DNA of 64,000 bases from Alphaproteobacteria bacterium. GTDB taxonomy: Bacteria > Pseudomonadota > Alphaproteobacteria > CAAHEQ01 > UBA3637. Both the position numbers and the translations under genes were made by a program. This document shows, piece after piece, positions 1-64,000 of this stretch. How positions within the stretch are numbered: position 1 is the first letter of the stretch; each line of letters opens with the position of its first letter. The notes under the pieces are model-generated. The model was given only the letters and a program-made list of their open reading frames with translations, was not told where the DNA came from and searched no databases. Location: NCBI GenBank assembly GCA_017539265.1, contig JAFYHG010000018.1, forward strand, positions 8,779 through 72,778. Direction: 5' to 3'.

Positions 1-2417
1 GTAATGGCATCACTATAAGCAACACAGGTGTAGCTATTACCGGTAATACAACCGTTGACGGAAATGAAGTATTAACCACCGCCAGCACTTTAGACGGCTC
101 AAAATTGGCAGACGCTTCTGTTGCTAAGAGTGCCTTGGAAACAAGTGTTCAAAACTCCTTGACCTTGGCTGATACCGCGGTGCAAAACATTACGACCGGT
201 ACCACAAATGGAACTATTTCGGTGGACGGATCAGATGTTGCCGTTTATGGATTAGGTTCTGCAGCTTTTGCTAACACAACCGATTTTGATGCGGCCGGCG
301 CCGCTGCTACGGCATTATCAGATGCCAAGGCTTACACGGATACCAAAGTAGCAGCCGAGACAGATCGTGCAAAAGGCGTTGAAGGTAACTTATCCGACTT
401 ATCAACAACGGATAAAACCACTCTGGTTGCTGCCATTAATGAAAATGTAACAGCAATTGCAACTGAAACAGCTCGTGCAACCGCTGTTGAAGAGGGCTTG
501 GATACACGTTTAACAACGGCTGAAGGAACAATCAGTTCTCATACTTCTTCCATTGCTGCAAATGCTTCTGCAATTGCGGCTGAGACAACTCGTGCAACCG
601 GTGTTGAAGCAGGTTTAAATACACGTTTGACAACGGCTGAAAGTAATATCAGTACAAATGCTTCTGCAATTGCTGCTGAAACAGCTCGTGCAACCGGTGT
701 TGAAGAAGGCCTAGATACACGTTTAACAACGGCTGAAGGAACGATCAGTTCTCATACAACTTCCATTGCCGCAAATGCTTCTGCAATTGCAGCTGAGGTA
801 GCTCGTGCAACCGGTGTTGAAAACGGCTTGAATACACGCTTAACATCGGCTGAAGGAACGATCAGTTCTCATACAACTTCCATTGCCGCAAATGCTTCTG
901 CAATTGCTGCTGAAACAGCTCGTGCAACCGGTGTTGAAGAAGGCTTGAATACACGCTTAACATCAGCTGAAGGAACAATCAGTTCTCATACGACTTCCAT
1001 TGCCGCAAATGCTTCTGCAATTGCTGCTGAAACAGCTCGTGCAACCGGTGTTGAAGAAGGCTTAGATACACGTTTAACAACGGCTGAAGGAACGATTAGT
1101 TCTCATACAACTTCCATTGCCGCAAATGCTTCTGCAATTGCTGCTGAAACAGAACGTGCAACTGGTGTTGAAGACGGCTTAAATACACGCTTAACATCGG
1201 CTGAAGGAACGATCAGTTCTCATACCACATCTATCGCTGCAAATGCTTCCGCAATTGCTGCTGAAACAGCCCGCGCAACCGGTGTTGAAGATGGCTTAAA
1301 TACACGCTTAACATCAGCTGAAGGAACAATCAGTTCTCAAGCAACTTCTATCGCTGCAAACGCTTCCGCAATTGCTGCTGAAACAGAACGCGCAACTGGT
1401 GTTGAAGACGGCTTGAATACACGCTTAACATCGGCTGAAGGAACAATTAGTTCCCACACATCTGCCATCGCTGCAAATGCTACGGCGATATCGGATGAGA
1501 CAGCCCGCGCAACTGGTGTTGAAGACGGCTTAAATACACGCTTGACAACGGCTGAAGGTAATATCAGTACAAATGCCACAGCAATTGCAACCGAGACAAC
1601 CCGTGCAACCGGCGTTGAAGAAGGCTTGAATACACGTTTGACGACGGCTGAAGGAACGATTAGTTCTCATACGACTTCTATCGCTGCAAATACTAGCGCA
1701 ATTGACGTCTTAAATGGAGAAGGTGAAGGCTCTGTAAAAAAGGCTTTGGCTGATGCAAAAGGTTATACAGACACCCGTGAAGAAGCGATTACCAACGCTT
1801 ACAGTGCTGCTATCGATACAGCAACTCTGATGGATGAAACCGGATATAACTTTGGTAACGGAGAAGGCGTTGTTTCGGCCGTAAAATCCATAGATAAGAA
1901 GGTTGGCGATATGGCCGCAATCGGTAATCGGGAAGGTTCTCACCTATCCCCAGCAAGCAATACCGCTGCTTTAACGGATGATTCAATTGCCGGCAATTTG
2001 GATTCTTTGGATGCCGCGGTTGTTGCAAACGATCAAGCCATTTTGGAAATACAAAATGCTTTGGGTGACCAAAGTCAGTTTGGCAAGAGCCGTTATCTGG
2101 ATAACACGATGACAAGTGCCGATGCGATGATGAGCTTGGATCGCAACTTGAACAAACTCGACAGACGCGTCCATCAAATGGAAAAAGAAATGAAGGGCGG
2201 ATTTGCTTCCGTGGCGGCATTGTCTGCCTTGGCTCCGAATGCCCGCGCTTCCGGCAACACTCAAATTGCCCTCGGTGCAGGTCTCTATCGCGATCATCAA
2301 GGTCTGGCCATCGGTGCCTATCATTACTTCAATGATAATATCCTGGCTAATATCGGTGGTGCTTACGGCGGTGATAAGAGTGCCATGCTCCGTGCGGGTG
2401 TTACATTCGGTTGGTAA
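1..2417 (+). CDS. trimeric autotransporter adhesin (YadA-like), 5'-partial
   Basis: The frame is open from nt 3 (NGITISNTGVAITGNTTVDG...), so the TTG at 105 is not the real start. Ala/Thr-rich stalk repeats. C-terminal anchor ...GAYHYFNDNILANIGGAYGGDKSAMLRAGVTFGW ends in an aromatic residue. Confidence 0.8.
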   Translation, partial: NGITISNTGVAITGNTTVDGNEVLTTASTLDGSKLADASVAKSALETSVQNSLTLADTAVQNITTGTTNGTISVDGSDVAVYGLGSAAFANTTDFDAAGAAATALSDAKAYTDTKVAAETDRAKGVEGNLSDLSTTDKTTLVAAINENVTAIATETARATAVEEGLDTRLTTAEGTISSHTSSIAANASAIAAETTRATGVEAGLNTRLTTAESNISTNASAIAAETARATGVEEGLDTRLTTAEGTISSHTTSIAANASAIAAEVARATGVENGLNTRLTSAEGTISSHTTSIAANASAIAAETARATGVEEGLNTRLTSAEGTISSHTTSIAANASAIAAETARATGVEEGLDTRLTTAEGTISSHTTSIAANASAIAAETERATGVEDGLNTRLTSAEGTISSHTTSIAANASAIAAETARATGVEDGLNTRLTSAEGTISSQATSIAANASAIAAETERATGVEDGLNTRLTSAEGTISSHTSAIAANATAISDETARATGVEDGLNTRLTTAEGNISTNATAIATETTRATGVEEGLNTRLTTAEGTISSHTTSIAANTSAIDVLNGEGEGSVKKALADAKGYTDTREEAITNAYSAAIDTATLMDETGYNFGNGEGVVSAVKSIDKKVGDMAAIGNREGSHLSPASNTAALTDDSIAGNLDSLDAAVVANDQAILEIQNALGDQSQFGKSRYLDNTMTSADAMMSLDRNLNKLDRRVHQMEKEMKGGFASVAALSALAPNARASGNTQIALGAGLYRDHQGLAIGAYHYFNDNILANIGGAYGGDKSAMLRAGVTFGW
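465..1706. repeat. 117-bp tandem repeat array (about 11 units) inside the adhesin gene
   Basis: Period checked by gaaacagctcgtgcaacc recurring at 912 and 1029. Nine 117-bp units plus two 96-bp units. Encodes ETARATGVEEGLDTRLTTAEGTISSHTTSIAANASAIAA. Confidence 0.9.
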
Positions 2418-2435
2418 GCCGGTATTTCCCCTAAA

Positions 2436-2464
2436 AATCCCTGCCTTTTGGCGGGGATTTTTAT
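2436..2464 (+). terminator. Rho-independent terminator after the adhesin
   Basis: aatccctgcc-tttt-ggcggggatt forms a 10-bp stem (one G-U) followed by a T-run, 19 nt after the stop. Confidence 0.6.
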
Positions 2465-2535
2465 ATTCCGCCAGGAAATTTCCGGCAGGGTTGATTTTAA
2501 AAATATCTTGTGATATAACAGGAACAAAGGTTATC

Positions 2536-3426
2536 ATGATGACATATATAATTGCTTTTTTATCACCGCTGTTTTATGCACTATCGGTTATTATCGAAAG
2601 CTTTTTATCACTGGCTGTTTTCAAAAAGCCGATTGTGATGTTGTTTTTCGTATCCCTGACAAACGCTTTATTTGTCCCTTTGGTTTTGTGCTTGGGGACC
2701 CCCACCCTCCCCGACGGATACAGTTGGCTGATTTATTGCCTTATTGCCTGCATTGATATTTGCTATTTGTACCCCTATTATAAGGCCCTCAAAAAGACAG
2801 ATACTTCCATCGTTTCTTCTCTTTTTGCCTTGGGGAAGATTTTTGTACCGATACTGGCGTTTATCCTGCTTCAAGATAAACTGGAAACCCGTCAATATAT
2901 CGGCTTTGTCATTATTATTTTGGCTTCTGCCTTTTTAAACAAAAAATCTCAAGATAAATTTCGTCTAAATCAAGCCTTTTATTTAATGTTTTTATCCAGT
3001 TTTTTGCTGGCCCTACGCATTTGTATCGTCAAATATGTATTATGGCGGGATAATAATTACATCAATGTCCTCATTTATCCAAATTTGATTTCAGGTTTAA
3101 TCCCGTTCACATTTTTGGTATTAAAACAAAATCGACGTGAAATCAGCCGACGTATAGCCTCTTATCGCCGCCGTTTTAAGTTTTTTGTCGTCATTGAATT
3201 TTTAACCTTCTTGGCGGTATCTTGCTCTACCATCGCCTTATCGAAATTATCACCGGTGATATCCACCGCCATCGAGGCAACCGAGCCTTTATTTGTCCTT
3301 TCTCTGGCCATGATTGTCAACGCCACCCGAATATATCATTTTCGGGAAAATACCGGCCTTTTCAAAAAAATCTGTTGTTTTATCTTGATCATTCTGGGGA
3401 TTGTATTAACCTGTTCTGAGTATTAA
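2536..3426 (+). CDS. DMT/EamA-family membrane transporter
   Basis: ATG at 2536 preceded by aaagg. About 10 hydrophobic helices in two similar halves. The 2203 extension overlaps the adhesin and its terminator and is discounted. Confidence 0.55.
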   Translation: MMTYIIAFLSPLFYALSVIIESFLSLAVFKKPIVMLFFVSLTNALFVPLVLCLGTPTLPDGYSWLIYCLIACIDICYLYPYYKALKKTDTSIVSSLFALGKIFVPILAFILLQDKLETRQYIGFVIIILASAFLNKKSQDKFRLNQAFYLMFLSSFLLALRICIVKYVLWRDNNYINVLIYPNLISGLIPFTFLVLKQNRREISRRIASYRRRFKFFVVIEFLTFLAVSCSTIALSKLSPVISTAIEATEPLFVLSLAMIVNATRIYHFRENTGLFKKICCFILIILGIVLTCSEY

Positions 3427-3441
3427 AATAAGGAGAAAAAT

Positions 3442-4209
3442 ATGTGTTACAAACCGACAAGCATTTTTATCACCGGCGCCTCCAGCGGCATCGGCAGAGC
3501 ATTAGCATTAAAGTATGCCGATGAAGGAATAACTTTATTTCTCTGTGGCCGCAATAAAGAACGCTTGGATAAAGTTGCGGATTTATGCCGCCAACAAAAA
3601 GCCGACGTCCATACCTTTTTGTTTGACGTTCGGGATGAAAGAGAAACCGCGAACGCCATCACTCAAGCCGATGAAATTAAGCCAATTGAACTTTTAATTG
3701 CCAACGCCGGCGTTTCCGCAGGTGTCTTAGGCATGGATGAAACACCGGTTTCCAGTCGCGCCATTTTTGAAACAAACATTTTTGGTGTTATCAATACGGT
3801 TTTGCCAACGGCTGAAAAAATGAAATCCCGCAAAAAAGGTCAAATCGCGATTATCAGTTCTCTTTCCGGCTATCGCGGTATGTCCAGTTGCCCCGCTTAT
3901 TCCGCGTCCAAGGCCTGTGTCAAAGCCTGGGGCGAAGCCCTATGGGGCACATTAAAACCTCACGGCATTTACGTTACAACAATTTGCCCCGGTTTTATTG
4001 AAACACCGCTGACGGATAAGAATCAATTCAAAATGCCTTTTTTAATGAAAGTTGATAAAGCCGCCAACATTATCGTAAAACGCCTTCAAAGACATCCACC
4101 CGTTATTGCTTTTCCCTGGATTATGGCTTTTGGTGCCTGGTTGGGCGGTATGTTGCCGGCCCGACTCATCTTACCTATTTTAGGGCGATTGCCGAAAAAA
4201 GAAAAATAA
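3442..4209 (+). CDS. short-chain dehydrogenase/reductase (SDR)
   Basis: TGASSGIGRALA nucleotide-binding motif and YSASK catalytic motif. Confidence 0.8.
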   Translation: MCYKPTSIFITGASSGIGRALALKYADEGITLFLCGRNKERLDKVADLCRQQKADVHTFLFDVRDERETANAITQADEIKPIELLIANAGVSAGVLGMDETPVSSRAIFETNIFGVINTVLPTAEKMKSRKKGQIAIISSLSGYRGMSSCPAYSASKACVKAWGEALWGTLKPHGIYVTTICPGFIETPLTDKNQFKMPFLMKVDKAANIIVKRLQRHPPVIAFPWIMAFGAWLGGMLPARLILPILGRLPKKEK

Positions 4210-4272
4210 CTTGCGAAAAAGTTGCTTTTCTGGTATAACAGGGAAAAATTGAATTAAGAAAGGACAGATTTT

Positions 4273-4977
4273 ATGGCAGAAAATAAAAAAACAACCTCTG
4301 ATAAGGCCGATGAATTGGCTCAAATCCAAGAACGTATTTTTGAACGCGAAGTTGATGAAGAATTGCGTCAGGAACGCTTGGCTAATTTTTGGAAGAAGTA
4401 TCGTTTTTTAATCATCGGCGGTGCCATCGGTATTATTTTGGCCACCATCGCGGGTGAATGGTACGGATCGTGGCAGGATAAAATCCGCGCTTCCGAATCG
4501 GATCGTTTGGAAAAGGCGCTTATTTCGGCCGCCAAAGGAGATGATAAACCCGCGTTATCCCAATTAAAACAACTGGCCAAAGACGGTAAAACAGGCTATC
4601 GCTACATCGCAAAATTAGAAGAAGCCGGCCTTTTGTTCCAAAAAAAGAAAGATGATAAAGCCCTTACCATTCTCTTTGAACTATCTCAAGATACCAAGGC
4701 TCCTCAACCGCTTCGCGATTTGGCTTTGGTTTCCTATATCGGCCATGTACTGGATACAAGCAATACAGAAGAATTAAAGCAAATGATATCCCCATTGGCT
4801 CAAAATGAAAAAAGCGCTTTCTACGGTCAAGCCGTTGAGCTAATGGCATGGTTGCATTTGATTTCCGGTGAAAAAGCTGAGGCTCAAAAATTAGTTGAGC
4901 AAGCCACCGCTTCCGGAAATCTGGCCCCGCAATTAAAGGAAAGATTGACATTGTTATTGGAGCAAAAAGCACAATGA
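4273..4977 (+). CDS. YfgM-like TPR membrane protein
   Basis: Charged N-terminus, single TM (FLIIGGAIGIILATIAG), helical C-terminus. Sits upstream of bamB-der, as yfgM does in E. coli. Confidence 0.5.
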   Translation: MAENKKTTSDKADELAQIQERIFEREVDEELRQERLANFWKKYRFLIIGGAIGIILATIAGEWYGSWQDKIRASESDRLEKALISAAKGDDKPALSQLKQLAKDGKTGYRYIAKLEEAGLLFQKKKDDKALTILFELSQDTKAPQPLRDLALVSYIGHVLDTSNTEELKQMISPLAQNEKSAFYGQAVELMAWLHLISGEKAEAQKLVEQATASGNLAPQLKERLTLLLEQKAQ

Positions 4978-6245
4978 AAAAAATTCTGATTTTATGCATG
5001 GCTGCTCTTTTGGTAACCGCCTGCGCGGATAATGGTCCGGTGGCTCCAAAAGAAGGTCGCCAAAGCGTGGGAACCGTTTTGGAAGAACCGGCTAAATCCA
5101 AAAATACCGTTAAACCGGAACAGGCCCAATCGGTTAAAACATGGGCGTTTTCCTATAAAACCGCCGCAAATAATCGACCGCATGCCAAGGTTTCGGGCGA
5201 AAAGAAATTAACTCATACCGTTTCTGTCGGTAAAGGGATCAATGACAACTATCAAACACTTGCGGGCCCTGTCGTTTCGGGCGATACCGTTTACACATTG
5301 GACAGCCACTTTAATCTTCAGGCCACCGATTTAAAAACCGCCAAAGCTTTGTGGCGCAAACCGCTTGCAACCATCACAGGCACAACGGCCAAAAGTATCG
5401 GACTTGCCGTTTATCATAAAAAACTTTATGCCGTGGCCGGAAACGGTTTAATCATTGCGATGGACTTATCGGGAAATTCCCTCTGGACACGGGAATTAAA
5501 GGCTCCGCTGCGCTCAACTCCGATTTTGGATAATAATCGGCTGTTTGTTTCGTCCATTCATAATGAACTGTTTGCCTTAAACGCCGATAACGGTAAAGAT
5601 TTATGGAAATATACCGGTGATAGAGCCGTTACCAATTTCTTCGGTATGGGCGCTCCTGCCGTTCAAGGAAACATTGTCATTATGCCGACAACAGGCGGGC
5701 GCGTTGTTGCTCTTGAAGCTTCATCTGGAATGTTGCTCTGGACAGAGGACATGTGGACACAAAAAACCTATAATCCGATTTTGGATATTCCGCACATGAC
5801 AGCTGCCCCCGTCATTGAAGGGAGCAATGTTTATCTGGTCGGTAACGCCGGCAAAACAGGTCTCTATCGTTTATCAAGCGGCATTCCCGTCTATACTATC
5901 GGGATCGGCGGGCGGGAAACACCGGCCCTTTCCGGCAACACGCTTTATGTCGTTACCAATCAAAAAGACCTGATGGCATTGGATAAAACCCAAGGTAAAC
6001 TCTTCTGGAAGACAGCTTTAACGGCGCTTAAAGATCGTGATAACGAGGCCGTTTGGTTTGGCCCCGTACTTGTAAACAATGCTATTATCGTTGTATCCAG
6101 CCTGGGTGACATTGTGTTTTATAACGCCAAAACCGGCCAAGAAATGCGCCACGAAAAGCAAGATGAATTGGTCGGCGCTCCGATCGTAGTCGGTGAAACA
6201 CTGTTATTCTTAACAACCGACGGGAATTTGCTGTTCTATCAATAA
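4974..6245 (+). CDS. bamB: outer membrane protein assembly factor BamB
   Basis: Lipoprotein signal MKKILILCMAALLVTAC, PQQ-like beta-propeller repeats, ATGA overlap with the upstream gene, der downstream. Confidence 0.8.
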   Translation: MKKILILCMAALLVTACADNGPVAPKEGRQSVGTVLEEPAKSKNTVKPEQAQSVKTWAFSYKTAANNRPHAKVSGEKKLTHTVSVGKGINDNYQTLAGPVVSGDTVYTLDSHFNLQATDLKTAKALWRKPLATITGTTAKSIGLAVYHKKLYAVAGNGLIIAMDLSGNSLWTRELKAPLRSTPILDNNRLFVSSIHNELFALNADNGKDLWKYTGDRAVTNFFGMGAPAVQGNIVIMPTTGGRVVALEASSGMLLWTEDMWTQKTYNPILDIPHMTAAPVIEGSNVYLVGNAGKTGLYRLSSGIPVYTIGIGGRETPALSGNTLYVVTNQKDLMALDKTQGKLFWKTALTALKDRDNEAVWFGPVLVNNAIIVVSSLGDIVFYNAKTGQEMRHEKQDELVGAPIVVGETLLFLTTDGNLLFYQ

Positions 6246-6255
6246 AGGAAAGACC

Positions 6256-7602
6256 ATGAAATCAGTTGCCATTGTCGGCCGTACCAATGTTGGAAAATCC
6301 ACGCTGTTTAATCGGCTGTGCGGGCGGCGTTTGGCTATTGTTCATGATCGGGCGGGGGTAACCCGCGACCGCAAAGAAGGGGACGCCACAATTAAAGACA
6401 TCTCTTTTCGGGTAATCGACACCGCGGGGTTAGAGGAAACAACTTCCCTTGCTGCCGCCATGTGGGATCAAACGGAAATCGCGATTCAAGAGGCTGATAT
6501 TATCCTTATGCTTGTGGATGCCAGATCCGAAGTAACACGACTCGACACGCGTTTGGCCGGTCTTCTTCGGCGACAAAAGAAGCCAGTCTTTTTAATTGCC
6601 AATAAATGTGAAGGGCGTTCCCAAGAACAACTGCTCGGTGAATTTTATCGTTTAGGTCTCGGTGATCCGCTTCCCTTCTCTGCCGAACACGCCTTGGGCA
6701 TGGATAAATTATATGCGCTTTTAAAACCGCTCTGCCCCAAGGAAGCTGAACCCCAAGAAGAAGCCGACAGACCTCTAAAATTGGCTATTGTCGGTCGCCC
6801 CAATGTCGGAAAATCCACGTTAATCAATAAACTCTTAAAAAAAGAACGCCTCTTAACCGGCCCCGAGGCCGGTGTCACGCGTGATGCGATTACCCTCCCC
6901 TGGCAATGGAAAGGGAATAATATTCTGCTTACCGACACGGCGGGCTTACGCAAACACGGTAAAGTTTCGGATGATTTGGAAAAAATATCTGCCGCCGATA
7001 CCCGTAATCAAATCGATTTCGCCGAGGTTGTCATTTTGGTTTTGGATGCCAATCAGCCGATGGAACGTCAAGATTTAATGATCGCCAGTCGTGTTCTGGA
7101 AGAAGGTCGGTGTTTGGTTATTGCCCTGAATAAGTGGGATACGATACAAAATCCGAAAGCTGTTTTAAACGAACTCAAATATAAAATGGAAGAATCCCTG
7201 CAACAAGTCAAAGGTCTTCCCATCGTTACCGTATCGGCTAAAACAGGTTTCGGCCTTAATCCGATGATGACGGCTGTTTTCCAGGTCTATAAACTTTGGA
7301 ATAAACGTGTCGCTACGCATAAGATGAATGACTTTTTAAAACAGATGACAGAGGCTCATCCCACTCCCGTTGCCCGCAACGGTCGGCGGATTCCCATGAA
7401 GTATATGACGCAAGTCAGCATTCGTCCCCCCACCTTTGTTATTTTTTCCAGTAATCCCGACCAACTGCCGAATTCATATTTGCGGTATTTGTCCAACGGC
7501 ATTCGGGAACGTTTCGGGCTCAAGGGTGTTCCCATTCGTATTCATATGCGTAAACGCGAAAACCCGTATGCGGATAAGAATAAATCCAAGAAGAAAAATT
7601 AA
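6256..7602 (+). CDS. der: ribosome-associated GTPase Der/EngA
   Basis: Two G domains (GRTNVGKST, GRPNVGKST, DTAG motifs) plus a C-terminal KH-like domain. Confidence 0.95.
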   Translation: MKSVAIVGRTNVGKSTLFNRLCGRRLAIVHDRAGVTRDRKEGDATIKDISFRVIDTAGLEETTSLAAAMWDQTEIAIQEADIILMLVDARSEVTRLDTRLAGLLRRQKKPVFLIANKCEGRSQEQLLGEFYRLGLGDPLPFSAEHALGMDKLYALLKPLCPKEAEPQEEADRPLKLAIVGRPNVGKSTLINKLLKKERLLTGPEAGVTRDAITLPWQWKGNNILLTDTAGLRKHGKVSDDLEKISAADTRNQIDFAEVVILVLDANQPMERQDLMIASRVLEEGRCLVIALNKWDTIQNPKAVLNELKYKMEESLQQVKGLPIVTVSAKTGFGLNPMMTAVFQVYKLWNKRVATHKMNDFLKQMTEAHPTPVARNGRRIPMKYMTQVSIRPPTFVIFSSNPDQLPNSYLRYLSNGIRERFGLKGVPIRIHMRKRENPYADKNKSKKKN

Positions 7603-8288
7603 TCCCCTAAATCCATCGCATAGCCGGCCGATCTGACCGTACGGATCAGGTCCGGTTCTCCCCCGGCATTTAAGGCATTTCTTAAACGTCTGATATGCAC
7701 GTCAACCGTTCTGGCTTCTACATAAATAGACCCGCCCCATACCGATTTTAAAAGGACTTCTCGGGATAAAACATCCCCCGGTTTTTCCATCAAAAACTGC
7801 AGCAATCTGAATTCGGTCGGTCCCAAATGAACTTCCCGACCGTCACGGGTTACACGATGTTTGGCATAATCGATTGTCATATCGCGGAAAGTGTGAATTT
7901 TATCCGGTACGGCCACCGGTTTTGCCCGCCGCAACAGTGCCGCCACCCGTGCCATTAATTCCGGAACAGAAAAAGGCTTCGTCACATAATCGTCCGCCCC
8001 GAAAGACAGGCCTTTCACTTTATCGGCTTCATCCCCACGCGCCGTCAACATAATAATTGGCGTTTGCCGCAAATCATAGGTTTTACGCATTTCCCGACAC
8101 AAATCTATTCCCGCCACATTCGGCAACATCCAATCCAATAAAATTAAGTCCGGTTTTTCCGTCAAAGCCACTTGCAATACTTCATGCCCGTCCATAACGG
8201 TAGCCGTTTCATATCCCTGCTTTTCCAGGTTGTATTTCAGCAAAGTAACCAAACCGGCTTCATCTTCCACAATTAAAACTTTTGTCAT
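7599..8288 (-). CDS. phoB: OmpR/PhoB-family response regulator, PhoB-like
   Basis: Receiver domain with LILLDWMLP, MLTARG and ADDYVTKPF. Winged helix with RTVDVHIRRLR. Confidence 0.7.
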   Translation of the reverse strand: MTKVLIVEDEAGLVTLLKYNLEKQGYETATVMDGHEVLQVALTEKPDLILLDWMLPNVAGIDLCREMRKTYDLRQTPIIMLTARGDEADKVKGLSFGADDYVTKPFSVPELMARVAALLRRAKPVAVPDKIHTFRDMTIDYAKHRVTRDGREVHLGPTEFRLLQFLMEKPGDVLSREVLLKSVWGGSIYVEARTVDVHIRRLRNALNAGGEPDLIRTVRSAGYAMDLGD

Positions 8289-8922
8289 TTTTTCAACCTT
8301 TCAATTGCTTTTTTATAATCCGAACTTTCACAGATATAACTGCCCGCGACCAAGACATCCGCTCCCGCCAATCGACACGCCGGCGCCGTGATATCATTCA
8401 CACCGCCATCCACCGAAATTTGAACGGGCTTATGCCCGATCAAATCCCGTAAATCGGCAATTTTTTTAAGGGCCTCTTTTTGAAAAGTTTGCCCACCGAA
8501 GCCGGGTTCCACTGACATCACAAGGACTAAATCAATCATCGGAATAAACGGCAAAATTTTATTGATATTCGTTTTTGGTTTTAATGAAAGCCCTACCTTA
8601 CATCCGTTCTTTCTGATGCGGGAAATCATATCGGGAATTTTATCTTTTGCCTCTATATGCACGGTAATCAGGTTTGATCCCGCCGCTGCAAATGCATCTA
8701 TGAATTTCAAGGGCGCTCTATCATCAAATGCGTATCAAAAGGCAGCTTCGTTACCGGCCGCAACTTTTGCACCACATCCGGTCCAAAGGATAAATTCGGC
8801 ACAAAATGTCCGTCCATAATATCCCAGTGTATCCAATCACTCCCCGCTTTTTCAAGGGTCTTGACTTCATCCCCCAAACGCGCCATATCGGCAGACAGCA
8901 AACTTGATGCAACTTTGACCAT
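8285..8922 (-). pseudogene. rpe: ribulose-phosphate 3-epimerase, interrupted by a frameshift at 8707-8715
   Basis: The N-part ends HLMIERP-stop. The C-part continues [20 protein letters not shown] in the -1 frame. Joined, they give a colinear full-length Rpe. SD aaggag lies before the ATG at 8922. Confidence 0.8.
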
Positions 8923-8973
8923 GCCCGACTCCTTTTGGGTTAGTATAGCCCAAAAATTCCCCGATTGCAAAGA

Positions 8974-9450
8974 TTATTTTTTAAGCATTTCAAACGCGCG
9001 TTCCAATAAAAGGGTTGCCGCATGGGCATCCAACACTTTTTTGCGTTTATCGGGCCGCATAAACAGGTCGTCTTTTAAATAAGATTCGGCTTTTACGGAA
9101 GTATATCTTTCATCTACCCACAAAATCGGCAAATTGAACTTCTCCTTTAATCTGTTTGCAAACAATCGCGCCTGATGTGCGGTTTCGCCCTCCTGTCCGT
9201 CGGTCTGTAGCGGTAGCCCTATCACAAAACCCACCACATTTTTTGCCGGCACAATATCATCCAATTCTTTTATTTTCGAAATAATTTTAAAGGGTGTTGC
9301 ATGTTCCCACTTCGCGTCGGATAAGGCAAGTCCGATCCGCACGGAGCCGTAATCAATCCCCAACAGGTTCCCCCTCGTGGGCAACGCTTTTTTAAAATTG
9401 TCCGCGGAAAGTTCTTGTCTTTCGTTTTGAAATAGGTTATTATTTATCAT
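8974..9450 (-). CDS. ruvX: YqgF/RuvX Holliday-junction-resolvase-like nuclease
   Basis: LLGIDYGSVRIGLALSD motif and typical length. The start is uncertain (ATG 9450 or TTG 9486). Confidence 0.75.
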   Translation of the reverse strand: MINNNLFQNERQELSADNFKKALPTRGNLLGIDYGSVRIGLALSDAKWEHATPFKIISKIKELDDIVPAKNVVGFVIGLPLQTDGQEGETAHQARLFANRLKEKFNLPILWVDERYTSVKAESYLKDDLFMRPDKRKKVLDAHAATLLLERAFEMLKK

Positions 9451-9480
9451 CAGGTTTATTTTACAGGAAAGGAGCCCTAA

Positions 9481-9942
9481 ATGCAAGGAAAAAGAATTTT
9501 AATTGCCTCTGACCATGCGGGATACCGGATGAAAGAGTATCTGGATTCCTGGCTGCGCGGTCAAGGTTATGTCGTTATAGACGTAGGGCCCTCTGATGAA
9601 ACACCGGTAGACTATCCCGATAAGGCCTATCTGGTTGCACAAGGGCTCTATGATCGTGAAGCGGATTTAGGGATTCTTATTTGCGGCACCGGTATCGGGA
9701 TGAGCATTGCCGTCAATAAATACAATCACATTCGCGGGGCACTGGTTTTCACACCCGAAATGGCTGCCCTGGCGCGCAGTCACAATAATGCAAATGTCCT
9801 CATTTTAGGTGGCCGCACCACATCACTTGAAACAGCCGTCAAATGCACGGAAACTTTCTTAAACACGCCTTTCGAAGGCGGCGGACGGCACGAACGCCGA
9901 GTTTTAAAAACAGGGAGAATGAATCATGACTTTGAAAAATAA
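9481..9942 (+). CDS. rpiB: ribose-5-phosphate isomerase B
   Basis: IASDHAGY and [14 protein letters not shown] motifs. Confidence 0.85.
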
Positions 9943-11212
9943 CTTCTTTGACGCACCTCTAAAGGAAAGAGATCCCGCGGTAGCCGATATTTTGAATAAA
10001 GAGTTGCACCGCCAACAAGAACACATCGAACTGATTGCTTCGGAAAACATCGTCTCACGGGCCGTTATGGACGCCATGGGCTCTGTTTTAACCAATAAGT
10101 ATGCCGAAGGCTATCCCGCCCACCGCTATTACCATGGTTGTGAGTGTGTGGATGAAGTCGAAGTCCTTGCCCAAGAACGTGCCAAGAAAATCTTCGGTGC
10201 AGAATTCGTGAACGTTCAACCCCATTCTGGATCCCAAGCCAACGGTGCCGTCTATCTGGCTCTCTTACAACCCGGTGATACCCTCATGGGGATGAGTTTG
10301 GATGCCGGCGGCCACTTAACACACGGTTCACGCGTATCCTCGTCCGGTAAGTATTACCATAGTGTTTCTTACGGTATTGATTCAAACGGCCTGATTGATT
10401 ACGATGCCGTTGCCGCTTTGGCAAAAGAGCATCAACCCAAAATCATCATCGCCGGCGGATCGGCCTATCCCAACATTATTGATTTTCAAAAGTTCCGAGC
10501 CATTGCCGATTCGGTCGGCGCCTATTTAATGGTAGACATGGCCCACTTTGCGGGTCTTGTTGCGGGCGGTGTTTATCCCAACCCTTTACCGATTGCCGAT
10601 GTTGTTACAACCACAACGCATAAGACGTTGCGCGGCCCCCGTGGCGGGATGATTTTAACAAACAATCCCGAAATTGCAAAAAAGATTAACTCGGCCGTAT
10701 TCCCCGGATTACAGGGCGGCCCCTTAATGCACGTGATTGCGGGCAAAGCGGTCGCATTCGGCGAAGCCCTTCAACCTGATTTTAAAACCTATGCCGCTCA
10801 AATCGTTAAAAATGCGAAAGCCATGGCCACGGTTCTTAAAAACCGCGGTGTAGATTTGGTTTCCGGCGGTACAGAAAGCCACCTGATGCTGATTGACTTG
10901 CGTTCAAAAGGCCTAACAGGGGCATTTGTTTGTGATGCCCTGGCATCGGCACATATTGTCTGCAATAAGAACGCGGTTCCCAATGACCCGCAAAAGCCCT
11001 CCATTACCTCGGGGCTCAGGGTCGGCACACCCGCCGGCACAACACGGGGTTTCGGTGAAGCCGAATTTGCGGAAATTGCAGGCCTCATCGCCGATATTAT
11101 CGACGCTTGCGGTAAGGATGAAGCCACTTTAACCGCCACCATCCAAACGGTCCAAGGTAAGGTCAAATCCCTTTGCCAAAGATTTCCCATTTACGAAGGA
11201 TTAAGCGCATGA
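9926..11212 (+). CDS. glyA: serine hydroxymethyltransferase
   Basis: GGHLTHGS and [14 protein letters not shown] (PLP lysine) motifs. Confidence 0.95.
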
Positions 11213-11664
11213 GATGTCCCTTTTGCAGTTGCCCCGATACCCAAGTCAAAGACTCCCGCGTCAGTGAAGATGGCTACACCATCCGCCGCCGGCGCAGTTG
11301 CCCTAAATGCGGCTCCCGCTTCACAACGCTTGAGCATATTCAAATGCGGGACTTGGTTGTGGTTAAGAAAAACGATGTTCGTGTCCCGTTTGATCGTGAA
11401 AAGCTTTATAAATCCGTTCTCTTGGCCCTCAGTAAGCGGCAAGTGGAACCCGATAAAGTGGATCAACTGGTAAACCGAATCACGCGTCAACTCGAAAGCC
11501 TTAACGAACAGGAAATTAAAACGTCCACCATCGGGGAACAAGTCATGACGGAACTATTGGCACTTGACAAAGTCGCCTACATCCGGTATGCGTCTGTTTA
11601 TAAAAACTTTACCAATCCTCAAGATTTTGAAGAATTTGCTGCCGTTCTGACTCAAAAGAAATGA
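11209..11664 (+). CDS. nrdR: transcriptional repressor NrdR
   Basis: MRCPFC...[10 protein letters not shown] zinc ribbon plus ATP-cone. ATGA overlap with the glyA stop. Confidence 0.9.
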
Positions 11665-11675
11665 AAGGACACAAC

Positions 11676-12662
11676 ATGAAATTTTATTCGATAGTGGCTC
11701 TGGCATTAGGTATCGCAAGTATCACAAACACTAAAGTGATGGCTGAATCCGACACTCCTGTGGCACTCCCAGGAATGGGTGTAGCCGGTATTTTAAGTTT
11801 TCTCGGGAAAACCGGACATGATATGGCCATGACGCGCTACTATGCGAATGAAGTTTTAAATACAGCCGCCATTTTATCCATCTCGGCGACAAGCGCCAAT
11901 GGAGGCGAAGGCAAAGACATAACTTTAACTGAGCTCAAAAAAGAATTTAATCCTTCATTCGACCTCTGTAATGTGGATATGGTGGGTTATAAAAACGGTT
12001 TCGTCAAAATTATGTTTGGTGATGACTGCCAAACCCCAAGAGGCGAAGACATTTCCCTACAGGCGGTCCAAGAACAAGTTCAAAAACTGAGTGGTGAACG
12101 GGCAAATTGTTCGAATCGTGAATGCTTAATTAACCTTAGTCCGTCTCGTCATCCTGCCCCACCTCCAAAGCCGACATCATTCCGTCCCACTACTCGGGAT
12201 GCCGAAACGCGTGAAATTTTGGAAGCGGCCTCCCGGGTAGCCATCGCCGCCCAGCAAGCCCGTTCTCAAGAATCAACAAGAGCCGGTGAGCGCATATTGG
12301 CTCACACCTATTCGGAAAAACTGTTAAGTGAAGGCGAAAGATTGGCTAATGTTTCAAAAAGCCGTCAACAGGATTTAAGTTATGCACAAGCAGGATTTAC
12401 AAAGCCCGCCAGTGTCGGTTTCGTCACATCCGATGATCCTGAATGGCTCCCCTGTCAGGCTGACCTCTATTCCACCAAAAAGGGCCTTGTTACCTTAACA
12501 CTCGGGGATACCTGCCCACCGGAACACGAAAAGGGAATCGACGTTCCCGCATCTGCCGTCATTCAAAATATCGAAAATTTGCGTGGCTATTGGATTCATA
12601 GCGGTTATTGGACCTACTGCGAAGGAAATATCTGTCAAATTGATTACAGCAAAAGGAAATAA
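11676..12662 (+). CDS. hypothetical secreted protein with two Cys-containing repeat domains
   Basis: SD aaagga 6 nt before the ATG. Signal-like MKFYSIVALALGIASITNTKVMA. Internal duplication: CNVDMVGYKNGFVKIMFGDDCQTP... vs CQADLYSTKKGLVTLTLGDTCPPE... Confidence 0.5.
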   Translation: MKFYSIVALALGIASITNTKVMAESDTPVALPGMGVAGILSFLGKTGHDMAMTRYYANEVLNTAAILSISATSANGGEGKDITLTELKKEFNPSFDLCNVDMVGYKNGFVKIMFGDDCQTPRGEDISLQAVQEQVQKLSGERANCSNRECLINLSPSRHPAPPPKPTSFRPTTRDAETREILEAASRVAIAAQQARSQESTRAGERILAHTYSEKLLSEGERLANVSKSRQQDLSYAQAGFTKPASVGFVTSDDPEWLPCQADLYSTKKGLVTLTLGDTCPPEHEKGIDVPASAVIQNIENLRGYWIHSGYWTYCEGNICQIDYSKRK

Positions 12663-12666
12663 AAAA

Positions 12667-13143
12667 ATGTCAGAAAACACTTCAAAACTTTCATTTACAA
12701 ACGCCCGCTTGCTTGCGGTTCAAACAATTTACGCCCACATGATGGGTGAAGCCGATTGGGATAAACTCATGAGTCGCGGCCTCCTCGGTGAACTCGGCGG
12801 CAAAGCCCTCATTGAAAAAGACGGGAACGAAGAATATGTCTCCCTCCCCTCGGCTGATGCGGGACTCTATACACGCATCGTGGAATCTTATCGTGAACAC
12901 GCGGACGATATTGATACCGCTATCAAGACTGGCCTTTCCGACAACATTTCGTTCGATAGGCTCGAGCCTACCTTCCTCTGCATTCTGCGCGCAGGTCTTG
13001 CCGAATTTTATGCAGATTCGGATACACCATCTGCCATTATCATCAATGAATATGTCGATTTAACAAGGTCGTTTTATGATGGCTCCGAAATCAAAATCGC
13101 CAACGCTTTACTGGACCGTTTCTCCAAGGTCATTCGGGGATAA
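12667..13143 (+). CDS. nusB: transcription antitermination factor NusB
   Basis: ARLLAVQTIYAHMMG start region and typical size. ATG at 12667 with aaagga upstream. Confidence 0.85.
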   Translation: MSENTSKLSFTNARLLAVQTIYAHMMGEADWDKLMSRGLLGELGGKALIEKDGNEEYVSLPSADAGLYTRIVESYREHADDIDTAIKTGLSDNISFDRLEPTFLCILRAGLAEFYADSDTPSAIIINEYVDLTRSFYDGSEIKIANALLDRFSKVIRG

Positions 13144-13246
13144 TTTCCGATTCCCCCCATAATAAACATCTCAAAAGAAGTTTTTTAGGAATCCTCTTTC
13201 AAGGTTCCTAGTAAAATCAAACTATTTTGAACCTAAATTTTGTAAC

Positions 13247-13741
13247 TTATGTGGAGTAGAATATTACAAAAGACAAGAAAAGTATTGCGCAAAAGGATAT
13301 AACAATAGAAATAATACCGAGGCCAATTAATGAATTTTCAATTATGCACCCCTTATCATTGTTAGCAAGAAAACTATTAATTTTATCCTTCATTTGATTA
13401 AATTCTCGTGTATAATCCATATAACTCCAACACCCATTATGAGGCGCGAAAAACACCGCAATATCTTTACCTGATTTTAATTTTAAATATAACACGTTAA
13501 AAGGGGAAAATATTTCTCCTTTTCTTGTGGCTTCTTTAACTTCGGATAATTTGCAAAGATTTTTAATTTTATAATCCTTCTGCCAAATATATTTCGTTTC
13601 CTTTGTACAACTATTTTTCTCTCTATCCATTCTAAAAATCGCAGGACTTTTTATTAGGACACACAAACCTCTTAACCCAATCACAGAAAATAGTAATAAA
13701 AAAATACACACGGTAGAAAAATCAAGCATTGCCAACTCCAC
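13247..13741 (-). CDS. hypothetical membrane protein (AT-rich orphan)
   Basis: Long ORF with hydrophobic N- and C-terminal helices. No recognisable domain. Confidence 0.4.
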   Translation of the reverse strand: MELAMLDFSTVCIFLLLFSVIGLRGLCVLIKSPAIFRMDREKNSCTKETKYIWQKDYKIKNLCKLSEVKEATRKGEIFSPFNVLYLKLKSGKDIAVFFAPHNGCWSYMDYTREFNQMKDKINSFLANNDKGCIIENSLIGLGIISIVISFCAILFLSFVIFYST

Positions 13742-13851
13742 TTTATTGTATCTAAAAGTTTAAATCCAATGATTATTATACACATTTCTATATCAATGTC
13801 AACATATCCTCTCTTTATTTTCTTTCCCTTTTCTCCTCGCTTACTTTTTTC

Positions 13852-13880
13852 TTGCATTTAGCCTAAAATCCGGCTAAACT
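13852..13880 (+). promoter_or_regulatory. candidate sigma70 promoter of mlaE
   Basis: TTGCAT-17 nt-TAAACT, 25 nt upstream of the ATG. SD aaaggag. Confidence 0.3.
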
Positions 13881-13904
13881 AACCCATCATAAAGGAGATT
13901 TCAT

Positions 13905-14690
13905 ATGCAACTGGATTTAAGTTTTGTGGATAAATTAGGTCGCGTGGTTTTAAACTTTTTTCGCGCCACGGGAAAGTTAGGAATTTTTTGCGGACAAACC
14001 GTCTATCATTGCGTCACACCACCGTTTTATTTAAAGGCCGTATTGGCCCAAATGATAGAAATCGGCTTTTATTCCCTGCCGGTGGTGGCTCTTACCACCC
14101 TCTTTTCAGGGATGGTTATCGCCCTTCAAACGTATGAGGCCGTTTCGCAATTTTCTGCCGAAGGGGCCGTTGCCATGGTCGTGCGTGTTGCCGTTATTCG
14201 GGAACTGGCACCCGTCATGGCGGGCTTAATGGTAGCCGGCCGAATTGGGGCAGCCATGGCGGCCGAAATCGGAACTATGCGTGTGACGGAGCAAATTGAT
14301 GCCCTCTCCACTCTATCCACTAATCCGTTTAAGTACCTGATTGCCCCACGTGTTTTGGCCGGTGTAGTCATGCTCCCGATTCTGGTGTTAATCGGTGACG
14401 TTATCGGTATCTGCGGCGGTTATATGATTGGTGTTTATAAACTGGACTTTAATGCCACGACATACCTCACAAACACATGGACATACCTTAAACCCATGGA
14501 CATCATCTCCAGCATGACCAAAGCCGGCGTTTTCGGATTTATCATCACACTTTTGGGGTGTTATAACGGCTTTCAATCCCAAGGCGGCGCCCAAGGTGTC
14601 GGCCGCGCCACAACGAACGCGGTTGTGTCGTCCAGTATTTTAATTTTAATCTTTAACTACATCCTAACGGAAATGTTGTTCAACGCATAG
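13905..14690 (+). CDS. mlaE: Mla-type ABC transporter permease
   Basis: Typical MlaE length and TM pattern (REL.PV..G...AGR.GAA..AEIGTMRVTEQIDAL). Confidence 0.85.
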   Translation: MQLDLSFVDKLGRVVLNFFRATGKLGIFCGQTVYHCVTPPFYLKAVLAQMIEIGFYSLPVVALTTLFSGMVIALQTYEAVSQFSAEGAVAMVVRVAVIRELAPVMAGLMVAGRIGAAMAAEIGTMRVTEQIDALSTLSTNPFKYLIAPRVLAGVVMLPILVLIGDVIGICGGYMIGVYKLDFNATTYLTNTWTYLKPMDIISSMTKAGVFGFIITLLGCYNGFQSQGGAQGVGRATTNAVVSSSILILIFNYILTEMLFNA

Positions 14691-14701
14691 GGGGAACAGA
14701 T

Positions 14702-15496
14702 ATGAAAACCCAAAAAGAAACCGTAAGTCCCAAAATCCGCATGACGGATGTGTGTAAGGCCTTCGGGAATAAAAAGGTCCTCAACCACTTAAATTTAGAT
14801 GTCTACCCCGGTGAATCACTGGTTGTCATCGGTGGCTCCGGCACAGGCAAATCCGTAACGATTAAGTGTATCTTAGGGTTATTAGAGCCCGAAAGCGGTC
14901 GGGTTGAAATTGACGGTAAAAACGTCTTGGAACTGTCGGGAAAAGAGAGGGAAAAAGTCCTTTCTCAATTCGGCATGCTGTTCCAAAACGCCGCCCTGTT
15001 CGATAGTTTATCCGTCTGGGAAAACGTGGCCTTTTCGTTAATTCAAAACCAACATATGAATAAGGCGGAAGCCCGCAAAATCGCCATAAAAAAACTGGCT
15101 CAAGTCGGCCTTAAAAGTGATGTCGCCGATGTTTATCCCGCGGATTTATCCGGCGGCATGCGTAAACGCGTCGGCCTCGCCCGCGCCATAGCCACAAACC
15201 CTGCCGTTATTTTCTTTGATGAGCCTACAACGGGCCTCGACCCTATCATGTCCGATGTCATCAATGATTTGATTAAGGATACCGTGAAAAATCTGGGCGC
15301 AACGGCTTTAACAATTACACACGATATGAACTCGGCGCGTAAAATAGCCGACCGAATCGCCATGCTTTACGAGGGAAAAATCATCTGGGTCGGCACAGTG
15401 GACGAGTTAGATAAGACCACCAACCCCTACGTCCGCCAATTTGTCGCCGGCTCCGCCAAAGGCCCCATCCAAATGGAAGTGAAAGTGGAAAAATAG
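14702..15496 (+). CDS. mlaF: Mla-type ABC transporter ATP-binding protein
   Basis: Walker A GGSGTGKS, signature LSGGMRKRVGLARA, Walker B IFFDEPTTGLD. Confidence 0.85.
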   Translation: MKTQKETVSPKIRMTDVCKAFGNKKVLNHLNLDVYPGESLVVIGGSGTGKSVTIKCILGLLEPESGRVEIDGKNVLELSGKEREKVLSQFGMLFQNAALFDSLSVWENVAFSLIQNQHMNKAEARKIAIKKLAQVGLKSDVADVYPADLSGGMRKRVGLARAIATNPAVIFFDEPTTGLDPIMSDVINDLIKDTVKNLGATALTITHDMNSARKIADRIAMLYEGKIIWVGTVDELDKTTNPYVRQFVAGSAKGPIQMEVKVEK

Positions 15497-16417
15497 ATGG
15501 AAAAAAAAGTCGATACCCCCTATGGAAAAATGAGTAAAATAGAAGACCTTATTTGGGGTGTTGTAGTACTTGTCTTCGGAATCGGGTATGCACTAGCCAG
15601 ACTCTTTTTCCCAGAATCGAAAGCGACGATTAATTCTGTTTTCCTTTCAGGAGTGGGAGCTTCATTGGGTGTATTCTGTTGCATTCATAACCTCCTACAC
15701 GCCCTTAAACAAAAAACTGATTTGCAGGACGAGTTTGAAGAAGAAGAATTCGAAGATGTAGTCGAAGATTATTTCCACGACATAGATGCCGAAAGACAAA
15801 ATTATAAAGGCTCTTGGTCTGCGGTTGAAGAGTGGAAACAAAAAATGCGAGAAAGAGCCGATGAACTAAAACACCGCATTCAAACAGAAGGTGAAACAGA
15901 GGATGTTCTAGATATCTGGGCAACATGGGATGAGGAGATGCAAGATGGCCTAGAGGCCGTTCAAAATGGCAATAATCCCTTATTACCTAAAAAAGAAAAA
16001 AAAGAAGTTACAAAAGAAGAGGAACAACAGGAATCAAAAAAATCCCCTTGGGGGAAAAAGATAATATCTTTATTAGTCCTTATTCCTTTACTTTTTTTAT
16101 ATCTTGTTTTAAGCATACTGGAATGCAGTATTTTCCTTTTAACGATTGCTTTTTCTTGTTTTTTGTTTTCTTATGACATTGATCCAAATTCTTCGGATCC
16201 ATTTGCCTTATTTGACTTTACAAAATTAAAACGCATGCCATTTAAATTTAAATATTTAGTGGGTATTATATTTATATCTGTAATCGGTTATTTCCTAAAC
16301 CAATGGACTTATGCGCAATCAGGGGAGATTCAACTGGCGGTAACGATATGCCTACCGATACTCTATGGCCTGATTTACTACAAACTCCACCACAAAAAAT
16401 CCATCAGGGAGATATAA
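15497..16417 (+). CDS. hypothetical membrane protein with acidic central region
   Basis: The ATG abuts the mlaF stop and the stop abuts the radA ATG. TM helices flank a Glu/Asp/Lys-rich segment. No MCE domain. Confidence 0.5.
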   Translation: MEKKVDTPYGKMSKIEDLIWGVVVLVFGIGYALARLFFPESKATINSVFLSGVGASLGVFCCIHNLLHALKQKTDLQDEFEEEEFEDVVEDYFHDIDAERQNYKGSWSAVEEWKQKMRERADELKHRIQTEGETEDVLDIWATWDEEMQDGLEAVQNGNNPLLPKKEKKEVTKEEEQQESKKSPWGKKIISLLVLIPLLFLYLVLSILECSIFLLTIAFSCFLFSYDIDPNSSDPFALFDFTKLKRMPFKFKYLVGIIFISVIGYFLNQWTYAQSGEIQLAVTICLPILYGLIYYKLHHKKSIREI

Positions 16418-17806
16418 ATGACCAAACGCACTACACAATATGTCTGCCAAAATTGCGGCGCCACCTTTGCCAAGTGGACCGGTAAATGTGAATCTTGCGG
16501 CAAATGGAATACACTGGTTGAGGAAGATTTACCCGAAAAAACCCATTCCCAAATCACGGCTGGAAAGGGCGGTAAAAAGTTTGATTTTGTAGACCTTCGC
16601 GGTGCCCCCGAAATTATCTTTCGCCTCAAATCCCAGATTGGGGAACTTGATCGTGTTTGCGGCGGTGGATTGGTCCCCGGTTCGGTCATTCTGGTTGGCG
16701 GCGACCCCGGTATCGGTAAATCTACCCTGTTATTACAGGCGGTTGCCCACCTTTCTGAAACAGTGAATAAAGCAGGCTCCCCCACTAAATGCGTTTATAT
16801 TTCCGGTGAAGAATCGGTTGATCAAGTCCGCCTGCGTGCCCTGCGTTTAGGCTTTTCTTCGGCCAATGTCGCTTTGGCCAGTGCCACCAACGTGCGCGAC
16901 ATTGTGGCCACTTTGGAAAGCGGCCCGGCCCCCGATGTTGTCATTATTGATTCCATTCAAACGATGTATTCCGATACCCTTGATTCCGCCCCCGGCACAG
17001 TGGGCCAAGTCCGTGCCTCGGGGAACGAACTTATTCGTTTGGCAAAGCGCCTGAATTTCACGCTGTTTTTGGTCGGCCACGTAACAAAAGAAGGCACTTT
17101 GGCCGGTCCCCGCGTATTAGAGCACATGGTGGACACCGTCCTTTATTTTGAAGGCGATCGCGGTCATCATTTCCGTATTTTACGCTCGGTTAAGAACCGA
17201 TTCGGCGCCACCGATGAAATCGGCGTTTTTGAAATGACCGAATCGGGCCTGCAAGAGGTTAAAAATCCCTCGGCTCTCTTTCTGGCGGACCGCCGCGGCA
17301 ATATCGCCGGCAGCTGCGTTTTCGCCGGTGTTGAAGGTTCCAGACCTCTCCTTGTCGAAATTCAAGCCCTTGTCGCACCGATGAGTGGTCAATCCCCCCG
17401 CCGTGCCGTTGTCGGATGGGATGCCGGCAGACTTGCCATGATTTTAGCGGTTTTAGAAGCGCGTTGCGGCATTATTTTCGGCGCAAAAGATATCTATTTA
17501 AACATTGCCGGCGGCCTAAAGTTGACTGAACCCGCCTGCGATATGGCCGTTGCGATGGCACTTGTTTCCGCCCTCACACAAAAGCCCGTCCCCGCAGACA
17601 TGGTTGTCTTTGGCGAAGTGGGGCTGTCAGGTGAGGTGCGCGCCGTTCCGCAATCCGACCTGCGCCTAAAGGAAGCAGAAAAATTAGGTTTTAAAAAGGC
17701 CTTGATTCCGCCGCAAAGAAGTGCTAAAAAAGAATGCAAAGAATCCGCCATCCATAAAACGGAGGTCGGCCATTTACGAACTTTAACAGATATTTTTCGG
17801 GGGTAG
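16418..17806 (+). CDS. radA: DNA repair protein RadA
   Basis: Zinc finger CQNCG...CESCGKWNT, Walker A GDPGIGKST, KNRFG motif, Lon-like C-terminus. Confidence 0.95.
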   Translation: MTKRTTQYVCQNCGATFAKWTGKCESCGKWNTLVEEDLPEKTHSQITAGKGGKKFDFVDLRGAPEIIFRLKSQIGELDRVCGGGLVPGSVILVGGDPGIGKSTLLLQAVAHLSETVNKAGSPTKCVYISGEESVDQVRLRALRLGFSSANVALASATNVRDIVATLESGPAPDVVIIDSIQTMYSDTLDSAPGTVGQVRASGNELIRLAKRLNFTLFLVGHVTKEGTLAGPRVLEHMVDTVLYFEGDRGHHFRILRSVKNRFGATDEIGVFEMTESGLQEVKNPSALFLADRRGNIAGSCVFAGVEGSRPLLVEIQALVAPMSGQSPRRAVVGWDAGRLAMILAVLEARCGIIFGAKDIYLNIAGGLKLTEPACDMAVAMALVSALTQKPVPADMVVFGEVGLSGEVRAVPQSDLRLKEAEKLGFKKALIPPQRSAKKECKESAIHKTEVGHLRTLTDIFRG

Positions 17807-17809
17807 AAA

Positions 17810-18451
17810 ATGACTTTAGGTTTAATTGATGTAATTTTAATTGCCGTAATTATTATTTCGGTCCTCTTTGCCCTGTATCGGGGATTGGTACGGGAACTGT
17901 TGGGCATTGCCGCTTGGATTTTAGCGGGTTTTGCGGCTCTTTATTCCTATGCGCCGTTGCAACCCCTGATGAATAAGATTATTGAAAACAAAACCACCGC
18001 CGGTATTGTCGGCTCTGCGATAGTCGCCTTAACCGTTTTAGTGATTATGACCCTCATCAATTCATGGATTACAAAACGTCTGCGCCAAAGTGCCCTCAGT
18101 GGTCTGGATCGCATTTTAGGTCTTGCCTTCGGCGTGGCACGCGCCGGTCTTTTAGCTGCTATTTGCTACTTGGCTTGTTCTATGTTTATGTCAGAAAAAA
18201 AATTGAATGAAATGGAAGAACAAAACATTTCCATTCCCTATATTCGCACAATGGCGGGCTGGTTGGAGCACGTGGTTCCGGATAATGTAAAGACAGATCT
18301 AAAGGATTACGAACAAGGTAAACTAAAAGATAAACCCACGAAAAAAATCGGAATAGAACTCAAAAAAACCGTCAAAGAGGAACTGGCCGAGTATCGTGAA
18401 ACGGACAAAAAATCTTTAGATGACATGATTGATAAAATCGCAGGAGAATAA
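17810..18451 (+). CDS. cvpA: CvpA-family membrane protein
   Basis: N-terminal pattern DVILIAVIIISVLFALYRGLVRELL and four TM helices. Confidence 0.7.
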   Translation: MTLGLIDVILIAVIIISVLFALYRGLVRELLGIAAWILAGFAALYSYAPLQPLMNKIIENKTTAGIVGSAIVALTVLVIMTLINSWITKRLRQSALSGLDRILGLAFGVARAGLLAAICYLACSMFMSEKKLNEMEEQNISIPYIRTMAGWLEHVVPDNVKTDLKDYEQGKLKDKPTKKIGIELKKTVKEELAEYRETDKKSLDDMIDKIAGE

Positions 18452-18452
18452 C

Positions 18453-18848
18453 ATGACCCCAGACGAACTCATTCAGAAAGCAAAGGACCTTATCCACGAA
18501 CGCTATCAAAAAGAAAAACATCACTCGGTCGTGGCCGCAGCACTTTTAACGAAAGCCGGCAAGGTATATGTAACCCTTAATGCCGGCACGAATCAGCCCT
18601 CTATCGCAACCTGTGCTGAAATTATCGCCATCGGCATGGCAAACACCGAAGATCCGCATATGGAAATTGATTTAATCGGTGCGGTTCGGGATAAAGAAGC
18701 CTATGTCATTTCCCCTTGCGGTAAGTGTCGCGAATACATCACGGATTACGGTCCCGATGCCCGTGTCATTGTCCCCGCGGATAACAAAAAAGGCTACAAG
18801 GTTATACCGGCCGCTGAACTTCTCCCCAACAAATATAAGAAAAAATGA
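18453..18848 (+). CDS. cytidine/deoxycytidylate deaminase-family protein
   Basis: Zinc motifs CAE and PCGKCRE. SD aggag before the ATG at 18453. Confidence 0.65.
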   Translation: MTPDELIQKAKDLIHERYQKEKHHSVVAAALLTKAGKVYVTLNAGTNQPSIATCAEIIAIGMANTEDPHMEIDLIGAVRDKEAYVISPCGKCREYITDYGPDARVIVPADNKKGYKVIPAAELLPNKYKKK

Positions 18849-19306
18849 AAATTATTATTGCCGCCATTGGAAAACTGAATAAGAAAAGCCCCGAACAGGT
18901 CTTAATTGATGACTATATTTCAAAATCCAAGTGGCCCGTTACAGTCGTTCAAGTCGAAGAAAAAAAAGCCCTGCGCGGTCCCGAATTACAGGCGGCCGAA
19001 GGTGAACTTTTGTTAAAGCAAATCCCCCCCGATTTTAAGATCGTGGCTCTTGATGAACGGGGTGAAGAGCCCTCTTCCCGCGCTTTTGCCGAAAAATTGG
19101 GACGCTGGCGGGATATGGGAACAACTGGTGTTGCCTTTTTAATTGGCGGAGCCGACGGCCACACCAATACCACCCGCCAACGGGCCGATTATCTGCTGTC
19201 TTTCGGTCGTATGACGCTCCCCCACTTTTTGGCTCGCGTGGTGCTGTCCGAACAAATTTATCGCGTTCAAACCATTTTAAGTGGGCATCCTTACCATCGG
19301 GATTAA
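18845..19306 (+). CDS. rlmH: 23S rRNA (pseudouridine1915-N3)-methyltransferase RlmH
   Basis: SPOUT fold signature FLIGGADGH...LSFGRMTLPH...EQIYR. ATGA overlap with the upstream gene. Confidence 0.9.
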   Translation: MKIIIAAIGKLNKKSPEQVLIDDYISKSKWPVTVVQVEEKKALRGPELQAAEGELLLKQIPPDFKIVALDERGEEPSSRAFAEKLGRWRDMGTTGVAFLIGGADGHTNTTRQRADYLLSFGRMTLPHFLARVVLSEQIYRVQTILSGHPYHRD

Positions 19307-20049
19307 CGGGAATTTCCTAAAAATTCACGCACAGAAATTTTTAACCAATTGATTTTGTTTTTCAATTTTTGAAAGATTGTATACCTTGCCGATATTTTAT
19401 AGGCTAATTTCTGTTTTGATATTCCGTCTAACGCTTGTGCGAGTTCTTTTATAAACGGTAATGTCACTTTAATCACATTATCGGGATAGAGCTCAAAATC
19501 TCTATATTTTTTTACCCATTCCAGTTGCATCACATTTGCCGATGAAACTTTCCGCTGTAACTTGCCCGTCAATCCCGGCTGCCCTGTATAAGAGGGATGA
19601 TTTACAACATACTTTAACCGATATTTTTTGCATAATTTATCGACAATATTTAATTCTGTTTGATATTCTTCCCGCGTGCAATAACCGATACCAACCGCTA
19701 AATCAAACGGGCGATCCTTCATAGCATGAATATCCAAGAAATAATGATTATCCAAATTATTTTTTAAAATAAAAGAACTGATGGTACATTTTTTACGCCA
19801 ATACTTATTCCGAACAATATATGAAAAACGATTTTTCTCCCCCAGATATTTTGTAATCGCCCCCGTAAACCAATCACTTCCCTTAAACCGTTTATAACAT
19901 GTCGAATTAGTTGCATGCGGCGCCGTCAGGCAAACAAATGTATTGTACTCAAAAAAAGAAAAAACCTTCTTCTCCGCCAAATCCCCCGAATATTGATTTT
20001 GCGCAAAGCATGCCTCATATTTCTTCAGTAAATTAATCTCTCGTTTCAT
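19303..20049 (-). CDS. hypothetical protein (possible FGase-like amidohydrolase fold, tentative)
   Basis: Long AT-rich ORF. The APHA and LDIHAM motifs are only suggestive. Confidence 0.4.
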   Translation of the reverse strand: MKREINLLKKYEACFAQNQYSGDLAEKKVFSFFEYNTFVCLTAPHATNSTCYKRFKGSDWFTGAITKYLGEKNRFSYIVRNKYWRKKCTISSFILKNNLDNHYFLDIHAMKDRPFDLAVGIGYCTREEYQTELNIVDKLCKKYRLKYVVNHPSYTGQPGLTGKLQRKVSSANVMQLEWVKKYRDFELYPDNVIKVTLPFIKELAQALDGISKQKLAYKISARYTIFQKLKNKINWLKISVREFLGNSR

Positions 20050-20077
20050 ACACCCTCTTTACTGGGACTAAACGGTA

Positions 20078-21118
20078 TTATAAAGACACTAGCTGCTCAC
20101 AGGAAAGCTGCGGTTCATACTCCCAATCAGACCAAACTTTTTTGTTTTCCTCCGCCATTTTTTTCAACCTATTTTCAAACGCTTTCTTACTTCTTGAAAA
20201 GGAAAACTCATTTCCGTTAGAATCGATACAAACATACTCATTTTGGCTTCCCTGAATCTCAACTGTTTTTTCTCCATTTTTATTAAAATATTGGCGGGAA
20301 GCGTGAAAATCACCCTGTCCCCTAACCACTTCTTCTCTAATCGCAATATTCCCATCTTCATAATAAACCTCTTCAACAAAAGAACTCCGTAAAGGAGACC
20401 TATCAACCCGTCTTCTCAGGGCTAACTTTCCTTGATTATACAGGTTCATATTGGGATAATAATACCTAGTTTGCTTAGAACGGGGACAATTATAAATATT
20501 AACATCAACTAAAAGACCCTTTACATAATTGCGACCTGTTAAACATCTATTCTGATGGAAACTGATGGTTCCTGTAAATAATTCCCCATTTTTTGCATAA
20601 ATCAGTTCTCCTTGTTTATACCAATTTTCATGTTCAATGGGCCATTCATGAAACATATCGGTTATACAAAATAAGTATGCTGCATAAAATACACCTGTCG
20701 ATACAGCAAATATCTTTAATATCAAGGACTCTTTTTCCTTTCGCTTTTTTATCATTAGAACTAAGATAGGAATACAAATCAAAAGACCAACACCATAAAG
20801 AATCATACCTACATCAATATCAATGCGTTCTCTTAACAGAATATGAGATATTGCCAAAAACATCACAAAACTAAATAAAGGTGCAGTTATCTTTGTTCGT
20901 CCTAAAGACCATAGAAAAATCACAACACTGCAAATATATAACAAAGAAAAGCCTATATAAAAAATAGGGAACAATATTGTCGGTTTTGAAATTGGTAAAA
21001 GGAACTTGAAAATTTGTTCTTGGCCGGGGGCAAATATCATCACCCCCACCTGATACAACAAAATAGATGATGTCGCAATAAAAAATAGCCGTGCCAATAT
21101 AACAAAAACTTTTTTCAT
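20078..21118 (-). CDS. hypothetical membrane protein
   Basis: About five N-terminal TM helices and a soluble C-terminal half with weak MORN-variant-like G-x-x-x-G periodicity. Confidence 0.4.
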   Translation of the reverse strand: MKKVFVILARLFFIATSSILLYQVGVMIFAPGQEQIFKFLLPISKPTILFPIFYIGFSLLYICSVVIFLWSLGRTKITAPLFSFVMFLAISHILLRERIDIDVGMILYGVGLLICIPILVLMIKKRKEKESLILKIFAVSTGVFYAAYLFCITDMFHEWPIEHENWYKQGELIYAKNGELFTGTISFHQNRCLTGRNYVKGLLVDVNIYNCPRSKQTRYYYPNMNLYNQGKLALRRRVDRSPLRSSFVEEVYYEDGNIAIREEVVRGQGDFHASRQYFNKNGEKTVEIQGSQNEYVCIDSNGNEFSFSRSKKAFENRLKKMAEENKKVWSDWEYEPQLSCEQLVSL

Positions 21119-21186
21119 ATTATGTTTCTTTCATCAGAATTACTTTCGTTTATAACATACCATTCGATAATTTACAATCCCCCAAT

Positions 21187-21215
21187 TTGACAAAATTTCA
21201 AAATTATGCTATAAT
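21187..21215 (+). promoter_or_regulatory. consensus sigma70 promoter
   Basis: TTGACA-17 nt-TATAAT, exact. SD aaggag follows before the ATG at 21239. Confidence 0.6.
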
Positions 21216-21238
21216 GCGCTTGTTAAGGAGAATTAAAC

Positions 21239-22135
21239 ATGCCACAAACGCCGAAAAAAAAGCCCGCTGTTACTCGTTCGACCTATCGCTACACGCGTCA
21301 GGATTGGGAACGTTTAAACCTTGAACTGGCGGCTTTACAGGCGGTTCAAAAGAAAGTAACTCCCGAAATAAATACGACAAAAATTGCTCCCCGTATTGCA
21401 CTCATTACTCATGAAATTCAAGAAAAAGCCAAAACGCGTAAACAAAAAGCCGATGTTGGTATCTACATACAATTGGGTCAAAAAACAGTTCAATTTTTCT
21501 TGGATAATCCGCAGTATATTCCCCTGATGAAGCACGAAATGGCCCGCCGATATCAAGCCCGTTTAAACGGAGAAGATATGCGTTTTGATACTTTAAATAA
21601 TTCGGTTTTAAATGCTCACGCCGAAGAAAATGCCGGCACGATTTACAAAGGTGGTATTTGCGAATGGAATGATAACTATCGTCGGGTACGCAATGATTAT
21701 ATCGAAACAATGGGGCGTGCCTGTCAAGCTGCCGAAATGGCCCTGCGGCGCAGCCAACCCGATCCTGTCCCGACACAAACCCAAGTACTGGTTCAACCGC
21801 GTCCCCAAGCCCAGCCACAACCTGCGCCAACGACACGACCTCCTCATCCGACATTTAACCCCGCCAATTTCCCCAATTATTGGAAGACGTTCCAACGCTC
21901 AAATGAAGAGGAAGTCAATCAACTTCTGGGTAACCGGTGTGATGATAATGTACCCGACATGCCTGAGGCAGAACTCCCAAAAGAAAATCCTCAACCTCCG
22001 AAACCAACCCCCGTGGTACAGGATTTACTCCCCGGTTTTGTTATGCCGCCGGCCGAAATTCCCGAAAAGGCAAAACGGGTCCGTAGATCCACACGAAAAT
22101 TTCGCTTACCCGACTCCGTCAAACAACGGTCATAA
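21239..22135 (+). CDS. hypothetical Pro/Gln-rich protein
   Basis: ORF behind a consensus promoter and SD. The C-terminal half is PQ-rich (QPRPQAQPQPAPTTRPPHP). Confidence 0.5.
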   Translation: MPQTPKKKPAVTRSTYRYTRQDWERLNLELAALQAVQKKVTPEINTTKIAPRIALITHEIQEKAKTRKQKADVGIYIQLGQKTVQFFLDNPQYIPLMKHEMARRYQARLNGEDMRFDTLNNSVLNAHAEENAGTIYKGGICEWNDNYRRVRNDYIETMGRACQAAEMALRRSQPDPVPTQTQVLVQPRPQAQPQPAPTTRPPHPTFNPANFPNYWKTFQRSNEEEVNQLLGNRCDDNVPDMPEAELPKENPQPPKPTPVVQDLLPGFVMPPAEIPEKAKRVRRSTRKFRLPDSVKQRS

Positions 22136-22142
22136 TTTTTTC

Positions 22143-22171
22143 TTGCAATTCGGATATTTTTTCCGTATAGT
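22143..22171 (+). promoter_or_regulatory. candidate sigma70 promoter
   Basis: TTGCAA-17 nt-TATAGT upstream of SD aaggag and the ATG at 22200. Confidence 0.45.
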
Positions 22172-22199
22172 ACTCCTATATTTAAAGTAAGGAGTTTTC

Positions 22200-22724
22200 A
22201 TGTTTAAATTATTGTCTTTTTTATCTGCTGTTTTGATGTCGGCCAAAGCCCTTGCCAACCCTGCCTGTGCGGTATGTACGGTGGCTATCGGGGCATCTTT
22301 ATCCATTGCCCGTAAGATGGGCGTAAAAGACGAAGTTGTCGGCGTCTGGACGGGTGCCATGTTGGCGATTTTAGGCTATTGGATTATTCGCTGGTTTGAT
22401 AAAAAAGGATGGCGTTTTTCCCACCGCGACGGTTTATTGATGATTTTATCCCTGGCCTCGGTCGGATTTGTGTATCTGGGGGAACTCAATTATAACCCCA
22501 TCCTGTTCTTGGGCTTTTTATATATTGATTCTTTCCTGTTCGCAACACTTGTCGGGGCTATCGGTTTTATCGGCGGGATGAAATTTTACGAATGGATGAA
22601 GGCCCACAACGGTGGCCACGCACACTTTCCGTTTGAAAAAGTGGTCGTTCCTGTGTTAACCGTTTTTGTTCTAAGCCTACTCTTCCATTACTATCCGACA
22701 TTCGGTTGTATCGGTGGTGTTTAA
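22200..22724 (+). CDS. hypothetical membrane protein
   Basis: Signal-like N-terminus and four or five TM helices. Confidence 0.5.
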   Translation: MFKLLSFLSAVLMSAKALANPACAVCTVAIGASLSIARKMGVKDEVVGVWTGAMLAILGYWIIRWFDKKGWRFSHRDGLLMILSLASVGFVYLGELNYNPILFLGFLYIDSFLFATLVGAIGFIGGMKFYEWMKAHNGGHAHFPFEKVVVPVLTVFVLSLLFHYYPTFGCIGGV

Positions 22725-23134
22725 AGATTACTTTGCCCTTTCTTTTCGGCTTTACGCTCTTCCATAATCACCTTAATGGATTTACCCGTTTCTTCGGATT
22801 CGATAATGATTTGACCGATTTCCGTCATTTGGGCATACTCGATGATTTGTTCAAAAGGCTTTCTAAAGGCCGGCACATGCTTCACCACCGTAATACATAC
22901 CTTTACGCAAATCGCAATAAACAAAATCACCCCGATTGTCAGGCCGACACCTTTACCCACGCCGCCCAACACATTCATATAAAATATCCGCCACGGCCGG
23001 TTAAAGTTATTCACATAATCCCCCAACTTCATCCGTTCAAACAAGTACGCCAATTTTTCAATTTGCGTTTGTCTTTCTTCCGGTGTCATTTCTGCAAAAG
23101 TTTTAATTTGTTTTTTATTTCTTCTAAATTTCAT
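22721..23134 (-). CDS. small membrane protein (DUF5665-like, from memory)
   Basis: Charged N-terminus, then a hydrophobic hairpin NVLGGVGKGVGLTIGVILFIAICV. Overlaps the GT gene by 4 nt. Confidence 0.4.
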   Translation of the reverse strand: MKFRRNKKQIKTFAEMTPEERQTQIEKLAYLFERMKLGDYVNNFNRPWRIFYMNVLGGVGKGVGLTIGVILFIAICVKVCITVVKHVPAFRKPFEQIIEYAQMTEIGQIIIESEETGKSIKVIMEERKAEKKGQSNL

Positions 23135-24267
23135 TTTAAAATCTCCCGATATAGTTGAATGGTTTTGTTACACATACTGTTTGTTGAAAAATTCTCCTGA
23201 ACGGACTTAATACTGTCTACCCCGATTTGGCGTTGTTTTTCTTCCGGCAAAGATAGGGCCTTCTCTAATACATCCGCCAAAGCCTTGGCATCCCCCACCG
23301 GAAATAAGAATCCTGTTTTCCCGTCTTGAATAGTTTCCTGCGCCCCGCCATGACCGCTCGCGACCACAATTTTACCCATGGCCTGTGCTTCCACCACAAC
23401 TCGCCCAAAGGCCTCAGGATCCAACGAAGCATTCACGACCACGGTACTTGCCGCATATAAAAGAGGCATTTCCCCACACGATTTAATAAATTTAACCTCT
23501 ATGTTATCGGGTAATTTTTCCGCCATTTCTTTTAATTTATTCGCATATTCTACACGCCCCTGATCCGACCCGACAATAAGACATTGTATTTCCCGCCCTG
23601 GCATTTGTTTTAGGGCTGCCAATAAAACACCCTGCCCTTTCCAAGACGTTAACCGCCCCACCATCGTAATAACGGGCTTATCTTTTGAAATACCATATTT
23701 ACCCTGAAAATCCTCTAGTTGTTTTTCCGTCACTTGATCAGGGTTAAATTCTTGAATATCTGCCCCACGGTGAATAACCACAATTTTTTCACTCGGCACA
23801 CCATAATTTTTCATGATATGTTCTTTAACAAAATTTGATACGGCAATCACATATTTTCCCGTCGTCATAACACGATTATAGGGCTTTTTTAACAGTTCCG
23901 GTTTTATTCCATAGACCCCATGAAAAGTCGCAATAAAAGGAACCCCCACCTTATGGGCTGCCCACTTTACGGACCACGCCGGCGCCCGCGATCGCACATG
24001 CACCAAATTAATCCCTTTTCCCCGAATAATTTGGACAAGTTTCCGACTGTTTTTCCAAATCACCAATGGATTTTTACTTTGCACCGGCAAGGTTATATGC
24101 TCAACACCCAATTCTTCCAGTTCACGAACCATGGGACCACCGGCCGATACTACATAATTTTTGATTCCCTGCTTTTGAAGTGCAGCCGCCATTTCAATTG
24201 TGCCGCGTTCCACCCCGCCCATTTCCAAAGTCGGTAAGACCTGCAGGACAATCGGATTTTTCACCAT
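23131..24267 (-). CDS. glycosyltransferase, GT4/GT1 family
   Basis: GT-B fold pattern with the C-terminal E(x7)E-like region EAFGRVVVEAQAMGKIVV. Confidence 0.8.
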   Translation of the reverse strand: MVKNPIVLQVLPTLEMGGVERGTIEMAAALQKQGIKNYVVSAGGPMVRELEELGVEHITLPVQSKNPLVIWKNSRKLVQIIRGKGINLVHVRSRAPAWSVKWAAHKVGVPFIATFHGVYGIKPELLKKPYNRVMTTGKYVIAVSNFVKEHIMKNYGVPSEKIVVIHRGADIQEFNPDQVTEKQLEDFQGKYGISKDKPVITMVGRLTSWKGQGVLLAALKQMPGREIQCLIVGSDQGRVEYANKLKEMAEKLPDNIEVKFIKSCGEMPLLYAASTVVVNASLDPEAFGRVVVEAQAMGKIVVASGHGGAQETIQDGKTGFLFPVGDAKALADVLEKALSLPEEKQRQIGVDSIKSVQENFSTNSMCNKTIQLYREILK

Positions 24268-24277
24268 ATTTTAATCC

Positions 24278-24688
24278 TTATTGATAGAAAAGTTGCCTAT
24301 TCTGGGTCGGCGGTTTACGTTGAACGTAATCGCGGGCCTCCATGCATTCTTCATATTCGTCATAAGACATGGACCAATCTCCCACGGCCGAGTTCACATA
24401 GAGCGGTTGAGCCCCCGGCATTGGCCTGAATTGCGCCCAAATACCGCTGTCAGCTTCGTTATCAAAGCGTAAATCCAAATCGGGTTCCCGTCCCCATTGC
24501 CAAGGCCAACCCGGCCACCGGAACGGCCAATAATCTGCTTGACTTAAGCAATAGTTATGATCCCTGACGAACCAAACACCACCGGTATTAGGGCGTTCCC
24601 AATAAAAGACTTTTTGTCCCCCGCTGTCGCAGGCCGATAAAAAGAGAAGTCCGACACAAAGTGCTATCATTCTAAAAGTGTTTTTCAT
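24278..24688 (-). CDS. hypothetical lipoprotein
   Basis: SD aaggag 6 nt before the ATG at 24688. Lipobox LFLSAC. Trp-rich mature part. Confidence 0.5.
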   Translation of the reverse strand: MKNTFRMIALCVGLLFLSACDSGGQKVFYWERPNTGGVWFVRDHNYCLSQADYWPFRWPGWPWQWGREPDLDLRFDNEADSGIWAQFRPMPGAQPLYVNSAVGDWSMSYDEYEECMEARDYVQRKPPTQNRQLFYQ

Positions 24689-24698
24689 GTTGCGCTCC

Positions 24699-25379
24699 TT
24701 AAAAATCCAAATTCGCATAATTATCTGTCGGCATTATACCAGCAAATTTATCCCGAAGTAAAGAACTAAATGAAGGTCTTGACTTAATTTTTGCATACCA
24801 CAGTTTTATTTCGGGGTATTTTTCCCAAGAAATCTCACCCAAATAGTCCAAAATTGATAGGTGCGCAGCCACCGCCAAATCTGCCATAGACAGCATTCTG
24901 CCCCCTAAATAGGGCCGTCTGACCGCCACCCATTCCAAATAGGTTAAATAATTTTTAAGATTATCCCGCGCCGCCCGGATTATCAACGAATTTGGCGCAT
25001 CACCCGTTTTCATGGCCTTCACGACCCGTTCCCCGACCAAAGGCTTTAACACATCCATATAAAAAGACGAATCGAACCATCCCACAAGTCTTCTGATTTC
25101 AGCGCGTCCCTTAGCCGTTTCTCCCATCAGGTTAGGCTCCGGCACCAATTCGTTTAAATATTCACAAATAGCGTTGTGTTGTTTTAAAACAGAACCGTCC
25201 GGCTCCACCAAAACAGGCAAATCCCCCACGGGGTTTAAGGCCAATAAACCTTCCCGCCGCACCCATGGGATTTCATGCACCAACCCGAACGGAATTCCTT
25301 TTTCATACAGGCACAATCTCACTTTCCGTGAAAACGGACAAAGCTGAAAATGATAAAGCGTTCTGCGTTCCAATGTCAT
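24699..25379 (-). CDS. glutathione S-transferase family protein
   Basis: Thioredoxin-like N-domain (LYHFQLCPFSRKVR...LPVL) plus a helical C-domain. Confidence 0.7.
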   Translation of the reverse strand: MTLERRTLYHFQLCPFSRKVRLCLYEKGIPFGLVHEIPWVRREGLLALNPVGDLPVLVEPDGSVLKQHNAICEYLNELVPEPNLMGETAKGRAEIRRLVGWFDSSFYMDVLKPLVGERVVKAMKTGDAPNSLIIRAARDNLKNYLTYLEWVAVRRPYLGGRMLSMADLAVAAHLSILDYLGEISWEKYPEIKLWYAKIKSRPSFSSLLRDKFAGIMPTDNYANLDF

Positions 25380-26521
25380 TTTTTTCTTTTCTCCGTCATA
25401 TGCGTCAACTCTGTCGCCAACTTATCCGACGGCGATTGTTTCGCCCCCAGCCCCAGTTTTTTCAAACTTTCCTGTGTCATTTGTTTCGGATTTTTCAAAA
25501 GTTCCTTTAGTGTATCCACAATTTTATCCACATTACATTGATCTTGTAACAACTCCGGAACAATTTCCCGATTGGCCAGTATGTTCAACAGATTAACAAA
25601 TCTGATCTTTAAAAGCCTTTTGGCGATAATGGCCGTTAACCGACTGACCTTATAGGCAATTAAATGCGGCACACCCGCCATCGCCAATTCCAAACTCACC
25701 GTTCCCGAAGCCGCCAAGGCCACATTTGCCGCGGCAAAAGCATCATATCGTTCTTTTTCACCTTGAATAATCAAATGCGGCACATCCCAATTTTGTGTTT
25801 TTTGCCGAATGGCCTCAGATACCGTTTGCACGGTCGGAATAACAACAAACAAATTCGGAATTTCTTTTCTCATTTGCTCGGCTGATTCTTGAAACACCGG
25901 CCACAGATATTTGATCTCATTTTTACGACTCCCCGGCAAAACACATAAAATGGTTGCCTTAGGATCGATCCCGTATTTTTTGCGGAATTTCACACCGTTT
26001 CCCTTATCGGCACCGCCTTCAATTACCGGATGCCCGATAAAAGTCGTCTTCATGCCATAGGGTTCAAAATAAGGCGCTTCATTCGGCAGCAAGCAAAATA
26101 AGTGATCCACAAATCCGCCGATTTTTTTTGCCCGCCCTTTTTTCCAAGCCCACACCTGTGGTGCCACACAATGGACATGCGGTTTTTCATATCCGGCCGC
26201 CTGTAATTTTTTATGGATTCGCGCGGCAAAACTATAACTATCGATCGTCATTACGATATCCGGCTTTTTCCGGTCGATATCGGCAATTATTTCATTCATA
26301 TGCTTTAATATTTTCGGAATACTGGGCACAACTTCCATAAATCCCATCACGGCCAAATCCCGAATATCAAACAGGCTTTTAAGGCCCTCTTCCGTCATTG
26401 TTTCACCGCCGACACCGTAAAAAATGACTTGTCCCTTTGTTTGTTTCTTAAGGGCTCTCATCAAACGGGATCCCAATAAATCCCCCGAAGGTTCACCGGC
26501 AATTAAGTAGACCTTTAACAT
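25376..26521 (-). CDS. lpxB: lipid-A-disaccharide synthase
   Basis: The IAGEPSGDLLG motif and position after lpxA-lpxI. Confidence 0.9.
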   Translation of the reverse strand: MLKVYLIAGEPSGDLLGSRLMRALKKQTKGQVIFYGVGGETMTEEGLKSLFDIRDLAVMGFMEVVPSIPKILKHMNEIIADIDRKKPDIVMTIDSYSFAARIHKKLQAAGYEKPHVHCVAPQVWAWKKGRAKKIGGFVDHLFCLLPNEAPYFEPYGMKTTFIGHPVIEGGADKGNGVKFRKKYGIDPKATILCVLPGSRKNEIKYLWPVFQESAEQMRKEIPNLFVVIPTVQTVSEAIRQKTQNWDVPHLIIQGEKERYDAFAAANVALAASGTVSLELAMAGVPHLIAYKVSRLTAIIAKRLLKIRFVNLLNILANREIVPELLQDQCNVDKIVDTLKELLKNPKQMTQESLKKLGLGAKQSPSDKLATELTHMTEKRKK

Positions 26522-27339
26522 TGAACCCCCACCACAAAAATTCCCAGTTTATCTGCTATTTTGACCATTTCCTCTACATCAACCATCAAGGCGCTCCCTT
26601 GTTCTACGGCAATTCCTTTAAATCCCGCGTCTGCAACGGCCTGAACGGTTCTGGGGCCTACCGTCGGCAAATCTACCCGCCGATCCTGCTGGGGTTTAGA
26701 AACTTTTACCAAAACACCGCCACCGCCTTTGCGCTTTAGCGCGCCCGTCCGTTTAATCAGGGCCGCCGTCCCTTCAATACCTTCCACCGCCAAGACAAGT
26801 CCTTTTTGTACAATCACGGCCTGCCCGACATCAGCCTGCCCCAATAATTTAGCAACCTTCACACCTTGTTGAATATCCAATTCATCCTGCGAATTCGGCT
26901 TTATTTTACCATAAACACCCGTTTTTGCCAACAATTCCGGCATTATGGTATGCACACCCACAATATGGAAGCCTTGCTTTTCCGCTTCCCCCAAAATAAT
27001 TTTTAAAAGGCCGTCATCACCCATCAAGCGAAAACCCACCTTAATCAACATTGAAAGCGTTTTTAAATCCGGCCTGAGTTCTGCAACAGAGGGCCGCCGT
27101 ACATTTCCGATAAAGACAACATCTTTAACACCGGCATTTCTGCATAATTTTATGGCTTTTCCGATTTGCGCCAATCCGATCCAAGCGCCGTCCGCTTTCG
27201 ATAAAATATCGGGATTTGCCTGTCCCTTCAAAGCCAACACAAACACTGACCGTTTTTGTTGCCGTGCCACTTCTATTACAGCCTCCGGCAAGGTCCCTCC
27301 ACCTGCAACGATACCCAATGTGTTTTGTGTTTGTTTCAA
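26515..27339 (-). CDS. lpxI: UDP-2,3-diacylglucosamine hydrolase LpxI (DUF1009)
   Basis: LGIVAGGGTLPEAV N-terminus. Position between lpxA and lpxB as in alphaproteobacteria. Confidence 0.8.
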   Translation of the reverse strand: MKQTQNTLGIVAGGGTLPEAVIEVARQQKRSVFVLALKGQANPDILSKADGAWIGLAQIGKAIKLCRNAGVKDVVFIGNVRRPSVAELRPDLKTLSMLIKVGFRLMGDDGLLKIILGEAEKQGFHIVGVHTIMPELLAKTGVYGKIKPNSQDELDIQQGVKVAKLLGQADVGQAVIVQKGLVLAVEGIEGTAALIKRTGALKRKGGGGVLVKVSKPQQDRRVDLPTVGPRTVQAVADAGFKGIAVEQGSALMVDVEEMVKIADKLGIFVVGVQC

Positions 27340-27342
27340 TTT

Positions 27343-28143
27343 TTACTCCGGTTGCAATATATTGTTTTTAGACGGGTTGCTGACGAACTCAATAACCGAT
27401 TTAACAAAAGAGTTTTGGTTTAATTCTTCGTTTTCTTCCAAATCGGCCAAGCGTTCGGCAAACAAGCGATTATCTTCACGATTAAATAGGATCTTATAGG
27501 CCTTTTGTAAAGCCATAATTTCTTCTTTAGGCACCCCCGCCCGTTGTAATCCGACCAAATTCAACCCCGACAGGGCCGACCGTCCACCTCCCATTACCAA
27601 CCCATAGGGAATCACGTCTCGGGTAATACCGGCCATACCGCCGATCATAGCCCCTTCTCCGATTCGGGTAAACTGCAGCACCGCCGCTAATCCGCCGATA
27701 ATGGCTTTATTTCCGACACGCACATGACCGGCCAACGTGGCATTATTACTCATCACAATATCGTCGCCCAATACACAATCATGCGCAATATGACTCGCTA
27801 CCAAAAACAGGTTCCTGTTACCGATTATGGTAATTTTATGATCCACATCCGACCCCACATGCGCCGTCACATGCTCCCGAAAAGTATTATCGTCTCCGAT
27901 AACCAAAACCGCATCAGGGGCATTACTGCGTTTGTGTTGTGCGAGCAATCCCAAAGTTGCGAACGGATACACCAAATTTCTCTTCCCCAAGGTGGTATAG
28001 CCATCAACCACCACATGCGACATCAATCGGGTCTCATCTCCGATTTTAACATTCGGCCCCACAACACAATAAGGTCCGATAACAACATCATCGCCCAATT
28101 CGGCACTCGGATCAACAATGGCAGAGGGGTGTATATCAATCAT
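27343..28143 (-). CDS. lpxA: UDP-N-acetylglucosamine O-acyltransferase
   Basis: Hexapeptide repeats from IHPSAIVDPSAELGDDVVIGPYCVV. Cluster context. Confidence 0.9.
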   Translation of the reverse strand: MIDIHPSAIVDPSAELGDDVVIGPYCVVGPNVKIGDETRLMSHVVVDGYTTLGKRNLVYPFATLGLLAQHKRSNAPDAVLVIGDDNTFREHVTAHVGSDVDHKITIIGNRNLFLVASHIAHDCVLGDDIVMSNNATLAGHVRVGNKAIIGGLAAVLQFTRIGEGAMIGGMAGITRDVIPYGLVMGGGRSALSGLNLVGLQRAGVPKEEIMALQKAYKILFNREDNRLFAERLADLEENEELNQNSFVKSVIEFVSNPSKNNILQPE

Positions 28144-28156
28144 TTTAAGTATCCTT

Positions 28157-28627
28157 TTATTTTCGTTTTAAAATCATCGCACTAAATATAGCCTGCGACA
28201 CTAATTTACCGTCCACAAAAGCCTCCCCTTTAAATTTAAAGACATTGCGAACGGCCTGTTCCTTCTTGACATGAAGTTCCAACACATCCCCAGGTACGAC
28301 AGGTTTGCGAAATTTTACATCATCTACCGTCATGAAATAGACACCAATACCTTTTTGTTCTTCCGGCGGAAATGAAGATACGACCACCACACCGGCTGTT
28401 TGAGCCATGGCTTCTACCTGTAATACCCCCGGCATAATGGGATTACCCGGAAAGTGCCCTTGAAAAAACGGCTCATCTGCCGTTATATTTTTAACTCCGA
28501 TTCCCGATACCCCCGGTACCACATCTTTCATTTTATCCACAAATAAAAAAGGGGACCGATGCGGTAACATCGTCATAATTTCCTGAACATTCATCACGGG
28601 TATTTTTGCTATTGTTTCTTTTTCCAT
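28157..28627 (-). CDS. fabZ: 3-hydroxyacyl-ACP dehydratase FabZ
   Basis: LPHRSPFLFVD and FFQGHFPGNPIMPGVL motifs. Confidence 0.9.
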   Translation of the reverse strand: MEKETIAKIPVMNVQEIMTMLPHRSPFLFVDKMKDVVPGVSGIGVKNITADEPFFQGHFPGNPIMPGVLQVEAMAQTAGVVVVSSFPPEEQKGIGVYFMTVDDVKFRKPVVPGDVLELHVKKEQAVRNVFKFKGEAFVDGKLVSQAIFSAMILKRK

Positions 28628-29694
28628 TTATTCCAGACCTCTCTCATCCAAAGTTTCCATGAAAACTTAGGTTTCCCCTCTTTGGTTTGGGTTAATTTTT
28701 TAACAGCCAACACTTGCCGCAGATAATCTTTGTGCGGCACCGCCGGCGACCCCAACAAAACAACACCTGCCGGCACTTCATTCATCACACCGGACTGGGC
28801 CCCAATTTGTGCCCCCGTCCCGATTTTTAAGTGCCCCGCAAAACCGGCCTGTCCGCCGGCCACAACAAAATCTCCGAATTCGCAACTACCCGCAATACCG
28901 ACTTGCGACACCAACACACAGCACCGCCCTAACTTTACATTATGGGCCACCTGAACCAGATTGTCTATCCGTGTTCCACTACCGATAACGGTATCGCCCA
29001 TAGCACCCCGATCTACACAGGTAGAGGAACCTATCTCCACATCATCCCCGATGATAACACGCCCCAACTGTGGCACCTTTTGTGGCCCTTTTTCCGGTGA
29101 CATAGCAAAGCCGAATCCATCCTGTCCGACATGGCATCCCGGATAGAAATAAACTTTATGTCCCGCCTTGCAGTGTGATACGGTTGCATTCGCCCCCACC
29201 GTACACAAGGATCCCATTTGAACCCCTTCTTCAATAACGGCATTCGGGCCAACAAGACATCCGTCCCCCAACTCCGCATTAGGTCCGATATAGGCCCCCG
29301 CTTCCACACGGCATCCGGCCCCTAATTTAGCCGTTTGATCCACATAGGCTTTATCCGAGATCATCGGTTCAAAAGTTCTGGGATAAAAAGCACTGGCCAC
29401 CAATCCATAGGATCGATGAGCATCTTTAGCCACCAGGGCAATACACCCCGCCGGCACATATTCCAAAAACTTTTCCGGTACAATAACAGCCCCCGCTTTT
29501 GTATTTTTCAAATCTTCTCTGGCCTTGGGAATAAAGGCCCACGATACGTCATCTGCGCCTGCTTCCGCAAGACCGGCGACATTCGTGAATACCCTGTTTT
29601 TATCCGTCCCCTCCGGCAGGGCAACTTCACCGATACTTTCAATTTGTGCCAACGTCAAAGATTCGATTTTTTTAAAAAAGCGGGGATCTGCCAT
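28609..29694 (-). CDS. lpxD: UDP-3-O-acylglucosamine N-acyltransferase
   Basis: Long hexapeptide-repeat domain. Cluster context. Confidence 0.9.
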   Translation of the reverse strand: MADPRFFKKIESLTLAQIESIGEVALPEGTDKNRVFTNVAGLAEAGADDVSWAFIPKAREDLKNTKAGAVIVPEKFLEYVPAGCIALVAKDAHRSYGLVASAFYPRTFEPMISDKAYVDQTAKLGAGCRVEAGAYIGPNAELGDGCLVGPNAVIEEGVQMGSLCTVGANATVSHCKAGHKVYFYPGCHVGQDGFGFAMSPEKGPQKVPQLGRVIIGDDVEIGSSTCVDRGAMGDTVIGSGTRIDNLVQVAHNVKLGRCCVLVSQVGIAGSCEFGDFVVAGGQAGFAGHLKIGTGAQIGAQSGVMNEVPAGVVLLGSPAVPHKDYLRQVLAVKKLTQTKEGKPKFSWKLWMREVWNKWKKKQ

Positions 29695-29695
29695 A

Positions 29696-30367
29696 TTATT
29701 TTCCTTTCGCCTGTTGCTCGGCTAGCGCTTTGATCTGTTGAGCAATAGTTTCCGGATTAGGATATTCCACCGGTTTAATCTTTTCGTTCAAAGCATTGAT
29801 AAACGCATCCGTCATATCGGTTTTCTTACCGGCAACTTTTTTACCCGGCCACACCGTAACCTCTTTGTTCAAGACAATCTCGGCACCGGCTTTACGGGAT
29901 ACGTCTTCCAATACATCTTCAACATCGGCCTGAACTTTGCTGGCTGCAACTTGTGAAGCCGCTAAGACTTGCTGAATTTGTCCCTGATATTTTTGCTGCA
30001 TAGCCATAGCTTTCTTCTGCAAGGCAACGGCTTTTTTCTTAAAGTCCGTTTCACTCAACTTTCCTTTTTCCGCAGCCAATTCTTTTTCTTCCTGTTCCAA
30101 ATTACCGGCTTCTAAACTGAGTTGAGCTTGAATTTTTTCTTCATAGCCCCGTTGACTGTCAATAATGGATTTGTAAACAAGGGCTTCTTTTTGCACCCGT
30201 TCAAAATCAATAACCATTGTCTTATTCCCGCAACAAGCCCATTTACAAGCCCCAAACGCCAGTAAGGCTGCCACAATGGCCGTCCCACCCATCATTAAAG
30301 CTTTTTTTCCGAAACTGCACCCGCAGCCACATTCTTTTTCGTTTTTCATGTTAAAATCCTTTCCCAA
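29696..30367 (-). CDS. skp: OmpH/Skp-family periplasmic chaperone
   Basis: Coiled, Gln/Lys-rich body. Sits between bamA and lpxD. The N-terminus (CGCGCS...) is odd, so the start is uncertain. Confidence 0.65.
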   Translation of the reverse strand: MGKDFNMKNEKECGCGCSFGKKALMMGGTAIVAALLAFGACKWACCGNKTMVIDFERVQKEALVYKSIIDSQRGYEEKIQAQLSLEAGNLEQEEKELAAEKGKLSETDFKKKAVALQKKAMAMQQKYQGQIQQVLAASQVAASKVQADVEDVLEDVSRKAGAEIVLNKEVTVWPGKKVAGKKTDMTDAFINALNEKIKPVEYPNPETIAQQIKALAEQQAKGK

Positions 30368-32609
30368 AATTTAAACGAAACACTCTTTTTTTATCATAGT
30401 CAGTTTTCAAAATCGGATACGAGAAATCCAAGTTAATCATACCCATCGGCGATTGCCACAAAATACCCGTACCGACCGCCAATCTTGTTTTGTCCGAATA
30501 GACCATGGTATTCGGATTATAGTCATCAGGTTTACCGATCCAACCGGCATCCGAAAAGACCTTACCTTTGATGCCCAATTCTTTCGGGAGTCCCACCGGG
30601 AACACCAATTCCGCGGTTGTTGTCGCATACCACAGACCACCCAACGAGTCATCCGTTGCCCGATCCCGTGCGCCAACGCCACCGTACTCAAACCCGCGCA
30701 AAGACACATCACCTAAGAAATACCTGTCGTTAATCCGCACTTTCTTCCCCGAAAGGCCCCAAATCCGACCGGCATCACCGCGCAGAGATAAAACAACTTC
30801 CTCTGCAACTGAAAAATATTTGATTCCCGTCACGTTCACGCGGAAGAATTTTGAATCTCCGCCCAGACCTGCAATATCGGTTCCCAAAGATGTATAATAT
30901 CCGGTTGTCGGATTGATTCGGCTGTCCCGCCGATCATAGATTAGCTCTTGTCCCACCAAAGACACAACATTCTTTCCTTTTTGTTCTTTAATATAAAGGG
31001 ACGCATCACTATCCACATCGTTAATATCATCCTGGCGCAAAGTATATCTGGCCGTTTGACGGAAGTGGTCCGTATAATCCCAACCGAAACGAATGGTACC
31101 GCCCGTTGAATCATAGCTGTATGAACTGGAATCACTGTTATCCCGTGTGGTATGGAATAAGTCAATCCCCGCCGTCAGGTTCTTATCCAAAAAGTACGGA
31201 TTTGTTAAACCCACCGTATACTGTGTTTCTTTTTGCGACAACATCGCATTCACACCAAAAATATTCCCCGTTCCCAGAACATTTCGTTCCTGAATACCGG
31301 TTTCAAACATCATTCCGTCATAGGATGACCAACCGATTCCGACACTAAATGCACCGGTTGATTTTTCCGCCACATCCAAAACGGCATTCACTTTTGACGG
31401 ATCCCGCGTGGGTTCTGTTTTTAATTCCACACGACCGAAGTAATCCAAATCCTCTACACGTTGTTTCGACCGTCTGAGTTTTGCAGAGTTAAACGCATCA
31501 CCCTCTTTAATTCTAAATTCACGCCGAATCACCTTATCCAATGTTCGGGAATTTCCGTTAATTTGGATTTTATCGATAAAGACCTTTTGCCCTTCCGCAA
31601 TCTGGAATTTCACATCAACCGTTTTTGTTTTTTCGTCTTTTTTGAACTGCGGTTCCACTTCCGCAAAAGCATATCCTTGATTTTCTACCGCTTCGGTTAA
31701 TTCATCAACCGTCAAATCCACCTTTGATATATCAAAGATATCTTTTTCTTCAAATTCAATTAAATCAGACAATTTTTCTTTTTCTTCATATTCCGGCAAG
31801 GACACCTTCACTTCCGGCTTTCCGAAACGATATCTGTCACCTTCCGTTACATCGATTGTAATCACAAACCCTGATTTATCCGGCAATAATTCCGCAACGG
31901 CACTGTTGACTCTAAAGTCCACATAACCGTTTTGCATATAGAACCGCCGCAGCAATTCCTGATCATAATTCAACCTGTCCGGATCATATGTGTCCGTCGA
32001 TGTTAAGAACCGATACCAAGCTGCTTCTTTCGTCATCATTTTATCTTGAAGCACACTTTCCGAAAAAGCATTGTTTCCCGTGATATTGATTTTCCGAACC
32101 TCTGTCCGCGCACCTTCATCAATTTCAAAAACAACATCCACCCGATTTTGATCTTGCGGAATAATTTTCGGCGTTACCGTTGCCGCAAACCGACCGTTGC
32201 GCTTATAAACATCTACCAACCTTGCCGCATCACTTTGAAGTTTACGCTGTGTATAAACGGTTCTGGGTTTTAACACAATTTCCGTTTTCAGGGCATCATC
32301 ATCCATTTTACTATTGCCCTCAAAAAATACCCGATGAACAATCGGATTTTCCTCTACTTTAATCTTGGCGACACCCTTATCCAACCGAATGTCCACATCC
32401 GAAAAAAGACCTGTTGCAAACAATGTTTTCGTTGCGGCATCCACATCGGATTCCGATACATTTTGTCCTTTCTTCAGGCGCAGATAATTCATCACGGTTG
32501 CATCTTCGATCCGACGCGTCCCTTCAATGGAAATATCCTTTAAAACCTCGGCCATTGCCGGCGAAGTCATAGCTGAACAAAGCAGTAATAAAGCAATTTG
32601 TTTTCTCAT
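30351..32609 (-). CDS. bamA: outer membrane protein assembly factor BamA
   Basis: Signal peptide, POTRA repeats, and a C-terminal barrel ending RLNFGKGF. Confidence 0.95.
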   Translation of the reverse strand: MRKQIALLLLCSAMTSPAMAEVLKDISIEGTRRIEDATVMNYLRLKKGQNVSESDVDAATKTLFATGLFSDVDIRLDKGVAKIKVEENPIVHRVFFEGNSKMDDDALKTEIVLKPRTVYTQRKLQSDAARLVDVYKRNGRFAATVTPKIIPQDQNRVDVVFEIDEGARTEVRKINITGNNAFSESVLQDKMMTKEAAWYRFLTSTDTYDPDRLNYDQELLRRFYMQNGYVDFRVNSAVAELLPDKSGFVITIDVTEGDRYRFGKPEVKVSLPEYEEKEKLSDLIEFEEKDIFDISKVDLTVDELTEAVENQGYAFAEVEPQFKKDEKTKTVDVKFQIAEGQKVFIDKIQINGNSRTLDKVIRREFRIKEGDAFNSAKLRRSKQRVEDLDYFGRVELKTEPTRDPSKVNAVLDVAEKSTGAFSVGIGWSSYDGMMFETGIQERNVLGTGNIFGVNAMLSQKETQYTVGLTNPYFLDKNLTAGIDLFHTTRDNSDSSSYSYDSTGGTIRFGWDYTDHFRQTARYTLRQDDINDVDSDASLYIKEQKGKNVVSLVGQELIYDRRDSRINPTTGYYTSLGTDIAGLGGDSKFFRVNVTGIKYFSVAEEVVLSLRGDAGRIWGLSGKKVRINDRYFLGDVSLRGFEYGGVGARDRATDDSLGGLWYATTTAELVFPVGLPKELGIKGKVFSDAGWIGKPDDYNPNTMVYSDKTRLAVGTGILWQSPMGMINLDFSYPILKTDYDKKRVFRLNFGKGF

Positions 32610-33721
32610 TCCAACATCCTTTGTATAATACGGGGAATATCCAAAATAAAGGTATATCCCACCAGCCCCATCAAAATACTAAACCCGACCCACATAGCGG
32701 CATTTTGAACTTTCTCCGTTAAGGGTTTTCTCCGAATGGCCTCCAATAAATACAAGGCCAAATGCCCTCCGTCCAACAAAGGAATCGGCAAAAAGTTCAT
32801 AAACCCGACCGCAATGGATATCTGTGCGATAAAGAGCAATAAAGCCAAAGGTCCCCCTTGAAACGCATCACCGGAAGCCTCTGCAATCCCCAGCGGTCCC
32901 CGCATTTCTCGGGGTGCCCGGTGGTGAAACAGGACTTGTCCCAAATACATCAAAGTATCCCGTGTCATTATCCATGCTTCTTGGCTCGATTTGGCAAAAG
33001 CTTCAAAAAATCCGACATCCTTTTTCTTCATTTTATCTTTAATTTTGAAAAATTCCGTCCGAACACCTAACCGTGGAGCTTCCCCATCTTCCATGTATCG
33101 AGGTGTCCCTTTTACTATCACGGTTTCTCCGTCCCGATCAATCGTAATCGTCAATTCCTTCCCGAATTCGGTAACACGTATCTTTCTCGAAATATCGGAC
33201 CAATCTTCAACTTCCTCATCATTGATACGGGTAATCTGATCACCGGCCAAGATACCGATTTCTTCGGCAACGGATCCTTTTTCCACTTCCGTAATAATGG
33301 CCGGAATACTGGAACTGCCTGTAAAATAAATTATAAATCCTAATGTAATAATAGAGAACACATAATTTGTCGCCGGTCCTGCAAAAATAATTGCCGCCCG
33401 CTTCCATAATTTTTGCGCCATAAATGTATAAGGCCGCAATTTTTTAGGTACCTTATCCATCGACGATTTAGCACTGGCCGCATCCATATCGCCCAACATT
33501 TTAACATATCCGCCCAAGGGGATCAGACAAATTTTCCACCGTGTTCCTTTTTTATCCGTTCTGCCACACAATTCTTTTCCGAACCCGAGTGAGAATTCCT
33601 CCACCCGTACACCGCACCATCTGGCGACCATAAAGTGCCCGCCCTCATGCACCACCACTACCAATGACAACACAAGGATAAACGCAAAAATATAAAAACA
33701 CGCTAAAACAAAACTTTCCAT
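32606..33721 (-). CDS. rseP: RIP zinc metalloprotease RseP
   Basis: HEGGHFMVA motif, PDZ region, and NFLPIPLLDGGH motif. Confidence 0.9.
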   Translation of the reverse strand: MESFVLACFYIFAFILVLSLVVVVHEGGHFMVARWCGVRVEEFSLGFGKELCGRTDKKGTRWKICLIPLGGYVKMLGDMDAASAKSSMDKVPKKLRPYTFMAQKLWKRAAIIFAGPATNYVFSIITLGFIIYFTGSSSIPAIITEVEKGSVAEEIGILAGDQITRINDEEVEDWSDISRKIRVTEFGKELTITIDRDGETVIVKGTPRYMEDGEAPRLGVRTEFFKIKDKMKKKDVGFFEAFAKSSQEAWIMTRDTLMYLGQVLFHHRAPREMRGPLGIAEASGDAFQGGPLALLLFIAQISIAVGFMNFLPIPLLDGGHLALYLLEAIRRKPLTEKVQNAAMWVGFSILMGLVGYTFILDIPRIIQRMLE

Positions 33722-33722
33722 T

Positions 33723-34553
33723 TTAATTCATCCATCCGTTAATAATAAAAGCCAACACAAAAGCCGTCGCACAAGAAGCAAACAAAAGCCCGTCCACCCG
33801 ATCAAAAAGACCGCCGTGTCCCGGTATTAAATCACTTGAATCTTTTAAATTCAGTTTCCGTTTAATTGCCGATTCAAAGAAGTCACCCACTTGTGCCACA
33901 ACCGCCAAAATACCGGCTGATACGACTAATTTCCACAAATAGTCATCTTCCGGTAATAATCGATACGCCTTTAAATACAAGGCAAATACATATGCCACCG
34001 CCATAGCAAACAAAATCGCTCCAAACAGTCCCGACCAAGTCTTTTTGGCACTAATTTTTGGGGCCAATTTCGGTCCGCCAACGGTTTTTCCCACTACAAA
34101 TCCGCCGATATCTGTTGCCCATACCACAAAAATCAACCACAAAACAATCTCCCGACTGACATTTTCATTGACATAGTAGATATAGCCCAATGACAACACC
34201 GGCAAACAAATATACGGCACACCCAAAGCAAATTTAAAATGTTTTGTAATGCCGAAAACAGAAGCCACACCCAATAAAATTAACCAAATACAAAACAGGG
34301 GATTGCCTTTGGCCATGAACGCGATTGAAATAGCGAAAAAAGTCATAACGACTTGTGCTGCGGCACCTTTCTTTTGAAACATTTTTCCCCATTCCCAAGA
34401 AAGCCCCTTTCCCAAAACAGCCAGTAAAAGAGGATACAAAGGAATATTATATTCCTCATAGACCATCTGCCCAAACCAAATCGGTGCCAGAACCATCGGC
34501 GCCAACGCAAGTGCCGACAAAACCCGCAAAGCCAAATTAGATTTCATAAGCAA
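33723..34553 (-). CDS. cdsA: phosphatidate cytidylyltransferase
   Basis: SAIKRKLNLKDSSDLIPGHGGLFDRVD signature. Confidence 0.85.
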   Translation of the reverse strand: MLMKSNLALRVLSALALAPMVLAPIWFGQMVYEEYNIPLYPLLLAVLGKGLSWEWGKMFQKKGAAAQVVMTFFAISIAFMAKGNPLFCIWLILLGVASVFGITKHFKFALGVPYICLPVLSLGYIYYVNENVSREIVLWLIFVVWATDIGGFVVGKTVGGPKLAPKISAKKTWSGLFGAILFAMAVAYVFALYLKAYRLLPEDDYLWKLVVSAGILAVVAQVGDFFESAIKRKLNLKDSSDLIPGHGGLFDRVDGLLFASCATAFVLAFIINGWMN

Positions 34554-34579
34554 TCATCCTTTCACATTACTTTCGTGAT

Positions 34580-34608
34580 ACTATTGCAGATTTTTCCCCC
34601 GCTGTCAA
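34580..34608 (-). promoter_or_regulatory. candidate promoter of cdsA
   Basis: On the minus strand, TTGACA-17 nt-AATAGT. Confidence 0.35.
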
Positions 34609-34694
34609 GTGTTATTCTATTTTATTCACTCGAAAAATTTTATATCCGAATATATCCACCAATACCCCACCCGCACATATGACTTTAGGGCAAA

Positions 34695-34725
34695 CAAAAA
34701 AGGGAACCCATCGGGCTCCCTTTTT
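34695..34725 (-). terminator. Rho-independent (bidirectional-looking) terminator after tsf
   Basis: On the minus strand, agggagccc-gat-gggttccct forms a 9-bp stem followed by tttttt. Confidence 0.6.
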
Positions 34726-34740
34726 CTTTATCGGTTAGGA

Positions 34741-35661
34741 TTAACCGTTCATTTGTTTGGCAACTTCTGCGGCGAAATCTTCTTCTTTCTTTTCGATTCC
34801 TTCGCCCAAACCAAAGCGCACAAAAGCCGTCAATTTCACATCTGTTCCGACGGATTTTGCCAAATCGGCCACCACATCTTTAACCTTCTTGTCCGGATCC
34901 ATGATAAAGGCCTGTTCCAACAGGACCACTTCTTCATAGAATTTCCGCATCCGGCCTTCCACCATTTTTTCAATGATGGCCGCAGGTTTTCCGGAATTTT
35001 TAGCCTGTTCGCTATAGATTCCTTTTTCATGTTCAATCGTTGCCGCATCAACATCTGCCACCGCCAAAAAGCGCGGATTGGCCGCCGCAATATGCATGGC
35101 AATTTTCTTACCGGTTTCTTGTAACGCTGCTTGATCGCCCGTGCTTTCCAAAGCCACTAAAACACCAATCTTACCCATTCCCGATACCGTTGCCGTATGA
35201 ACATAGGGAACAACAACCCCTTGGTTCACCGACACATAACCGCTCCGACGCAGGTTCATGTTTTCACCGATTGTTGCAATCAAAGACGTTAAAGTATCCG
35301 AAACCGTTTTGCCGTTTAAATCGGCTGATTTAACGGCATCAACATCGCCTTTTTTCGCCAATGCAACCGTCATCACATCGCCCAAGAATTTTTGAAAGTC
35401 TGTATTTTTAGCCACAAAGTCTGTTTCGCTGTTGAGTTCCACCACAGCCCCTTCCAGACCTTTCACAATCACGCCGACAAGCCCTTGATTCGCTACCCGA
35501 CCGGCTTTCTTTTCGGCAACTGACATACCTTTTTTGCGCAAAAAGTCAATGGCGGCATCCAAATCACCATTTGTTTCCGACAGGGCTTTCTTGCACTCCA
35601 TCATACCGGCACCTGTTTTTTCGCGCAGTTCTTTAACTAAACCAGCTTTAATTTCTGACAT
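34741..35661 (-). CDS. tsf: elongation factor Ts
   Basis: [30 protein letters not shown]-like N-terminus, full length. Confidence 0.95.
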
Positions 35662-36208
35662 GTTGTTTTTCTCCTTTTGTTTGTTGTTGATTAATTTTTG
35701 TTTTTTTTCTTGAAATCAGAAGGGCCTGAATTTGTGTCTTACGATCGGCCAACAGTATTTCTGCAACCCGATAAGCCTGATGAGCCTGTTGTAAACAAAT
35801 CGCCCGTTCCAATATCGGATGATAGTTATAGTATTTAAAGGCTATTTTTGTCATTTCCGTTCTGCCATAGTTCCGTTTAGGACTTAAGGCCTTTACACAA
35901 ACCTGCTGTTCGGCCGGTGATAATCCCGCCGCGAACTGGCAATTTGTCTGATAATTCAAATCCTCTATACTGTCAAACCGTTTCCATTGTACTTCCCGCA
36001 ACTGTGGAAGAGGTCCCCGCAGTGTCCGCAAAGTAAAATGTTCCATATCCGGCGGAATATGGGCGACAAAAGTCTGCCCCGAACTCAGGCCAAACACATA
36101 GAATGAGCCACTCAATCCCGTTGAAAACAATTTTCTTTCCGATGCAGACGCCGGTTGCACAAAAGAAAGTGATGTCTTTAAAATTTTTCGGATTTGTTGC
36201 CCTTCCAT
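35648..36208 (-). CDS. hypothetical protein, diverged third paralog of the rpsB-tsf insert family
   Basis: SD ggggga 5 nt before the ATG. Motifs [12 protein letters not shown] and [10 protein letters not shown] match the two upstream ORFs. Overlaps the tsf start by 14 nt. Confidence 0.5.
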
Positions 36209-36223
36209 TATGTCCCCCTACAA

Positions 36224-36763
36224 TCACTCATATTGTTTCAGGTCATATGTTTGCCGCCGCATTGCCATAAAATCTTGCAGATTTTGTTCTGCCTGCACTT
36301 TTGCCTGCGACATTTTCAAGAAATTAGCCCAATGATGCACCAATTCCATGGTTGTTTTCAAAAGCGGCACACAATGATAATCCGGGAAAGGCACCCACCG
36401 TTTTTCCTTAATGGGATATGGTGTCAAAACTTGCTGATAGGCTTCTCTCGCTTGCGCCGAGCAAGTCGCCTGAAAAGAAATTTCCGTCTTCAAAGCCGCC
36501 GGATATCCGCAAAATCCCCGTGCATTTCTGTTTTTCCAGTGTATTTTTGTAACATCCGGAACTTGATTGTATTCGGCAATCGGTATAAACAGGTATCCCG
36601 ATTTTGAAATAATCCCCCGGTAAGCCTGTTGCTTCTCCAAGTAAAAATCTACTGTCAGTTGAGTCGTATCCCATTGGCGATTTTCCATCGAAACCACCGG
36701 GCTTTCCAATATCTGTTTAATGTTCGAATCCAACAGATACTCATTTTTTGATTTTCTAGCCAT
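36224..36763 (-). CDS. hypothetical protein, paralog 2 of the rpsB-tsf insert family
   Basis: SD gagg. 8-nt overlap (ATGGCTAG) with the upstream ORF. Colinear similarity to 36756..37277, ending TYDLKQYE. Confidence 0.55.
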   Translation of the reverse strand: MARKSKNEYLLDSNIKQILESPVVSMENRQWDTTQLTVDFYLEKQQAYRGIISKSGYLFIPIAEYNQVPDVTKIHWKNRNARGFCGYPAALKTEISFQATCSAQAREAYQQVLTPYPIKEKRWVPFPDYHCVPLLKTTMELVHHWANFLKMSQAKVQAEQNLQDFMAMRRQTYDLKQYE

Positions 36764-37277
36764 ATTGCCTCAGATCATAAGTTGCTTGTTTCAATGCTAA
36801 AATATCGGTCAAATTTTGATTCGCCTTCTTGGCAATCAGATCCATTTGAACTTTTTTCTCATAGGCATGTCGAACCTTAAATGCCGTCTGAAGCATCGGC
36901 ACATACCGATAAATCGGATACGGCCGCCAATCTTTTTCTTCAACTTCACGCGGTGTTAAGATTCTTTCATAAGCTTCTTTATCTACCTCTGATACCTTTT
37001 TGCTCAACACAACTTCGGTATCAAAACCGCTGCCGCGACCGCCGAAACCCATTCTATATGATTTCCACAGGATTTTCTGGAGTTCCGGCAATTGATTCTG
37101 CTCTGCATCAGCAGAAAACTGATATCCTTTTTCATTCCACAAAACACGGAATTTTTGTTTGCTTGACAGATAAAAATCCGCTTCCCACCATAAACCAATA
37201 TGGGGATCAACCGTTGACTGAAAATTTTCAATTTTGACAACTTCAGCGTTTAGTATTTTCTCGGCATTAGGCGTCAT
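36756..37277 (-). CDS. hypothetical protein, paralog 1 of the rpsB-tsf insert family
   Basis: ATG 37277 has SD aaagga 9 nt upstream. The alternative ATG at 37295 has no SD. Ends TYDLRQYG. Confidence 0.55.
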   Translation of the reverse strand: MTPNAEKILNAEVVKIENFQSTVDPHIGLWWEADFYLSSKQKFRVLWNEKGYQFSADAEQNQLPELQKILWKSYRMGFGGRGSGFDTEVVLSKKVSEVDKEAYERILTPREVEEKDWRPYPIYRYVPMLQTAFKVRHAYEKKVQMDLIAKKANQNLTDILALKQATYDLRQYG

Positions 37278-37300
37278 TTGAAGGTATCCTTTCATTCAAA

Positions 37301-37328
37301 AGGGGAAGAAGGTGTGCCCCCTTCCCCT
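37301..37328 (-). terminator. hairpin/partial attenuator between rpsB and the inserted ORFs
   Basis: aggggaag ... cttcccct forms an 8-bp stem. On the minus strand only TTTT follows it. Confidence 0.4.
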
Positions 37329-37337
37329 TTTTTTATT

Positions 37338-38105
37338 TTATTCTGCCTTTGCTTCCGCAGGGGCTTCTGCCGGCACTTCTGCTGCCGCACCGACATCAAC
37401 GCCGGCCGCTTTTAATTCGGCTTGAATACCGTCTAAAACAGCACCGGAAACCAAATCGCAATAGAGGTTAATTGCTCTCAAGGCATCATCATTCCCCGGT
37501 ACCGGATAGGCAATCCCGTCCGGATTCGCATTAGAATCGCAAATCGCAACCACGGGGATCCCTAATTTTTGGGCTTCCGCAATGGCCAATTGTTCCTTGG
37601 GCACATCGATTACAAAGATAATGTCCGGACGACCGTTCATATCTTGAATACCACCTAATGAGGCAAACAATTTTTCGCGTTCGCGTTCCATGTTCAATTT
37701 TTCTTTTTTGGTAAAACCGTTCAATTCGCCTTTGGCGATTTTAGAATCGATTTCTTTTAAGCGTTTAATACTGGAAGAAATGGTTTTCCAGTTCGTGAGC
37801 ATACCACCCAACCAACGGTGATTCACAAAGAATTGGCCGCAACGTTTTGCTGCTTGTTCAATCGGTTCTTGGGCTTGTTCTTTAGTTCCCACAAACAAAA
37901 CCTTGCCACCTTTGGCCGCGACATCGCGGATGGCTTCCAAGGCCCGATACAACATCGGAACTGATTGTGTTAAATCCATGATATGCACGCCTTCACGTGT
38001 TCCATAGATATATTGCCCCATTTTCGGGTTCCAGCGGCGCGCATTGTGCCCGAAATGGACACCCGCTTCAATAAGTTGACGCATAGATATAGTCGGAAGA
38101 GTCAT
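37338..38105 (-). CDS. rpsB: 30S ribosomal protein S2
   Basis: [13 protein letters not shown] start region, full length, Ala/Glu-rich tail. Confidence 0.95.
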
Positions 38106-38257
38106 TTTAATATCCTTTCTTTTTCCGGTTAAACCTCAGTGGGGCAGAGCATCAATGAACCTTCATCGACACCGGAAGCGTTGTTTTCTCGGGAACTCCC
38201 CGAAATAAGCGCTTTCCCCACATGTGAATTTTGCCGTTTTTGTAAACGACGGTTGCT

Positions 38258-38286
38258 CTTATACACTATTTTTCCCCAAAAGTCAA
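38258..38286 (-). promoter_or_regulatory. candidate rpsB promoter
   Basis: On the minus strand, TTGACT-17 nt-TATAAG, giving a leader of about 145 nt. Confidence 0.45.
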
Positions 38287-38346
38287 GCATTATTTACACC
38301 TAACTCCAACCTTTTTCCATACGTAAAGTTTTCTGTTTTAGGCGCT

Positions 38347-38371
38347 AAAAAAGCCCCGTCAAAAGGGGCTT
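38347..38371 (-). terminator. orphaned native terminator of tRNA-Arg
   Basis: On the minus strand, directly after the distal att copy: aagcccc-ttttgac-ggggctt followed by ttttt. Confidence 0.5.
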
Positions 38372-38381
38372 TATTACAAAC

Positions 38382-38398
38382 TGGCGCGCCCGGCAGGA
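38382..38398. repeat. att copy 1 (17-bp duplicate of the tRNA-Arg 3' end)
   Basis: tggcgcgcccggcagga is identical to 43255-43271 and 59090-59106. Confidence 0.85.
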
Positions 38399-38603
38399 GC
38401 TTGGGGGGAAAGCAAAATAACCCACTGGATCAGTTGAAAAATTTTCAGGCAATATTTGAGGGTTTTCAGAAAGTGTCCAGGGGATGACAAGGGGTGATAG
38501 ATGAACAAATTTCTTGATGTATTTCAAGGGTAATTTCATATAAGGATAAAACTGTATTTTTGACACCTGTCTTATAAAAACAAGTTGGGCAAAAGGGCAT
38601 TTG

Positions 38604-38672
38604 TCAAAGATACATCAAAAGACGTCTTGTGGTAATGGCTTGCACCTCTTTATAAAACCTTTTCCAATACAT
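38604..38672 (-). pseudogene. 3' remnant of a homolog of ORF 43477..43938
   Basis: Translates ...KRFYKEVQAITTRRLLMYL-stop, compared with ...DRLYEEGQSIITRRLLKYL-stop. Truncated upstream. Confidence 0.5.
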
Positions 38673-38714
38673 CTTATTTTTTAAACGCTCTAAAAAACAT
38701 TATATTGTGATATG

Positions 38715-39563
38715 TTAGTCAGCATCATAGGTCCATTGACCATTTCTTAATTCAAATTTATCTAGATTAAATTTGACAGTACAATTTCCTTCAGGATCAC
38801 AACCGCCTGATATATTATTAAGATTCTTGATTTTTATATCTGTTATTATCGGAAAACGGTAGTAAAATACTTTTATTTTAAATGTAACCAGACCGGTCTC
38901 ATCTCCTAACATATTCTCAATGTAATCTAACGCCTTATCTTTTGGAAGATTTAGTTTGAAAATATCATATCTTTTTGCTTTATCCAATTTGATGTTAATG
39001 GCAACCGAGGAAGCATAATTTAGTATTGTATCTGCTAGATAATTCGCCCATAATCTATTATACTGATTTTCAAATAGCGTTTTAATCTCTTTTAAATCCT
39101 GATTCTCTTTTTTAAACTGGTACAAAGAAAGCAAAGTGTTCAGATTTTTTATCAATGGTTCTCCTTTACTAAAAATTTTAACTAATTCTTCCGTACTTTC
39201 AAAAGGATAATCTTTCTTTTCTAGAGAAAAACGGTGCAAGGCTGATTCAATGGCGGCATAATAGAGAACATGGTTCAATACCGTATTTACACAAGATTGA
39301 TACCTTTTCCCCTTTGTGAGGCATTGCTCTACTCTTGTTTTGATCTTTGCAGAGTCATAAGCTTTATCTATTGCCACAAGAGTTTCTTCTACCGTATCAG
39401 CATTCATTGTACCATCAATAATTTCTTGGGTGAGTTCCAATAATTTTGTTCTAAAATTAGAAATGGATTCTATTTGTTGACTTGTCATATCAAGGGCGTA
39501 ACTTTTACTTGTCATCAATACAAAAGTAATGACCAGAGCTAAGGATATTTTTATTTTAGACAT
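38715..39563 (-). CDS. hypothetical secreted protein
   Basis: Signal peptide MSKIKISLALVITFVLMTSKSYA. Last gene of a 4-gene same-strand block. Confidence 0.5.
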   Translation of the reverse strand: MSKIKISLALVITFVLMTSKSYALDMTSQQIESISNFRTKLLELTQEIIDGTMNADTVEETLVAIDKAYDSAKIKTRVEQCLTKGKRYQSCVNTVLNHVLYYAAIESALHRFSLEKKDYPFESTEELVKIFSKGEPLIKNLNTLLSLYQFKKENQDLKEIKTLFENQYNRLWANYLADTILNYASSVAINIKLDKAKRYDIFKLNLPKDKALDYIENMLGDETGLVTFKIKVFYYRFPIITDIKIKNLNNISGGCDPEGNCTVKFNLDKFELRNGQWTYDAD

Positions 39564-39566
39564 ATT

Positions 39567-41249
39567 CTAATCCTTTCCGATACAATAAGATTCTGTACCA
39601 TATTCATGTCTTTCTCTTCTTATTTTACGATTTTGGCACATATTACATTGTTCTTCTGCTCCTGTTACATTAAGCCTTGCCAGTCCAATACCATAGTCTC
39701 CTTTGGAATCACAAGAATAACAGTGTGCAAAACCATAGCTTACTTCTAAAATGGGTTTTTCTTCCGGACACGGAATCATACAATATCTTCCGATTAATTT
39801 TCGATTTGGACAAAGCTTACAGTTATTCGTTACACCCTCAAGATCTACTAAATTACTTCCATCATTGCATGCAAAACATTCACCATTTTTATCTCTTAAA
39901 GGTTTATCAGGGGGGCATGACTTTAGGATGCTGTATTTTTCAACAATTTCTCTTTCCGTTTCACAAGCATTAGAGATATTTCCATTTACTTCAATTTTTA
40001 CAGGGGCTGAACAAGCATAGCAGTTACCATCGATATCTACTTGGGGTTTATCTGTTGGACATAATACACAACTGTTCCCCGTATCTAAAACAATTCTATT
40101 AGGACAGATCTGACACACCTCTGCAGCAGCAACACGAATACGAGCAATTTCATCACATGAATGACATTCTCCAACTTCATCCCTAAGGGGTTTATCCTTT
40201 GGACATGTTAAGATACAAATATCGCTATATTTTGTGTGGACAGAATACCTGTTGGGGCACACAGAACAATTTGGTGAGTCAATAGATCTGTTTGCTTCAT
40301 TTTCATCACAAGGATGGCAACGTCCTTCCTTATCGGCCAAAGGTTTGTCCTGTGGACACGGGAGAGAACAGAGATTTCCATACATAATACGGTTTGAACA
40401 TAATTGGCATGTTTGCTCATCGGTTTTTAATTTTTCATCGGTTTCACAATCATAGCATCCTGCGTTTACTCTCATTGGCTTATCAGATGGGCAAGTTTCC
40501 AAAATACATCCATTTTTGTAATCGTATATTCTCTCAGGATATAAAGCACATTGTTGTTTTTGAAAATCTATATTTTCTCTCGCTACATAGGCCCTCAAAG
40601 ATTCTTCTTCGTTTTTAGGTTCCATAAACGTAATAGGTAAAGGATCATCAGTGGCACGACAACCACCATTGCTATCGCGAATTGGGAAGTCTTTTGGACA
40701 TTCCCCCTTTAAAAAACAAATATTCCCGTTTAGTTCACGGTTTGCACATTGTAAACAATTACTTCGTTCATAACTTTGACGGAAGCCTAAATCCAATGCA
40801 GCAGGATCATCACATGAAAAACATTTAAATTCTCTTGTTCGTTCATCAACAATCACTTTAATTGGCTTTTCTTCAGGACAACCGAATGTGCAGGTACCTG
40901 TGGCTCCATCGTTATCTTCAAAAAATTGTGTTCCGGGAATTTGGGCACATTCCCAGTCCGTAAGACCATAAGCATCTTCTCTGGAACAAGCATTATAACC
41001 ACTACCTCTTAAAGGATTGTCTGGTGGACATTCTTTCAGAATACAGTGACCATACTCATCCAATTTTCTATTTGAGCATATGCTTGAGCACTCTTGATTG
41101 TAAACCCCGCGTAGTGTATCACAGGAAAAACATTCCCTATTGTACTCCGCTAATGGTTTATCTGGTGGACAAACAATAGGTTCTTTTTCAGCCATTGCAA
41201 AAGAAGGCATCATTATTGATATAAGTAAAAATAAGGTTGTTTTTTTCAT
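39567..41249 (-). CDS. secreted cysteine-rich repeat protein (10x CPxDKP units)
   Basis: Signal peptide MKKTTLFLLISIMMPSFAMA. Ten units of 45-60 aa of the form CP.[DE]KP[LIM]...C..C[DE]...C..C.NR...C. Confidence 0.6.
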   Translation of the reverse strand: MKKTTLFLLISIMMPSFAMAEKEPIVCPPDKPLAEYNRECFSCDTLRGVYNQECSSICSNRKLDEYGHCILKECPPDNPLRGSGYNACSREDAYGLTDWECAQIPGTQFFEDNDGATGTCTFGCPEEKPIKVIVDERTREFKCFSCDDPAALDLGFRQSYERSNCLQCANRELNGNICFLKGECPKDFPIRDSNGGCRATDDPLPITFMEPKNEEESLRAYVARENIDFQKQQCALYPERIYDYKNGCILETCPSDKPMRVNAGCYDCETDEKLKTDEQTCQLCSNRIMYGNLCSLPCPQDKPLADKEGRCHPCDENEANRSIDSPNCSVCPNRYSVHTKYSDICILTCPKDKPLRDEVGECHSCDEIARIRVAAAEVCQICPNRIVLDTGNSCVLCPTDKPQVDIDGNCYACSAPVKIEVNGNISNACETEREIVEKYSILKSCPPDKPLRDKNGECFACNDGSNLVDLEGVTNNCKLCPNRKLIGRYCMIPCPEEKPILEVSYGFAHCYSCDSKGDYGIGLARLNVTGAEEQCNMCQNRKIRRERHEYGTESYCIGKD

Positions 41250-42022
41250 TGTATAAATCCCCTGATTAACTTATCATCCCATCCTTTGTCAGGACCTGTA
41301 AAAAATCCAAACCCAGAATTAAATTGAAAAAGCTTAACTTCATCCTCAGACATATCTCTTGATTTACCAGAAAGAGCATAAACTTTTCCAGAAACTTTTT
41401 CTCCATCTTGTATTATTTCAAAAGCCTTTCCACCAGTTCTATAAAAGAGTGTTGCTGTGGCTATTTTCTTTTCTTTGTCTACTGATCCAAGATATTTTAA
41501 ATTTCCATTTTTATAATATACCTTAAATTCTCCGGCCTCATCATTTTCTGGATATTCAGCGAATTTTTCACCGCTGGCATAACGCTGTTCTTCTACGTAC
41601 TCCTTTCCATTTTTATAAGTAATACTCCATCTTTGTTCACCATTAATATGGTAATGTATTTCTTTTCCTTCTTTTTCTCCGTTTAAGTATGTTCTTAACA
41701 TTCTTGGAGTCCCATCCGGACGATATTCTTCCAAGGTACCATTGTACTTTCCATCTTTCCAATGAACAATAAAGCGTTTCGTTCCATTGGGCCAATACCA
41801 AATTTCTGTTCCGTTTTTTAGACCATTTTCATAAGGTATTTCTTTTTGAATATTCCCATTTTTAAAGGGAACTTTTACCATCCCTGTAATACTTTGATTG
41901 TTCTGATCTACTACCATATTTAAAGCTGGATCTAAACGGATATCTTTTTCCTGATAAATCGTTTCGGCATTTACAGAAGCCGAAAAGATTAAACACAATG
42001 ATAAAATAAATTTATATTTCAT
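41246..42022 (-). CDS. secreted MORN-variant (YwqK-like) repeat protein
   Basis: Signal peptide MKYKFILSLCLIFSASVNA. Repeats such as YENGLKNGTEIWYWPNGTKRFIVHWKDGKYNGTLEEYRPDG. Confidence 0.65.
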   Translation of the reverse strand: MKYKFILSLCLIFSASVNAETIYQEKDIRLDPALNMVVDQNNQSITGMVKVPFKNGNIQKEIPYENGLKNGTEIWYWPNGTKRFIVHWKDGKYNGTLEEYRPDGTPRMLRTYLNGEKEGKEIHYHINGEQRWSITYKNGKEYVEEQRYASGEKFAEYPENDEAGEFKVYYKNGNLKYLGSVDKEKKIATATLFYRTGGKAFEIIQDGEKVSGKVYALSGKSRDMSEDEVKLFQFNSGFGFFTGPDKGWDDKLIRGFIQ

Positions 42023-42023
42023 A

Positions 42024-42911
42024 TTATCGAGCCCCCAAACTGATACTAAGTGCTATATCCATCAAATAATCTGTTGCTTTTTGTTCGTCTAAAATGCTTT
42101 TTTCCCCGTTCTCAGAATAAAATTCTCCAGCAATGGCCTTATCTCCTTTGATAGTCAACCGCAACATGGGTTTATTATTTTCATAGTAGACCGTATAGAT
42201 ATAATTTGCTTGTTCTTTGAATTCTTCAGGTACTGGTTCTATATAAAGATATATTCTATTATTACTCGCATAGTAAGTTTTGGTATTTGTTGTCTGATCT
42301 TCTGAGAACGAAAGATTCCCTTTATAATCATACTGTTCCCTTATAGAATTATTTTCATAGCAAGATTCTACTTTTCGTGCTGGCAATTCAGTAATTGGTA
42401 ATCCGGTTACTTTTGAAATGCGTTTCTGTGTCGGGTCAATTTTCGACCTGTATCCGGAATAAGGCCTTCCATCTCTATAATACGTACTTTTAACGCATCT
42501 GTTCATTTTGTACTCTGTTTTTTGGGAAATTTCGCCGGGATGATATTTGTCATATTCAATTACCATACCATTTAGATATCCATCCTTAAAATCATACTCT
42601 TTTTCAAGAATATCTTCTCTATCATAACACTTCATCTTCCCGTCTTTTTTACCGTTTTTTACGGAAAGTTCCATCTTATGGCAAACTGACCACGAATTTG
42701 TCCCGGGTAAAGCAAACACCCTTGTCGAAACACTTTTTAACTGATCTGACTCATTATACAATATTGTTCCTGTGATCGGGTTATAGTTCTTATCATAGAT
42801 AATATCACTTTCCCGAACATCAAGAATATCTGTTAAAGAGTAAACTGCTTGCCCAAAAGATACGGAGGGGCATAAAGCAATGAATAATCCCAATATGGCT
42901 ATTTTTTTCAT
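42024..42911 (-). CDS. secreted MORN-variant-like repeat protein
   Basis: ATG 42911 with SD ggggga. Signal peptide MKKIAILGLFIALCPSVSFG. KNGKKDGKMKCYD...FKDGYLNGMVIEYD repeats. Confidence 0.55.
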   Translation of the reverse strand: MKKIAILGLFIALCPSVSFGQAVYSLTDILDVRESDIIYDKNYNPITGTILYNESDQLKSVSTRVFALPGTNSWSVCHKMELSVKNGKKDGKMKCYDREDILEKEYDFKDGYLNGMVIEYDKYHPGEISQKTEYKMNRCVKSTYYRDGRPYSGYRSKIDPTQKRISKVTGLPITELPARKVESCYENNSIREQYDYKGNLSFSEDQTTNTKTYYASNNRIYLYIEPVPEEFKEQANYIYTVYYENNKPMLRLTIKGDKAIAGEFYSENGEKSILDEQKATDYLMDIALSISLGAR

Positions 42912-43254
42912 AACATCCCCCATAATAAAACACTTTTTGTATTGTAAACAATTTTTTTCTAAATGCAAGTGTAAAAAAACGAACATTTTTATTGTCTGCT
43001 GAACTAAATATATTACGAACGTTTTTTAATATTGTTATATAAAATGATCAAAAAGATCTACAAACCGGATATCAAAAAATGCACTAAAAGTTCACCATAA
43101 AGTTCCATAAAAATTGTCCTAAAATCAATTTAAAAATGAGGATAAGAAAAGTGTTTGTTTGTGTCCAAGGATTGTGTCCACCCCTTGTTGCCAAGCAAAA
43201 TTCCCAATTTCAGGCATAAAAAAAGCCTTGATAAACAAGGCATTATTTTAAAAG

Positions 43255-43271
43255 TGGCGCGCCCGGCAGGA
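43255..43271. repeat. att copy 2
   Basis: tggcgcgcccggcagga. Confidence 0.85.
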
Positions 43272-43476
43272 GCTTGGTGGAAAAGTGAAATAACCCACTG
43301 GATCAATTAAAAAATTTTTGGGCGATTTTTGAGGGTTTTCAGAAAGTGCCCAGGGGATGACAAGGGGTGATGAATGGACAAACTTCTTGATGTATTTCAG
43401 GGGTAATTTTACATAAGGATAAAAGTATATTTTGGATATCTGTCATAGGAGCACAGGTTGGGCAAAAAGGCATTTA

Positions 43477-43938
43477 TCAAAGATATTTCAAAAGACGCCT
43501 TGTAATTATGGATTGCCCCTCTTCATAAAGTCTGTCAAGGTACAAGCGTTTCGTAACTCCGTCATTTAAGTCCGAAATATTCCTTATTAGATTATGGACA
43601 CAGTCTATGGAGGGTTTTCTGTGTTCACAAAGGAGCATTCCAAAATAGTACTTGTTCTTGTTCAGGAACTGTTCACTGAACTGGTACTGGCTGTCTATAT
43701 ATCCTAATTTGCGGAGGTACTTATAGCATTTAGTTATAAATTGAGCATCTTCTGTTTGGTCAGAGTAAGGGGGATTGGAGAGTTCATCTGCAACCTCTTC
43801 ATCGACATTTTTGGTGTTTTTAGGTGCGGGTGGCACAAGTTCCTCCGGTGTATTCAGATGCTTTCTGATTTTCCTCATATTTTCGGCAATATCTTCAAAA
43901 CTTACAATCATGAATAATTTCCTTTTAGTAATAGACAT
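43477..43938 (-). CDS. hypothetical protein conserved at the element's tRNA-distal end
   Basis: ORF of 153 aa. A remnant of a homolog lies at the same relative position in the neighbouring element. Confidence 0.5.
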   Translation of the reverse strand: MSITKRKLFMIVSFEDIAENMRKIRKHLNTPEELVPPAPKNTKNVDEEVADELSNPPYSDQTEDAQFITKCYKYLRKLGYIDSQYQFSEQFLNKNKYYFGMLLCEHRKPSIDCVHNLIRNISDLNDGVTKRLYLDRLYEEGQSIITRRLLKYL

Positions 43939-43988
43939 CTGTATTTATAAAGAAAATGATTAAAAAATGGAATTTTTTAAAAAAGATC

Positions 43989-44017
43989 TTGGCTTTTAAA
44001 ATGATCGGCTATATAGT
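43989..44017 (+). promoter_or_regulatory. candidate promoter (island promoter cassette, copy A)
   Basis: TTGGCT-17 nt-TATAGT followed by cccgggcc. Paralogous to 47186-47214. Confidence 0.5.
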
Positions 44018-44060
44018 CCCGGGCCCCGGGCAAGACTGGGGTAACTGAAAGGATAAAAAT

Positions 44061-44432
44061 ATGCTGGAACAACAAATGATACAAAGCGATAACCTGAATA
44101 CCATTATGGCAAATTGCTATGGCACAGAGAATTATTACACAAACAACTATTTGAAATACAATTACACAGACGGAATTAAAACTTTCTGTGAACAGGCATC
44201 CGCTTATTGGTTATTGAGCCTTATCCAAGGGGTTTATACAAAATATCCTCAAATGCGGAAAGATTTAATTGCTATAACACTAATGGTAAATGATGACAAT
44301 ACTGCCATTATTACCTTTACCGATGAAAAAGGTCAATTTTATAAGCAGCGTATTCCTTATACGGATTGTCCGGTAGGAGAATGGAAATTTTATTTTGAAA
44401 ACAATGTATTTTTCTGGAATGGAGAATATTAA
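44061..44432 (+). CDS. hypothetical protein (resembles the DUF6876 plasmid/ICE family, from memory)
   Basis: CYGTENYY...YTDGIKTFCEQASAYWLLSLI motif block. Confidence 0.4.
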   Translation: MLEQQMIQSDNLNTIMANCYGTENYYTNNYLKYNYTDGIKTFCEQASAYWLLSLIQGVYTKYPQMRKDLIAITLMVNDDNTAIITFTDEKGQFYKQRIPYTDCPVGEWKFYFENNVFFWNGEY

Positions 44433-44433
44433 T

Positions 44434-44865
44434 ATGAATAAAGAACAAATTAAAGAAGCAATATTAGGGAAAAAAGATTGTCATGGGGAAGAAACACCTC
44501 TCTGTCAATTTTCAACATTCCATCCGGATATGGAAATGGTGGAGATATTATTAAAAGGTGCGGATATTAATAAATCTTTTAATCACCAACCGATGGCATG
44601 GGTATTTCAATTCTGTGAACCGAATTGGGATGAAATGCTCACGCTTTTGTTCAAATACAAATACCATGCCTTACATCTGGACAGGAAAAGCGATTTTGAA
44701 AGTTTACTGCAACTTTTATCCAGAGTTAAACCGGAAACCGTGATGTATGTCTTAAAAATAATGAAGAAACATAGGTTTCGACCGACATTTGAACAGATTG
44801 ATTACATAAATAAATCAAAAGAGGATTTTAAAAAGGAGTTTAAATGGAAAGACTGGGTGAAATGA
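44434..44865 (+). CDS. hypothetical protein, one degenerate ankyrin-like repeat
   Basis: The ATG at 44434 follows the upstream stop. EMVEILLKGADIN segment. Confidence 0.4.
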   Translation: MNKEQIKEAILGKKDCHGEETPLCQFSTFHPDMEMVEILLKGADINKSFNHQPMAWVFQFCEPNWDEMLTLLFKYKYHALHLDRKSDFESLLQLLSRVKPETVMYVLKIMKKHRFRPTFEQIDYINKSKEDFKKEFKWKDWVK

Positions 44866-45317
44866 CAAAAGGTTTGTTAAAAGCAATCAATGAAAGGAAT
44901 TGGCGAGAAATTAAAAGGCTGGTTCACTTGGGCGGAAACTTAAATGCCGCTTACGATCCGTTTGGAAATACACCCTTTTTATATGCCATGCATATTTTTA
45001 AGAAAGCGGAAGAAATTGAACGCTTGATTAAATTAGGTGGAGATGTGACCTATAAAAACAGGGTGGGAAAAACAGCCTTGATGATAGCAGTTGAAAATGG
45101 GTGTGAACCGATAACGCCTTGGGTTATGGTGGATTATGGAGCGGACATTAATGCACAGGATGCATTGGGAAACACCGCCTTAATGATTTGTTTAGAATCC
45201 AGATTATATACCAAGAAACTGCTTTATGCCCTGATAGATTACGGGGCAGATTTAACCAACCTGAAGAATAAGGAAGGGAAAACAGCGTTTGATATACTAT
45301 ATGATGAATTAGAGTAA
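44844..45317 (+). CDS. ankyrin repeat protein
   Basis: SD aaggag 5 nt before the ATG. Repeats GNTPFLYAM...LIKLGGDV, GKTALMIAVENG, GNTALMICL...LIDYGADL. Confidence 0.75.
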   Translation: MERLGEMTKGLLKAINERNWREIKRLVHLGGNLNAAYDPFGNTPFLYAMHIFKKAEEIERLIKLGGDVTYKNRVGKTALMIAVENGCEPITPWVMVDYGADINAQDALGNTALMICLESRLYTKKLLYALIDYGADLTNLKNKEGKTAFDILYDELE

Positions 45318-45336
45318 TCACTTTTGCGGAGAAGTG

Positions 45337-47076
45337 TTAACTAATCCGCAAATCTTTAATAGTTAATTCTTTGGTATTATTATCTTGGGGAAAATCTTTC
45401 CTGTCTTTTTCCCCAAAACCATATTCTTTTCGGCAATTTTCTAATTTGTTCCAGTCTTGCACACGATATGCATAAAGAGCAGATCGGGGATACATAATAC
45501 GCTTTCTTTGTCCAACAAAGGGGATTGATGTCTTGGTTCGTTTCTTTTTATCCGCCATCCTCTTTTTTGCTAACCAACTGATACTTTTTTCCAGATAACT
45601 TGCAGCAACTTTAGGTGACATCCATCCTGCATGAAGTGCATAACGGAGATGTGGTGATCCACTTGGTTTCCCTTTTCCTTCCAATCCCAAAGATGATATA
45701 ACGGATTGATAATTATGACTTAAAAGCATTTCCTTAAATACTTCTTTTTCTCGTTCTCTTTGGGGAGTGTTTTCATTAGTATACGCAATATTAGCGATTG
45801 TTGATTTATCACTTAAAGTGCATTCCTCAAAATCAAATCTCTTTAAGAAAGAAATATTCTCCAGAACAAGGTTACATCCCTCAAAAGAAGTCTGACTAAA
45901 GGAAACATCTCCCCCGAAAAGAGTGTTCCTTATAATAAAGTGCCGACTTCTTGGCGTTGCGTTAAACTTCAATTCTGAATTATTTAATAAAAAGGCACTA
46001 GATCTATTAAAAATACAGTTATGGATATAAAAACTTGTGTGAAATAAACTATTTCTAAAATCAAACTTACCATTTACAGTGCACTGCTCAAATGTTATAG
46101 CGTGCTTAATTTCCCTTGCGGGTGCAAAATCTTTCTCAAAGAAGCAATGATTAAAAGTGACTCTTGCTCTTATCGCATCATGGGGACAGACATAGTTAGC
46201 GGAAAATAGACAATCTTTGAAGAAAACACCTTCCATTGGATTAAATGCCCCATGAAAGCATATCAAATTCCAAAAGAATTCCTGCTCTTTTCTACCAAAT
46301 TCTACATTTTCTATTATAATAATAGAGCGACAATATTCGGAAGGAACTATTTTATATTGATGAGGTTTCTTGATTGTCTTGGTTGCCTGCGGGTGTTGTA
46401 GAAATACAATCTTATCTATTTCCTTTTTAATTTCAGGAGATTTGGTTTGTTCCGCCAGCATATAAAAAGGAGTACGGATTTCTTTCAAAAAGTCTGGATA
46501 CAAAACGGTTGGCAAGTGTTTTGTCAGTTGAACGGGTGAATTTCCAAACTTTTTGAACAGGTAAAGCAGTTCTCTTAAAAAATATCTGCCATTATTACCG
46601 ACTTTAGTTCTTATTCGTGCTAATGCTCCGACCATTCCTTTGGCATCTGCTAGGTCTTCAATATCTTGTGTTGTAATTTTGCCTCTTTTGTAATCATCTG
46701 TATCAATTTCAAAACAGGCAGAAAAGATATCTTGGAAGGTACGGATACATAACCTTAATGTTTGGTCAACACCTATTGGGTAATAATCGGGATGCGTAAA
46801 TGCATCAGGATATCCCTTCTCTGGTTGTTTTGTTTTAATGTATGTTTGTAAAATGTTTGGATAGACATCCGTCCAAAAATCTAAATTCAAAGATTTGAAC
46901 CGACCTTCTGGTCCATAGACCAGTTCTTCTTGGTAATCTTCATCTAAAAAAAAGTTTGGGCGTTCCAGTTTCATAAAAAACTCATATAAGTTGAAAAAGT
47001 TGGGGGGATTATACCACAAAATCTCCCAAAAGTCCAGAAGAACAAGAAATGTTAAAAAATCCATCTTTTTTAACAT
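45337..47076 (-). CDS. hypothetical protein: unknown N-domain + beta-helix/pentapeptide-like repeats + C-terminal excisionase-type HTH
   Basis: Periodic F.[NDQE][CST].F units across residues about 300-440. C-terminal MSPKVAASYLEKSISWLAKKR...IPFVGQRKRIMYPRSALYAY. The start is uncertain. Confidence 0.5.
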   Translation of the reverse strand: MLKKMDFLTFLVLLDFWEILWYNPPNFFNLYEFFMKLERPNFFLDEDYQEELVYGPEGRFKSLNLDFWTDVYPNILQTYIKTKQPEKGYPDAFTHPDYYPIGVDQTLRLCIRTFQDIFSACFEIDTDDYKRGKITTQDIEDLADAKGMVGALARIRTKVGNNGRYFLRELLYLFKKFGNSPVQLTKHLPTVLYPDFLKEIRTPFYMLAEQTKSPEIKKEIDKIVFLQHPQATKTIKKPHQYKIVPSEYCRSIIIIENVEFGRKEQEFFWNLICFHGAFNPMEGVFFKDCLFSANYVCPHDAIRARVTFNHCFFEKDFAPAREIKHAITFEQCTVNGKFDFRNSLFHTSFYIHNCIFNRSSAFLLNNSELKFNATPRSRHFIIRNTLFGGDVSFSQTSFEGCNLVLENISFLKRFDFEECTLSDKSTIANIAYTNENTPQREREKEVFKEMLLSHNYQSVISSLGLEGKGKPSGSPHLRYALHAGWMSPKVAASYLEKSISWLAKKRMADKKKRTKTSIPFVGQRKRIMYPRSALYAYRVQDWNKLENCRKEYGFGEKDRKDFPQDNNTKELTIKDLRIS

Positions 47077-47185
47077 TGCTTTTAAAGGATTTGAAAAATA
47101 AGGCTATTTTATTTTAACCTATATGCCCCAAATTATGAAATGTTTAATTTTAAAGAAAAAACTTATATTTTTTAACATTTAGGGC

Positions 47186-47214
47186 TTGGCTTTTCAAAAA
47201 ATCGGCTGTATGCT
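47186..47214 (+). promoter_or_regulatory. candidate promoter (island promoter cassette, copy B)
   Basis: TTGGCT-17 nt-TATGCT followed by cccgggcc. Confidence 0.5.
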
Positions 47215-47257
47215 CCCGGGCCGCAATAAAAGTTCAATTTTAACGAAAGGATACAAA

Positions 47258-47839
47258 ATGGTTAATCAAGTTTTTATTGACGACAAGAAAATTAAAGACA
47301 TCTTAACTTACATTCAGGGGATGAGACATGCTGAAATGATACGGATGATGTTTTTATGTTCACTGAATGGCATGAGGTCTATAAATTTCGCCTATCTCCA
47401 AGTAGGTGATGTTTATACTCCCGACTTTAAGGTTAAGGATGTCATTTGTTTGGATGCGGATAAAAATAAAGGAAAGTTCGGGTGTTCGTATTATCTTAAC
47501 AGCCAAATGAAGAAAGAGTTTAAGGAGTATTTAGGGTATTTGAAGGCTAAAAATGAAGAGATTACGCCAGAAATGTATTTGTTTACCTCACAAAAGATGG
47601 GAAAACCTTTCAACCGTGTGTCAATTTCACGGATGTTCGCAACCGTTTACAAAAAGTTCAACATTGAAGGAGCATCACACTTGGGGCGACATTTGTTCGT
47701 GAGTCGGCTTATCAATGCTGGAACTAATATCTGTTTGGTTCAGAAACTCGCCAACCATCGCAACATTGGCACAACCCAACGTTATTTTAATTATAACGAG
47801 AAAATGCTCTCAAATGCTGTGGAAAATGTAGTTTTATAG
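47258..47839 (+). CDS. small tyrosine recombinase, FimB/FimE-like size (catalytic domain only)
   Basis: SD aaagga. 193 aa. HLGRHLFVSRL and LANHRNIGTTQRYF catalytic motifs. Confidence 0.75.
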   Translation: MVNQVFIDDKKIKDILTYIQGMRHAEMIRMMFLCSLNGMRSINFAYLQVGDVYTPDFKVKDVICLDADKNKGKFGCSYYLNSQMKKEFKEYLGYLKAKNEEITPEMYLFTSQKMGKPFNRVSISRMFATVYKKFNIEGASHLGRHLFVSRLINAGTNICLVQKLANHRNIGTTQRYFNYNEKMLSNAVENVVL

Positions 47840-47850
47840 CTGTGTGGTAG

Positions 47851-48113
47851 CCTAAAAGTGTATATAATTTTAAGTTATATCTCTTTTTCTTCTTCTTGAA
47901 TTAGAACATGTTCTAATCCACAGAGTATTTTATAGATTCCGAGGAATCTTGTTTGAACTAGTAATTTTTTTAGTTCTTTAAATTTAGCATGTATTTGTAT
48001 CAAAATTATTTTTTCTTTAAAAATTTGATTGGAATTTTTCATAGTAATATCCTTTCTTAAAAAAATAAGGGAACATTAAAGTCCCCATCTATTTCAACTC
48101 ATACACTTTTAGG
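47851..48113. repeat. 13-bp perfect inverted repeats flanking a 237-bp segment (candidate invertible element or MITE)
   Basis: cctaaaagtgtat at 47851-47863 and atacacttttagg at 48101-48113. Internal 18-bp palindrome attagaacatgttctaat at 47900-47917. Confidence 0.55.
47875..48042 (-). CDS. possible 55-aa ORF inside the IR-flanked segment
   Basis: aaaggatattactATG SD/start. MKNSNQIFKEKIILIQIHAKF... No homology judged. Confidence 0.3.
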   Translation of the reverse strand: MKNSNQIFKEKIILIQIHAKFKELKKLLVQTRFLGIYKILCGLEHVLIQEEEKEI

Positions 48114-48161
48114 TATTACATGTTATTTAATGATTGCGCCAAGTGTTTGATGCATTTGTTT

Positions 48162-49130
48162 TTATGGTGTTTTTTGTAATTTCTTAAATTGGTAAAATAC
48201 AGATGCCGGCGAAACACCGAAATAGTCGCCAATTTGTCTAAAACTCATTCCAGCTGTTTTCATTCGTACCAATTGTTTGCTATCCACTTTAAAGTCTTCC
48301 CAGCCTTTATTTTTAACTAAATCAAATTTTTTTATAACCCTGTAGATACTCGCTGGATGGGCATTTACCTTTTTTGCAATTTCTTTTCCCGAAACACCAG
48401 AAAAATACAATTTTTTTATAAGTTCTTCCTGCTTTCCCAACCGACTATTCAATTTAATTTGATCAGGTGTCCGGGTTAATCCCATTTTTTTAATTTCTTG
48501 TTCAAGAAGTTTATGAGAGCATCCTAATTTTTCTGCTATAAAGGAAATGGATCTTCCTTCAGCAAACATCTCTTTTATCTTATCCTTTTTAAGGTCTAAT
48601 TTCTTCAGTTTAGGTGCTTCTAAATTATGTAAAAGAATGAAATTATACAATGTTGAATAGCAAACATTATATTTTTGTGCAATGGCTTTTCTAGAGACAC
48701 CTTTTAATAATAGGTCTTGTATATCATCTTTATAGTGGTCTATTCTGGTCCAGTTATGGCGAGGTTCTGGTTTTAACCCCAATAATCTTTGTTCTTCTAA
48801 TGTTTTTTTGCCTTTTTTATAGACCTGTATACGATCAAGTGATGCGACATAAATACCGCTTTCTTTTTCAAATTTTATGAGTGTTCTGCGGCATATTTTC
48901 AATTTTTTACAGATATCTTCACGCGTTAGCCCTAATTTATAAAAATGTTTTATTTTTTCGGGATTAAGTTTTATTTCCCGAGTATGTGGTTCTCTTTTCC
49001 ACCCTAAATCTTTTAGATAATTACGAAGGGTAGAAAGACTTATATTCATACGATCCGCTATCCCGCCCAAGGAAAGGTCAGATTTGTAGAGTTCTTTTAA
49101 TTTGTCTATATCTAGTTCAATTTTGTTCAT
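48162..49130 (-). CDS. DNA-binding protein with six tandem helix-turn-helix modules
   Basis: Six units of the form [IL]K.[LM]Y..G.S...IA.K.......[LI]...[IL]KK..L, e.g. GVSGKEIAKKVNAHPASIYRVIKKF. Confidence 0.6.
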   Translation of the reverse strand: MNKIELDIDKLKELYKSDLSLGGIADRMNISLSTLRNYLKDLGWKREPHTREIKLNPEKIKHFYKLGLTREDICKKLKICRRTLIKFEKESGIYVASLDRIQVYKKGKKTLEEQRLLGLKPEPRHNWTRIDHYKDDIQDLLLKGVSRKAIAQKYNVCYSTLYNFILLHNLEAPKLKKLDLKKDKIKEMFAEGRSISFIAEKLGCSHKLLEQEIKKMGLTRTPDQIKLNSRLGKQEELIKKLYFSGVSGKEIAKKVNAHPASIYRVIKKFDLVKNKGWEDFKVDSKQLVRMKTAGMSFRQIGDYFGVSPASVFYQFKKLQKTP

Positions 49131-49146
49131 TTATGGGCGGATTTTC

Positions 49147-49174
49147 AAAAAAAGCGGAGTATTTCTACTCCGCT
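49147..49174 (-). terminator. Rho-independent terminator after the island adhesin
   Basis: On the minus strand, agcggagta-gaaa-tactccgct forms a 9-bp stem followed by ttttttt. Confidence 0.65.
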
Positions 49175-49234
49175 CACTTAAATTAACTAATAGGAAGGGA
49201 GACCGAGAAATCAGTCTCCCCGGAGTTCTTCGCA

Positions 49235-52200
49235 TTAGAATCCAAAAGTCACACCGACTTTGTAGGACACGCTGTCGTTGCCACCATAGGCAGCACCGGC
49301 GTTCAACAATGTCCGGTCGTTGAGATAATGGAATGCACCAACAGCCAAGGCTTGGTTGTTCTTGTATCCGCCCAAAGCCGCACTGACTTGCGTTTTGTGG
49401 ACATGATCCAGAGGAACAAGACCTGCCAAAGCGTTGTTAGCAGCTAACCCGTTTTCCATCTTGGTTTCTAACTTGTTGATACGGCGATCAACGCGGGCGA
49501 ATTCAGCACCCAAGTTATCATTCAAGTTGGTCAAGAGGTCAGAAATGCTTGACGGATCACCAACGGCTTGTGCACCAACAGCACCACCATTAGCTTGTTC
49601 TTTTCCTTTAAAGAACTTTAAGTTCTCTAAAGAAGACAAATCGCCAACAGTTTCATCAACGGCTTCAAAAGCAGATTCTGTAGCTGATTCTAACAATGCA
49701 ATTTGGTTATCTGTGTAAGTATTAGCATTGGCCTCAGCTGTATCAGCAGCACCATATGCATCATATGTATTAGCTGCAATAGCACCACTGATAGATGTAA
49801 TCTTACCATCTGTTTCAACGATGTTCAAAGACAAACCATCAGCACCTGCTGCTTGTGATACATTAGCATCTAAAGCATTAACTTTACCATCTGCGTAAGT
49901 CTTTGCATCAGCCAAAGCATTAGCAGCAGCACCATATGCATCATATGTATTAGCTGCAATAGCACCGCTGATAGCTGTAATCTTACCATCTGTTTGTGTA
50001 ATACTTAATGATAAGCCATCAGCACCGGCTGCTTGTGATACATTAGCATCCAAAGCATTAACTTTACCATCTGCGTAATTTTTGGCATTGGTTTCTGCTG
50101 TATTAGCATAACCTTTTGCTTGAGTATTCACATAAGTAACTGCTTCTGCAAGAGAACCAACCTGTTCGGTTGATACTTCTAAAGCGGTACGCATTGTATC
50201 CAGATTACCGACACGGCTATCAAGACCTTTGATTTGTCCATCTAAAACAATGTCAGCACCTGTCAATGTTGTTGCAGCTGTCAGGTAGTTTGTATCGGCG
50301 TATTCGTTGTTAACTGCATTCGAATTGGCCGAAGTAATACCCAATGTGTTATCAACCCATTGTTGTTTCTCGTTGAAGATAGCTTCTGCTTCTGTCCGTG
50401 TATAGACATCTGCGAGATTTGCTTTGTTAGCATCCAAAGCATCCAAAGCACCACGAACTGTTGTCGTTGAGCCTTCGCCTTGCTTTAACACAGAACCGTC
50501 TACAGCTTCTTCATCCGCATAGTTAACATCACCGATGGTGTCATTTGTGCCTTTGATTTGCGCATCCAAAACAATGTCAGCACCTGTCAAGGTTGTTGCA
50601 TCCGTCAGGTAGTTTGTGTCGGCGTATTCGTTGTTAACTGCATTCGCATTAGCCGAAGTAATACCCAATGTGTCATCAACCCATTGTTGTTTTTGTGCAA
50701 AGATAGCTTCTGCTTCGCTTCTGACACCGGCAACAGCCGTTGTAACAGCGGTATTAATCTTGCCATCAACAACTTTGCCCAATGAATCATCATAGGCCGC
50801 TACACTAGCCTCATGAGTAGCTGTATCAGTTGTGAAGTTAGTATTAGCTGTTTGCAATGATCCTTCCCAATTATTCAGGTTAGTTACTGTTGCTTGGTCA
50901 GTCGCCATGGTAGTAGCAATCTTATCCTTATTTGCAACGCTGTCATCATAGTAACCTTTTAATTCGGATTGTCTATTGGCCAGAGCCGTTACATCAGATT
51001 CGTAAGCATTAACTAGGTCTGCTTTGATACCTGCTGTAGTTGCATCATCTGCTGATACTGCTGTTCCATTTTTCTTTAAGACATAGCCATCTTCTGACGC
51101 TTCGATGGTATAATGGTCACCTGCAGTATTCGTCAATTCATAATTGGCAATATCAACACTTCCAGTTCCTGCGCTAGATGCAGTGATATCAAGTTTACCA
51201 CCTAAATCACTCGTCTGAACTGTATCTGTTAATTCTGCAACCGCTGTGCTACCTGCGACAGAAGTAGAATTACCATCTTTATCATATGTGACATATGTAT
51301 AATCATCGGCAGTCAGAGTACCACTATCATAGGACAGGTCGGCCACAGCAGAAATACCATCTACAGTAGCAGCTGCAGAAGTTGCAGTGTAATCTGCCGA
51401 TGTATAGGAAGCACCAGCGACTAAATCTGTGGGATTACCTTCTGGATCTGTAAAGCCATAATCCGCGGCATCCGGTGCATCACCAGGAGCGTTTGCAGAA
51501 ATGCTTGACACTTTATCAGACAATGTCTTCAAAGCAGTGTCCAAAGCGGTATCAGCACCCGTCAAGGTTGTTGCAGCTGTCAGGTAATTTGTTCCGGTGT
51601 ATTCGTCGTTAACTGCATTCGCATTAGCCGAAGTAATACCCAATGTGTTATCAACCCAGGTTTGCTTTTCGTTGAAGATAGCTTCTGCATTATCCCATAA
51701 TGTTCCCAAAGCGGTATCTGTATAGTTTTTCGCATAAGTCTTTGCATTTGCTTCAGCTGTATTCGCTTTCGTTGTTGCATCAGTAGCAGCGGCTGTAATC
51801 GCTTCGGATTTAGCAGTAGCAGCAGCACCATAAGCATCATATGTATTTGCAGCAATGCTACCAGAAATACCAGTAATCACACCATTTTCTTGAGTGATGC
51901 TCAAAGCCAATTGACCATTACCTGCGGCTGCAGCTTGAGTTTCTGTTGCATTCAAAGCATCAATTGCATCACCAACTGTTTTGCTCACAGAACCATCGCC
52001 TGTACCATTCAAGGTAGCAATAGCGCTCTCGTTTGTTGTGATTTTACCTACAAGAGTAGAAGTAATACCAGAGTTGACGGCAGCTAATTGTTCTGTTCCC
52101 AATTTTGCTTGGTATGTATTCGCCAAATCTAAAGCATCAATTGCATCACCAACTGTTTTGCTCACAGAACCATCGCCTGTACCATTCAAGGTAGCAATAG

Positions 52201-52726
52201 CATCTGCATTGGCTTTAACCTGTGTATCCAATAACTTATCTGCGCCAGCCATTGTTGTTGCGCCTGTCAGATAATTTGTACCGGTATACGCATTTGTTAC
52301 CCCAGTTGTTCCGGTGGATAAATCAACGCCCAATGTTTTCTGGGAAATGACACCACCTGTTAATTCTACAAAATCACCAACAGCAGTATTGACAACGGCA
52401 TAATCACCAGCATCTGAACTACCCGCTAGCAATTGTGCTAAAGCATCACGAGTGTATTTGGGGTGAGCCGCTGCAAAATCTGCATCAATGGTGTAATCTG
52501 TTCCACCAAGATTTGTAGTGTAGGTGTCTGTCCCCGTTGTGATGGCTGTATGAAAATTAGTTAAGTTTGTTGCAACTGAAGCAGTAGGGTCATAAGCCTC
52601 ATCTGCTGCCTTTGCACCTGTGGCAACGATTAAGCCCACTGCAAAGGCATTAAGCAGAAAACATTTCTTCAAAACACTACGGTATCTCGCAGAAAGTTCT
52701 CTGATTGTTGTTTTTGTATATTTCAT
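49235..52726 (-). CDS. trimeric autotransporter adhesin (YadA-like), island-borne
   Basis: Extended signal MKYTKTTIRELSARYRSVLKKCFLLNAFAVGLIVATGAKA. Long internal repeats. Anchor ...GAFHYLNDRTLLNAGAAYGGNDSVSYKVGVTFGF. Confidence 0.85.
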   Translation of the reverse strand: MKYTKTTIRELSARYRSVLKKCFLLNAFAVGLIVATGAKAADEAYDPTASVATNLTNFHTAITTGTDTYTTNLGGTDYTIDADFAAAHPKYTRDALAQLLAGSSDAGDYAVVNTAVGDFVELTGGVISQKTLGVDLSTGTTGVTNAYTGTNYLTGATTMAGADKLLDTQVKANADAIATLNGTGDGSVSKTVGDAIDALDLANTYQAKLGTEQLAAVNSGITSTLVGKITTNESAIATLNGTGDGSVSKTVGDAIDALNATETQAAAAGNGQLALSITQENGVITGISGSIAANTYDAYGAAATAKSEAITAAATDATTKANTAEANAKTYAKNYTDTALGTLWDNAEAIFNEKQTWVDNTLGITSANANAVNDEYTGTNYLTAATTLTGADTALDTALKTLSDKVSSISANAPGDAPDAADYGFTDPEGNPTDLVAGASYTSADYTATSAAATVDGISAVADLSYDSGTLTADDYTYVTYDKDGNSTSVAGSTAVAELTDTVQTSDLGGKLDITASSAGTGSVDIANYELTNTAGDHYTIEASEDGYVLKKNGTAVSADDATTAGIKADLVNAYESDVTALANRQSELKGYYDDSVANKDKIATTMATDQATVTNLNNWEGSLQTANTNFTTDTATHEASVAAYDDSLGKVVDGKINTAVTTAVAGVRSEAEAIFAQKQQWVDDTLGITSANANAVNNEYADTNYLTDATTLTGADIVLDAQIKGTNDTIGDVNYADEEAVDGSVLKQGEGSTTTVRGALDALDANKANLADVYTRTEAEAIFNEKQQWVDNTLGITSANSNAVNNEYADTNYLTAATTLTGADIVLDGQIKGLDSRVGNLDTMRTALEVSTEQVGSLAEAVTYVNTQAKGYANTAETNAKNYADGKVNALDANVSQAAGADGLSLSITQTDGKITAISGAIAANTYDAYGAAANALADAKTYADGKVNALDANVSQAAGADGLSLNIVETDGKITSISGAIAANTYDAYGAADTAEANANTYTDNQIALLESATESAFEAVDETVGDLSSLENLKFFKGKEQANGGAVGAQAVGDPSSISDLLTNLNDNLGAEFARVDRRINKLETKMENGLAANNALAGLVPLDHVHKTQVSAALGGYKNNQALAVGAFHYLNDRTLLNAGAAYGGNDSVSYKVGVTFGF

Positions 52727-53005
52727 TAACTATACCTTTCTTTTTAATATTAAAATTAAAGTTACGAGGAGTTCTCTTTTTCAAAACCCTCGTCCGTCAT
52801 CTTACACAAATGTTCCTTTATGAAATGATTTGAAGAAAAGTGATAAAAATAGCATACTTTTGTCTTATATATTATTGTATTTTCAATATGTTATATTCAA
52901 TTTTAATTTTTTTAAAAAAAATGTTAAAAAATGTTTGCAATTTAAGGAACTATTTTTTGCATATGAAATTATCGGCAATAAATAACTTTAACAAAAGGAT
53001 ACAAA

Positions 53006-53617
53006 ATGGCAACTATCGCATATATCAGGGTTAGCAGCGATAAACAAACCTGTTCTAACCAACACTTTACGATTAAAGAATACACAAAATCTCACAATAT
53101 CCACATTGATAAATGGGTTGAAGAGACTATTTCCAGCAAGAAACCTTTGGAAAAGCGGGAATTAGGCGTATTATTAAATAAAATGGATAAAGGCAGTTTA
53201 TTAATTGTAACGGAAATCAGCCGTCTTGCCCGTAATCTATACGAATTGGCGGGCATATTGCAAAATGCTATTAAGAACGACATTACTGTTATTAGTATCA
53301 AGGAAAACTATCAGTTCAAAAATGATATCCAGTCCAAAATTATGGCATATACTTTTGGGCTTGCCGCAGAAATTGAGCGTGATTTGATCTCAACCCGCAC
53401 TAAAATGTCATTGGATAAATTAAAAAAGCAAAATGTTAAATTAGGCAGACCATTCGGGGCGGAGACAAAATGTTTAAAACTATCCAAAAACCGCAAGAAA
53501 ATAAGGGAATTATTAGGAAAAGGTGTCAGTCAGGCCAAAATATCCAAAATCCTTGGCGTCCACCCGACAACCATGTGCCGGTTCTTGAAACGAGTGGATG
53601 TGTCAACCTGTTCCTGA
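53006..53617 (+). CDS. serine recombinase (resolvase/invertase family)
   Basis: AYIRVSSDKQ catalytic serine region, SRLARN motif, C-terminal HTH GVSQAKISKILGVHPTTMCRFLKR. Confidence 0.85.
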   Translation: MATIAYIRVSSDKQTCSNQHFTIKEYTKSHNIHIDKWVEETISSKKPLEKRELGVLLNKMDKGSLLIVTEISRLARNLYELAGILQNAIKNDITVISIKENYQFKNDIQSKIMAYTFGLAAEIERDLISTRTKMSLDKLKKQNVKLGRPFGAETKCLKLSKNRKKIRELLGKGVSQAKISKILGVHPTTMCRFLKRVDVSTCS

Positions 53618-53767
53618 TGGGAATGTTCCTCGCCAAAAGGCGGCTAACCACTTTGTTTTTGATCTTGTATGACGGCATCAGGCAGTTTAATCCCACTTAT
53701 TATACAAAAGCCCTCTATTTTAATCCCAAATAAAAGGAATCTATTATCAAATTCACCTCTATAATAG

Positions 53768-53800
53768 TTCTATTTTATTTCTATTATAATTCTATTATAG
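53768..53800. repeat. three tandem AT-rich 11-mers (DUE-like)
   Basis: ttctattttat / ttctattataa / ttctattatag, head to tail. Confidence 0.6.
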
Positions 53801-53854
53801 GAACAAAAAACACCCAGATAGGCCTTGTGTTTATTGGCGTTTCTCAAATTGTAC

Positions 53855-54047
53855 CGAACATAACAGTCTCCGCTACCGAACATATGGGCACCGGGAGCGA
53901 ACATATGAGCATCGCTAGCGAACATAACAGTCTCCAAAATTGCCCAAACCGAACATATAAGCATCGCCCCCCTAAAAAACGAACATATCAACCTCTAGCG
54001 AATAATTTTTTTGTAAATCGGTGAAATCCATCATCGAGCGAATAAAT
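53855..54047. repeat. iteron-like direct repeats (CGAACATA core)
   Basis: Cores at 53855, 53877, 53898, 53919, 53950 and 53980, plus CGAATAA variants at 53999 and 54039. Spacing 21-22 or 30-31 bp. Confidence 0.6.
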
Positions 54048-54076
54048 ACCCCTGTAAATCAATTTTAGGAGGTTTT

Positions 54077-54589
54077 ATGAGTAAAAGTAAATCAGATTTG
54101 TCCCTCACAAAGCGTGTGTTGTTGGACTTTGTAAAATTTAAGACCCAAAACGGGCATCAATTCTTTGCGAGCAACGAGTATATTGCCAAAGGTTTAGATC
54201 TAACCGAGAATACTGCCAAGACATTTGTTAATGACCTTATAAGAGAAGGATACCTTTATAAAGAGATAGATAAGAGAGGCATGAGAATTTTATCCCTAAC
54301 CGGTAAGGAATACAAACCATTGTTTGAAGATTTGAGGAACTTTGATAAGAAAGTACTTAAAGAGGACAGAGATAACTTTCAAAGGGATAACAAATATTTG
54401 AACCAACAGTTAGAACAGGAAACAGCATATAAGGAACAACTATTAAACGAAAATACAGATTTAGTCCTTTCCAATGCTGAACTAACCCATCGTGTTCAGG
54501 AACTGGAAAAGAGAGTTACTGCTTTGGAGAACATCTTTTATAAAAATGGAATGACAAAGGAACAACTGGAGGATTTATTGAATAAATAA
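54077..54589 (+). CDS. winged-helix + coiled-coil protein, candidate Rep/regulator for the adjacent iterons
   Basis: SD aggagg. N-terminal wHTH-like FASNEYIAKGLDLTENTAKTFVNDLIREGYLYK. C-terminal heptad-rich segment. Confidence 0.45.
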   Translation: MSKSKSDLSLTKRVLLDFVKFKTQNGHQFFASNEYIAKGLDLTENTAKTFVNDLIREGYLYKEIDKRGMRILSLTGKEYKPLFEDLRNFDKKVLKEDRDNFQRDNKYLNQQLEQETAYKEQLLNENTDLVLSNAELTHRVQELEKRVTALENIFYKNGMTKEQLEDLLNK

Positions 54590-54628
54590 AAATGTGGGCA
54601 TGCTTTCAACCACACTTCATAAAAATAC

Positions 54629-54655
54629 ACCCTCAACTCTCGTTGAGGGTTTTTG
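54629..54655. terminator. bidirectional terminator hairpin between convergent genes
   Basis: accctcaac-tctc-gttgagggt forms a 9-bp stem with a T-run after it and an A-run before it. Confidence 0.55.
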
Positions 54656-55022
54656 CTTGTTTCTGTTGATCCAATGCCCAATCCAGAATCTGTTTCCTTC
54701 GTTCAAAGGCATTCTCTTTCGGGAACTTTTCTTCATAGCGGTCAAGCATAGCGTAAAGCAAAAGTGAAGCAAACGGATTCTTGTTAAATGCGGCATAATC
54801 CCTGGCAGTCCAACCTCTATAATCCATATAATTCGGATTTGCTCCATGTTCCAGCAGATATTCAACAACCGTCAAGTCACCCGATAGCATACAACAAACT
54901 TGAAGTATTGATGACAATTGAGTGTTTATCGGTTGATTGATATCATCCAGTAGCGACACAACATACTTAACATCCTCAATTGTATCTACAAATACTTCAT
55001 CTTTATCTTCCTGATTTTCCAT
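54633..55022 (-). CDS. ankyrin repeat protein
   Basis: LEHGANPNYMDYRGWTARDYAAFNKN repeat and a preceding degenerate repeat. Confidence 0.6.
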   Translation of the reverse strand: MENQEDKDEVFVDTIEDVKYVVSLLDDINQPINTQLSSILQVCCMLSGDLTVVEYLLEHGANPNYMDYRGWTARDYAAFNKNPFASLLLYAMLDRYEEKFPKENAFERRKQILDWALDQQKQAKTLNES

Positions 55023-55206
55023 TTTTTGCCTCCGTTCTTTTGAAATCTAGTAAAAATTTAGCAACTGCCTTTTGATATTCAACCTTTTCCGGTTCTAGTA
55101 ACTCTTCGTATATATCTAGCAATTTCTCCAAAGTATCCTTTAATTTATCTTCGGGCGTATGCCTTAAAGTGAACTGAACCGCTTTTAATAAAGACATTCC
55201 CAACAT
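55003..55206 (-). CDS. hypothetical small protein
   Basis: 67-aa ORF overlapping the ankyrin gene start. Preceded by a 24-codon mini-ORF (55207..55280) with SD aaaggag and a TAATG junction. Confidence 0.35.
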   Translation of the reverse strand: MLGMSLLKAVQFTLRHTPEDKLKDTLEKLLDIYEELLEPEKVEYQKAVAKFLLDFKRTEAKNGKSGR

Positions 55207-55448
55207 TATTGCTCCTTTTCATCTCTGATGATCTGCTCCATGCATATTTTCATGGCATTTAATATTCTTTCTGCTATCATTTTGACTCCTTTATTTTAAT
55301 TCAAGGATATTTATCGGGGCGATTTCAAAATGGAATCATTTTCAAAAAACGAATCCTTTTTGAGCCGATTTGGGGGATTTTAGATTATTTTTGAAGAAAT
55401 TCCCCGAAAAAACATTCAAAAAAATACCCCCCTTTTTCATTTTTTTTA

Positions 55449-55487
55449 CATCAATATCCATCAATATCGCCATTTTTACATCAATAT
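55449..55487. repeat. three phased CATCAATAT direct repeats
   Basis: Copies start at 55449, 55459 and 55479 (10 and 20 bp apart), in an A-tract-rich spacer upstream of 55607. Confidence 0.5.
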
Positions 55488-55606
55488 AGATTCCCTTCAA
55501 AAAAAAGTTATTGCGGCAATTTTATTTCTGGATATTCTTTTGCTTACCAATGCGGGGTGGTCTCGCAAAGGTGCCAACAATCTAACGAAAAGAAAGGAAA
55601 TTAAAA

Positions 55607-56113
55607 ATGTTAGAAAATACAGAAAATCAAACCATGGAATCCTTTATGAGTTCCTTTGGGATTGTTCCCATGACAACCATTAAGGATGAAGGATTGCTTT
55701 CATTCGACAATTGCAAAGACAGAATTCTGAAAATGATTGAATTAAATATTCAGAACTTTAAGAACAATCTTTGGAACGAGAGAAATTACATGATGAAGAT
55801 GCTGGTTGACCTTGATCCAAAGCGTAATAAATCCATTTGCACAGTCCGTTTAGGCGGCAAAAGGGTTTATAAATGCAATTGTGAAACCTTAAACACACCG
55901 AGAAAAGTTGAATTTTTAACCAAGTTCTATGAAGGCGTTTCCAGAGGGTTCTTGGATAAAAAGATTACGGAATTCTGTGAACGACAGGTTGCTTTGGCAG
56001 AAGACCGTAAGAAAATCCAACGGGAAAAGCGTAAAGCACAAAGAAAAGCAGATCGTGAAGCCTTAAAAAAGCAAGAGGCTGAAGTGCAATCACATCAGCC
56101 CCACATTGCTTGA
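55607..56113 (+). CDS. hypothetical protein with basic C-terminal tail
   Basis: SD aaagga. 168 aa. C-terminus KKIQREKRKAQRKADREALKKQ. Confidence 0.45.
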   Translation: MLENTENQTMESFMSSFGIVPMTTIKDEGLLSFDNCKDRILKMIELNIQNFKNNLWNERNYMMKMLVDLDPKRNKSICTVRLGGKRVYKCNCETLNTPRKVEFLTKFYEGVSRGFLDKKITEFCERQVALAEDRKKIQREKRKAQRKADREALKKQEAEVQSHQPHIA

Positions 56114-56179
56114 TTATTTAACAGAGAGTGGAAAACTGGAACTTTTTCACTCTCATAACCTAACAAAAGGAATTATACT

Positions 56180-56341
56180 ATGACTGAAATTAAAAGTCAA
56201 ATAAAAATGCGTGATGTATTGCGGCAACTCCATCAACCGGAAGAGGTCTACAGGGAATATCTTTATAGTTCTGAAGATGAGCAAAGATTTTTAGAACATG
56301 TTGTGGACACAATTTTAACCAAGGGCTATATGCCGGCATAA
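56180..56341 (+). CDS. possible 53-aa ORF (below the ORF-track cutoff)
   Basis: aaaaggaattatactATG. MTEIKSQIKMRDVLRQLHQPEEVYREYLYSSEDEQRF... Ends 15 nt before the next gene. Confidence 0.3.
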   Translation: MTEIKSQIKMRDVLRQLHQPEEVYREYLYSSEDEQRFLEHVVDTILTKGYMPA

Positions 56342-56356
56342 GAAAGGAGGTAAAAG

Positions 56357-56926
56357 ATGAAAAATATTGAAGAGATGACCTTAAAAGAGGCAATAGACGA
56401 ATTATCAGAAATGCTTTTGGATTACTTGCCGGACAATGATGATAACGACAGATTTGAGGAACTATATGAAAAAATTAGAGAAGAAGTAGATGATATAGAT
56501 GTTGATACAAAAGATTTTATAGCACATGTGGAGTTTTATCCACTTGATGGAGATGAGATATATGAAACAGACACCAATATTATCTCTGGAGATTTTTTTG
56601 ATTGGCGGCATTCAAGTGACTTTGGTCCGCCAGCAGAAGCATGGCTCGCGGTTTTTAATGCCAGTCAGTGTTCACTTCAAAAAAAGTGTGCAACTTATCC
56701 TTTGGAAAAGATTCAAAAAGAATTGACAGATGATGTGTTGCAAAAGGTCTTCAAGGGACATGGTTTAGTAGATTTTAGATACCTATTGGCAAATCCTCGT
56801 AAGGATGTCGTGGGATGGGCATTGAAGCACAAGTATGAACTTAATTTCAGAGGTATACCACCAGAGTTCATAGAGGAGCGTCAGGCAATTCCTGAACTAA
56901 AGGAACTTATCTTAAAGACCTTATAA
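56357..56926 (+). CDS. hypothetical acidic protein
   Basis: SD aaggagg. 189 aa. Asp/Glu-rich N-terminal half. Confidence 0.45.
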   Translation: MKNIEEMTLKEAIDELSEMLLDYLPDNDDNDRFEELYEKIREEVDDIDVDTKDFIAHVEFYPLDGDEIYETDTNIISGDFFDWRHSSDFGPPAEAWLAVFNASQCSLQKKCATYPLEKIQKELTDDVLQKVFKGHGLVDFRYLLANPRKDVVGWALKHKYELNFRGIPPEFIEERQAIPELKELILKTL

Positions 56927-56969
56927 AAAAACAGAGCAAATTCCATAAAGGGCTTGACATTTGCGACCT

Positions 56970-56983
56970 GATCTGATCAGATC
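56970..56983. promoter_or_regulatory. 14-bp perfect palindrome (candidate operator) in the integrase promoter region
   Basis: gatctgatcagatc lies 11 nt after a TTGACA at 56954-56959 and upstream of the ATG at 57007. Confidence 0.35.
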
Positions 56984-57006
56984 GCGATCCTTAAAAGGGA
57001 GAATGA

Positions 57007-58779
57007 ATGTCATACCACTATCCTGGACTGATTATATTATACGGGCAATTTTATATTAGGGTTAGAATACCCGCCTGTTTAAGAATGATCGCCAGATGCA
57101 AAGAGATAAGATATTCATTACAAACAAAAATCTATCAGGAAGCAATTGAAAAGTACCACGTGGAATTTGCTCATTTACAAGCATTTTTAACAATTTTTAA
57201 GGATATAATTATGAAAGTAAATGAGAATAAACAATTAACTTTAACTGAAACTGATGTGGACAAATTATTGCTCCACAGGTTAGAACAAATCCAAACCTTT
57301 TTGGAAAATAATGTAGATGAAATCAAGTCCCGACATAAGTCCGAGGCAGATATTATTTTGCTCTCAAGGGATAAAAAAGAAGCGGATATCCGCAAATTAA
57401 TGCAGGATATGATTTTGGGTTATTTGAAAGGACTGGTGGATAAAAATAAGGCAAATATCACTTTGCGGATGATTTACACTCAACTCAAAAATAAAGAGAT
57501 TGAGTTGGGGTTAGTGCAACAGGGGGAAAAATATGATTGGTTAAAAGCATTTTCCACCCACATTAACCATTTAGACCATTATGCCCAAAAATCTGTTAAG
57601 GCAATCCAAGAGGAAAAGCATTATGCCCCAACCAACCCAAAGGTTATAACCCTTTTGCGCACTTATGATTCCATGAAAACGGATGAGCGAATTCACTGTT
57701 CTATGGCAGCAACCCATTGGAAAAAGTTTTTCAAACGCTATCTGACGATGAAAAAGAATATTAAAGGGACATCTAATAAAAGGTTGTGTAAATTGGAGAA
57801 ATGTATTTGGTTAGCATTTGCACTTATGAAACGGGAGTATGTAGAAGATGTAACCAAACAGGATTGTCGCCAACTTTGCGAACTGATACATCGAGTTCCG
57901 AAACGGTGGCAAGAAAAAATTAGGGGAGATGATATTTTCCAAATTTTGACAGATAACCCTGAAAAGGCACTATCTAAAACAACCATTCAAGGATACTTAA
58001 CAGTATTTAAGGAGTACATGCGTTATGCTGAAAGAGAGGAGATTATTTCCAATAATTTGAATAGCGCAGTAGATGTACCTATCAATGTAAAACCATTTCA
58101 GCGAGAACCCTTTACAGCGAAAGATTTACACAAGATGTTTAATTCAGAAACATATATAGATCCCCGTATCAGAAAGGATTTACCCAAATTCTGGATACCA
58201 ATTATAGCCCTTTACCATGGTTGTCGTTTGAATGAAATCTGTCAATTGGATGTCAATGATATTGTGCAAGAAAAGGGAATACCTTGTATCAGCATTAATG
58301 CAAATGCCCCAGATAAATCCGTTAAAAATAAAGGATCTGAACGAATAATACCACTACATCCAAAACTAATTGAAATGGGATTTTTATATTATGTTGAATA
58401 TCAAAAACGAGGGCACAAACGAAAATTGTTTGACCTAAAACAGATTAAAAACGGGATGTATGGTAGTCCGGTCCAACATTGGTTTGCACGATATTTAGAT
58501 AGTATTGGGATAACGGAAACAACCAAAGTTTTTCATTCGTTCCGGCATACTTTTGAGACAATGGCAACAGAAAAGAGAATTCCCCCACAATATCAAAATG
58601 CAATTTGTGGGTGGACAGAACAAGGCATTGGACAAAGACTTTATGCCCACAAGAAGGACATGAACATTATGTTAGAAGAAATCAGCAAAATTAACTATCC
58701 AATCAATCGTGAACTGTCAGAACTAAAGAAGTCTTTCATGGATTCATTTGTTGTCAGGTCTTTAAGGGCAAATGGATAA
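57007..58779 (+). CDS. tyrosine integrase (tRNA-targeting, long N-terminal arm domain)
   Basis: N-terminal FYIRVRIP...EIRYSLQT. Catalytic CRLNEICQL, HSFRHTF and GQRLYAH motifs. Adjacent to tRNA-Arg. Confidence 0.85.
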   Translation: MSYHYPGLIILYGQFYIRVRIPACLRMIARCKEIRYSLQTKIYQEAIEKYHVEFAHLQAFLTIFKDIIMKVNENKQLTLTETDVDKLLLHRLEQIQTFLENNVDEIKSRHKSEADIILLSRDKKEADIRKLMQDMILGYLKGLVDKNKANITLRMIYTQLKNKEIELGLVQQGEKYDWLKAFSTHINHLDHYAQKSVKAIQEEKHYAPTNPKVITLLRTYDSMKTDERIHCSMAATHWKKFFKRYLTMKKNIKGTSNKRLCKLEKCIWLAFALMKREYVEDVTKQDCRQLCELIHRVPKRWQEKIRGDDIFQILTDNPEKALSKTTIQGYLTVFKEYMRYAEREEIISNNLNSAVDVPINVKPFQREPFTAKDLHKMFNSETYIDPRIRKDLPKFWIPIIALYHGCRLNEICQLDVNDIVQEKGIPCISINANAPDKSVKNKGSERIIPLHPKLIEMGFLYYVEYQKRGHKRKLFDLKQIKNGMYGSPVQHWFARYLDSIGITETTKVFHSFRHTFETMATEKRIPPQYQNAICGWTEQGIGQRLYAHKKDMNIMLEEISKINYPINRELSELKKSFMDSFVVRSLRANG

Positions 58780-59052
58780 AAGGGCAAAGGTGTTCAAAAT
58801 ACATTTTAGGCAACCGTCATGGGAATCATATTAGGGTGTTCAAGCGGTAAAAAATCCAAAAGGTGAAATGGTATCAATGTCATCAAAAAGTTCGTGGCAA
58901 AAAGTTTAGGATGAAAGGGGTTGATGAAAGTGTTTTTGAATAGCCAGATAATGCTGAAAACTAGCTGTAAAAAGCACATGTCACAGAAGTCTTTGTGTCC
59001 AAGGATTGTGGCCAACCCCTGTGGCCAAGCAAAATCACCCTGTTTCAGGCAC

Positions 59053-59076
59053 AAAAAAAGCCTTGATAAACAAGGC
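59053..59076 (-). terminator. element-supplied terminator downstream of tRNA-Arg
   Basis: On the minus strand, gccttg-tttat-caaggc followed by ttttttt. The same hairpin occurs at 43223-43240. Confidence 0.5.
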
Positions 59077-59089
59077 ATTATTCTAAAAG

Positions 59090-59106
59090 TGGCGCGCCCG
59101 GCAGGA
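59090..59106. repeat. att copy 3 (within the tRNA)
   Basis: tggcgcgcccggcagga corresponds to tRNA positions 60-76. Confidence 0.85.
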
Positions 59107-59166
59107 TTCGAACTTACAACCTTCTGATCCGTAGTCAGATGCTCTATCCAATTGAGCTACGGGCGC
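59090..59166 (-). tRNA. tRNA-Arg (anticodon ACG)
   Basis: Manual fold: acceptor GCGCCCG/CGGGCGC, D arm GCTC/GAGC, anticodon stem TCTGA/TCAGA with loop CTACGGA, T loop TTCGAAT, encoded CCA. The T stem GTAAG/CCTGC has one A-C mismatch and one G-U. Confidence 0.85.
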
Positions 59167-59302
59167 ATCGTGGAAGTTATAATACTCTATTTCCTTTCAA
59201 AAATCAAGTCTTTTTTTCCAAAATCTTAAAAAATTATAAAAAGCGATCTTTTTGCTTTTTTATTAAAGGTAAAATACACACCCTAAAACCGCGTTATTAA
59301 GG

Positions 59303-60199
59303 TTAACTGACAACATAAAAATCGCCGGCGTTAATACGTCCCGTTGTTCCGGTATTTGCCAAATCGTCCGCTATGATTTTAAGGCCTTTCATCGCCGTTT
59401 GATCACTGGGTCTAATGACTCGGATTCCCAAAGCGTCGGCCAGTTTTCCCAAGGAATCAAAGAACACATCTTGCCCAAACGGCAGGCGTAAAATTTCAAC
59501 CAACTGTCCCCCTATATAAAACACGGAAACTTTACGTGTCTTAACAATGTGCAGGCAAAGCCTTGCCAAACATTTAGCAATAATTTCGTATGTTTTAATT
59601 GCGTAGGGATCCCGCACATTGTGCGCCAAATAAGATACTTCGCGCGATTGCATTACGGGTTTATAATTGCCTTTCAGGCTTCTGTAAATCTTCAAGAAAG
59701 CGGGCCCGCTGATTACATCTTCCCAAATTTTGGCATCAATCGCCTTTTCTTCTTTTCGGGGACTTAAGAGAGCTTCATTTCCCATTTCTGTCGGGAATAC
59801 GACTCCATCTTGAATGAATGATACCCCCATGCCTGTCCCCACAAAGATTACACATGCTTTTTGCGTATCCGGCAAATCCGACACCCCTACCCCGTGAAAA
59901 GCCATATCATTCGCGATAAGCCCTCGTTTAAATCCAAAAGTTGCACACAATTTCGGTAAATCCAAAACAAATCGGCGATTGGTCAAACTGATTTTCCCAT
60001 TGGGTTGCAAGGGACCTGCAGCGCCCACCACAAAAGCTTCCGGTTTAACTTTTACCGCACGTAAGTATTGCCGGATAGCCTTTTCCGCCGTGAACGATTT
60101 TTCATGCGGATACATCAGTAATTTTTCAATAACACCGTTTTTTAACAAAGCAAAACGAATATTTGTTCCACCGATATCGGCTAATAATGTTGATCTCAT
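59303..60199 (-). CDS. glk: glucokinase
   Basis: LLADIGGTNIRFAL ATP-binding motif and ROK/Glk-like length. Confidence 0.75.
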   Translation of the reverse strand: MRSTLLADIGGTNIRFALLKNGVIEKLLMYPHEKSFTAEKAIRQYLRAVKVKPEAFVVGAAGPLQPNGKISLTNRRFVLDLPKLCATFGFKRGLIANDMAFHGVGVSDLPDTQKACVIFVGTGMGVSFIQDGVVFPTEMGNEALLSPRKEEKAIDAKIWEDVISGPAFLKIYRSLKGNYKPVMQSREVSYLAHNVRDPYAIKTYEIIAKCLARLCLHIVKTRKVSVFYIGGQLVEILRLPFGQDVFFDSLGKLADALGIRVIRPSDQTAMKGLKIIADDLANTGTTGRINAGDFYVVS

Positions 60200-60933
60200 T
60201 TTTTCCCCCGTTCCGTTCGCCGCATAAAGATTTCTTGGGCAGTTTCCAATTCTTCCGGCGTATTAACACCATGCAATTCTTCCGCATTTCCGATAACAAC
60301 GCTGCATTTAAGGCCTTTTTGCCGTGCAACTTCTACAATATCCGTCAAGTAATATTCATCCGCTGCATTTTCATTTTTAATTTGTTTCAAGAGGGCTAAA
60401 ACCTTTTCGCCGTTCAGGCACATTACCCCCGAATTACATAGCCTGATTGCCCGTTGTTCATCGGTTGCATCTTTATATTCCACAATTTTATCCAAGCCGT
60501 CCCGCCCCATAACCAATCGCCCGTATCGTCTGGCATCCGTCGGCATAAACCCAAGGACAACAACATCCGAACCGGCCTCATAATCGGCAACCATTTTATG
60601 AATTGTTTCGGGTAAAATTAAAGGTGTATCTCCAAACAAGACCAGGATACACCCCTTAAACGGCTTCAATGCTTCTTTTGCCATTAGCACAGCATGAGCC
60701 GTTCCCAATCGTTCTTTTTGAACGACGGTTACCGCGGGTTTAACAGCTTCTTTCACATTATCCATATTCGGGCCGACCACAACGGTTATATCCCGAACGC
60801 CGGCCGACCGCACAGTGTCCATTAAAATTTGTATCATGGGCCGACCGCAAATCGGATGCAGGACTTTCGGTAAATCCGATCCCATTCGTTTTCCCTGACC
60901 TGCCCCCAAAATAATTGCTTTTACCTTCATCAT
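60196..60933 (-). CDS. sugar-1-phosphate nucleotidyltransferase, GlmU N-terminal-domain-like (no acetyltransferase domain)
   Basis: AIILGAGQGKRMGSDLPKVLHPICGRPM signature. 245 aa. 4-nt overlap with glk. Confidence 0.7.
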   Translation of the reverse strand: MMKVKAIILGAGQGKRMGSDLPKVLHPICGRPMIQILMDTVRSAGVRDITVVVGPNMDNVKEAVKPAVTVVQKERLGTAHAVLMAKEALKPFKGCILVLFGDTPLILPETIHKMVADYEAGSDVVVLGFMPTDARRYGRLVMGRDGLDKIVEYKDATDEQRAIRLCNSGVMCLNGEKVLALLKQIKNENAADEYYLTDIVEVARQKGLKCSVVIGNAEELHGVNTPEELETAQEIFMRRTERGKK

Positions 60934-60941
60934 TTTTTCCT

Positions 60942-63251
60942 TTACCCGATAAAGACTCCATGATCCACAGCGAACAGCCGTAAATATTCTCTTAAATTTT
61001 CCGAAACCGTACTTAGTTGCCGTTTCAGATATGCTTCCAATTCCGCCCGATGCATACTTCGCACAGCGGCCTTAACCGCCCCCAAAGAAGCCGGATTCAT
61101 GGAAAGCGACCGAAATCCCAATCCTACCAACGTCATAGCTTCCAACGGCCTGCCGGCCATTTCCCCGCAAACAGAACAAGGCACACCCGCTTTCAAGCAT
61201 TTATCATTCACGGTTTTTAAAACTTTCAAAAAGGCCGGCATCAAGGGGTCATATCTGTTCCAAATGGTAGGATTACCGCGATCGGCGGCAAACATAAACT
61301 GCATTAAATCGTTCGTTCCGATAGAAACAAAATCCACTTCTTTTAACAGTTCATCTAACTGAAAAACCAATGACGGCACTTCCAACATCGTTCCGATTTT
61401 AACGGATTTAGGCAATTTTCCGCCCCGTTCCGCTTCTTGTTCCATTTCCATCAACAGGGTATTTTTGGCTTCCTGAAACTCCCGCACACAAGAAATCATC
61501 GGAAACATAACATATAAATCCCGACCCGCCGCCGCTTTTAAAAAGGCCGATAGTTGATTCCTAAGGAGCGCCCGCCGATCCAAAGTCATCCGAATAGAAC
61601 GCCACCCCATGGCCGGATTTTCTTCGGTTTGCCGCTCAAAATAGGGTAGCACTTTATCCGATCCGATATCCAATGTTCTGAAAATAACGGGTTTATCCTT
61701 TGCTTGCATCAATGCTCGCTTATAAATAGCCGTTTGCGTTTTCACGTTCGGCAGGTTCTCTGTCAACATAAACGGCAATTCCGTTCTGTATAAACCTATC
61801 CCGTCATAGGAAAAGCCGCTGTCTGCCATCAAATCATGCGACAACCCCGCATTCATATTCAGGGATATTTTAATCCCATCTTCCGTCACGGCCGGCAGGT
61901 CCCGCATAGCGGTATATTTAGCCCTTAACCGACGCGCCCGATTTGTCTGGTCACTTAAAGCATCCAAAGTATCGTCCGACGGATTTAAGTAAACATTTCC
62001 CCCGGTCGCGTCCAAAGCTACCAAGTCTCCGTCCGAGAAAATTTGAGCCACATTTTTAATCCCGCAAATCAATGGGATATTCATCGACCGCGTTACGATA
62101 ACCATATGCATGGTCTGTGACCCTTCTTCCAAAATGATTCCCTTAATCTTCTTCAGGTCATAGTCCAATAATTCAGCCGGTCCCATGCTTTTTGCCACCA
62201 AAATTGTCTGTCGTGGCATTTTCTTTTTAGCTCTGGCCTCTTTGGCACCTCGGCGCAGATGCCTCATCACGCGTCCCACCAAATCCTGCACATCATGGAT
62301 CCGTTCTTTGATATAGGGATCCGTCATCAATTCCATACGCGCCGTTACTTCATCACCGATTTTTTGAACGGCCGCATCTGCCGAAAGACCTGTTTCAATC
62401 GCTTTTGTCATTTTGGCAATCCAGCCCTTATCTTTGATAAACATCAGGTAAGTTTCAAAGATATCTGATTGACTACCGCTCATGTGCGATGTTGCTAAAA
62501 TTCGATTAACTTCCTGTTCGACGCGATCCAAGGCTTTTAACAGTTTTTGGATTTCCTTTTGGGAATCCTTCGCCAGCAGTTGCGCCGGCTGTTCCAAACG
62601 CTTATGGATAATCACACGCCCGATAGCAAAGCCAGAAATCAATCCCGTTCCTTCAATTTTTTGCCGACCCGAAGGTGGTGCTGCCACCGTTTCTTTTTTC
62701 TTAAACAGCCCCCATGAAAGCATTTCCCCCAGCACCAAGCTGATGGTTTCCAAAACTTCAATTAAATCTTGCGAAAAGGATTGGATTTTTTTTGTTTGAA
62801 CCGCCAAAACACCCAGTAATTTATTTGACCGAATAATCGGCACACCCGCCAACGATTTAAAGGATTTCTCCTTTGTTTCCGGCTTATAGACAAAACTGCT
62901 GTGTGCCCAAGCATCTTCCACAATCAAAGGCTTCCTTTGCAGGGCAATTTCCCCGATCAACCCTTCACCCAAGCGTAAAAAAGTCTCATGAACGGCCTTT
63001 TTGTCCAGCCCCCAAGTCGCGCACAATTCCAGTATATCCCCCGGCCGTGCTATGTAGCACGAACACGCATCAACCTTTAATTTTTCCGCCACCAACGCCA
63101 CGATTTTATCCAGCCGTTCCTCAGGGCTGAAATCGCGCACGCTCAACGCCCGCAAATCTTTCATGATTTGGCGGACGGAAATTCTGTCGGTTTTGTGTTC
63201 CTCATTTTCCATAATCGGCCCCATCATAGACCGAAACTTTTCTTTCGTCAA
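60942..63251 (-). CDS. ptsP: phosphoenolpyruvate-protein phosphotransferase PtsP (EI-Ntr)
   Basis: N-terminal GAF domain plus the PEP-utilising enzyme core (GGRTSHMAI-like region, SIGTNDL motif). Confidence 0.85.
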   Translation of the reverse strand: MTKEKFRSMMGPIMENEEHKTDRISVRQIMKDLRALSVRDFSPEERLDKIVALVAEKLKVDACSCYIARPGDILELCATWGLDKKAVHETFLRLGEGLIGEIALQRKPLIVEDAWAHSSFVYKPETKEKSFKSLAGVPIIRSNKLLGVLAVQTKKIQSFSQDLIEVLETISLVLGEMLSWGLFKKKETVAAPPSGRQKIEGTGLISGFAIGRVIIHKRLEQPAQLLAKDSQKEIQKLLKALDRVEQEVNRILATSHMSGSQSDIFETYLMFIKDKGWIAKMTKAIETGLSADAAVQKIGDEVTARMELMTDPYIKERIHDVQDLVGRVMRHLRRGAKEARAKKKMPRQTILVAKSMGPAELLDYDLKKIKGIILEEGSQTMHMVIVTRSMNIPLICGIKNVAQIFSDGDLVALDATGGNVYLNPSDDTLDALSDQTNRARRLRAKYTAMRDLPAVTEDGIKISLNMNAGLSHDLMADSGFSYDGIGLYRTELPFMLTENLPNVKTQTAIYKRALMQAKDKPVIFRTLDIGSDKVLPYFERQTEENPAMGWRSIRMTLDRRALLRNQLSAFLKAAAGRDLYVMFPMISCVREFQEAKNTLLMEMEQEAERGGKLPKSVKIGTMLEVPSLVFQLDELLKEVDFVSIGTNDLMQFMFAADRGNPTIWNRYDPLMPAFLKVLKTVNDKCLKAGVPCSVCGEMAGRPLEAMTLVGLGFRSLSMNPASLGAVKAAVRSMHRAELEAYLKRQLSTVSENLREYLRLFAVDHGVFIG

Positions 63252-63284
63252 GTCTTATTCCCAAATGAAGATAAAAAAAATATA

Positions 63285-63657
63285 ATCGGTCAGGCAGTCT
63301 ATAAGCCGGGTTTTGTCGTGGACAATCATTCGTCTGGGACGCGCATTACTGTTCGCCTCTAGCGACTTACCTCTTGATACTCAGCCAGAAACGCCTGTTT
63401 AGCGGGAATAAATCCCGAGTATCTTTTCTTAGTCTTGCTTCCGATAGGGTTTGTCCTGCCACTCCTGTTACCAAAAGTGCGGTGGGCTTTTACCCCGCCG
63501 TTTCACCCGTTCCGCGGTATACCGCGGTAGTTTGTTTTCTGTGACACTTTCCGTCGAGTCACCCCGCCCGGACGTTATCCGGTATCGTGTTTCTGTGAAG
63601 CCCGGACTTTCCTCAAAAACCGGTTGGTTTTCGCGATCATCCGACTACCTGACCGCC
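63285..63657 (-). ncRNA. rnpB: RNase P RNA, bacterial type A
   Basis: The minus strand contains GAGGAAAGTCCGGGCT, GGGTGAAACGGCGGGGTAAAAGCCCACC and AGACGAATGATTGTCCACGACAAAACCCGGCTTATAG. P1 pairs GGTCAGGTAGTC with GACTGCCTGACC. Confidence 0.9.
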
Positions 63658-63661
63658 GGAT

Positions 63662-63690
63662 ATATTACCAAAAAATCCCCCGTTTGTCAA
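63662..63690 (-). promoter_or_regulatory. candidate rnpB promoter
   Basis: On the minus strand, TTGACA-17 nt-TAATAT ends about 5-8 nt before P1. Confidence 0.55.
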
Positions 63691-63750
63691 GAAAAAGCTC
63701 TCTTTTTAAATACTTTAAAAGATAAATTTCCTTTTATAGGAAAATAATCC

Positions 63751-63779
63751 TTGACTTTTTGAAAAGAGTGTGCTATAAA
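63751..63779 (+). promoter_or_regulatory. candidate sigma70 promoter
   Basis: TTGACT-17 nt-TATAAA. Confidence 0.45.
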
Positions 63780-63790
63780 TTATCCTGTTT

Positions 63791-63822
63791 AACGGGCGGT
63801 CGTGTATCTGCCGTTTTTTTTT
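63791..63822 (+). terminator. intrinsic terminator-like hairpin T1
   Basis: acgg(g)cgg ... ctgccgt stem followed by nine T. Confidence 0.5.
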
Positions 63823-63855
63823 ATCGGTAAAACCGATCCCGTTAATCGCAATGTG

Positions 63856-63881
63856 CCGACCCACTTGGGTCGGTTTTTTTT
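63856..63881 (+). terminator. intrinsic terminator-like hairpin T2
   Basis: ccgaccc-actt-gggtcgg forms a 7-bp stem followed by eight T. Confidence 0.55.
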
Positions 63882-63903
63882 ATCTTTTAACAAAGGACTA
63901 CTT

Positions 63904-64000
63904 ATGACAAATCACGTCAAAATTCAAGGGGTCACTCCCCGTATTCAATACACGGCGGACGGAACCACAACGGATTACGAATTTCCGTTTGCCATTTTTT
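63904..64000 (+). CDS. hypothetical protein, 3'-partial at the window end
   Basis: SD aaagga 6 nt before the ATG. MTNHVKIQGVTPRIQYTADGTTTDYEFPFAIF... runs off the window. Confidence 0.35.
   Translation, partial: MTNHVKIQGVTPRIQYTADGTTTDYEFPFAIF

Follow-up and report, generated by a model that had tools for sequence, protein, structure and literature searches.

RdfS, an excisionase-type protein, binds attP and its own promoter, coordinates rdfS/intS expression and excision, and thereby regulates promoters as well as directing recombination (PMC11963761). Directionality factors of the RdfS/HTH_17 type (RDFs) are stand-alone proteins of ~60-110 aa. Pentapeptide-repeat proteins such as Qnr, MfpA, AlbG and McbG form beta-helices with coils of 20 residues; a helix after the beta-helix is typical of Qnr, EfsQnr, AlbG and MfpA, and the known DNA mimics among pentapeptide-repeat proteins are markedly electronegative. 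In the TnpI/IRS system, a ~116-bp site adjoins the recombinase gene and carries four binding motifs with a shared 9-bp core; one inverted pair makes up the crossover core, and the other two motifs are accessory (PMC2847244).

The window, by which we mean the whole stretch of 64,000 nucleotides analysed here, holds a gene, BIG, for a fusion protein that its sequence and an AF2 model predict to be a 545-aa cytoplasmic DNA-binding protein. BIG represents an undescribed family of uncultured gut and rumen Alphaproteobacteria and lies within a 15.8-kb tRNA-Arg island, with exact att repeats (flanks aligned) at 59090, 43255 and 38382. The boundaries and neighbouring genes of the island are:

43255..43271, plus strand: left att repeat TGGCGCGCCCGGCAGGA, identical to the 3' end of tRNA-Arg
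43477..43938, minus strand: DUF6626 protein (Pfam DUF6626, E 3.3e-7), divergent from the DUF6876 gene, synteny conserved
44061..44432, plus strand: DUF6876 protein (Pfam DUF6876, E 2.5e-24), first gene of the convergent operon, synteny conserved
44395..44865, plus strand: conserved protein X, ~145 aa, with a weak ankyrin-like signal and 66-72% identity across loci
44844..45317, plus strand: ankyrin-repeat protein (Pfam Ank_2, E 1.8e-13), convergent with BIG
57007..58779, plus strand: 590-aa island integrase (DUF6538 and Phage_integrase), adjoining the tRNA
59090..59166, minus strand: tRNA-Arg(ACG), right island boundary (ARAGORN, Rfam)

The ankyrin gene keeps its position beside BIG in the BIG-selected loci, at 26-74% identity across loci. 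We found nothing in the literature on DUF6876, DUF6626 or a pentapeptide-excisionase fusion.

The 579-aa ORF from which the earlier note read this gene is present at 45337..47076 on the minus strand, but its start was placed too far upstream. In six of seven BIG homologues the start aligned with M35 of that ORF (MKLERPNFF), the single exception (P0005) having the same spurious N-terminal extension. The ATG at 47076 falls within the conserved half-site AATGTTAAAAAA, as part of AATGTT, and upstream of the region's best sigma-70-like promoter, which itself precedes the corrected ATG and has a -35 of TGGACT (47036-47031) and a -10 of TATAAT (47013-47008; 10/12 matches, TG-extended). Given the homologue starts and an ATG that lies in a half-site upstream of the promoter, the real coding sequence is the shorter one:

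45337..46974, minus strand: corrected CDS of the fusion protein BIG, 545 aa plus stop, homologue alignments beginning at M35 of the 579-aa ORF
46975..47076, minus strand: the 34 extra codons of the 579-aa ORF, non-coding, carrying the BIG promoter and site B

BIG has three parts in a combination not described before, a helical domain being followed by a beta-helix of pentapeptide type and a DNA-binding domain of excisionase type:

46360..46974, minus strand: N-terminal all-alpha domain, aa 1-205, no homologue detectable
45775..46359, minus strand: predicted right-handed quadrilateral beta-helix, aa ~206-400, ~8 coils of 21-23 residues each with a Phe/Cys ladder
45619..45774, minus strand: helix 404-419 capping the beta-helix and a low-confidence linker, aa 401-452 (AF2 model)
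45415..45618, minus strand: basic excisionase-type winged HTH (wHTH), aa 453-520 (AF2 model, charge, HTH_17 and RdfS matches)

Whole-protein searches of Pfam, NCBIfam, PADLOC and PHROGs returned a sub-threshold Pentapeptide_3 match and one weak PHROG of unknown function and nothing else, and no effector or enzymatic domain was found. An N terminus of about 290 aa of unknown sequence had been proposed; its first 205 aa do form a helical domain without a homologue, but the remainder is already beta-helix, which in the AF2 model sets in at ~residue 207, earlier than the repeats had been placed. The periodic F.[NDQE][CST].F units were real, with seven strict matches to F-x-[polar]-[C/S/T]-x-[hydrophobic] in BIG (at most six in 20,000 shuffles) at spacings of 22, 21, 11, 53 and 23 residues. 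Cys255, Cys277 and Cys320 were invariant in all eight close homologues, and across 40 family members Cys255 and Cys277 were invariant and Cys298 nearly so. The segment has the right-handed quadrilateral beta-helix of Qnr/MfpA-type proteins, and its nearest solved folds are Qnr, EfsQnr, AlbG and MfpA, in agreement with the pentapeptide-like fold that had been suggested. It does not show tandem A(D/N)LXX pentapeptides of 20 residues per coil above the Pfam threshold: the period is 21-23, and Pentapeptide_3 reached 15.9 bits with the whole protein and 23.4 bits with the segment (cut-off 27), with matches at E<=0.01 in 11 of 40 relatives.

The earlier note had also suggested a possible DNA mimic. 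On this reading the beta-helix would imitate B-DNA, as in Qnr, MfpA and AlbG, and, tethered to DNA by the wHTH, would sequester or protect a DNA-binding enzyme, for instance the recombinase, a topoisomerase or a restriction enzyme. The nearest solved folds and the helix after the beta-helix, as in Qnr-type proteins, are in line with this idea; the longer coils with their Phe/Cys ladder and the sub-threshold Pentapeptide_3 scores are not. The charge argues against it too, being close to zero in BIG (net -1 over 195 aa, pI 6.7) and, by a sequence-level proxy, averaging -0.8 per 100 aa across the family with a range of +11 to -13, and the conserved electronegative surface is absent. BIG further differs from Qnr, MfpA, AlbG and McbG in that its beta-helix is joined to two further domains, one DNA-binding and one helical, and no topoisomerase link was found. 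We therefore consider DNA mimicry highly improbable. By analogy with pentapeptide-repeat proteins, the capping helix, in which L417 is nearly invariant across the 40 family members, may serve dimerization; the linker that follows has pLDDT values below 50 in the AF2 model (residues 424-449).

Conservation within the BIG family is highest in the C-terminal wHTH, which is also the most basic segment of BIG (net +13 over 68 aa, pI 10.3). The AF2 model places helices at 454-460 and 465-477, a wing at 482-496 and helices at 497-504 and 508-518 (alpha-alpha-beta-beta-alpha), and together with the RdfS profile alignment this gives the fold of helix, turn, recognition helix, wing and C-terminal helix. 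RdfS (8dgl) was the sole natural PDB match of the domain, with profile matches at E 1.3e-3 and 5.6e-4, and the family profile (E 5.6e-4) spanned both its HTH and its wing. Pfam HTH_17 was matched by 8 of 40 family members (best E 1.7e-7), whereas the isolated C terminus of the window protein had no HTH_17 match even at E<=10, so that its assignment to HTH_17 is made at the level of the family; with that proviso, the excisionase-type domain read by the earlier note holds. The recognition helix varies within the family (SISWLAKKR, KKITLQKKR, YSSLLDMRK). BIG shares with RDFs the alpha-turn-alpha-wing-alpha layout, found in its C-terminal 70 aa, and a gene position beside a tyrosine recombinase and DNA sites, but its wHTH makes up only the last eighth of 545 aa and carries an insertion, DKKKxTRxSIPF, between recognition helix and wing.

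Across loci BIG is 27-81% identical, compared with 88-92% for the adjoining recombinase, and the two do not co-diverge. The beta-helix is usually preceded by an orphan helical domain, and N-terminal parts are swapped or missing among members. The wHTH is the conserved output end and the beta-helix the fast-evolving input end of the protein, and a conserved basic wHTH with swapped or missing N-terminal parts is the pattern of a one-component regulator. At E<1e-10 the family has 57 representatives. A profile search of a word-indexed protein collection gave 12 close relatives and brought no names or taxonomy, and searches of phage, plasmid and IMG/VR collections yielded no relatives. A 617-aa gene in a duplicated module (L014) was not a member of the family.

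BIG stands head to head with a small tyrosine recombinase gene across a 274-nt intergenic region (46975-47248), as the earlier note had described, and between the two lies a conserved block of four half-sites with a common 9-bp core, AATGTTAAA:

47249..47839, plus strand: small tyrosine recombinase, catalytic domain only, 196 aa (Pfam Phage_integrase, E 6e-18)
47186..47214, plus strand: recombinase promoter, TTGGCT, 17 nt, TATGCT, read from the sequence and conserved in alignments
47034..47187, minus strand: four-half-site block ('cassette'), ~135-150 nt, matched in the window at E 1.7e-21 by an nhmmer profile from 24 sequences
47048..47077, no strand: site B, a perfect 12-6-12 palindrome, AATGTTAAAAAA-TCCATC-TTTTTTAACATT, candidate recombinase core site
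47139..47179, no strand: site A, a second inverted pair, AATGTTTAA ... TTTAACATT, 32 bp centre to centre and exactly 102 nt from site B

The recombinase is 193-196 aa long across loci, and its candidate catalytic residues (R43, H144-x-x-R147, H170 and Y179, from a by-eye reading of the alignment) were invariant in all seven sequences; IMG/VR yielded no relatives of the recombinase. FimB/FimE invertases, with surface-adhesin genes adjoining, share with it a size of ~200 aa that is scarcely more than a catalytic domain. The 'FimB/E-like' label did not survive, however: the NCBIfam models PRK09870 and PRK09871 scored 34.2 bits (cut-off 221) and 15.6 bits (cut-off 222), and XerA, XerD and XerC models outscored them while staying below their own cut-offs. 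Nor did the block behave as an invertible segment with inverted repeats seen in both orientations. Its flipped state occurred in none of 24 distinct sequences and both promoters lie outside it, and an invertible switch was rejected. A ~90-nt block is common to the recombinase promoter and the DUF6876 promoter (43934-44025); a structured RNA there was unsupported, Rfam returning just the tRNA and an rpsB leader.

In its layout the block resembles IRS, being a compact site of ~135 bp in which four motifs have a ~9-bp core in common and one inverted pair has a short spacer (12-6-12). The four half-sites are recombinase-type candidate binding motifs of the small recombinase. It departs from TnpI/IRS in that the accessory motifs form an inverted pair with a 23-nt gap where those of IRS are direct repeats, in the absence of a Tn3-family transposase, and in the size of the recombinase, TnpI being 284 aa long. 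The site B palindrome is unique in the window (a match with up to three mismatches in 0 of 100 shuffles); 14 of the first 23 loci had it, as did the 24 distinct cassette sequences. The block profile matched at least 38 loci among those fetched. Wherever the block occurs its spacing of 102/18 (or 32/102/21) is invariant (24 distinct sequences), the tight palindrome lies on the side away from the recombinase (24 of 24), and a recombinase gene follows 0.1-3.5 kb from the A side in every case where the flank was available. In the window, site B is centred about -61.5 relative to the inferred start of BIG transcription, and site A lies about -62 relative to the recombinase promoter, so any protein bound there would co-control both genes.

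That binder might be BIG itself, its dimer recognizing the AATGTTAAA half-sites and activating or looping its own and the recombinase promoter as master autoregulator of the module. Both dyads occupy a class-I-activator-like position at the two divergent promoters of the window, the half-site spacings (21 bp in site B, 32 bp in site A) are whole helical turns, and related ATGTTAAA-type repeats stand upstream of distant BIG members that lack the tyrosine recombinase (L016, L018). Yet the block is unchanged in at least five loci without a BIG-type wHTH, sits at the 3' end of BIG in L041 and L044, and in L030 lies just 40 nt before the start codon, a promoter geometry other than that of the window; moreover, the half-site is invariant while the recognition helix varies and the recombinase is nearly invariant. 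The half-sites, read at first as BIG's own operators, were demoted from that role when a recombinase-seeded scan showed block without BIG and BIG without block, and we now think it unlikely that BIG is the protein that recognizes them. S-like motifs near AbiL genes in L005 and L012 were a different palindrome, TGTGA-N-TCACA.

Co-occurrence of BIG with small site-specific recombinases, which the earlier note had asked about, was found throughout: a recombinase gene lay within 7 kb in all 11 informative lineages and within 2.5 kb upstream in 10 of them. In seven BIG-selected lineages and L024, the BIG start is within ~300 nt of recombinase and block and faces them; in L022, L030 and L038, BIG is 40-105 nt right of site B; and in L005 and L016, which lack the tyrosine recombinase, BIG has a serine resolvase gene directly upstream. 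The directionality or anti-defence role that the earlier note suggested is a possibility, but the partnership is not obligatory. Block and recombinase occurred without a BIG-type gene or wHTH in at least five loci (L046, L050, L051, L052, L058), BIG occurred without the block in four (L005, L016, L018, L010), and BIG was inverted, its stop codon abutting site B, in L041, L044 and L061, and fragmented in L043, L045 and L047, where recombinase and block were intact. In the recombinase-seeded scan, the four-half-site block travelled with the recombinase, not with BIG.

Among the matches listed, the slot right of site B held BIG in either orientation or other genes, namely AbiL-like pairs (L050, L058), a DUF4143-type ATPase (L051), a DUF262-like gene (L052) and a 312-aa gene (L046). 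BIG may accordingly be exchangeable cargo, belonging to a set of accessory genes, mainly of defence or toxin-antitoxin (TA) type, that alternate beside the recombinase's site; it would then be a DNA-binding immunity, exclusion or defence-regulating factor, alone or with the ankyrin protein, X and DUF6876, and have no role in recombination. Consistent with this main rival, the cargo in L050 and L051 is bracketed by the full block and a partial right-half direct copy, type I R-M, BREX, AbiL, Abi_2, OLD and TA genes surround the BIG loci, and BIG diverges fast, with shuffled N termini and pseudogenes. Less easily accommodated are the lack of an effector or enzymatic domain and of a PADLOC match, the excisionase type of the DNA-binding domain, the recombinase directly upstream even where the tyrosine enzyme is absent, the failure to find relatives in phage, plasmid and IMG/VR collections, and the standing of BIG as by far the commonest slot occupant among the matches listed, usually as the first gene facing the block. 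We hold the cargo reading to be a real possibility, if a doubtful one.

We tentatively prefer to read BIG as an optional protein that serves the recombination module as a dimeric wHTH regulator or an RDF-like accessory factor. BIG would dimerize via its beta-helix and capping helix, the two wHTH domains of the dimer binding DNA in or beside the recombination and promoter region of the island; so bound, it could tune transcription, the recombination outcome or both, as RdfS-type excisionases do, and the variable beta-helix and N-domain would offer a surface for a partner or signal. The conserved module consists of the catalytic-domain-only tyrosine recombinase and the ~135-nt block inside the tRNA-Arg island; BIG lies on its variable ('cargo') side and would be an optional accessory outside the module core. 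The RdfS precedent, from which promoter regulation by BIG is proposed by analogy, favours this regulator or RDF-like reading, as do the conserved basic wHTH, the orientation of BIG towards recombinase and block, the resolvase neighbours and the sites near -62. It is weakened by the block without BIG, BIG without the block, the inversions and fragments, the lack of co-divergence and the missing HTH_17 match in the window protein; unlike an established RDF, BIG is dispensable for the adjoining recombinase module, and its RDF role is a prediction.

A bolder version would make recombinase and block an undescribed cargo-exchange platform of gut alphaproteobacterial islands, with an IRS-like site and an integron-like outcome for defence, TA and regulatory genes, and BIG its dedicated signal-sensing 'giant Xis', the variable beta-helix timing cargo exchange or module expression. 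As in an integron platform, a conserved recombinase and site region stands beside variable accessory genes, and partial site copies follow some of the cargo (L050, L051). The recombinase is not IntI, however, matching an integron-integrase model weakly and far below cut-off, folded attC-type sites were not identified, and the cargo units bring promoters of their own and include multi-gene systems. We judge this version to be quite improbable.

Should BIG indeed act on the recombination module, it would be the first factor of the excisionase type to carry a large sensor or scaffold of its own, and it would broaden the picture of the forms that directionality factors and island regulators take. 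If it is plain cargo, it becomes a candidate defence or immunity factor of a DNA-binding, non-enzymatic kind. Whatever the function of BIG, the analysis exposes a small recombinase and a four-site block as a compact, very conserved pair. In uncultured Alphaproteobacteria of gut and rumen this pair marks the border between conserved backbone and variable defence cargo, and it gives a testable handle on how defence islands are assembled.

The earlier note had described the large gene beside the small tyrosine recombinase as a 579-aa ORF (45337..47076, - strand); the ORF is present, but its start codon did not hold. Among 5.8 billion protein clusters we found seven homologues, six of which have their first residue opposite M35 (MKLERPNFF) of the 579-aa ORF; P0005 is the sole homologue with the same spurious N-terminal extension. 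The ATG at 47076 lies within a conserved DNA motif, AATGTTAAAAAA, which as codons reads M-L-K-K, and the region's strongest promoter match falls between this ATG and that of a 545-aa CDS. On the strength of the homologue starts, the promoter position and the ATG inside the DNA motif, the CDS is 45337..46974 (545 aa), and residues are numbered in this frame. The putative promoter of the fusion protein reads as follows, transcription starts here and below being inferred from consensus matches:

47036-47031 (-): -35 box, TGGACT
17-nt spacer
47013-47008 (-): TG-extended -10 box, TATAAT

An AlphaFold2 model (mean pLDDT 72.6, pTM 0.66), computed from an alignment of 8 sequences and, like all our AlphaFold runs, from a shallow one (8-9 sequences), resolved the protein into these segments:

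about residues 30-190: all-alpha domain
residues 207-398: beta-solenoid
residues 404-419: helix after the solenoid
between that helix and the HTH: disordered linker
residues 454-518: helix-turn-helix, beta wing and two additional helices

The beta-solenoid and winged HTH (wHTH) proposed from the sequence were therefore both modelled, and the periodic motif behind the former is real, with 7 strict matches compared to at most 6 in 20,000 shuffles. The protein carries a PRP-type beta-helix whose period is 21-23 residues rather than the canonical 20. Cys255, Cys277 and Cys320 do not vary among 8 close homologues; in a 40-member family alignment Cys255 and Cys277 are still invariant and Cys298 nearly so. 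In Pfam, the window protein scored below the Pentapeptide_3 cut-off of 27 (15.9 bits whole, 23.4 bits as a segment) and its C-terminal segment alone did not match HTH_17, while 11 and 8 of the 40 aligned members matched Pentapeptide_3 and HTH_17, respectively. The only natural PDB match was RdfS (8dgl; E 1.3e-3 with the family profile, 5.6e-4 with a C-terminus-only profile), aligned across both HTH and wing, and the C-terminal segment has a net charge of +13 over 68 residues. Given the family HTH_17 matches, the RdfS match and this charge, the assignment of a basic excisionase-type wHTH at the C-terminus stands. The suggestion that the protein is a DNA-mimicking pentapeptide-repeat protein fared differently: it shares their fold, the one point in favour, but lacks their repeat and charge signature. 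Net charge, a sequence-level stand-in for surface electrostatics, is close to zero for the beta-helix (-1 over 195 aa, pI 6.7) and ranges from +11 to -13 across the family, so that mimicry has no sequence-level support and, with the repeat type also against it, is highly improbable.

When 1.84 billion representative proteins were searched exhaustively with a profile, 108 matched at E<=1e-3, 57 of them at E<=1e-10. Members fall into two length classes, about 500-570 aa and about 370 aa, the shorter forms keeping the beta-helix and wHTH without the N-terminal domain. Those records that carry a name belong to rumen or gut MAGs of Alphaproteobacteria, and no member's record bears a functional name. 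Searches of phage, plasmid and IMG/VR collections gave no relatives of the fusion protein, and a literature search on its architecture and the neighbouring DUFs found no description.

Comparison loci, all metagenomic contigs or MAGs, were gathered first via the fusion protein and then via the recombinase, each set being biased toward its query. In the first set, a site-specific recombinase gene was nearby in all 11 informative lineages, down to about 20% identity, bearing out the expected co-occurrence with recombinases. The head-to-head neighbour of the fusion protein is a 193-aa tyrosine recombinase in the window, L001/L002, L008, L009, L012, L014 and L020, a ParE toxin-antitoxin pair separating the two in L014; L022 has a 194-aa tyrosine recombinase about 2 kb upstream, L005 and L016 have a serine resolvase directly upstream, and L018 has several recombinases within 7 kb. 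Closer lineages also keep the convergent operon ankyrin/X/DUF6876 (X being a conserved ~145-aa protein) and the divergent DUF6626 gene, and the surroundings hold many type I R-M, BREX, AbiL, Abi_2, OLD-like and TA genes and adhesins. Across loci the recombinase is 88-92% identical as protein versus about 70-90% as DNA, a sign of strong purifying selection; identities are 27-81% for the fusion protein, 26-74% for the ankyrin protein and 54-75% for the other module genes. The fusion protein is a real, conserved and fast-evolving gene.

The promoters of the DUF6876 operon (43934-44025) and the small recombinase (47137-47222) share a ~90-nt block with a 38-nt core 84% identical, a -35 TTGGCT and the same RBS. 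Elsewhere the promoter type differs, but in L001, L002 and L014 these two transcription units once more have it in common, a pattern that suggests co-regulation. At L014 8001-13948 (also in L015) the DUF6626/DUF6876/X/third-gene module occurs twice in inverted orientation, one copy only being linked to fusion protein and recombinase; a 617-aa gene beside the other copy was considered as a family member and is unrelated. A second recombinase lineage (L022, L026-L062; 67-77% identity) has another fixed synteny, in L022 ankyrin, DUF3768, DUF1737, recombinase, a conserved ~128-aa gene, variable genes and the site block; the island that contains them in L022 has a large serine recombinase, adjacent to aspS, as its boundary. 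The ankyrin gene is upstream of the recombinase in most of L026-L062.

The window carries the 17-nt 3' end of tRNA-Arg three times, in the tRNA gene (59090-59106) and as exact repeats with related flanks at 43255-43271 and 38382-38398, and these three copies define two tandem elements in a region AT-rich relative to its flanks:

43272-59089: island, 15.8 kb, with its own 590-aa integrase (57007-58779) next to the tRNA; contains DUF6626, DUF6876, X, ankyrin protein, fusion protein, small recombinase, multi-HTH protein, putative trimeric-autotransporter adhesin, serine resolvase and integrase
38399-43254: second element, 4.9 kb, without integrase; encodes secreted MORN and Cys-rich proteins
38108-38226 (-): rpsB leader (Rfam RF01815), directly outside the leftmost att repeat

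The rpsB leader marks the return to core chromosome. The second element includes a 560-aa protein of Cys-rich repeats (39567-41249, - strand). A 1163-aa repetitive surface protein (49235-52726, - strand) looks like a YadA-type trimeric autotransporter, and similar genes lie beside the recombinase in L012, L013 and L005. Downstream of it, a 322-aa protein (48162-49130, - strand) consists almost wholly of about six tandem small HTH units matching HTH_7, HTH_38 and HTH_23, Cbp1-like in NCBIfam and mad1 in PADLOC.

The conserved intergenic block between fusion protein and recombinase, ~135 nt long (window 47034-47187; also in loci among L024-L066), holds four copies of the half-site AATGTTAAA, invariantly spaced, as two inverted pairs:

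47048-47077: site B, a perfect 12-6-12 palindrome
47139-47179: site A, an inverted pair with 32 bp between half-site centres

Site B occurs once in the window, with 0 matches in shuffles, and the A-to-B offset is exactly 102 nt in every locus with the block. An exact 12-nt half-site, AATGTTAAAAAA, is also found immediately beside the putative -35 of the island's serine resolvase (half-site 52920-52931, gene 53006-53617; chance expectation in the island about 0.02, a rough hand estimate); this enzyme shares 55% identity with the resolvase directly upstream of the fusion-protein homologue in L016. The orientation state is the same in all 24 distinct blocks, and neither promoter falls within the block, so that a FimS-like invertible switch finds no support.

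We initially read the sites as the fusion protein's own operators. Their centres lie about 61.5 bp (B) and about 62 bp (A) upstream of the inferred transcription starts of the fusion protein and recombinase, and this -62 geometry, with the helical-turn spacings, favours the fusion protein as binder of AATGTTAAA. A recombinase-seeded metagenome scan (at least 43 loci, 67-91% identity; stop-to-stop ORFs scored with HMMs built for this analysis) changed that reading. Among the matches listed, the block profile matched 38 retrieved loci plus the window, with a recombinase gene 0.1-3.5 kb off on the A side wherever the flank was long enough. Right of site B, the fusion protein faces the block in L022, L024, L030, L038 and all window-type loci, is turned round in L041, L044 and L061, where its stop codon adjoins site B, and is fragmented in L043, L045 and L047. 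Other loci carry, by N-terminal resemblance, an AbiL-like pair (L050, L058), a DUF4143-type ATPase (L051), a DUF262-like gene (L052) or a 312-aa gene (L046), and none of their other proteins has a wHTH of this type. Such blocks without the fusion protein make its binding to the sites rather unlikely. As the recombinase is always near among the matches listed, the cargo varies and the half-site is invariant, compared to a variable recognition helix in the fusion protein, the block is most economically read as the recombinase's own candidate site. In L050 and L051 a complete block stands on one side of the cargo, and a partial copy of its right half follows the cargo (L050 5186-5273; L051 9590-9664); an 18-nt direct repeat of the half-site flanks a two-gene insert between recombinase and site A in L025, and homology between L022 and L023, which share the same fusion protein, breaks off precisely at site A's left edge.

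The fusion protein is dispensable for this conserved recombinase-and-site module, yet is the commonest first gene on its cargo side among the matches listed. It might itself be exchangeable defence- or immunity-type cargo, as the AbiL-like, ATPase and DUF262-like genes in the same slot, its variable orientation and its pseudogenes would suggest; the lack of any effector domain and its unusual prevalence there, among the matches listed, count against this reading, which is nearly as probable as the one we prefer. Our tentative preference is for an optional DNA-binding regulator or RDF-like accessory factor. The beta-helix would mediate dimerisation and bring two wHTH domains together; L417 in the capping helix after the solenoid is nearly invariant, and Qnr and MfpA dimers likewise have a capping helix after the solenoid. 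The wHTH pair might then bind the island's DNA in or close to the region of recombination and promoters, modulating transcription, recombination or both, with the variable beta-helix and N-terminal domain offering a surface for a partner or signal. RdfS is a precedent for one wHTH doing both jobs (PMC11963761). In its presumed mode of action the fusion protein would come closest to an excisionase or RdfS-type wHTH factor.

In layout, the block parallels the Tn4430 IRS, a 116-bp element bound by TnpI (PMC2847244): four motifs with a common 9-bp core adjoin the recombinase gene, two as an inverted pair with a short spacer and two as an accessory pair. Together with the nearly invariant 193-196-aa recombinase it forms, among the matches listed, the border to variable cargo (AbiL-like, ATPase, DUF262-like, TA-like or fusion protein). 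This recombinase-and-four-site module with variable defence cargo is a more unusual object than the fusion protein.

Follow-up and report, generated by a model that had tools for sequence, protein, structure and literature searches.

A protein of six invertase-type helix-turn-helix units is conserved beside Mpi-type invertases and surface genes in gut and rumen Alphaproteobacteria

In the capsule loci of Bacteroides, the DNA invertase Mpi, an invertible promoter and the genes for UpxY and UpxZ precede the genes for glycan synthesis (PMC11685472, PMC4611039). Tandem helix-turn-helix (HTH) units are known from the archaeal protein Cbp1, in which three of them line up along one 24-bp repeat (PMC10883916). 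The locus described here appears to combine these two known kinds, a tandem-HTH reader of DNA and an invertase-controlled surface locus, and we infer how the two might work together. A further parallel is provided by FljA, MrpJ and PapX, single-domain regulators that are encoded distally in phase-variable flagellin or fimbrial operons and whose known targets are motility or alternative flagellin genes. The gene under study lies in a stretch of 64,000 nucleotides from an Alphaproteobacteria bacterium, which is called the window throughout. Its features are collected in Table 1.

Table 1. Positions of the six-HTH gene, its units and the neighbouring features, counted from the first nucleotide of the window
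Feature	Position	Strand	Basis or remark
Small serine recombinase, 203 aa, Mpi 'master DNA invertase' family	53006..53617	+	NF009949 E 1.1e-71; best PDB match 4m6f
Control region of 279 bp, adhesin/invertase intergenic, divergent promoters	52727..53005	.	
26-bp hix-like dyad TGCAATTTAAGG AA CTATTTTTTGCA	52936..52961	.	45-70 nt upstream of the invertase ATG
Possible degenerate partner site AATGTTCCTTTAT	52809..52821	.	Inverted relative to the dyad core, ~139 bp away; score 18, not significant alone
Trimeric-autotransporter adhesin, 1163 aa, presumed upstream gene of the unit	49235..52726	-	Pfam YadA_anchor E 7.3e-12
First GC-rich hairpin after the adhesin stop	49197..49221	-	RNA fold of the 104-nt gap, -38.1 kcal/mol
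Intrinsic terminator/attenuator between adhesin and six-HTH gene	49147..49175	-	10-pair stem, 5 GC pairs, T7
Six-HTH protein gene, 322 aa	48162..49130	-	ORF from ATG to TAA; Pfam; 15 colinear orthologues; AlphaFold2 model
HTH unit 1, aa 6-45	48996..49115	-	Pfam stretch 6-41; helices 8-16, 21-28, 32-42; invertase-DBD profile aa 9-44
HTH unit 2, aa 55-94	48849..48968	-	Helices 57-65, 70-77, 81-91; invertase-DBD profile aa 52-90
Helical insert between units 2 and 3, aa 95-128	48747..48848	-	Predicted helices 98-116, 126-142
HTH unit 3, aa 129-170; best conserved unit	48621..48746	-	Pfam, AlphaFold2, conservation, invertase-DBD profile
HTH unit 4, aa 178-219	48474..48599	-	AlphaFold2, conservation, invertase-DBD profile
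HTH unit 5, aa 232-271; nearest to the DBD of the neighbouring invertase	48318..48437	-	Local alignment, AlphaFold2, invertase-DBD profile
HTH unit 6, aa 284-320	48171..48281	-	Pfam, AlphaFold2, conservation, invertase-DBD profile
Terminator-like hairpin and T-run downstream of the six-HTH gene	48059..48086	-	
FimB/E-sized tyrosine recombinase	47258-47839		

A preliminary description of this DNA had reported a reading frame of 322 codons composed of six consecutive HTH modules, with no catalytic or effector domain. The reading frame is as described and all six peptides quoted from it occur in its translation. Profile searches backed the HTH folds: HTH_7 (PF02796) matched the protein in six separate stretches far above its cut-off (E 7.8e-22; 77.6 bits against 23.8), HTH_23 likewise matched six, and HTH_38 and HTH_28 five each. 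Pfam revealed no domain other than HTH, and together with NCBIfam it returned HTH families alone. An AlphaFold2 model calculated with six homologues also contained six three-helix bundles. Its mean pLDDT of 77.6 and pTM of 0.30 indicate that the predicted bundles are confident and that their mutual arrangement is not fixed, as in beads on a string. The modules are therefore six in number but not strictly consecutive, because an insert of 34 aa parts units 2 and 3. The catalytic domain PF00239 was absent from the protein in both Pfam and NCBIfam, which implies that it is not a serine recombinase. From the models of the IS1, IS630, IS21 and IS3 transposases the HTH parts alone were matched, with scores far under the cut-offs and no transposase catalytic part. 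NusG/KOW models in the same two collections did not match, and searches with PADLOC, PHROGs and plasmid and phage collections gave generic HTH matches only.

Among the NCBIfam models, which gave partial HTH matches only, archaeal Cbp1 was at the top (NF040595; 73.4 bits and E 1.6e-20, below the equivalog cut-off of 140). The best match among solved structures was 2LVS, which is of the Cbp1/Cbp2 type, by sequence (E 2.8e-9) and also by fold. Like Cbp1 and Cbp2, the protein consists of tandem imperfect three-helix HTH repeats with short basic linkers and no other domain. Judged by these matches, Cbp1 and Cbp2 are its closest characterised relatives. It differs from them in the number of units (six versus two or three), in being bacterial instead of crenarchaeal, in its linkage to an invertase and surface genes, and in having no CRISPR array nearby: no CRISPR-like array was found at 38-60 kb, and the tRNA was the only Rfam match at 43-59.5 kb. 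Linked HTH units that contact adjacent DNA segments are also found in the paired domain, the DNA-binding domain of Tc3 transposase, Myb repeats and the double HTH of AraC. Tc3 (1u78) and AraC-type chains were among the fold matches, which were weak (E above 0.08). Unlike the six-HTH protein, these have two or three units, and they belong to unrelated families and contexts. A full-text search of the literature for tandem or multiple HTH proteins yielded no description of a protein of this kind.

A word-indexed search of 5.8 billion clusters retrieved six proteins as close relatives (37-100% identity), all from Alphaproteobacteria MAGs. About ten further full-length colinear members were found in a HMMER scan of 1.84 billion representatives, ~12 in all. 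General HTH arrays were common in the same scan, with 846 matches at E<=1e-10, many of them 500-4460 aa long and with up to 10 matched stretches. Fifteen colinear six-unit orthologues with 27-70% identity, all from gut or rumen Alphaproteobacteria metagenomes, were compared. Five of the six units have an invariant glycine in the turn (G67, G144, G192, G245 and G294), and V156 and T160 of unit 3 are invariant as well. Each unit has a recognition-helix signature of its own, for instance Y-N-V-C-x-x-T-V-Y-N-F in unit 3, whose recognition helix STLYNFI we take to be Hin-like. Mean pairwise identity amounts to 0.37-0.44 in the six units and to 0.24 in the helical insert, the least conserved long segment. 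On this alignment the conservation of the array, unit for unit, is far beyond chance, and the family is best regarded as real, conserved and uncharacterised. The separate signatures and the similar degree of conservation suggest an old six-unit array of which the units are not interchangeable, and such units would be better suited to an asymmetric, composite target on the DNA than to six identical repeats.

These data bear directly on the idea that the gene is the decaying remnant of an IS or recombinase DNA-binding domain, silent behind a terminator and without a present function. The HTH types are indeed typical of IS transposases, and a strong upstream terminator and the missing Shine-Dalgarno (SD) sequence (see below) would agree with a silent gene. 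However, 15 lineages, some with as little as 27% identity, have kept the frame intact, the units colinear and the glycines invariant, and the 322-aa sequence is identical in four contigs from different samples. Decay is therefore hardly credible as an explanation.

The neighbour that accompanies the gene is the small serine recombinase. In the window its match to NF009949 reached 240.8 bits over positions 3-197 of 203, just under the equivalog cut-off of 272. A match of this length distinguishes it from a generic resolvase, and its sole sequence relative in the PDB is a DNA invertase. The recombinase of locus L018 scored 270.6 bits against the same cut-off, and that of L026 passed it with 310.9. 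Genomic flanks long enough to be used were available for seven families (window, L005, L015, L011, L018, L026 and L023), and in all seven an orthologue of the recombinase, 43-72% identical, lies within 5 kb of the six-HTH gene. The bridging of several sites, for example in recombination synapsis, had been named among the possible roles of the array, and the conserved presence of an orthologous Mpi-family invertase next to it supports a link to recombination.

The relation between the two proteins extends to their sequences. The C-terminal 50 residues of the window invertase can be aligned in register with each of the six units, and the alignment extends to the K-L-x5-K-I segment ahead of helix 1. 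In local alignments to the window invertase, unit 5 scored 71 and the other units 31-44. A profile of the invertase DNA-binding domain (DBD), for which the final 58 aa of six neighbouring invertases were used, gave six domain matches (seven in four orthologues) in each of the 15 orthologues, some of them weak in some proteins. The best domain E-value per protein ranged from ~1e-7 to 1e-12 in a search space of one sequence, and many matches begin at the LKLSKN..KI arm. This indicates that the array is a multiplied invertase DNA-binding domain minus the catalytic domain. Each unit is thus homologous to the C-terminal DBD (HTH_7) of Hin, Gin and Mpi, the preceding arm included; the differences are that six copies are present per chain, that each has its own conserved recognition helix, and that PF00239 is missing. 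On the basis of these alignments, the protein is a chain of six diverged serine-invertase DNA-binding domains, each with arm and HTH, without a catalytic domain.

The genomic context of the gene was taken from nine family members, and in eight of these it is a surface locus. Directly ahead of the six-HTH gene, three families have an autotransporter adhesin; that of the window is of the YadA type, and those of L005 and L015 are of the classical PF03797 type. In five others (L011, L018, L026, L023 and L025) the six-HTH gene lies directly ahead of glycan-synthesis genes, overlapping or abutting them. The downstream genes are GT2/GT4 with ALGX, MBOAT and Hexapep in L011 and L018, DUF4422/GLF/GT8 in L026, GT2 in L023 and a GDP-mannose-dehydratase-type gene in L025. 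In these glycan-type loci the six-HTH gene is the operon leader. The ninth context (L027) has no surface genes, and the six-HTH gene is found there after two ParB_N/RepB genes.

Four of the glycan-type loci (L011, L018, L026 and L023) resemble the UpxY/UpxZ loci in that an Mpi-family invertase and a promoter region with hix-like inverted repeats are succeeded by a regulator gene and, after it, by surface-glycan genes. The resemblance is one of position: UpxY is NusG-like whereas the present protein is all HTH, without any relation in sequence or fold, and the phylum is another one. The protein could accordingly be a common transcription factor specific to its locus (an activator or a processivity factor) that does not act on the invertase or its sites. 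This would agree with its place as first gene of the glycan operons, with the finding that Cbp1, its nearest characterised relative, promotes the transcription of long arrays (PMC10883916), and with the fact that no inversion was observed. However, it leaves unexplained why an invertase orthologue is nearby in seven out of seven families and why the units, arm included, are homologous to the invertase DBD. Moreover, in the adhesin loci the gene sits after the structural gene and behind a terminator, which is odd for an activator. An ordinary transcription factor therefore seems rather doubtful to us.

At the adhesin loci, as is the case for FljA, MrpJ and PapX, the gene comes after a surface-structure gene whose upstream region adjoins a recombinase (three families). 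It might then encode a cross-regulator that is made when the locus is on and represses other surface or motility genes in trans, in the manner of FljA, MrpJ, PapX and UpxZ, so that each cell displays one surface type at a time. Its location at the distal end of the adhesin unit is that of fljA and mrpJ in their own operons. Mpi-type invertases of Bacteroides, moreover, act on several loci (PMC4611039). On the other hand, the six-HTH gene is present as a single copy per contig or MAG, a second switch with the same site was not found within the 64-kb window, and no target loci were identified. In addition, six position-specifically conserved units far exceed what repressors of this type need. 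We consider cross-regulation unlikely.

In the window, the gene is situated in a low-GC stretch (34-37% versus 44-47% in the flanks) that ends at a tRNA-Arg gene (59090-59166). The 17-nt 3' end of this tRNA gene is repeated at 43255 and 38382, which suggests that two elements have integrated in tandem and that the six-HTH gene is part of the one of 15.8 kb at 43.27-59.09 kb. The gene order, in the orientation of the six-HTH gene, is serine recombinase (divergent), control region, adhesin, six-HTH gene, a 55-aa ORF and a tyrosine recombinase. Two tyrosine recombinases, a Rep-like gene and iterons are also carried by this island. This setting, the ParB_N/RepB neighbours of the L027 orthologue and the occurrence of other long HTH arrays on mobilisable elements would be compatible with a role in maintenance of the mobile element, as an excision or directionality factor of an integrase, a partition or centromere-binding protein, or a silencer of island genes. 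Yet orthologues with the same invertase partner are found outside islands, in two core-chromosome contexts (rplM/rpsI in L018 and uvrC/sodC in L026), and it is the invertase and surface genes that recur beside the gene, instead of integrases or replication genes. Maintenance is consequently a very unlikely function. The connection with the island as such, made in the preliminary description, was not borne out by these contexts, and nothing was found that points to the silencing it had suggested.

Two other candidate structures in the window were considered and rejected. The six CGAACATA iterons at 53852-53996 were rejected as the main target of the six HTH units: comparable iterons were not found in L005, L011 and L015, and those of the window precede the Rep-like HTH_36 gene, by which they are better explained. 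A possible invertible segment of 5.8 kb (47066-47096/52901-52931) was discarded since its ends match mainly in A/T runs and since it is inverted in no contig.

The intergenic region between the adhesin and the invertase has its equivalents in the orthologous loci, where the control regions measure 239-292 bp. No DNA block is better conserved between the window and L005 than the hix-like dyad ahead of the invertase gene. Dyads of the type AAASSWWSSTTT (AAA-SS-WW-SS-TTT), a layout that we take to be that of Hin-type (hix) sites, cluster in the control regions: six of the seven have 4-25 times the dyad density of the remaining locus, whereas the control region of L023 contains none. The most convincing pair was found in L026. 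Here, an inverted repeat of 33 nt with 82% complementarity is made up of the sites AAACG-TT-CGTTT and AAACG-AA-CGTTT. It encloses 96 nt that contain a TTGATT-17-TATGTT promoter, and the six-HTH gene follows at once. No score as high as the 36 of this repeat occurred in 100 dinucleotide shuffles (17.6 +/- 2.6). In L005 a 42-nt inverted pair surrounds the promoter, and in L011 two dyads with the opposite centres TT and AA are ~124 bp apart. Both pairs are marginal, their scores being reached by 5 and 7 of 100 shuffles, respectively. One of the L011 dyads lies within the spacer of a perfect TTGACT-17-TACAAT promoter, and the L011 site presumably resembles hixL. An inverted pair was not found in L015 and L018, which have a single dyad each. 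The pair proposed for the window has a common core of 11-12 nt (GTTCCTT) and a score of 18; the best inverted repeat of this region does not stand out, its score being equalled or exceeded in 22 of 100 shuffles. The would-be distances from crossover to crossover are 132-156 bp. A k-mer search for a DNA word common to the seven control regions yielded nothing above shuffles. We assume that the L026 core, AAACGTTCGT, resembles the inverted-repeat consensus of Bacteroides Mpi, which is partly backed by a PSA primer with GACGAACGT and by the title of Patrick et al. (2003).

A flipped control region was observed in none of the seven contigs of the window lineage (L001-L004 and L031-L033), all of which are collinear with the window. 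Neither was it seen in 17 contigs of four related families, each of which is identical throughout and present in one orientation. As a single orientation was encountered in all of these contigs, actual inversion is unproven. Scans of metagenome contigs for the flipped junction of L005 were uninformative, because this junction was unmatched but so was the native left arm. Taken together, the architecture of a putative Mpi-type switch is well supported for the family, and in the window lineage the switch has possibly decayed or become fixed.

The preliminary description had noted a strong terminator shortly before the ATG of the six-HTH gene and the lack of an SD sequence, and had called the mechanism of expression unclear. 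The terminator is real, with its stem and T-run (Table 1), and the 20 nt ahead of the ATG contain no SD-like motif, in contrast to 16 of the 21 called genes around, which possess one. A strong GC hairpin is present in the gap between adhesin and six-HTH gene (71-104 nt) in all three adhesin-type loci (window, L005 and L015). The upstream T-run ends about 16-17 nt before the ATG, which leaves no room for a promoter of its own there, and the sole promoter-like match nearby would start transcription within the ORF. As the gene is bracketed by terminators as well, the likely source of its mRNA is read-through from the adhesin promoter, which offers a plausible answer to the question of expression. 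The adhesin and the six-HTH gene would then constitute one transcription unit, in which most transcripts end after the adhesin and a minority reads through. With so few transcripts and no SD sequence, the dose of the regulator is expected to be low. It could equally be that, owing to the strong upstream terminator, the gene is hardly expressed here.

The arrangement of the locus may be read as follows. Transcription would start at the adhesin promoter in the control region, and partial read-through of the terminator would reach the six-HTH gene, so that the protein would be produced solely while the surface operon is transcribed. As the missing SD sequence would weaken translation, its amount would stay low compared with that of the adhesin. 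The six non-equivalent units would then probably bind side by side on one composite site of ~40-50 bp, or across neighbouring sites. The notion of a long composite site, which the preliminary description had put forward, fits the position-specific conservation of the units and, by analogy, the alignment of the Cbp1 units along their repeat: with three units per 24 bp, six could cover 40-50 bp. The conserved block and the inverted-repeat arms come close to 40-50 bp in length, the arms (33-42 nt) being longer than the 26-bp site of a plain invertase dimer; this favours binding at or beside the invertase sites. Bound there, the protein might tune inversion or the activity of the promoter, such that the state of the surface locus would feed back on its own switch or on related ones. 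That the protein is a DNA-binding regulator of the invertase-linked surface module, which reads long composite sites at or near the invertase sites and tunes inversion or the promoter, has in our judgement an even chance of being correct. A more specific version would be that the array, as a catalytically dead assembly of invertase DBDs, occupies the recombination site and its flanks and either locks or licenses inversion according to the state of the switch. This version we regard as somewhat improbable.

Invertible promoters are a main route of surface variation in gut bacteria and the Mpi family is their best-known driver, but the choice of the switches that flip and the stability of their states are largely open. 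It has been proposed that Mpi of Bacteroides may act together with other regulatory proteins (bioRxiv 10.1101/2022.10.31.514637). A conserved partner that carries six copies of the DBD of the invertase itself would give this proposal a definite candidate, and one open to experiment, outside the Bacteroidota. Were the protein a local transcription factor and nothing else, the gain would be a modest one, the annotation of an uncharacterised family. If the proposed reading of composite sites is true, it would be a natural long modular HTH reader with six different units and a target of perhaps 40-50 bp, which would be relevant to the design of DNA recognition. If the array indeed locks or licenses inversion, it would represent a hitherto undescribed type of accessory protein dedicated to invertons.

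The second recombinase region of the window also contains a sequence that resembles a switch. The 283-bp gap that separates the gene of the 193-aa, FimB/E-sized tyrosine recombinase (47258-47839) from a 545-aa gene of unknown function contains an inverted repeat that scored 30, against 21.3 +/- 3.1 in shuffled sequences, none of which (0 of 100) reached this value. A palindrome is part of the same region. The stretch 47047-47180 is a second candidate DNA switch of the window. There are exactly four copies of the 11-mer AATGTTAAAAA within the 64 kb, and each of them falls in one of the two recombinase-proximal intergenic regions. Besides, the genes of the serine and the tyrosine recombinase have the start context AAAGGATACAAAATG in common. 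The sharing of these two sequences could reflect a common operator or a common promoter element.

Coordinates of repeats in the window
Feature	Position	Details
Inverted repeat, 25 nt	47047-47071 / 47156-47180	arms 84% complementary, 84 nt between them
Palindrome AATGTTAAAAAA-N6-TTTTTTAACATT	47048-47077	part of inverted-repeat region
11-mer AATGTTAAAAA	47048, 47067, 47169, 52920
Six iterons, core CGAACATA	53852-53996	spacing 20-32 nt
Copies of tRNA-Arg 3' end, 17 nt	38382-38398, 43255-43271
115-nt repeat	43158-43271 / 58992-59106	91% identity

The adhesin gene (49235-52726) is itself repetitive, with 180-nt tandem repeats (e.g. 49709-50078) and several internal repeats of 135-200 nt that are 86-90% identical. 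Metagenome assemblies of other samples break inside this gene and not at the control region between it and the serine recombinase gene.

The iterons of the island lie directly upstream of a gene (54077-54589) for a 170-aa HTH_36/DnaD-like/replication-initiator-like protein, and together they look like a plasmid-type replication origin within the integrated island. The 3' end of tRNA-Arg(acg) (59090-59166) is present in two further copies and a 115-nt repeat was found as well; therefore, two elements have been integrated in tandem at the tRNA. Likewise, the related autotransporter-type locus L005 contains two DUF6626/DUF6538-integrase pairs.

Very long proteins that consist almost entirely of HTH units are widespread in metagenomes (P0015, P0020, P0022, P0027, P0036 and P0119; loci L028 and L029). 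They measure 500 to 4460 aa, with at most 10 matched stretches, and one array of 740 aa shares its element with Mob_Pre, TnpV and a large serine recombinase. The function of such proteins appears to be undescribed.

The six-HTH gene of two glycan-type loci has an overlap with a small HTH_3 gene of the XRE type, which precedes it in L023 (448-729) and follows it in L026 (5531-5836); the product of this small gene may be a second regulatory partner. P0017, a divergent orthologue, shows translational coupling to two ParB_N/RepB genes in tandem, which take the place of surface genes (L027, 1439-4153), a context that does not fit the main explanation of an invertase-linked regulator of a surface locus. 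In the related island of L005 the genes immediately behind the six-HTH gene (at 11376-12578) encode a serpin (PF00079) and ankyrin-repeat proteins, and genes of the latter type are present in the island of the window too. This cargo of the islands looks directed at a host.

Follow-up and report, generated by a model that had tools for sequence, protein, structure and literature searches.

Classical iteron plasmids (pPS10, pSC101, R6K gamma, P1, F, and RK2) carry an AT-rich segment, iterons of 17-22 bp at a phase of approximately 22 bp, and a rep gene, and the iterons determine their specificity. This layout has been summarised previously (PMC3832669). In Salmonella genomic island 1 (SGI1), which is integrative, a functional iteron oriV and its RepA have been established; the origin consists of an AT-rich region with an inverted repeat beside four direct repeats that are bound by the island Rep (PMC7826253). 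SGI1 depends on a helper and is stabilised by replicating as an excised circle (PMC7826253). Among small alphaproteobacterial plasmids, Reps of the HTH_36 type are documented, with iteron-like repeats lying upstream of rep; such plasmids include pAES7, pMARC3, pMOS2, and pAES1 of Paracoccus, as well as pYEE7 and pYEE8 (PMC3832669, PMC6209633).

The window analysed here, the whole 64-kb stretch of DNA presented above, contains AT-rich repeats, phased direct repeats, and the gene for a DNA-binding protein of 170 aa, in that order (Table 1). The sequence-only reading had described this layout, which is real and whose position and geometry are kept in dozens of related loci. Our best reading, which stops somewhat short of being probable, is that the region may be the vegetative origin (of the Rep-iteron type) and the initiator gene of an excised tRNA-integrating island.

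Table 1. Features of the module and of the island that carries it (positions in the window).
Feature	Positions	Strand	Evidence
Integrated element (inferred extent), 15.8 kb, G+C about 0.34-0.39 versus 0.43-0.49 in the flanks	43272..59089	.	composition, att repeats
Small serine recombinase (resolvase/invertase type, nearest Mpi family)	53006..53617	+	Pfam, NCBIfam
Conserved left-edge block CTCGCCAAAAGGCGGCT ... GACGGCATCAGGCAGTT	53629..53687	+	cross-locus alignment
AT-rich box region	53714..53800	+	repeat search, stability profile, cross-locus alignment
Box-to-array spacer, conserved AAAAACACC at left end	53801..53851	+	alignment
Six direct repeats (iterons)	53852..53998	+	repeat search, shuffles, cross-locus geometry, non-coding
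T-tract 54006-54012, ATAAATA box 54042-54048, AGGAGG 54067-54072	53999..54076	+	sequence, alignment
170-aa protein gene, N-terminal winged helix (HTH_36) and C-terminal coiled coil	54077..54589	+	Pfam, PHROG, model, homologues
Bidirectional intrinsic terminator, between the 170-aa gene and the convergent ankyrin gene	54629..54650	.	terminator call
Tyrosine integrase (DUF6538 + Phage_integrase)	57007..58779	+	Pfam
tRNA-Arg(ACG), integration target	59090..59166	-	tRNA call

The core CGAACATA occurs in six exact copies, all on the + strand, with starts at 53855, 53877, 53898, 53919, 53950, and 53980; a repeat search of the window gave core-to-core spacings of 22, 21, 21, 31, and 30 bp. Spacings of 21-22 and 31 bp correspond to two and three helical turns. 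These six are the only exact copies in the whole 64 kb, and shuffled sequence contained 1.65 exact copies per 64 kb, counted on both strands and scattered. One-mismatch matches outside the array were at background (33 observed versus 36 expected). The repeat unit, approximately 17-20 bp (for example, CGAACATAACAGTCTCC), is larger than the 8-bp core, and the array ends 79 bp before the ATG. An iteron oriV is expected to have at least three phased direct repeats of 17-22 bp beside an initiator gene, and six units are present here. Plasmid iterons match the unit size of 17-20 bp, whereas centromere repeats are 7-12 bp long and contiguous. SGI1 and the Paracoccus plasmids are examples of this iteron unit size (PMC7826253, PMC3832669). 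Coding of protein by the array was ruled out because no reading frame is open across loci, and no Rfam match to a known RNA was found in it. The six direct repeats of the sequence-only reading were exact and on the same strand, at the 21-22 or 30-31 bp spacing it had given. It had also listed two CGAATAA variants; both exist, at 53999 and 54039, but neither belongs to the array in the cross-locus comparison. The former showed no conservation across loci, and the latter sits in the ATAAATA box, which is kept in all clades regardless of the iteron sequence.

For comparison, 55 related loci were used, every one of them from an uncultured alphaproteobacterium of an animal gut. Had the repeats been missing from homologous elements, this would have spoken against a replication origin, but arrays are kept in the related loci, with six sites in the same geometry and at a conserved distance from the start codon. 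A 22-22-21-31-31 spacing is shared by at least 10 loci whose cores are unrelated in sequence; relative to the ATG, the first core lies near -222 and the last near -96. The repeat sequence differs by clade (GAACATA, GGAAACAAC, GAATATAT, CGGATATA, and GCATTATTTGATTTC; arrays with GGAAACAAC are referred to as class B), and residues 44-56 of the recognition helix change along with the core class (CGAACATA, GGAAACAAC, GCATTATTTGATTTC, and others). Unit identity was 0.81 within arrays versus 0.34 for same-position units across classes, and the correlation of iteron distance with N-domain distance gave a Spearman rho of 0.42. The geometry and the AT-rich block are fixed across clades with 32-90% protein identity, and co-resident islands in one MAG bear different iteron classes. 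We conclude from these sequence comparisons that the repeats, the AT-rich stretch, and the 170-aa protein form a conserved module whose parts evolve together. The units within each array are alike and switch jointly with the recognition helix, which strongly suggests that the repeats are the protein's own binding sites.

The tandem 11-mers and the related CTATT boxes of the sequence-only reading are also in the sequence. The three 11-mers (TTCTATTTTAT, TTCTATTATAA, and TTCTATTATAG) occupy 53768-53800 at spacings of 11 and 11 bp, CTATT boxes start at 53715 and 53741, and a palindrome, CTATAATAG, lies at 53759-53767. The segment 53739-53800 is 84% A+T, and only one 60-bp window of the 15.8-kb island is less stable than the AT-rich region, whose -0.99 kcal/mol per step lies more than 3 sd from the mean of -1.27. 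An easily melted AT-rich neighbour with 11-13-mer repeats is a further part expected of an oriV. In the alignment, TATTATAATA and CTATTATAAT-n-CTATTRTAG are kept in all iteron classes; conservation of the boxes as sequence motifs suggests protein binding rather than mere meltability. The box region is a candidate DNA-unwinding element or host-factor site. To its left, the edge block was aligned and conserved in the window and in L001, L002, L004, L005, and L006, with variants in L007, L016, L017, and L022, and it accompanies the boxes also in loci whose serine recombinase lies kilobases from them. On the other side of the array, the universally conserved ATAAATA box is possibly a promoter -10 element; promoter calling gave no canonical sigma-70 promoter for the 170-aa gene on the + strand, and no inverted half-iteron operator was found at the promoter. 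The DnaA boxes and/or IHF site expected of an oriV were not found as conserved elements in 520 bp of upstream sequence from 17 loci. The DnaA box TTATCCACA, with at most one mismatch, had a single match (L002), a count to be read with the lineage's own DnaA-box consensus possibly being different, and the IHF consensus WATCAANNNNTTR likewise had a single match (L006).

Two other functions of the boxes were rejected. A res/hix site of the serine recombinase does not fit, since 7 of 19 loci lack a recombinase within 5-6 kb and yet keep the boxes beside the winged-helix gene, and no matching inverted copy is present on the other side of the recombinase. Arm-type sites of the integrase do not fit either, as 5 kb separate the module from attR and 10 kb separate it from attL, and the 6 kb upstream hold no att-derived repeat in 13 related loci; strings of 14-15 nt in L006 and L014 are the only shared att sequence in this set and look like chance matches.

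The 170-aa gene has the strong Shine-Dalgarno sequence, the winged helix, and the coiled coil that had been proposed for it: AGGAGG precedes its ATG at 54077, and in the AlphaFold model (pLDDT 78) residues 10-74 form a winged helix, followed by long helices spanning 87-125, 133-156, and 161-169. The terminator behind the gene indicates that it is monocistronic. HTH_36 passed in Pfam with 29.7 bits (cutoff 25; residues 11-60), and it is also precomputed for many homologues. A DnaD_N match was weak (E 0.0099) and below the cutoff, as were further winged-helix and coiled-coil matches. None of Rep_3, RepA_N, RPA, TrfA, RP-C, IncFII_repA, Phage_rep_O, or DnaB_2 matched at E <= 0.1. The profile search against Rep families suggested by the sequence-only reading thus returned HTH_36, but no classical Rep family. 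When the N-domain was searched alone, the only function-annotated PHROG matches were phage replication-initiator families (in up to 11 of the 14 family members tested; best E 4e-6), weak matches that cover the winged helix only. Repressor, terminase, and partition PHROG families gave no N-domain match. The protein did not match a non-replicative regulator family, although such a match had been named as what would count against an origin; the matches were to HTH_36 and the initiator PHROGs instead.

All 154 homologues come from Alphaproteobacteria MAGs, and none was found in 72,556 plasmids (PLSDB), 50,697 phages (INPHARED), or IMG/VR. The tblastn search against PLSDB, a collection without the Paracoccus HTH_36 plasmid records, gave no match at E <= 0.01, and relaxing the threshold to E <= 10 added nothing but noise, with an uninformative 94-aa ORF on an Acinetobacter plasmid as the best match. 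Distant relatives are HTH_36 + DnaD_N proteins, one of them with DnaB_2. A bridge through distant HTH_36 proteins to annotated plasmid Reps was discarded, as it led only to generic "helix-turn-helix" or "conserved phage C-terminal domain" proteins on Leptospira and Paraclostridium replicons. Fold matches were to winged helices of the MarR, ArsR, and DnaD types, which are generic and not discriminating; neither 8csh nor 5i44 was among the top matches, and a sequence-profile search of the PDB gave nothing useful. The modelled protein is small, with one winged helix and a coiled coil, unlike the two-winged-helix Reps. On these sequence and model data, it is a candidate initiator and the candidate cognate binder of the array.

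The same protein could instead be a plain autoregulated transcription factor, with the six repeats as a long cooperative operator through which it would control its own amount and perhaps the output of a nearby promoter, and with no cis role in replication or segregation. The array lies between the AT-rich boxes, which contain TATAAT, and the gene, so that bound protein could block transcription, and the lack of DnaA and IHF boxes in the upstream sequences mentioned above would also agree with an operator. However, no further sites exist in the island, and the promoter region of the operon from o55607 to the integrase has its own, different repeats and no CGAACATA sites. Because the core is absent elsewhere in the island, the array is the only evident target of the protein, a pattern that argues for a cis-acting site over a regulon. 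A regulator of itself alone would not be expected to keep a 130-bp, six-site geometry and an AT-rich block across clades. Moreover, the 170-aa protein has no ligand-binding domain, and its N-domain matches initiator, not repressor, families. We consider this explanation quite unlikely.

Another explanation, unlikely in our view, is a maintenance or segregation module, in which a centromere-like array would be served by a single-protein partition or tethering factor and autoregulator, acting on the excised circle or positioning the island DNA, by analogy with KfrA (RA3/RK2), pSK1 Par, RocS/RacA, and R388 StbA. KfrA of RA3 is alike in its N-terminal HTH, long coiled coil, five-direct-repeat operator at its own promoter, and role in stable inheritance (PMC7783346), and Par, RocS, and RacA, proteins with an N-terminal winged helix and a central coiled coil, bind repeated centromere-like sites (PMC11500499). 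A monocistronic gene with the array directly upstream is in keeping with this explanation, and the switching of specificity among co-resident islands would also suit partition incompatibility. In contrast, KfrA_N had no Pfam match at E <= 0.1, and the combination of MerR-type winged helix, DUF536 (RocS-like_C), and C-terminal amphipathic helix of pSK1 Par, RocS, and RacA was not recovered: DUF536 had no Pfam match, and the winged helix here is of the MarR/DnaD type rather than the MerR type. KfrC/IncC/KorB partner genes would be expected beside a member of the KfrA family, but the island encodes no ParA, ParB, or KfrC partner, and units of 17-20 bp at 21-22/31 bp differ from the contiguous 9-12-bp repeats of KfrA, StbA, TubR, and ParR sites. 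The PHROG matches are to initiators only. A partition site also implies a replicating circle, which would itself require an origin, and none other than this region was seen as a candidate.

The 3' 17 nt of tRNA-Arg (59090-59106) recur at 43255-43271 and 38382-38398. A tyrosine integrase is kept downstream of the module in most loci (50-78% identity), and the island family occupies seven different tRNA genes. Judging from these sequences, the module is a backbone part of a tRNA-integrating, tyrosine-integrase island family. The sequence-only reading had suggested an integrated plasmid, which is not supported, given this backbone position in islands at seven tRNA genes and the absence of other plasmid genes. 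It had also placed the module immediately downstream of a serine recombinase. The recombinase is present here (1.6e-29 with Pfam Resolvase; 240.8 bits with the NCBIfam Mpi family, short of its cutoff of 272), but its position is not fixed, as it is found upstream in 12 of the 19 related loci with enough upstream sequence to be counted. No whole-contig locus showed a terminal overlap indicative of a circular form. The cargo in this family includes adhesin, ankyrin, and defence genes; no helicase or primase is encoded by the island. The backbone gene o55607 was rejected as a replication accessory, since its model (pLDDT 85) had no informative fold match and a weak Toprim match was not borne out.

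Conjugation, relaxase, and capsid genes are absent from the island, indicating that it must rely on a helper. This dependence would suit a transfer or packaging signal that exploits the helper, namely either an oriT, for which the 170-aa protein would be a TraM-like accessory factor, or a pac/cos site, for which it would resemble a small terminase (cf. lambda Nu1). The protein's coiled coil would dock onto the coupling protein or the large terminase of the helper. The analogues F TraM and lambda Nu1 are small proteins that bind DNA through their N-terminal part, have oligomerising C-terminal domains, and act on repeated sites just upstream of their own genes. However, terminase small-subunit, TraM, and relaxosome accessory families gave no Pfam or PHROG match, and no relatives were found among viral contigs (IMG/VR). 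We regard a transfer or packaging signal as very improbable.

For a Rep-iteron origin, we infer binding, melting, host-factor recruitment, autoregulation, and replication in the following form. The tyrosine integrase would excise the 15.8-kb island from tRNA-Arg, and the 170-aa protein would use its HTH_36 winged helix to bind the six iterons, which lie on the same face of the DNA. The coiled coil would gather the bound copies into a higher-order complex, which would strain and open the adjacent AT-rich 11-mer region and recruit the host replisome. By binding there, the protein probably also represses its own promoter, and pairing of arrays through the coiled coil could limit copy number. Switching of iterons and recognition helices between clades would define incompatibility groups, so that several islands could share one cell. 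Counting against an origin are the lack of conserved DnaA and IHF boxes in the 17 loci and of an inverted half-iteron operator, the single winged helix, the lack of homologues in the plasmid, phage, and IMG/VR collections, the lack of circular contigs, the absence of helicase and primase genes, and the conservation of the AT-rich boxes as motifs. A wider proposal, which we hold as possible but doubtful, is that the 170-aa protein represents an undescribed minimal initiator family (a single HTH_36 domain with a coiled coil), which would act on a fixed six-iteron scaffold (22-22-21-31-31 bp) without DnaA boxes and replicate excised cargo islands in uncultured gut Alphaproteobacteria, with concerted switching of specificity giving rise to incompatibility groups and to several islands per genome.

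If the region is an origin, it would provide a compact replicon of approximately 0.9 kb for a lineage without cultured members or genetic tools, and, beside SGI1, a second, unrelated example of a mobilisable island that replicates in a plasmid-like manner after excision. The matched variants of iteron and recognition helix on a fixed scaffold are a dataset for the evolution of DNA-binding specificity and incompatibility. If it is a maintenance or regulatory site, it would still be a clean case of concerted protein-DNA co-evolution, of smaller general interest.

Among known systems, SGI1 shares its concept and its AT-rich-plus-repeats layout with the origin proposed here. The RepA of SGI1 is an IncN2/N3-type initiator without detectable similarity to the 170-aa HTH_36 and coiled-coil protein. 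Its origin is located downstream of repA and has several DnaA boxes, whereas here the array is upstream of the gene and DnaA boxes were not found; the hosts are Salmonella and an uncultured alphaproteobacterium, respectively. Classical iteron plasmids share the order of parts with the module, but encode Reps (Rep_3 or TrfA) with two winged-helix domains, where this protein has one. DnaA or IHF sites and an inverted-repeat operator, which are usual in such plasmids, were not found here. The phage lambda-O-like and DnaD-like organisers are similar in placing an N-terminal winged helix of the same class on repeated origin sites and in using the C-terminal part for oligomerisation and partner recruitment. 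They differ in their length (approximately 300 aa), in an origin that usually lies inside the initiator gene, and in a helicase-loader gene partner, which is absent here. KfrA (RA3 and RK2), pSK1 Par, RocS, and RacA also combine an N-terminal HTH or winged helix with a long coiled coil and direct-repeat arrays at or near their own promoters (PMC7783346, PMC11500499), but differ in domain matches, winged-helix subtype, repeat length and phase, and partition partners. The tblastn search matched the 170-aa protein to no plasmid of PLSDB, which lacks the Paracoccus records, and descriptions of the HTH_36 plasmid Reps contain no terminal coiled coil, which is present here. Their plasmids have two to three repeats, whereas this locus has a fixed six-site array in a chromosomally integrated module with an integrase. 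These Reps and the 170-aa protein nevertheless share the Pfam domain class, the bacterial class, and direct repeats upstream of the gene.

All three features proposed by the sequence-only reading, namely AT-rich 11-mers, direct repeats, and a winged-helix/coiled-coil gene preceded by a Shine-Dalgarno sequence, were confirmed in that order. The CGAACATA core occurs six times in the whole 64-kb window, always on the same strand, compared with 1.65 scattered copies in shuffled sequence with both strands counted. When one mismatch was allowed, matches outside the array were at background level. The iteron units are 17-20 bp long and phased on two or three helical turns, and only one stretch of the element is less stable than the AT-rich tandem 11-mers that flank the array. 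Two CGAATAA variants previously counted with the repeats were removed from the array; that at 54039 belongs to the universal ATAAATA box, and that at 53999 is unconserved. The Rfam scan of the module region gave no family matches. The gene is monocistronic because it is closed by a bidirectional terminator.

Features of the module and of the island that carries it
Feature	Position	Strand	Remark
Tandem remnant	38382-43271		integrase-less, ~4.9 kb; MORN-repeat and unknown genes
tRNA 3'-end repeats, 17 nt	38382-38398; 43255-43271		second with ~100 bp flank identity
Element	43272-59089		15.8 kb
Small tyrosine recombinase	47186-47839	+	217 aa; second in element
Multi-HTH protein	48162-49130	-	322 aa; ~six tandem resolvase-type HTH domains (HTH_7, HTH_38)
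YadA-anchor trimeric autotransporter adhesin, with the 280-bp intergenic region next to it	49235-53005		adhesin 1163 aa; cargo
Conserved block	53629-53687		CTCGCCAAAAGGCGGCT ... GAYGGCNTNNGGCAGTT
AT-rich block	53714-53800		first feature in 53700-54600
CTATT boxes	53715; 53741		within AT-rich block
Palindrome CTATAATAG	53759-53767		within AT-rich block
Three head-to-tail 11-mers	53768-53800		within AT-rich block
Spacer			~50 bp, between AT-rich block and repeats
Six direct repeats, exact core CGAACATA	starts 53855, 53877, 53898, 53919, 53950, 53980		
T-tract, then ATAAATA box			3' of repeats, 5' of Shine-Dalgarno
Shine-Dalgarno AGGAGG			strong; precedes 170-codon ORF
170-codon ORF	54077-54589		last in 53700-54600
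Bidirectional terminator	54629-54650		
Three direct copies of CATCAATAT(C/A)	55440-55490		intergenic, upstream of o55607
DUF6538 tyrosine integrase	57007-58779		beside tRNA-Arg(ACG)
tRNA-Arg(ACG)	59090-59166	-	island's end

The 170-aa protein has 154 close homologues, and all those with a source name came from Alphaproteobacteria MAGs. Genome assemblies supplied 33 of the loci that we compared and metagenomes 22; every one belongs to uncultured Alphaproteobacteria in the guts of ruminants and other animals. Arrays were present in these related loci, the organisation upstream of the gene was uniform throughout, and no open reading frame was kept across the arrays. The six-site geometry (22, 22, 21, 31, and 31 start-to-start) recurred in at least 10 loci, the array opening with a core at about -222 and closing with one at about -96 relative to the ATG. 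On this same geometry the repeat sequence differed by clade (CGAACATA or TGAACATAT; GGAAACAAC; CGAATATAT; CGGATATAC; GGCATTATTTGATTTC), and the recognition helix varied in step with the core: NTAKTF accompanied GAACATA, S/G-SAKVF GGAAACAAC, NTAKSF GAATATA, and KTSAKNM GCATTATTTGATTTC. Units inside one array were 81% identical, compared with 34% for same-position units from arrays of different classes, and iteron-consensus distance correlated with N-domain distance (Spearman rho 0.42, p 0.004). By sequence comparison, the array and the protein appear to be cognate partners that have evolved in concert while the structural scaffold stayed fixed. The AT-rich boxes (TATTATAATA and CTATTATAAT-n-CTATTRTAG) and the ATAAATA box 5' of the Shine-Dalgarno were kept in all iteron classes, indicating that they are not read by the iterons' specificity determinant. 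Assignment of the AT-rich boxes to the serine recombinase was rejected, as only 12 of the 19 informative loci have this gene upstream of the module; comparison of related loci likewise excluded integrase arm-type sites. Some MAGs carry two or three island copies with differing iteron classes and recognition helices (L003/L005, L015/L023, L011/L016/L029, and L004/L025/L027). Decaying copies were also seen: in L011 the gene is truncated and the array degenerate, and in L008 that same degenerate array accompanies an intact gene.

The array is the only evident target of the protein in the sequence; repeats in the promoter region of the integrase operon are unlike the iterons. The CATCAATAT(C/A) copies, upstream of the operon that begins with o55607 and ends with the integrase gene, resemble the operator of a regulator other than the winged-helix protein. 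The 130-bp six-site geometry and the AT-rich block are fixed over 32-90% protein identity, which favours a site acting in cis over a simple operator. A pure autoregulator, which would agree with the MarR-like fold, is at odds with this conserved cis architecture and is improbable.

Residues 11-60 of the protein match Pfam HTH_36 (29.7 bits against a cutoff of 25); DnaD_N and other winged helices scored below threshold, the C-terminal half gave coiled-coil noise, and the NCBIfam scan nothing useful. In the AlphaFold model (pLDDT 78), residues 10-74 form a winged helix, and long helices then span 87-125, 133-156, and 161-169. Established Rep families found no Pfam match, and the winged helix is single where classical Reps have two. 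In PHROGs, the whole protein matched seven annotated families, all replication initiators, O-like initiators, or DnaD-like loaders. The N-domain alone, scanned in 14 family members, matched phrog_428 (replication initiation) in 11, phrog_186 (DnaD-like loader) in 10, and phrog_270 in 10, and no repressor, terminase, or partition family. Sequence profiles are somewhat discriminating for the protein's class. An exhaustive N-domain profile search of 1.84 billion representatives (E <= 1e-3) returned 106 clusters, the most distant relatives being 260-320-aa HTH_36 plus DnaD_N proteins, one with DnaB_2. Maintenance proteins of the KfrA/Par/RocS/StbA kind resemble this module in pairing an N-terminal HTH with a coiled coil and in having direct repeats upstream (PMC7783346, PMC11500499). 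Such a role is unlikely here, since the domain tests failed, the repeat length and phase of their sites are unlike this array, and an origin would still be needed elsewhere.

The module lies in a low-G+C island delimited by the tRNA 3'-end repeats. Its backbone order is conserved: boxes, array, and winged-helix gene, then an ankyrin gene or a pair of them encoded on the other strand, o55607 (a confident model with no informative fold match), o56180, o56357, integrase, and tRNA, with variable cargo to the left. Related elements (L001-L035) are inserted at tRNA 3' ends, with at least seven different genes represented (Ala-GGC, Arg-ACG, Arg-TCT, Glu-CTC, Leu-TAA, Leu-CAA, and Thr-GGT), and the integrase adjoins the tRNA in every case. 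The gene content of the element includes no relaxase, conjugation, capsid, helicase, or primase gene. The host element is therefore a member of an integrative island family and not the integrated plasmid previously suggested.

Its cargo comprises the adhesin, ankyrin and MORN proteins, and the multi-HTH protein, which in L011, L025, and L029 has homologues beside the serine recombinase. No DNA of the element is less stable than the 280-bp intergenic region between the adhesin and the Mpi-invertase-like serine recombinase (92% A+T), in which no convincing inverted repeats for an invertible promoter were found. The block at 53629-53687, conserved in L001, L002, and L004-L006, marks the backbone's left edge and the start of variable cargo and is possibly a site of cargo insertion or recombination; many metagenomic contigs end 0.4-1.4 kb upstream of the winged-helix gene. 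The remnant preceding the element is bounded by tRNA-Arg 3'-end copies, and its right end (43158-43254) almost duplicates the spacer that separates integrase and tRNA in the main element (58992-59089), a likeness suggesting that the remnant can be mobilised in trans by its neighbour's integrase. More distant relatives adjoin type I restriction-modification and ABC-3C defence genes; around the most divergent modules, L048 (10622-18984) and L053 (4701-16648), with 36-39% identity and CGGATATA-type repeats, these genes (ABC-3C with CTD7) occur with DUF3732, a UvrD-like helicase, and a Y-family polymerase. In L048 and L049, homologues of the small tyrosine recombinase (70% identity) lie near the divergent winged-helix genes.

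An iteron origin with its initiator is the best-supported reading of the module, with a likelihood just short of even. It draws on the unit length and phase, the unstable AT-rich 11-mers, the initiator-class N-domain, and two precedents, HTH_36 Reps and SGI1. The estimate is no higher because several classical features are missing. No conserved DnaA or IHF boxes were found in 520 bp upstream at 17 loci, where the consensus may not be the lineage's own; nor were an inverted half-iteron, plasmid, phage, or viral relatives of the protein (PLSDB, INPHARED, IMG/VR), or circular contigs among the compared loci. An oriT or pac accessory site would agree with a helper-dependent lifestyle, has no sequence support, and is very improbable. 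Of the iteron-origin interpretation, the layout and, as judged from sequence, the cognate protein have held, and replication by the module is plausible. HTH_36 is established in the literature as one of the Rep types found on small plasmids of Alphaproteobacteria, with iteron-like repeats upstream of rep (PMC3832669, PMC6209633). SGI1 is an integrative island with an iteron oriV and RepA, and its replication after excision stabilises it (PMC7826253). If the tentative origin reading is correct, the module would be an island-borne iteron replicon, a kind already known, whose winged-helix coiled-coil protein is unusually small and whose six-site scaffold is fixed.
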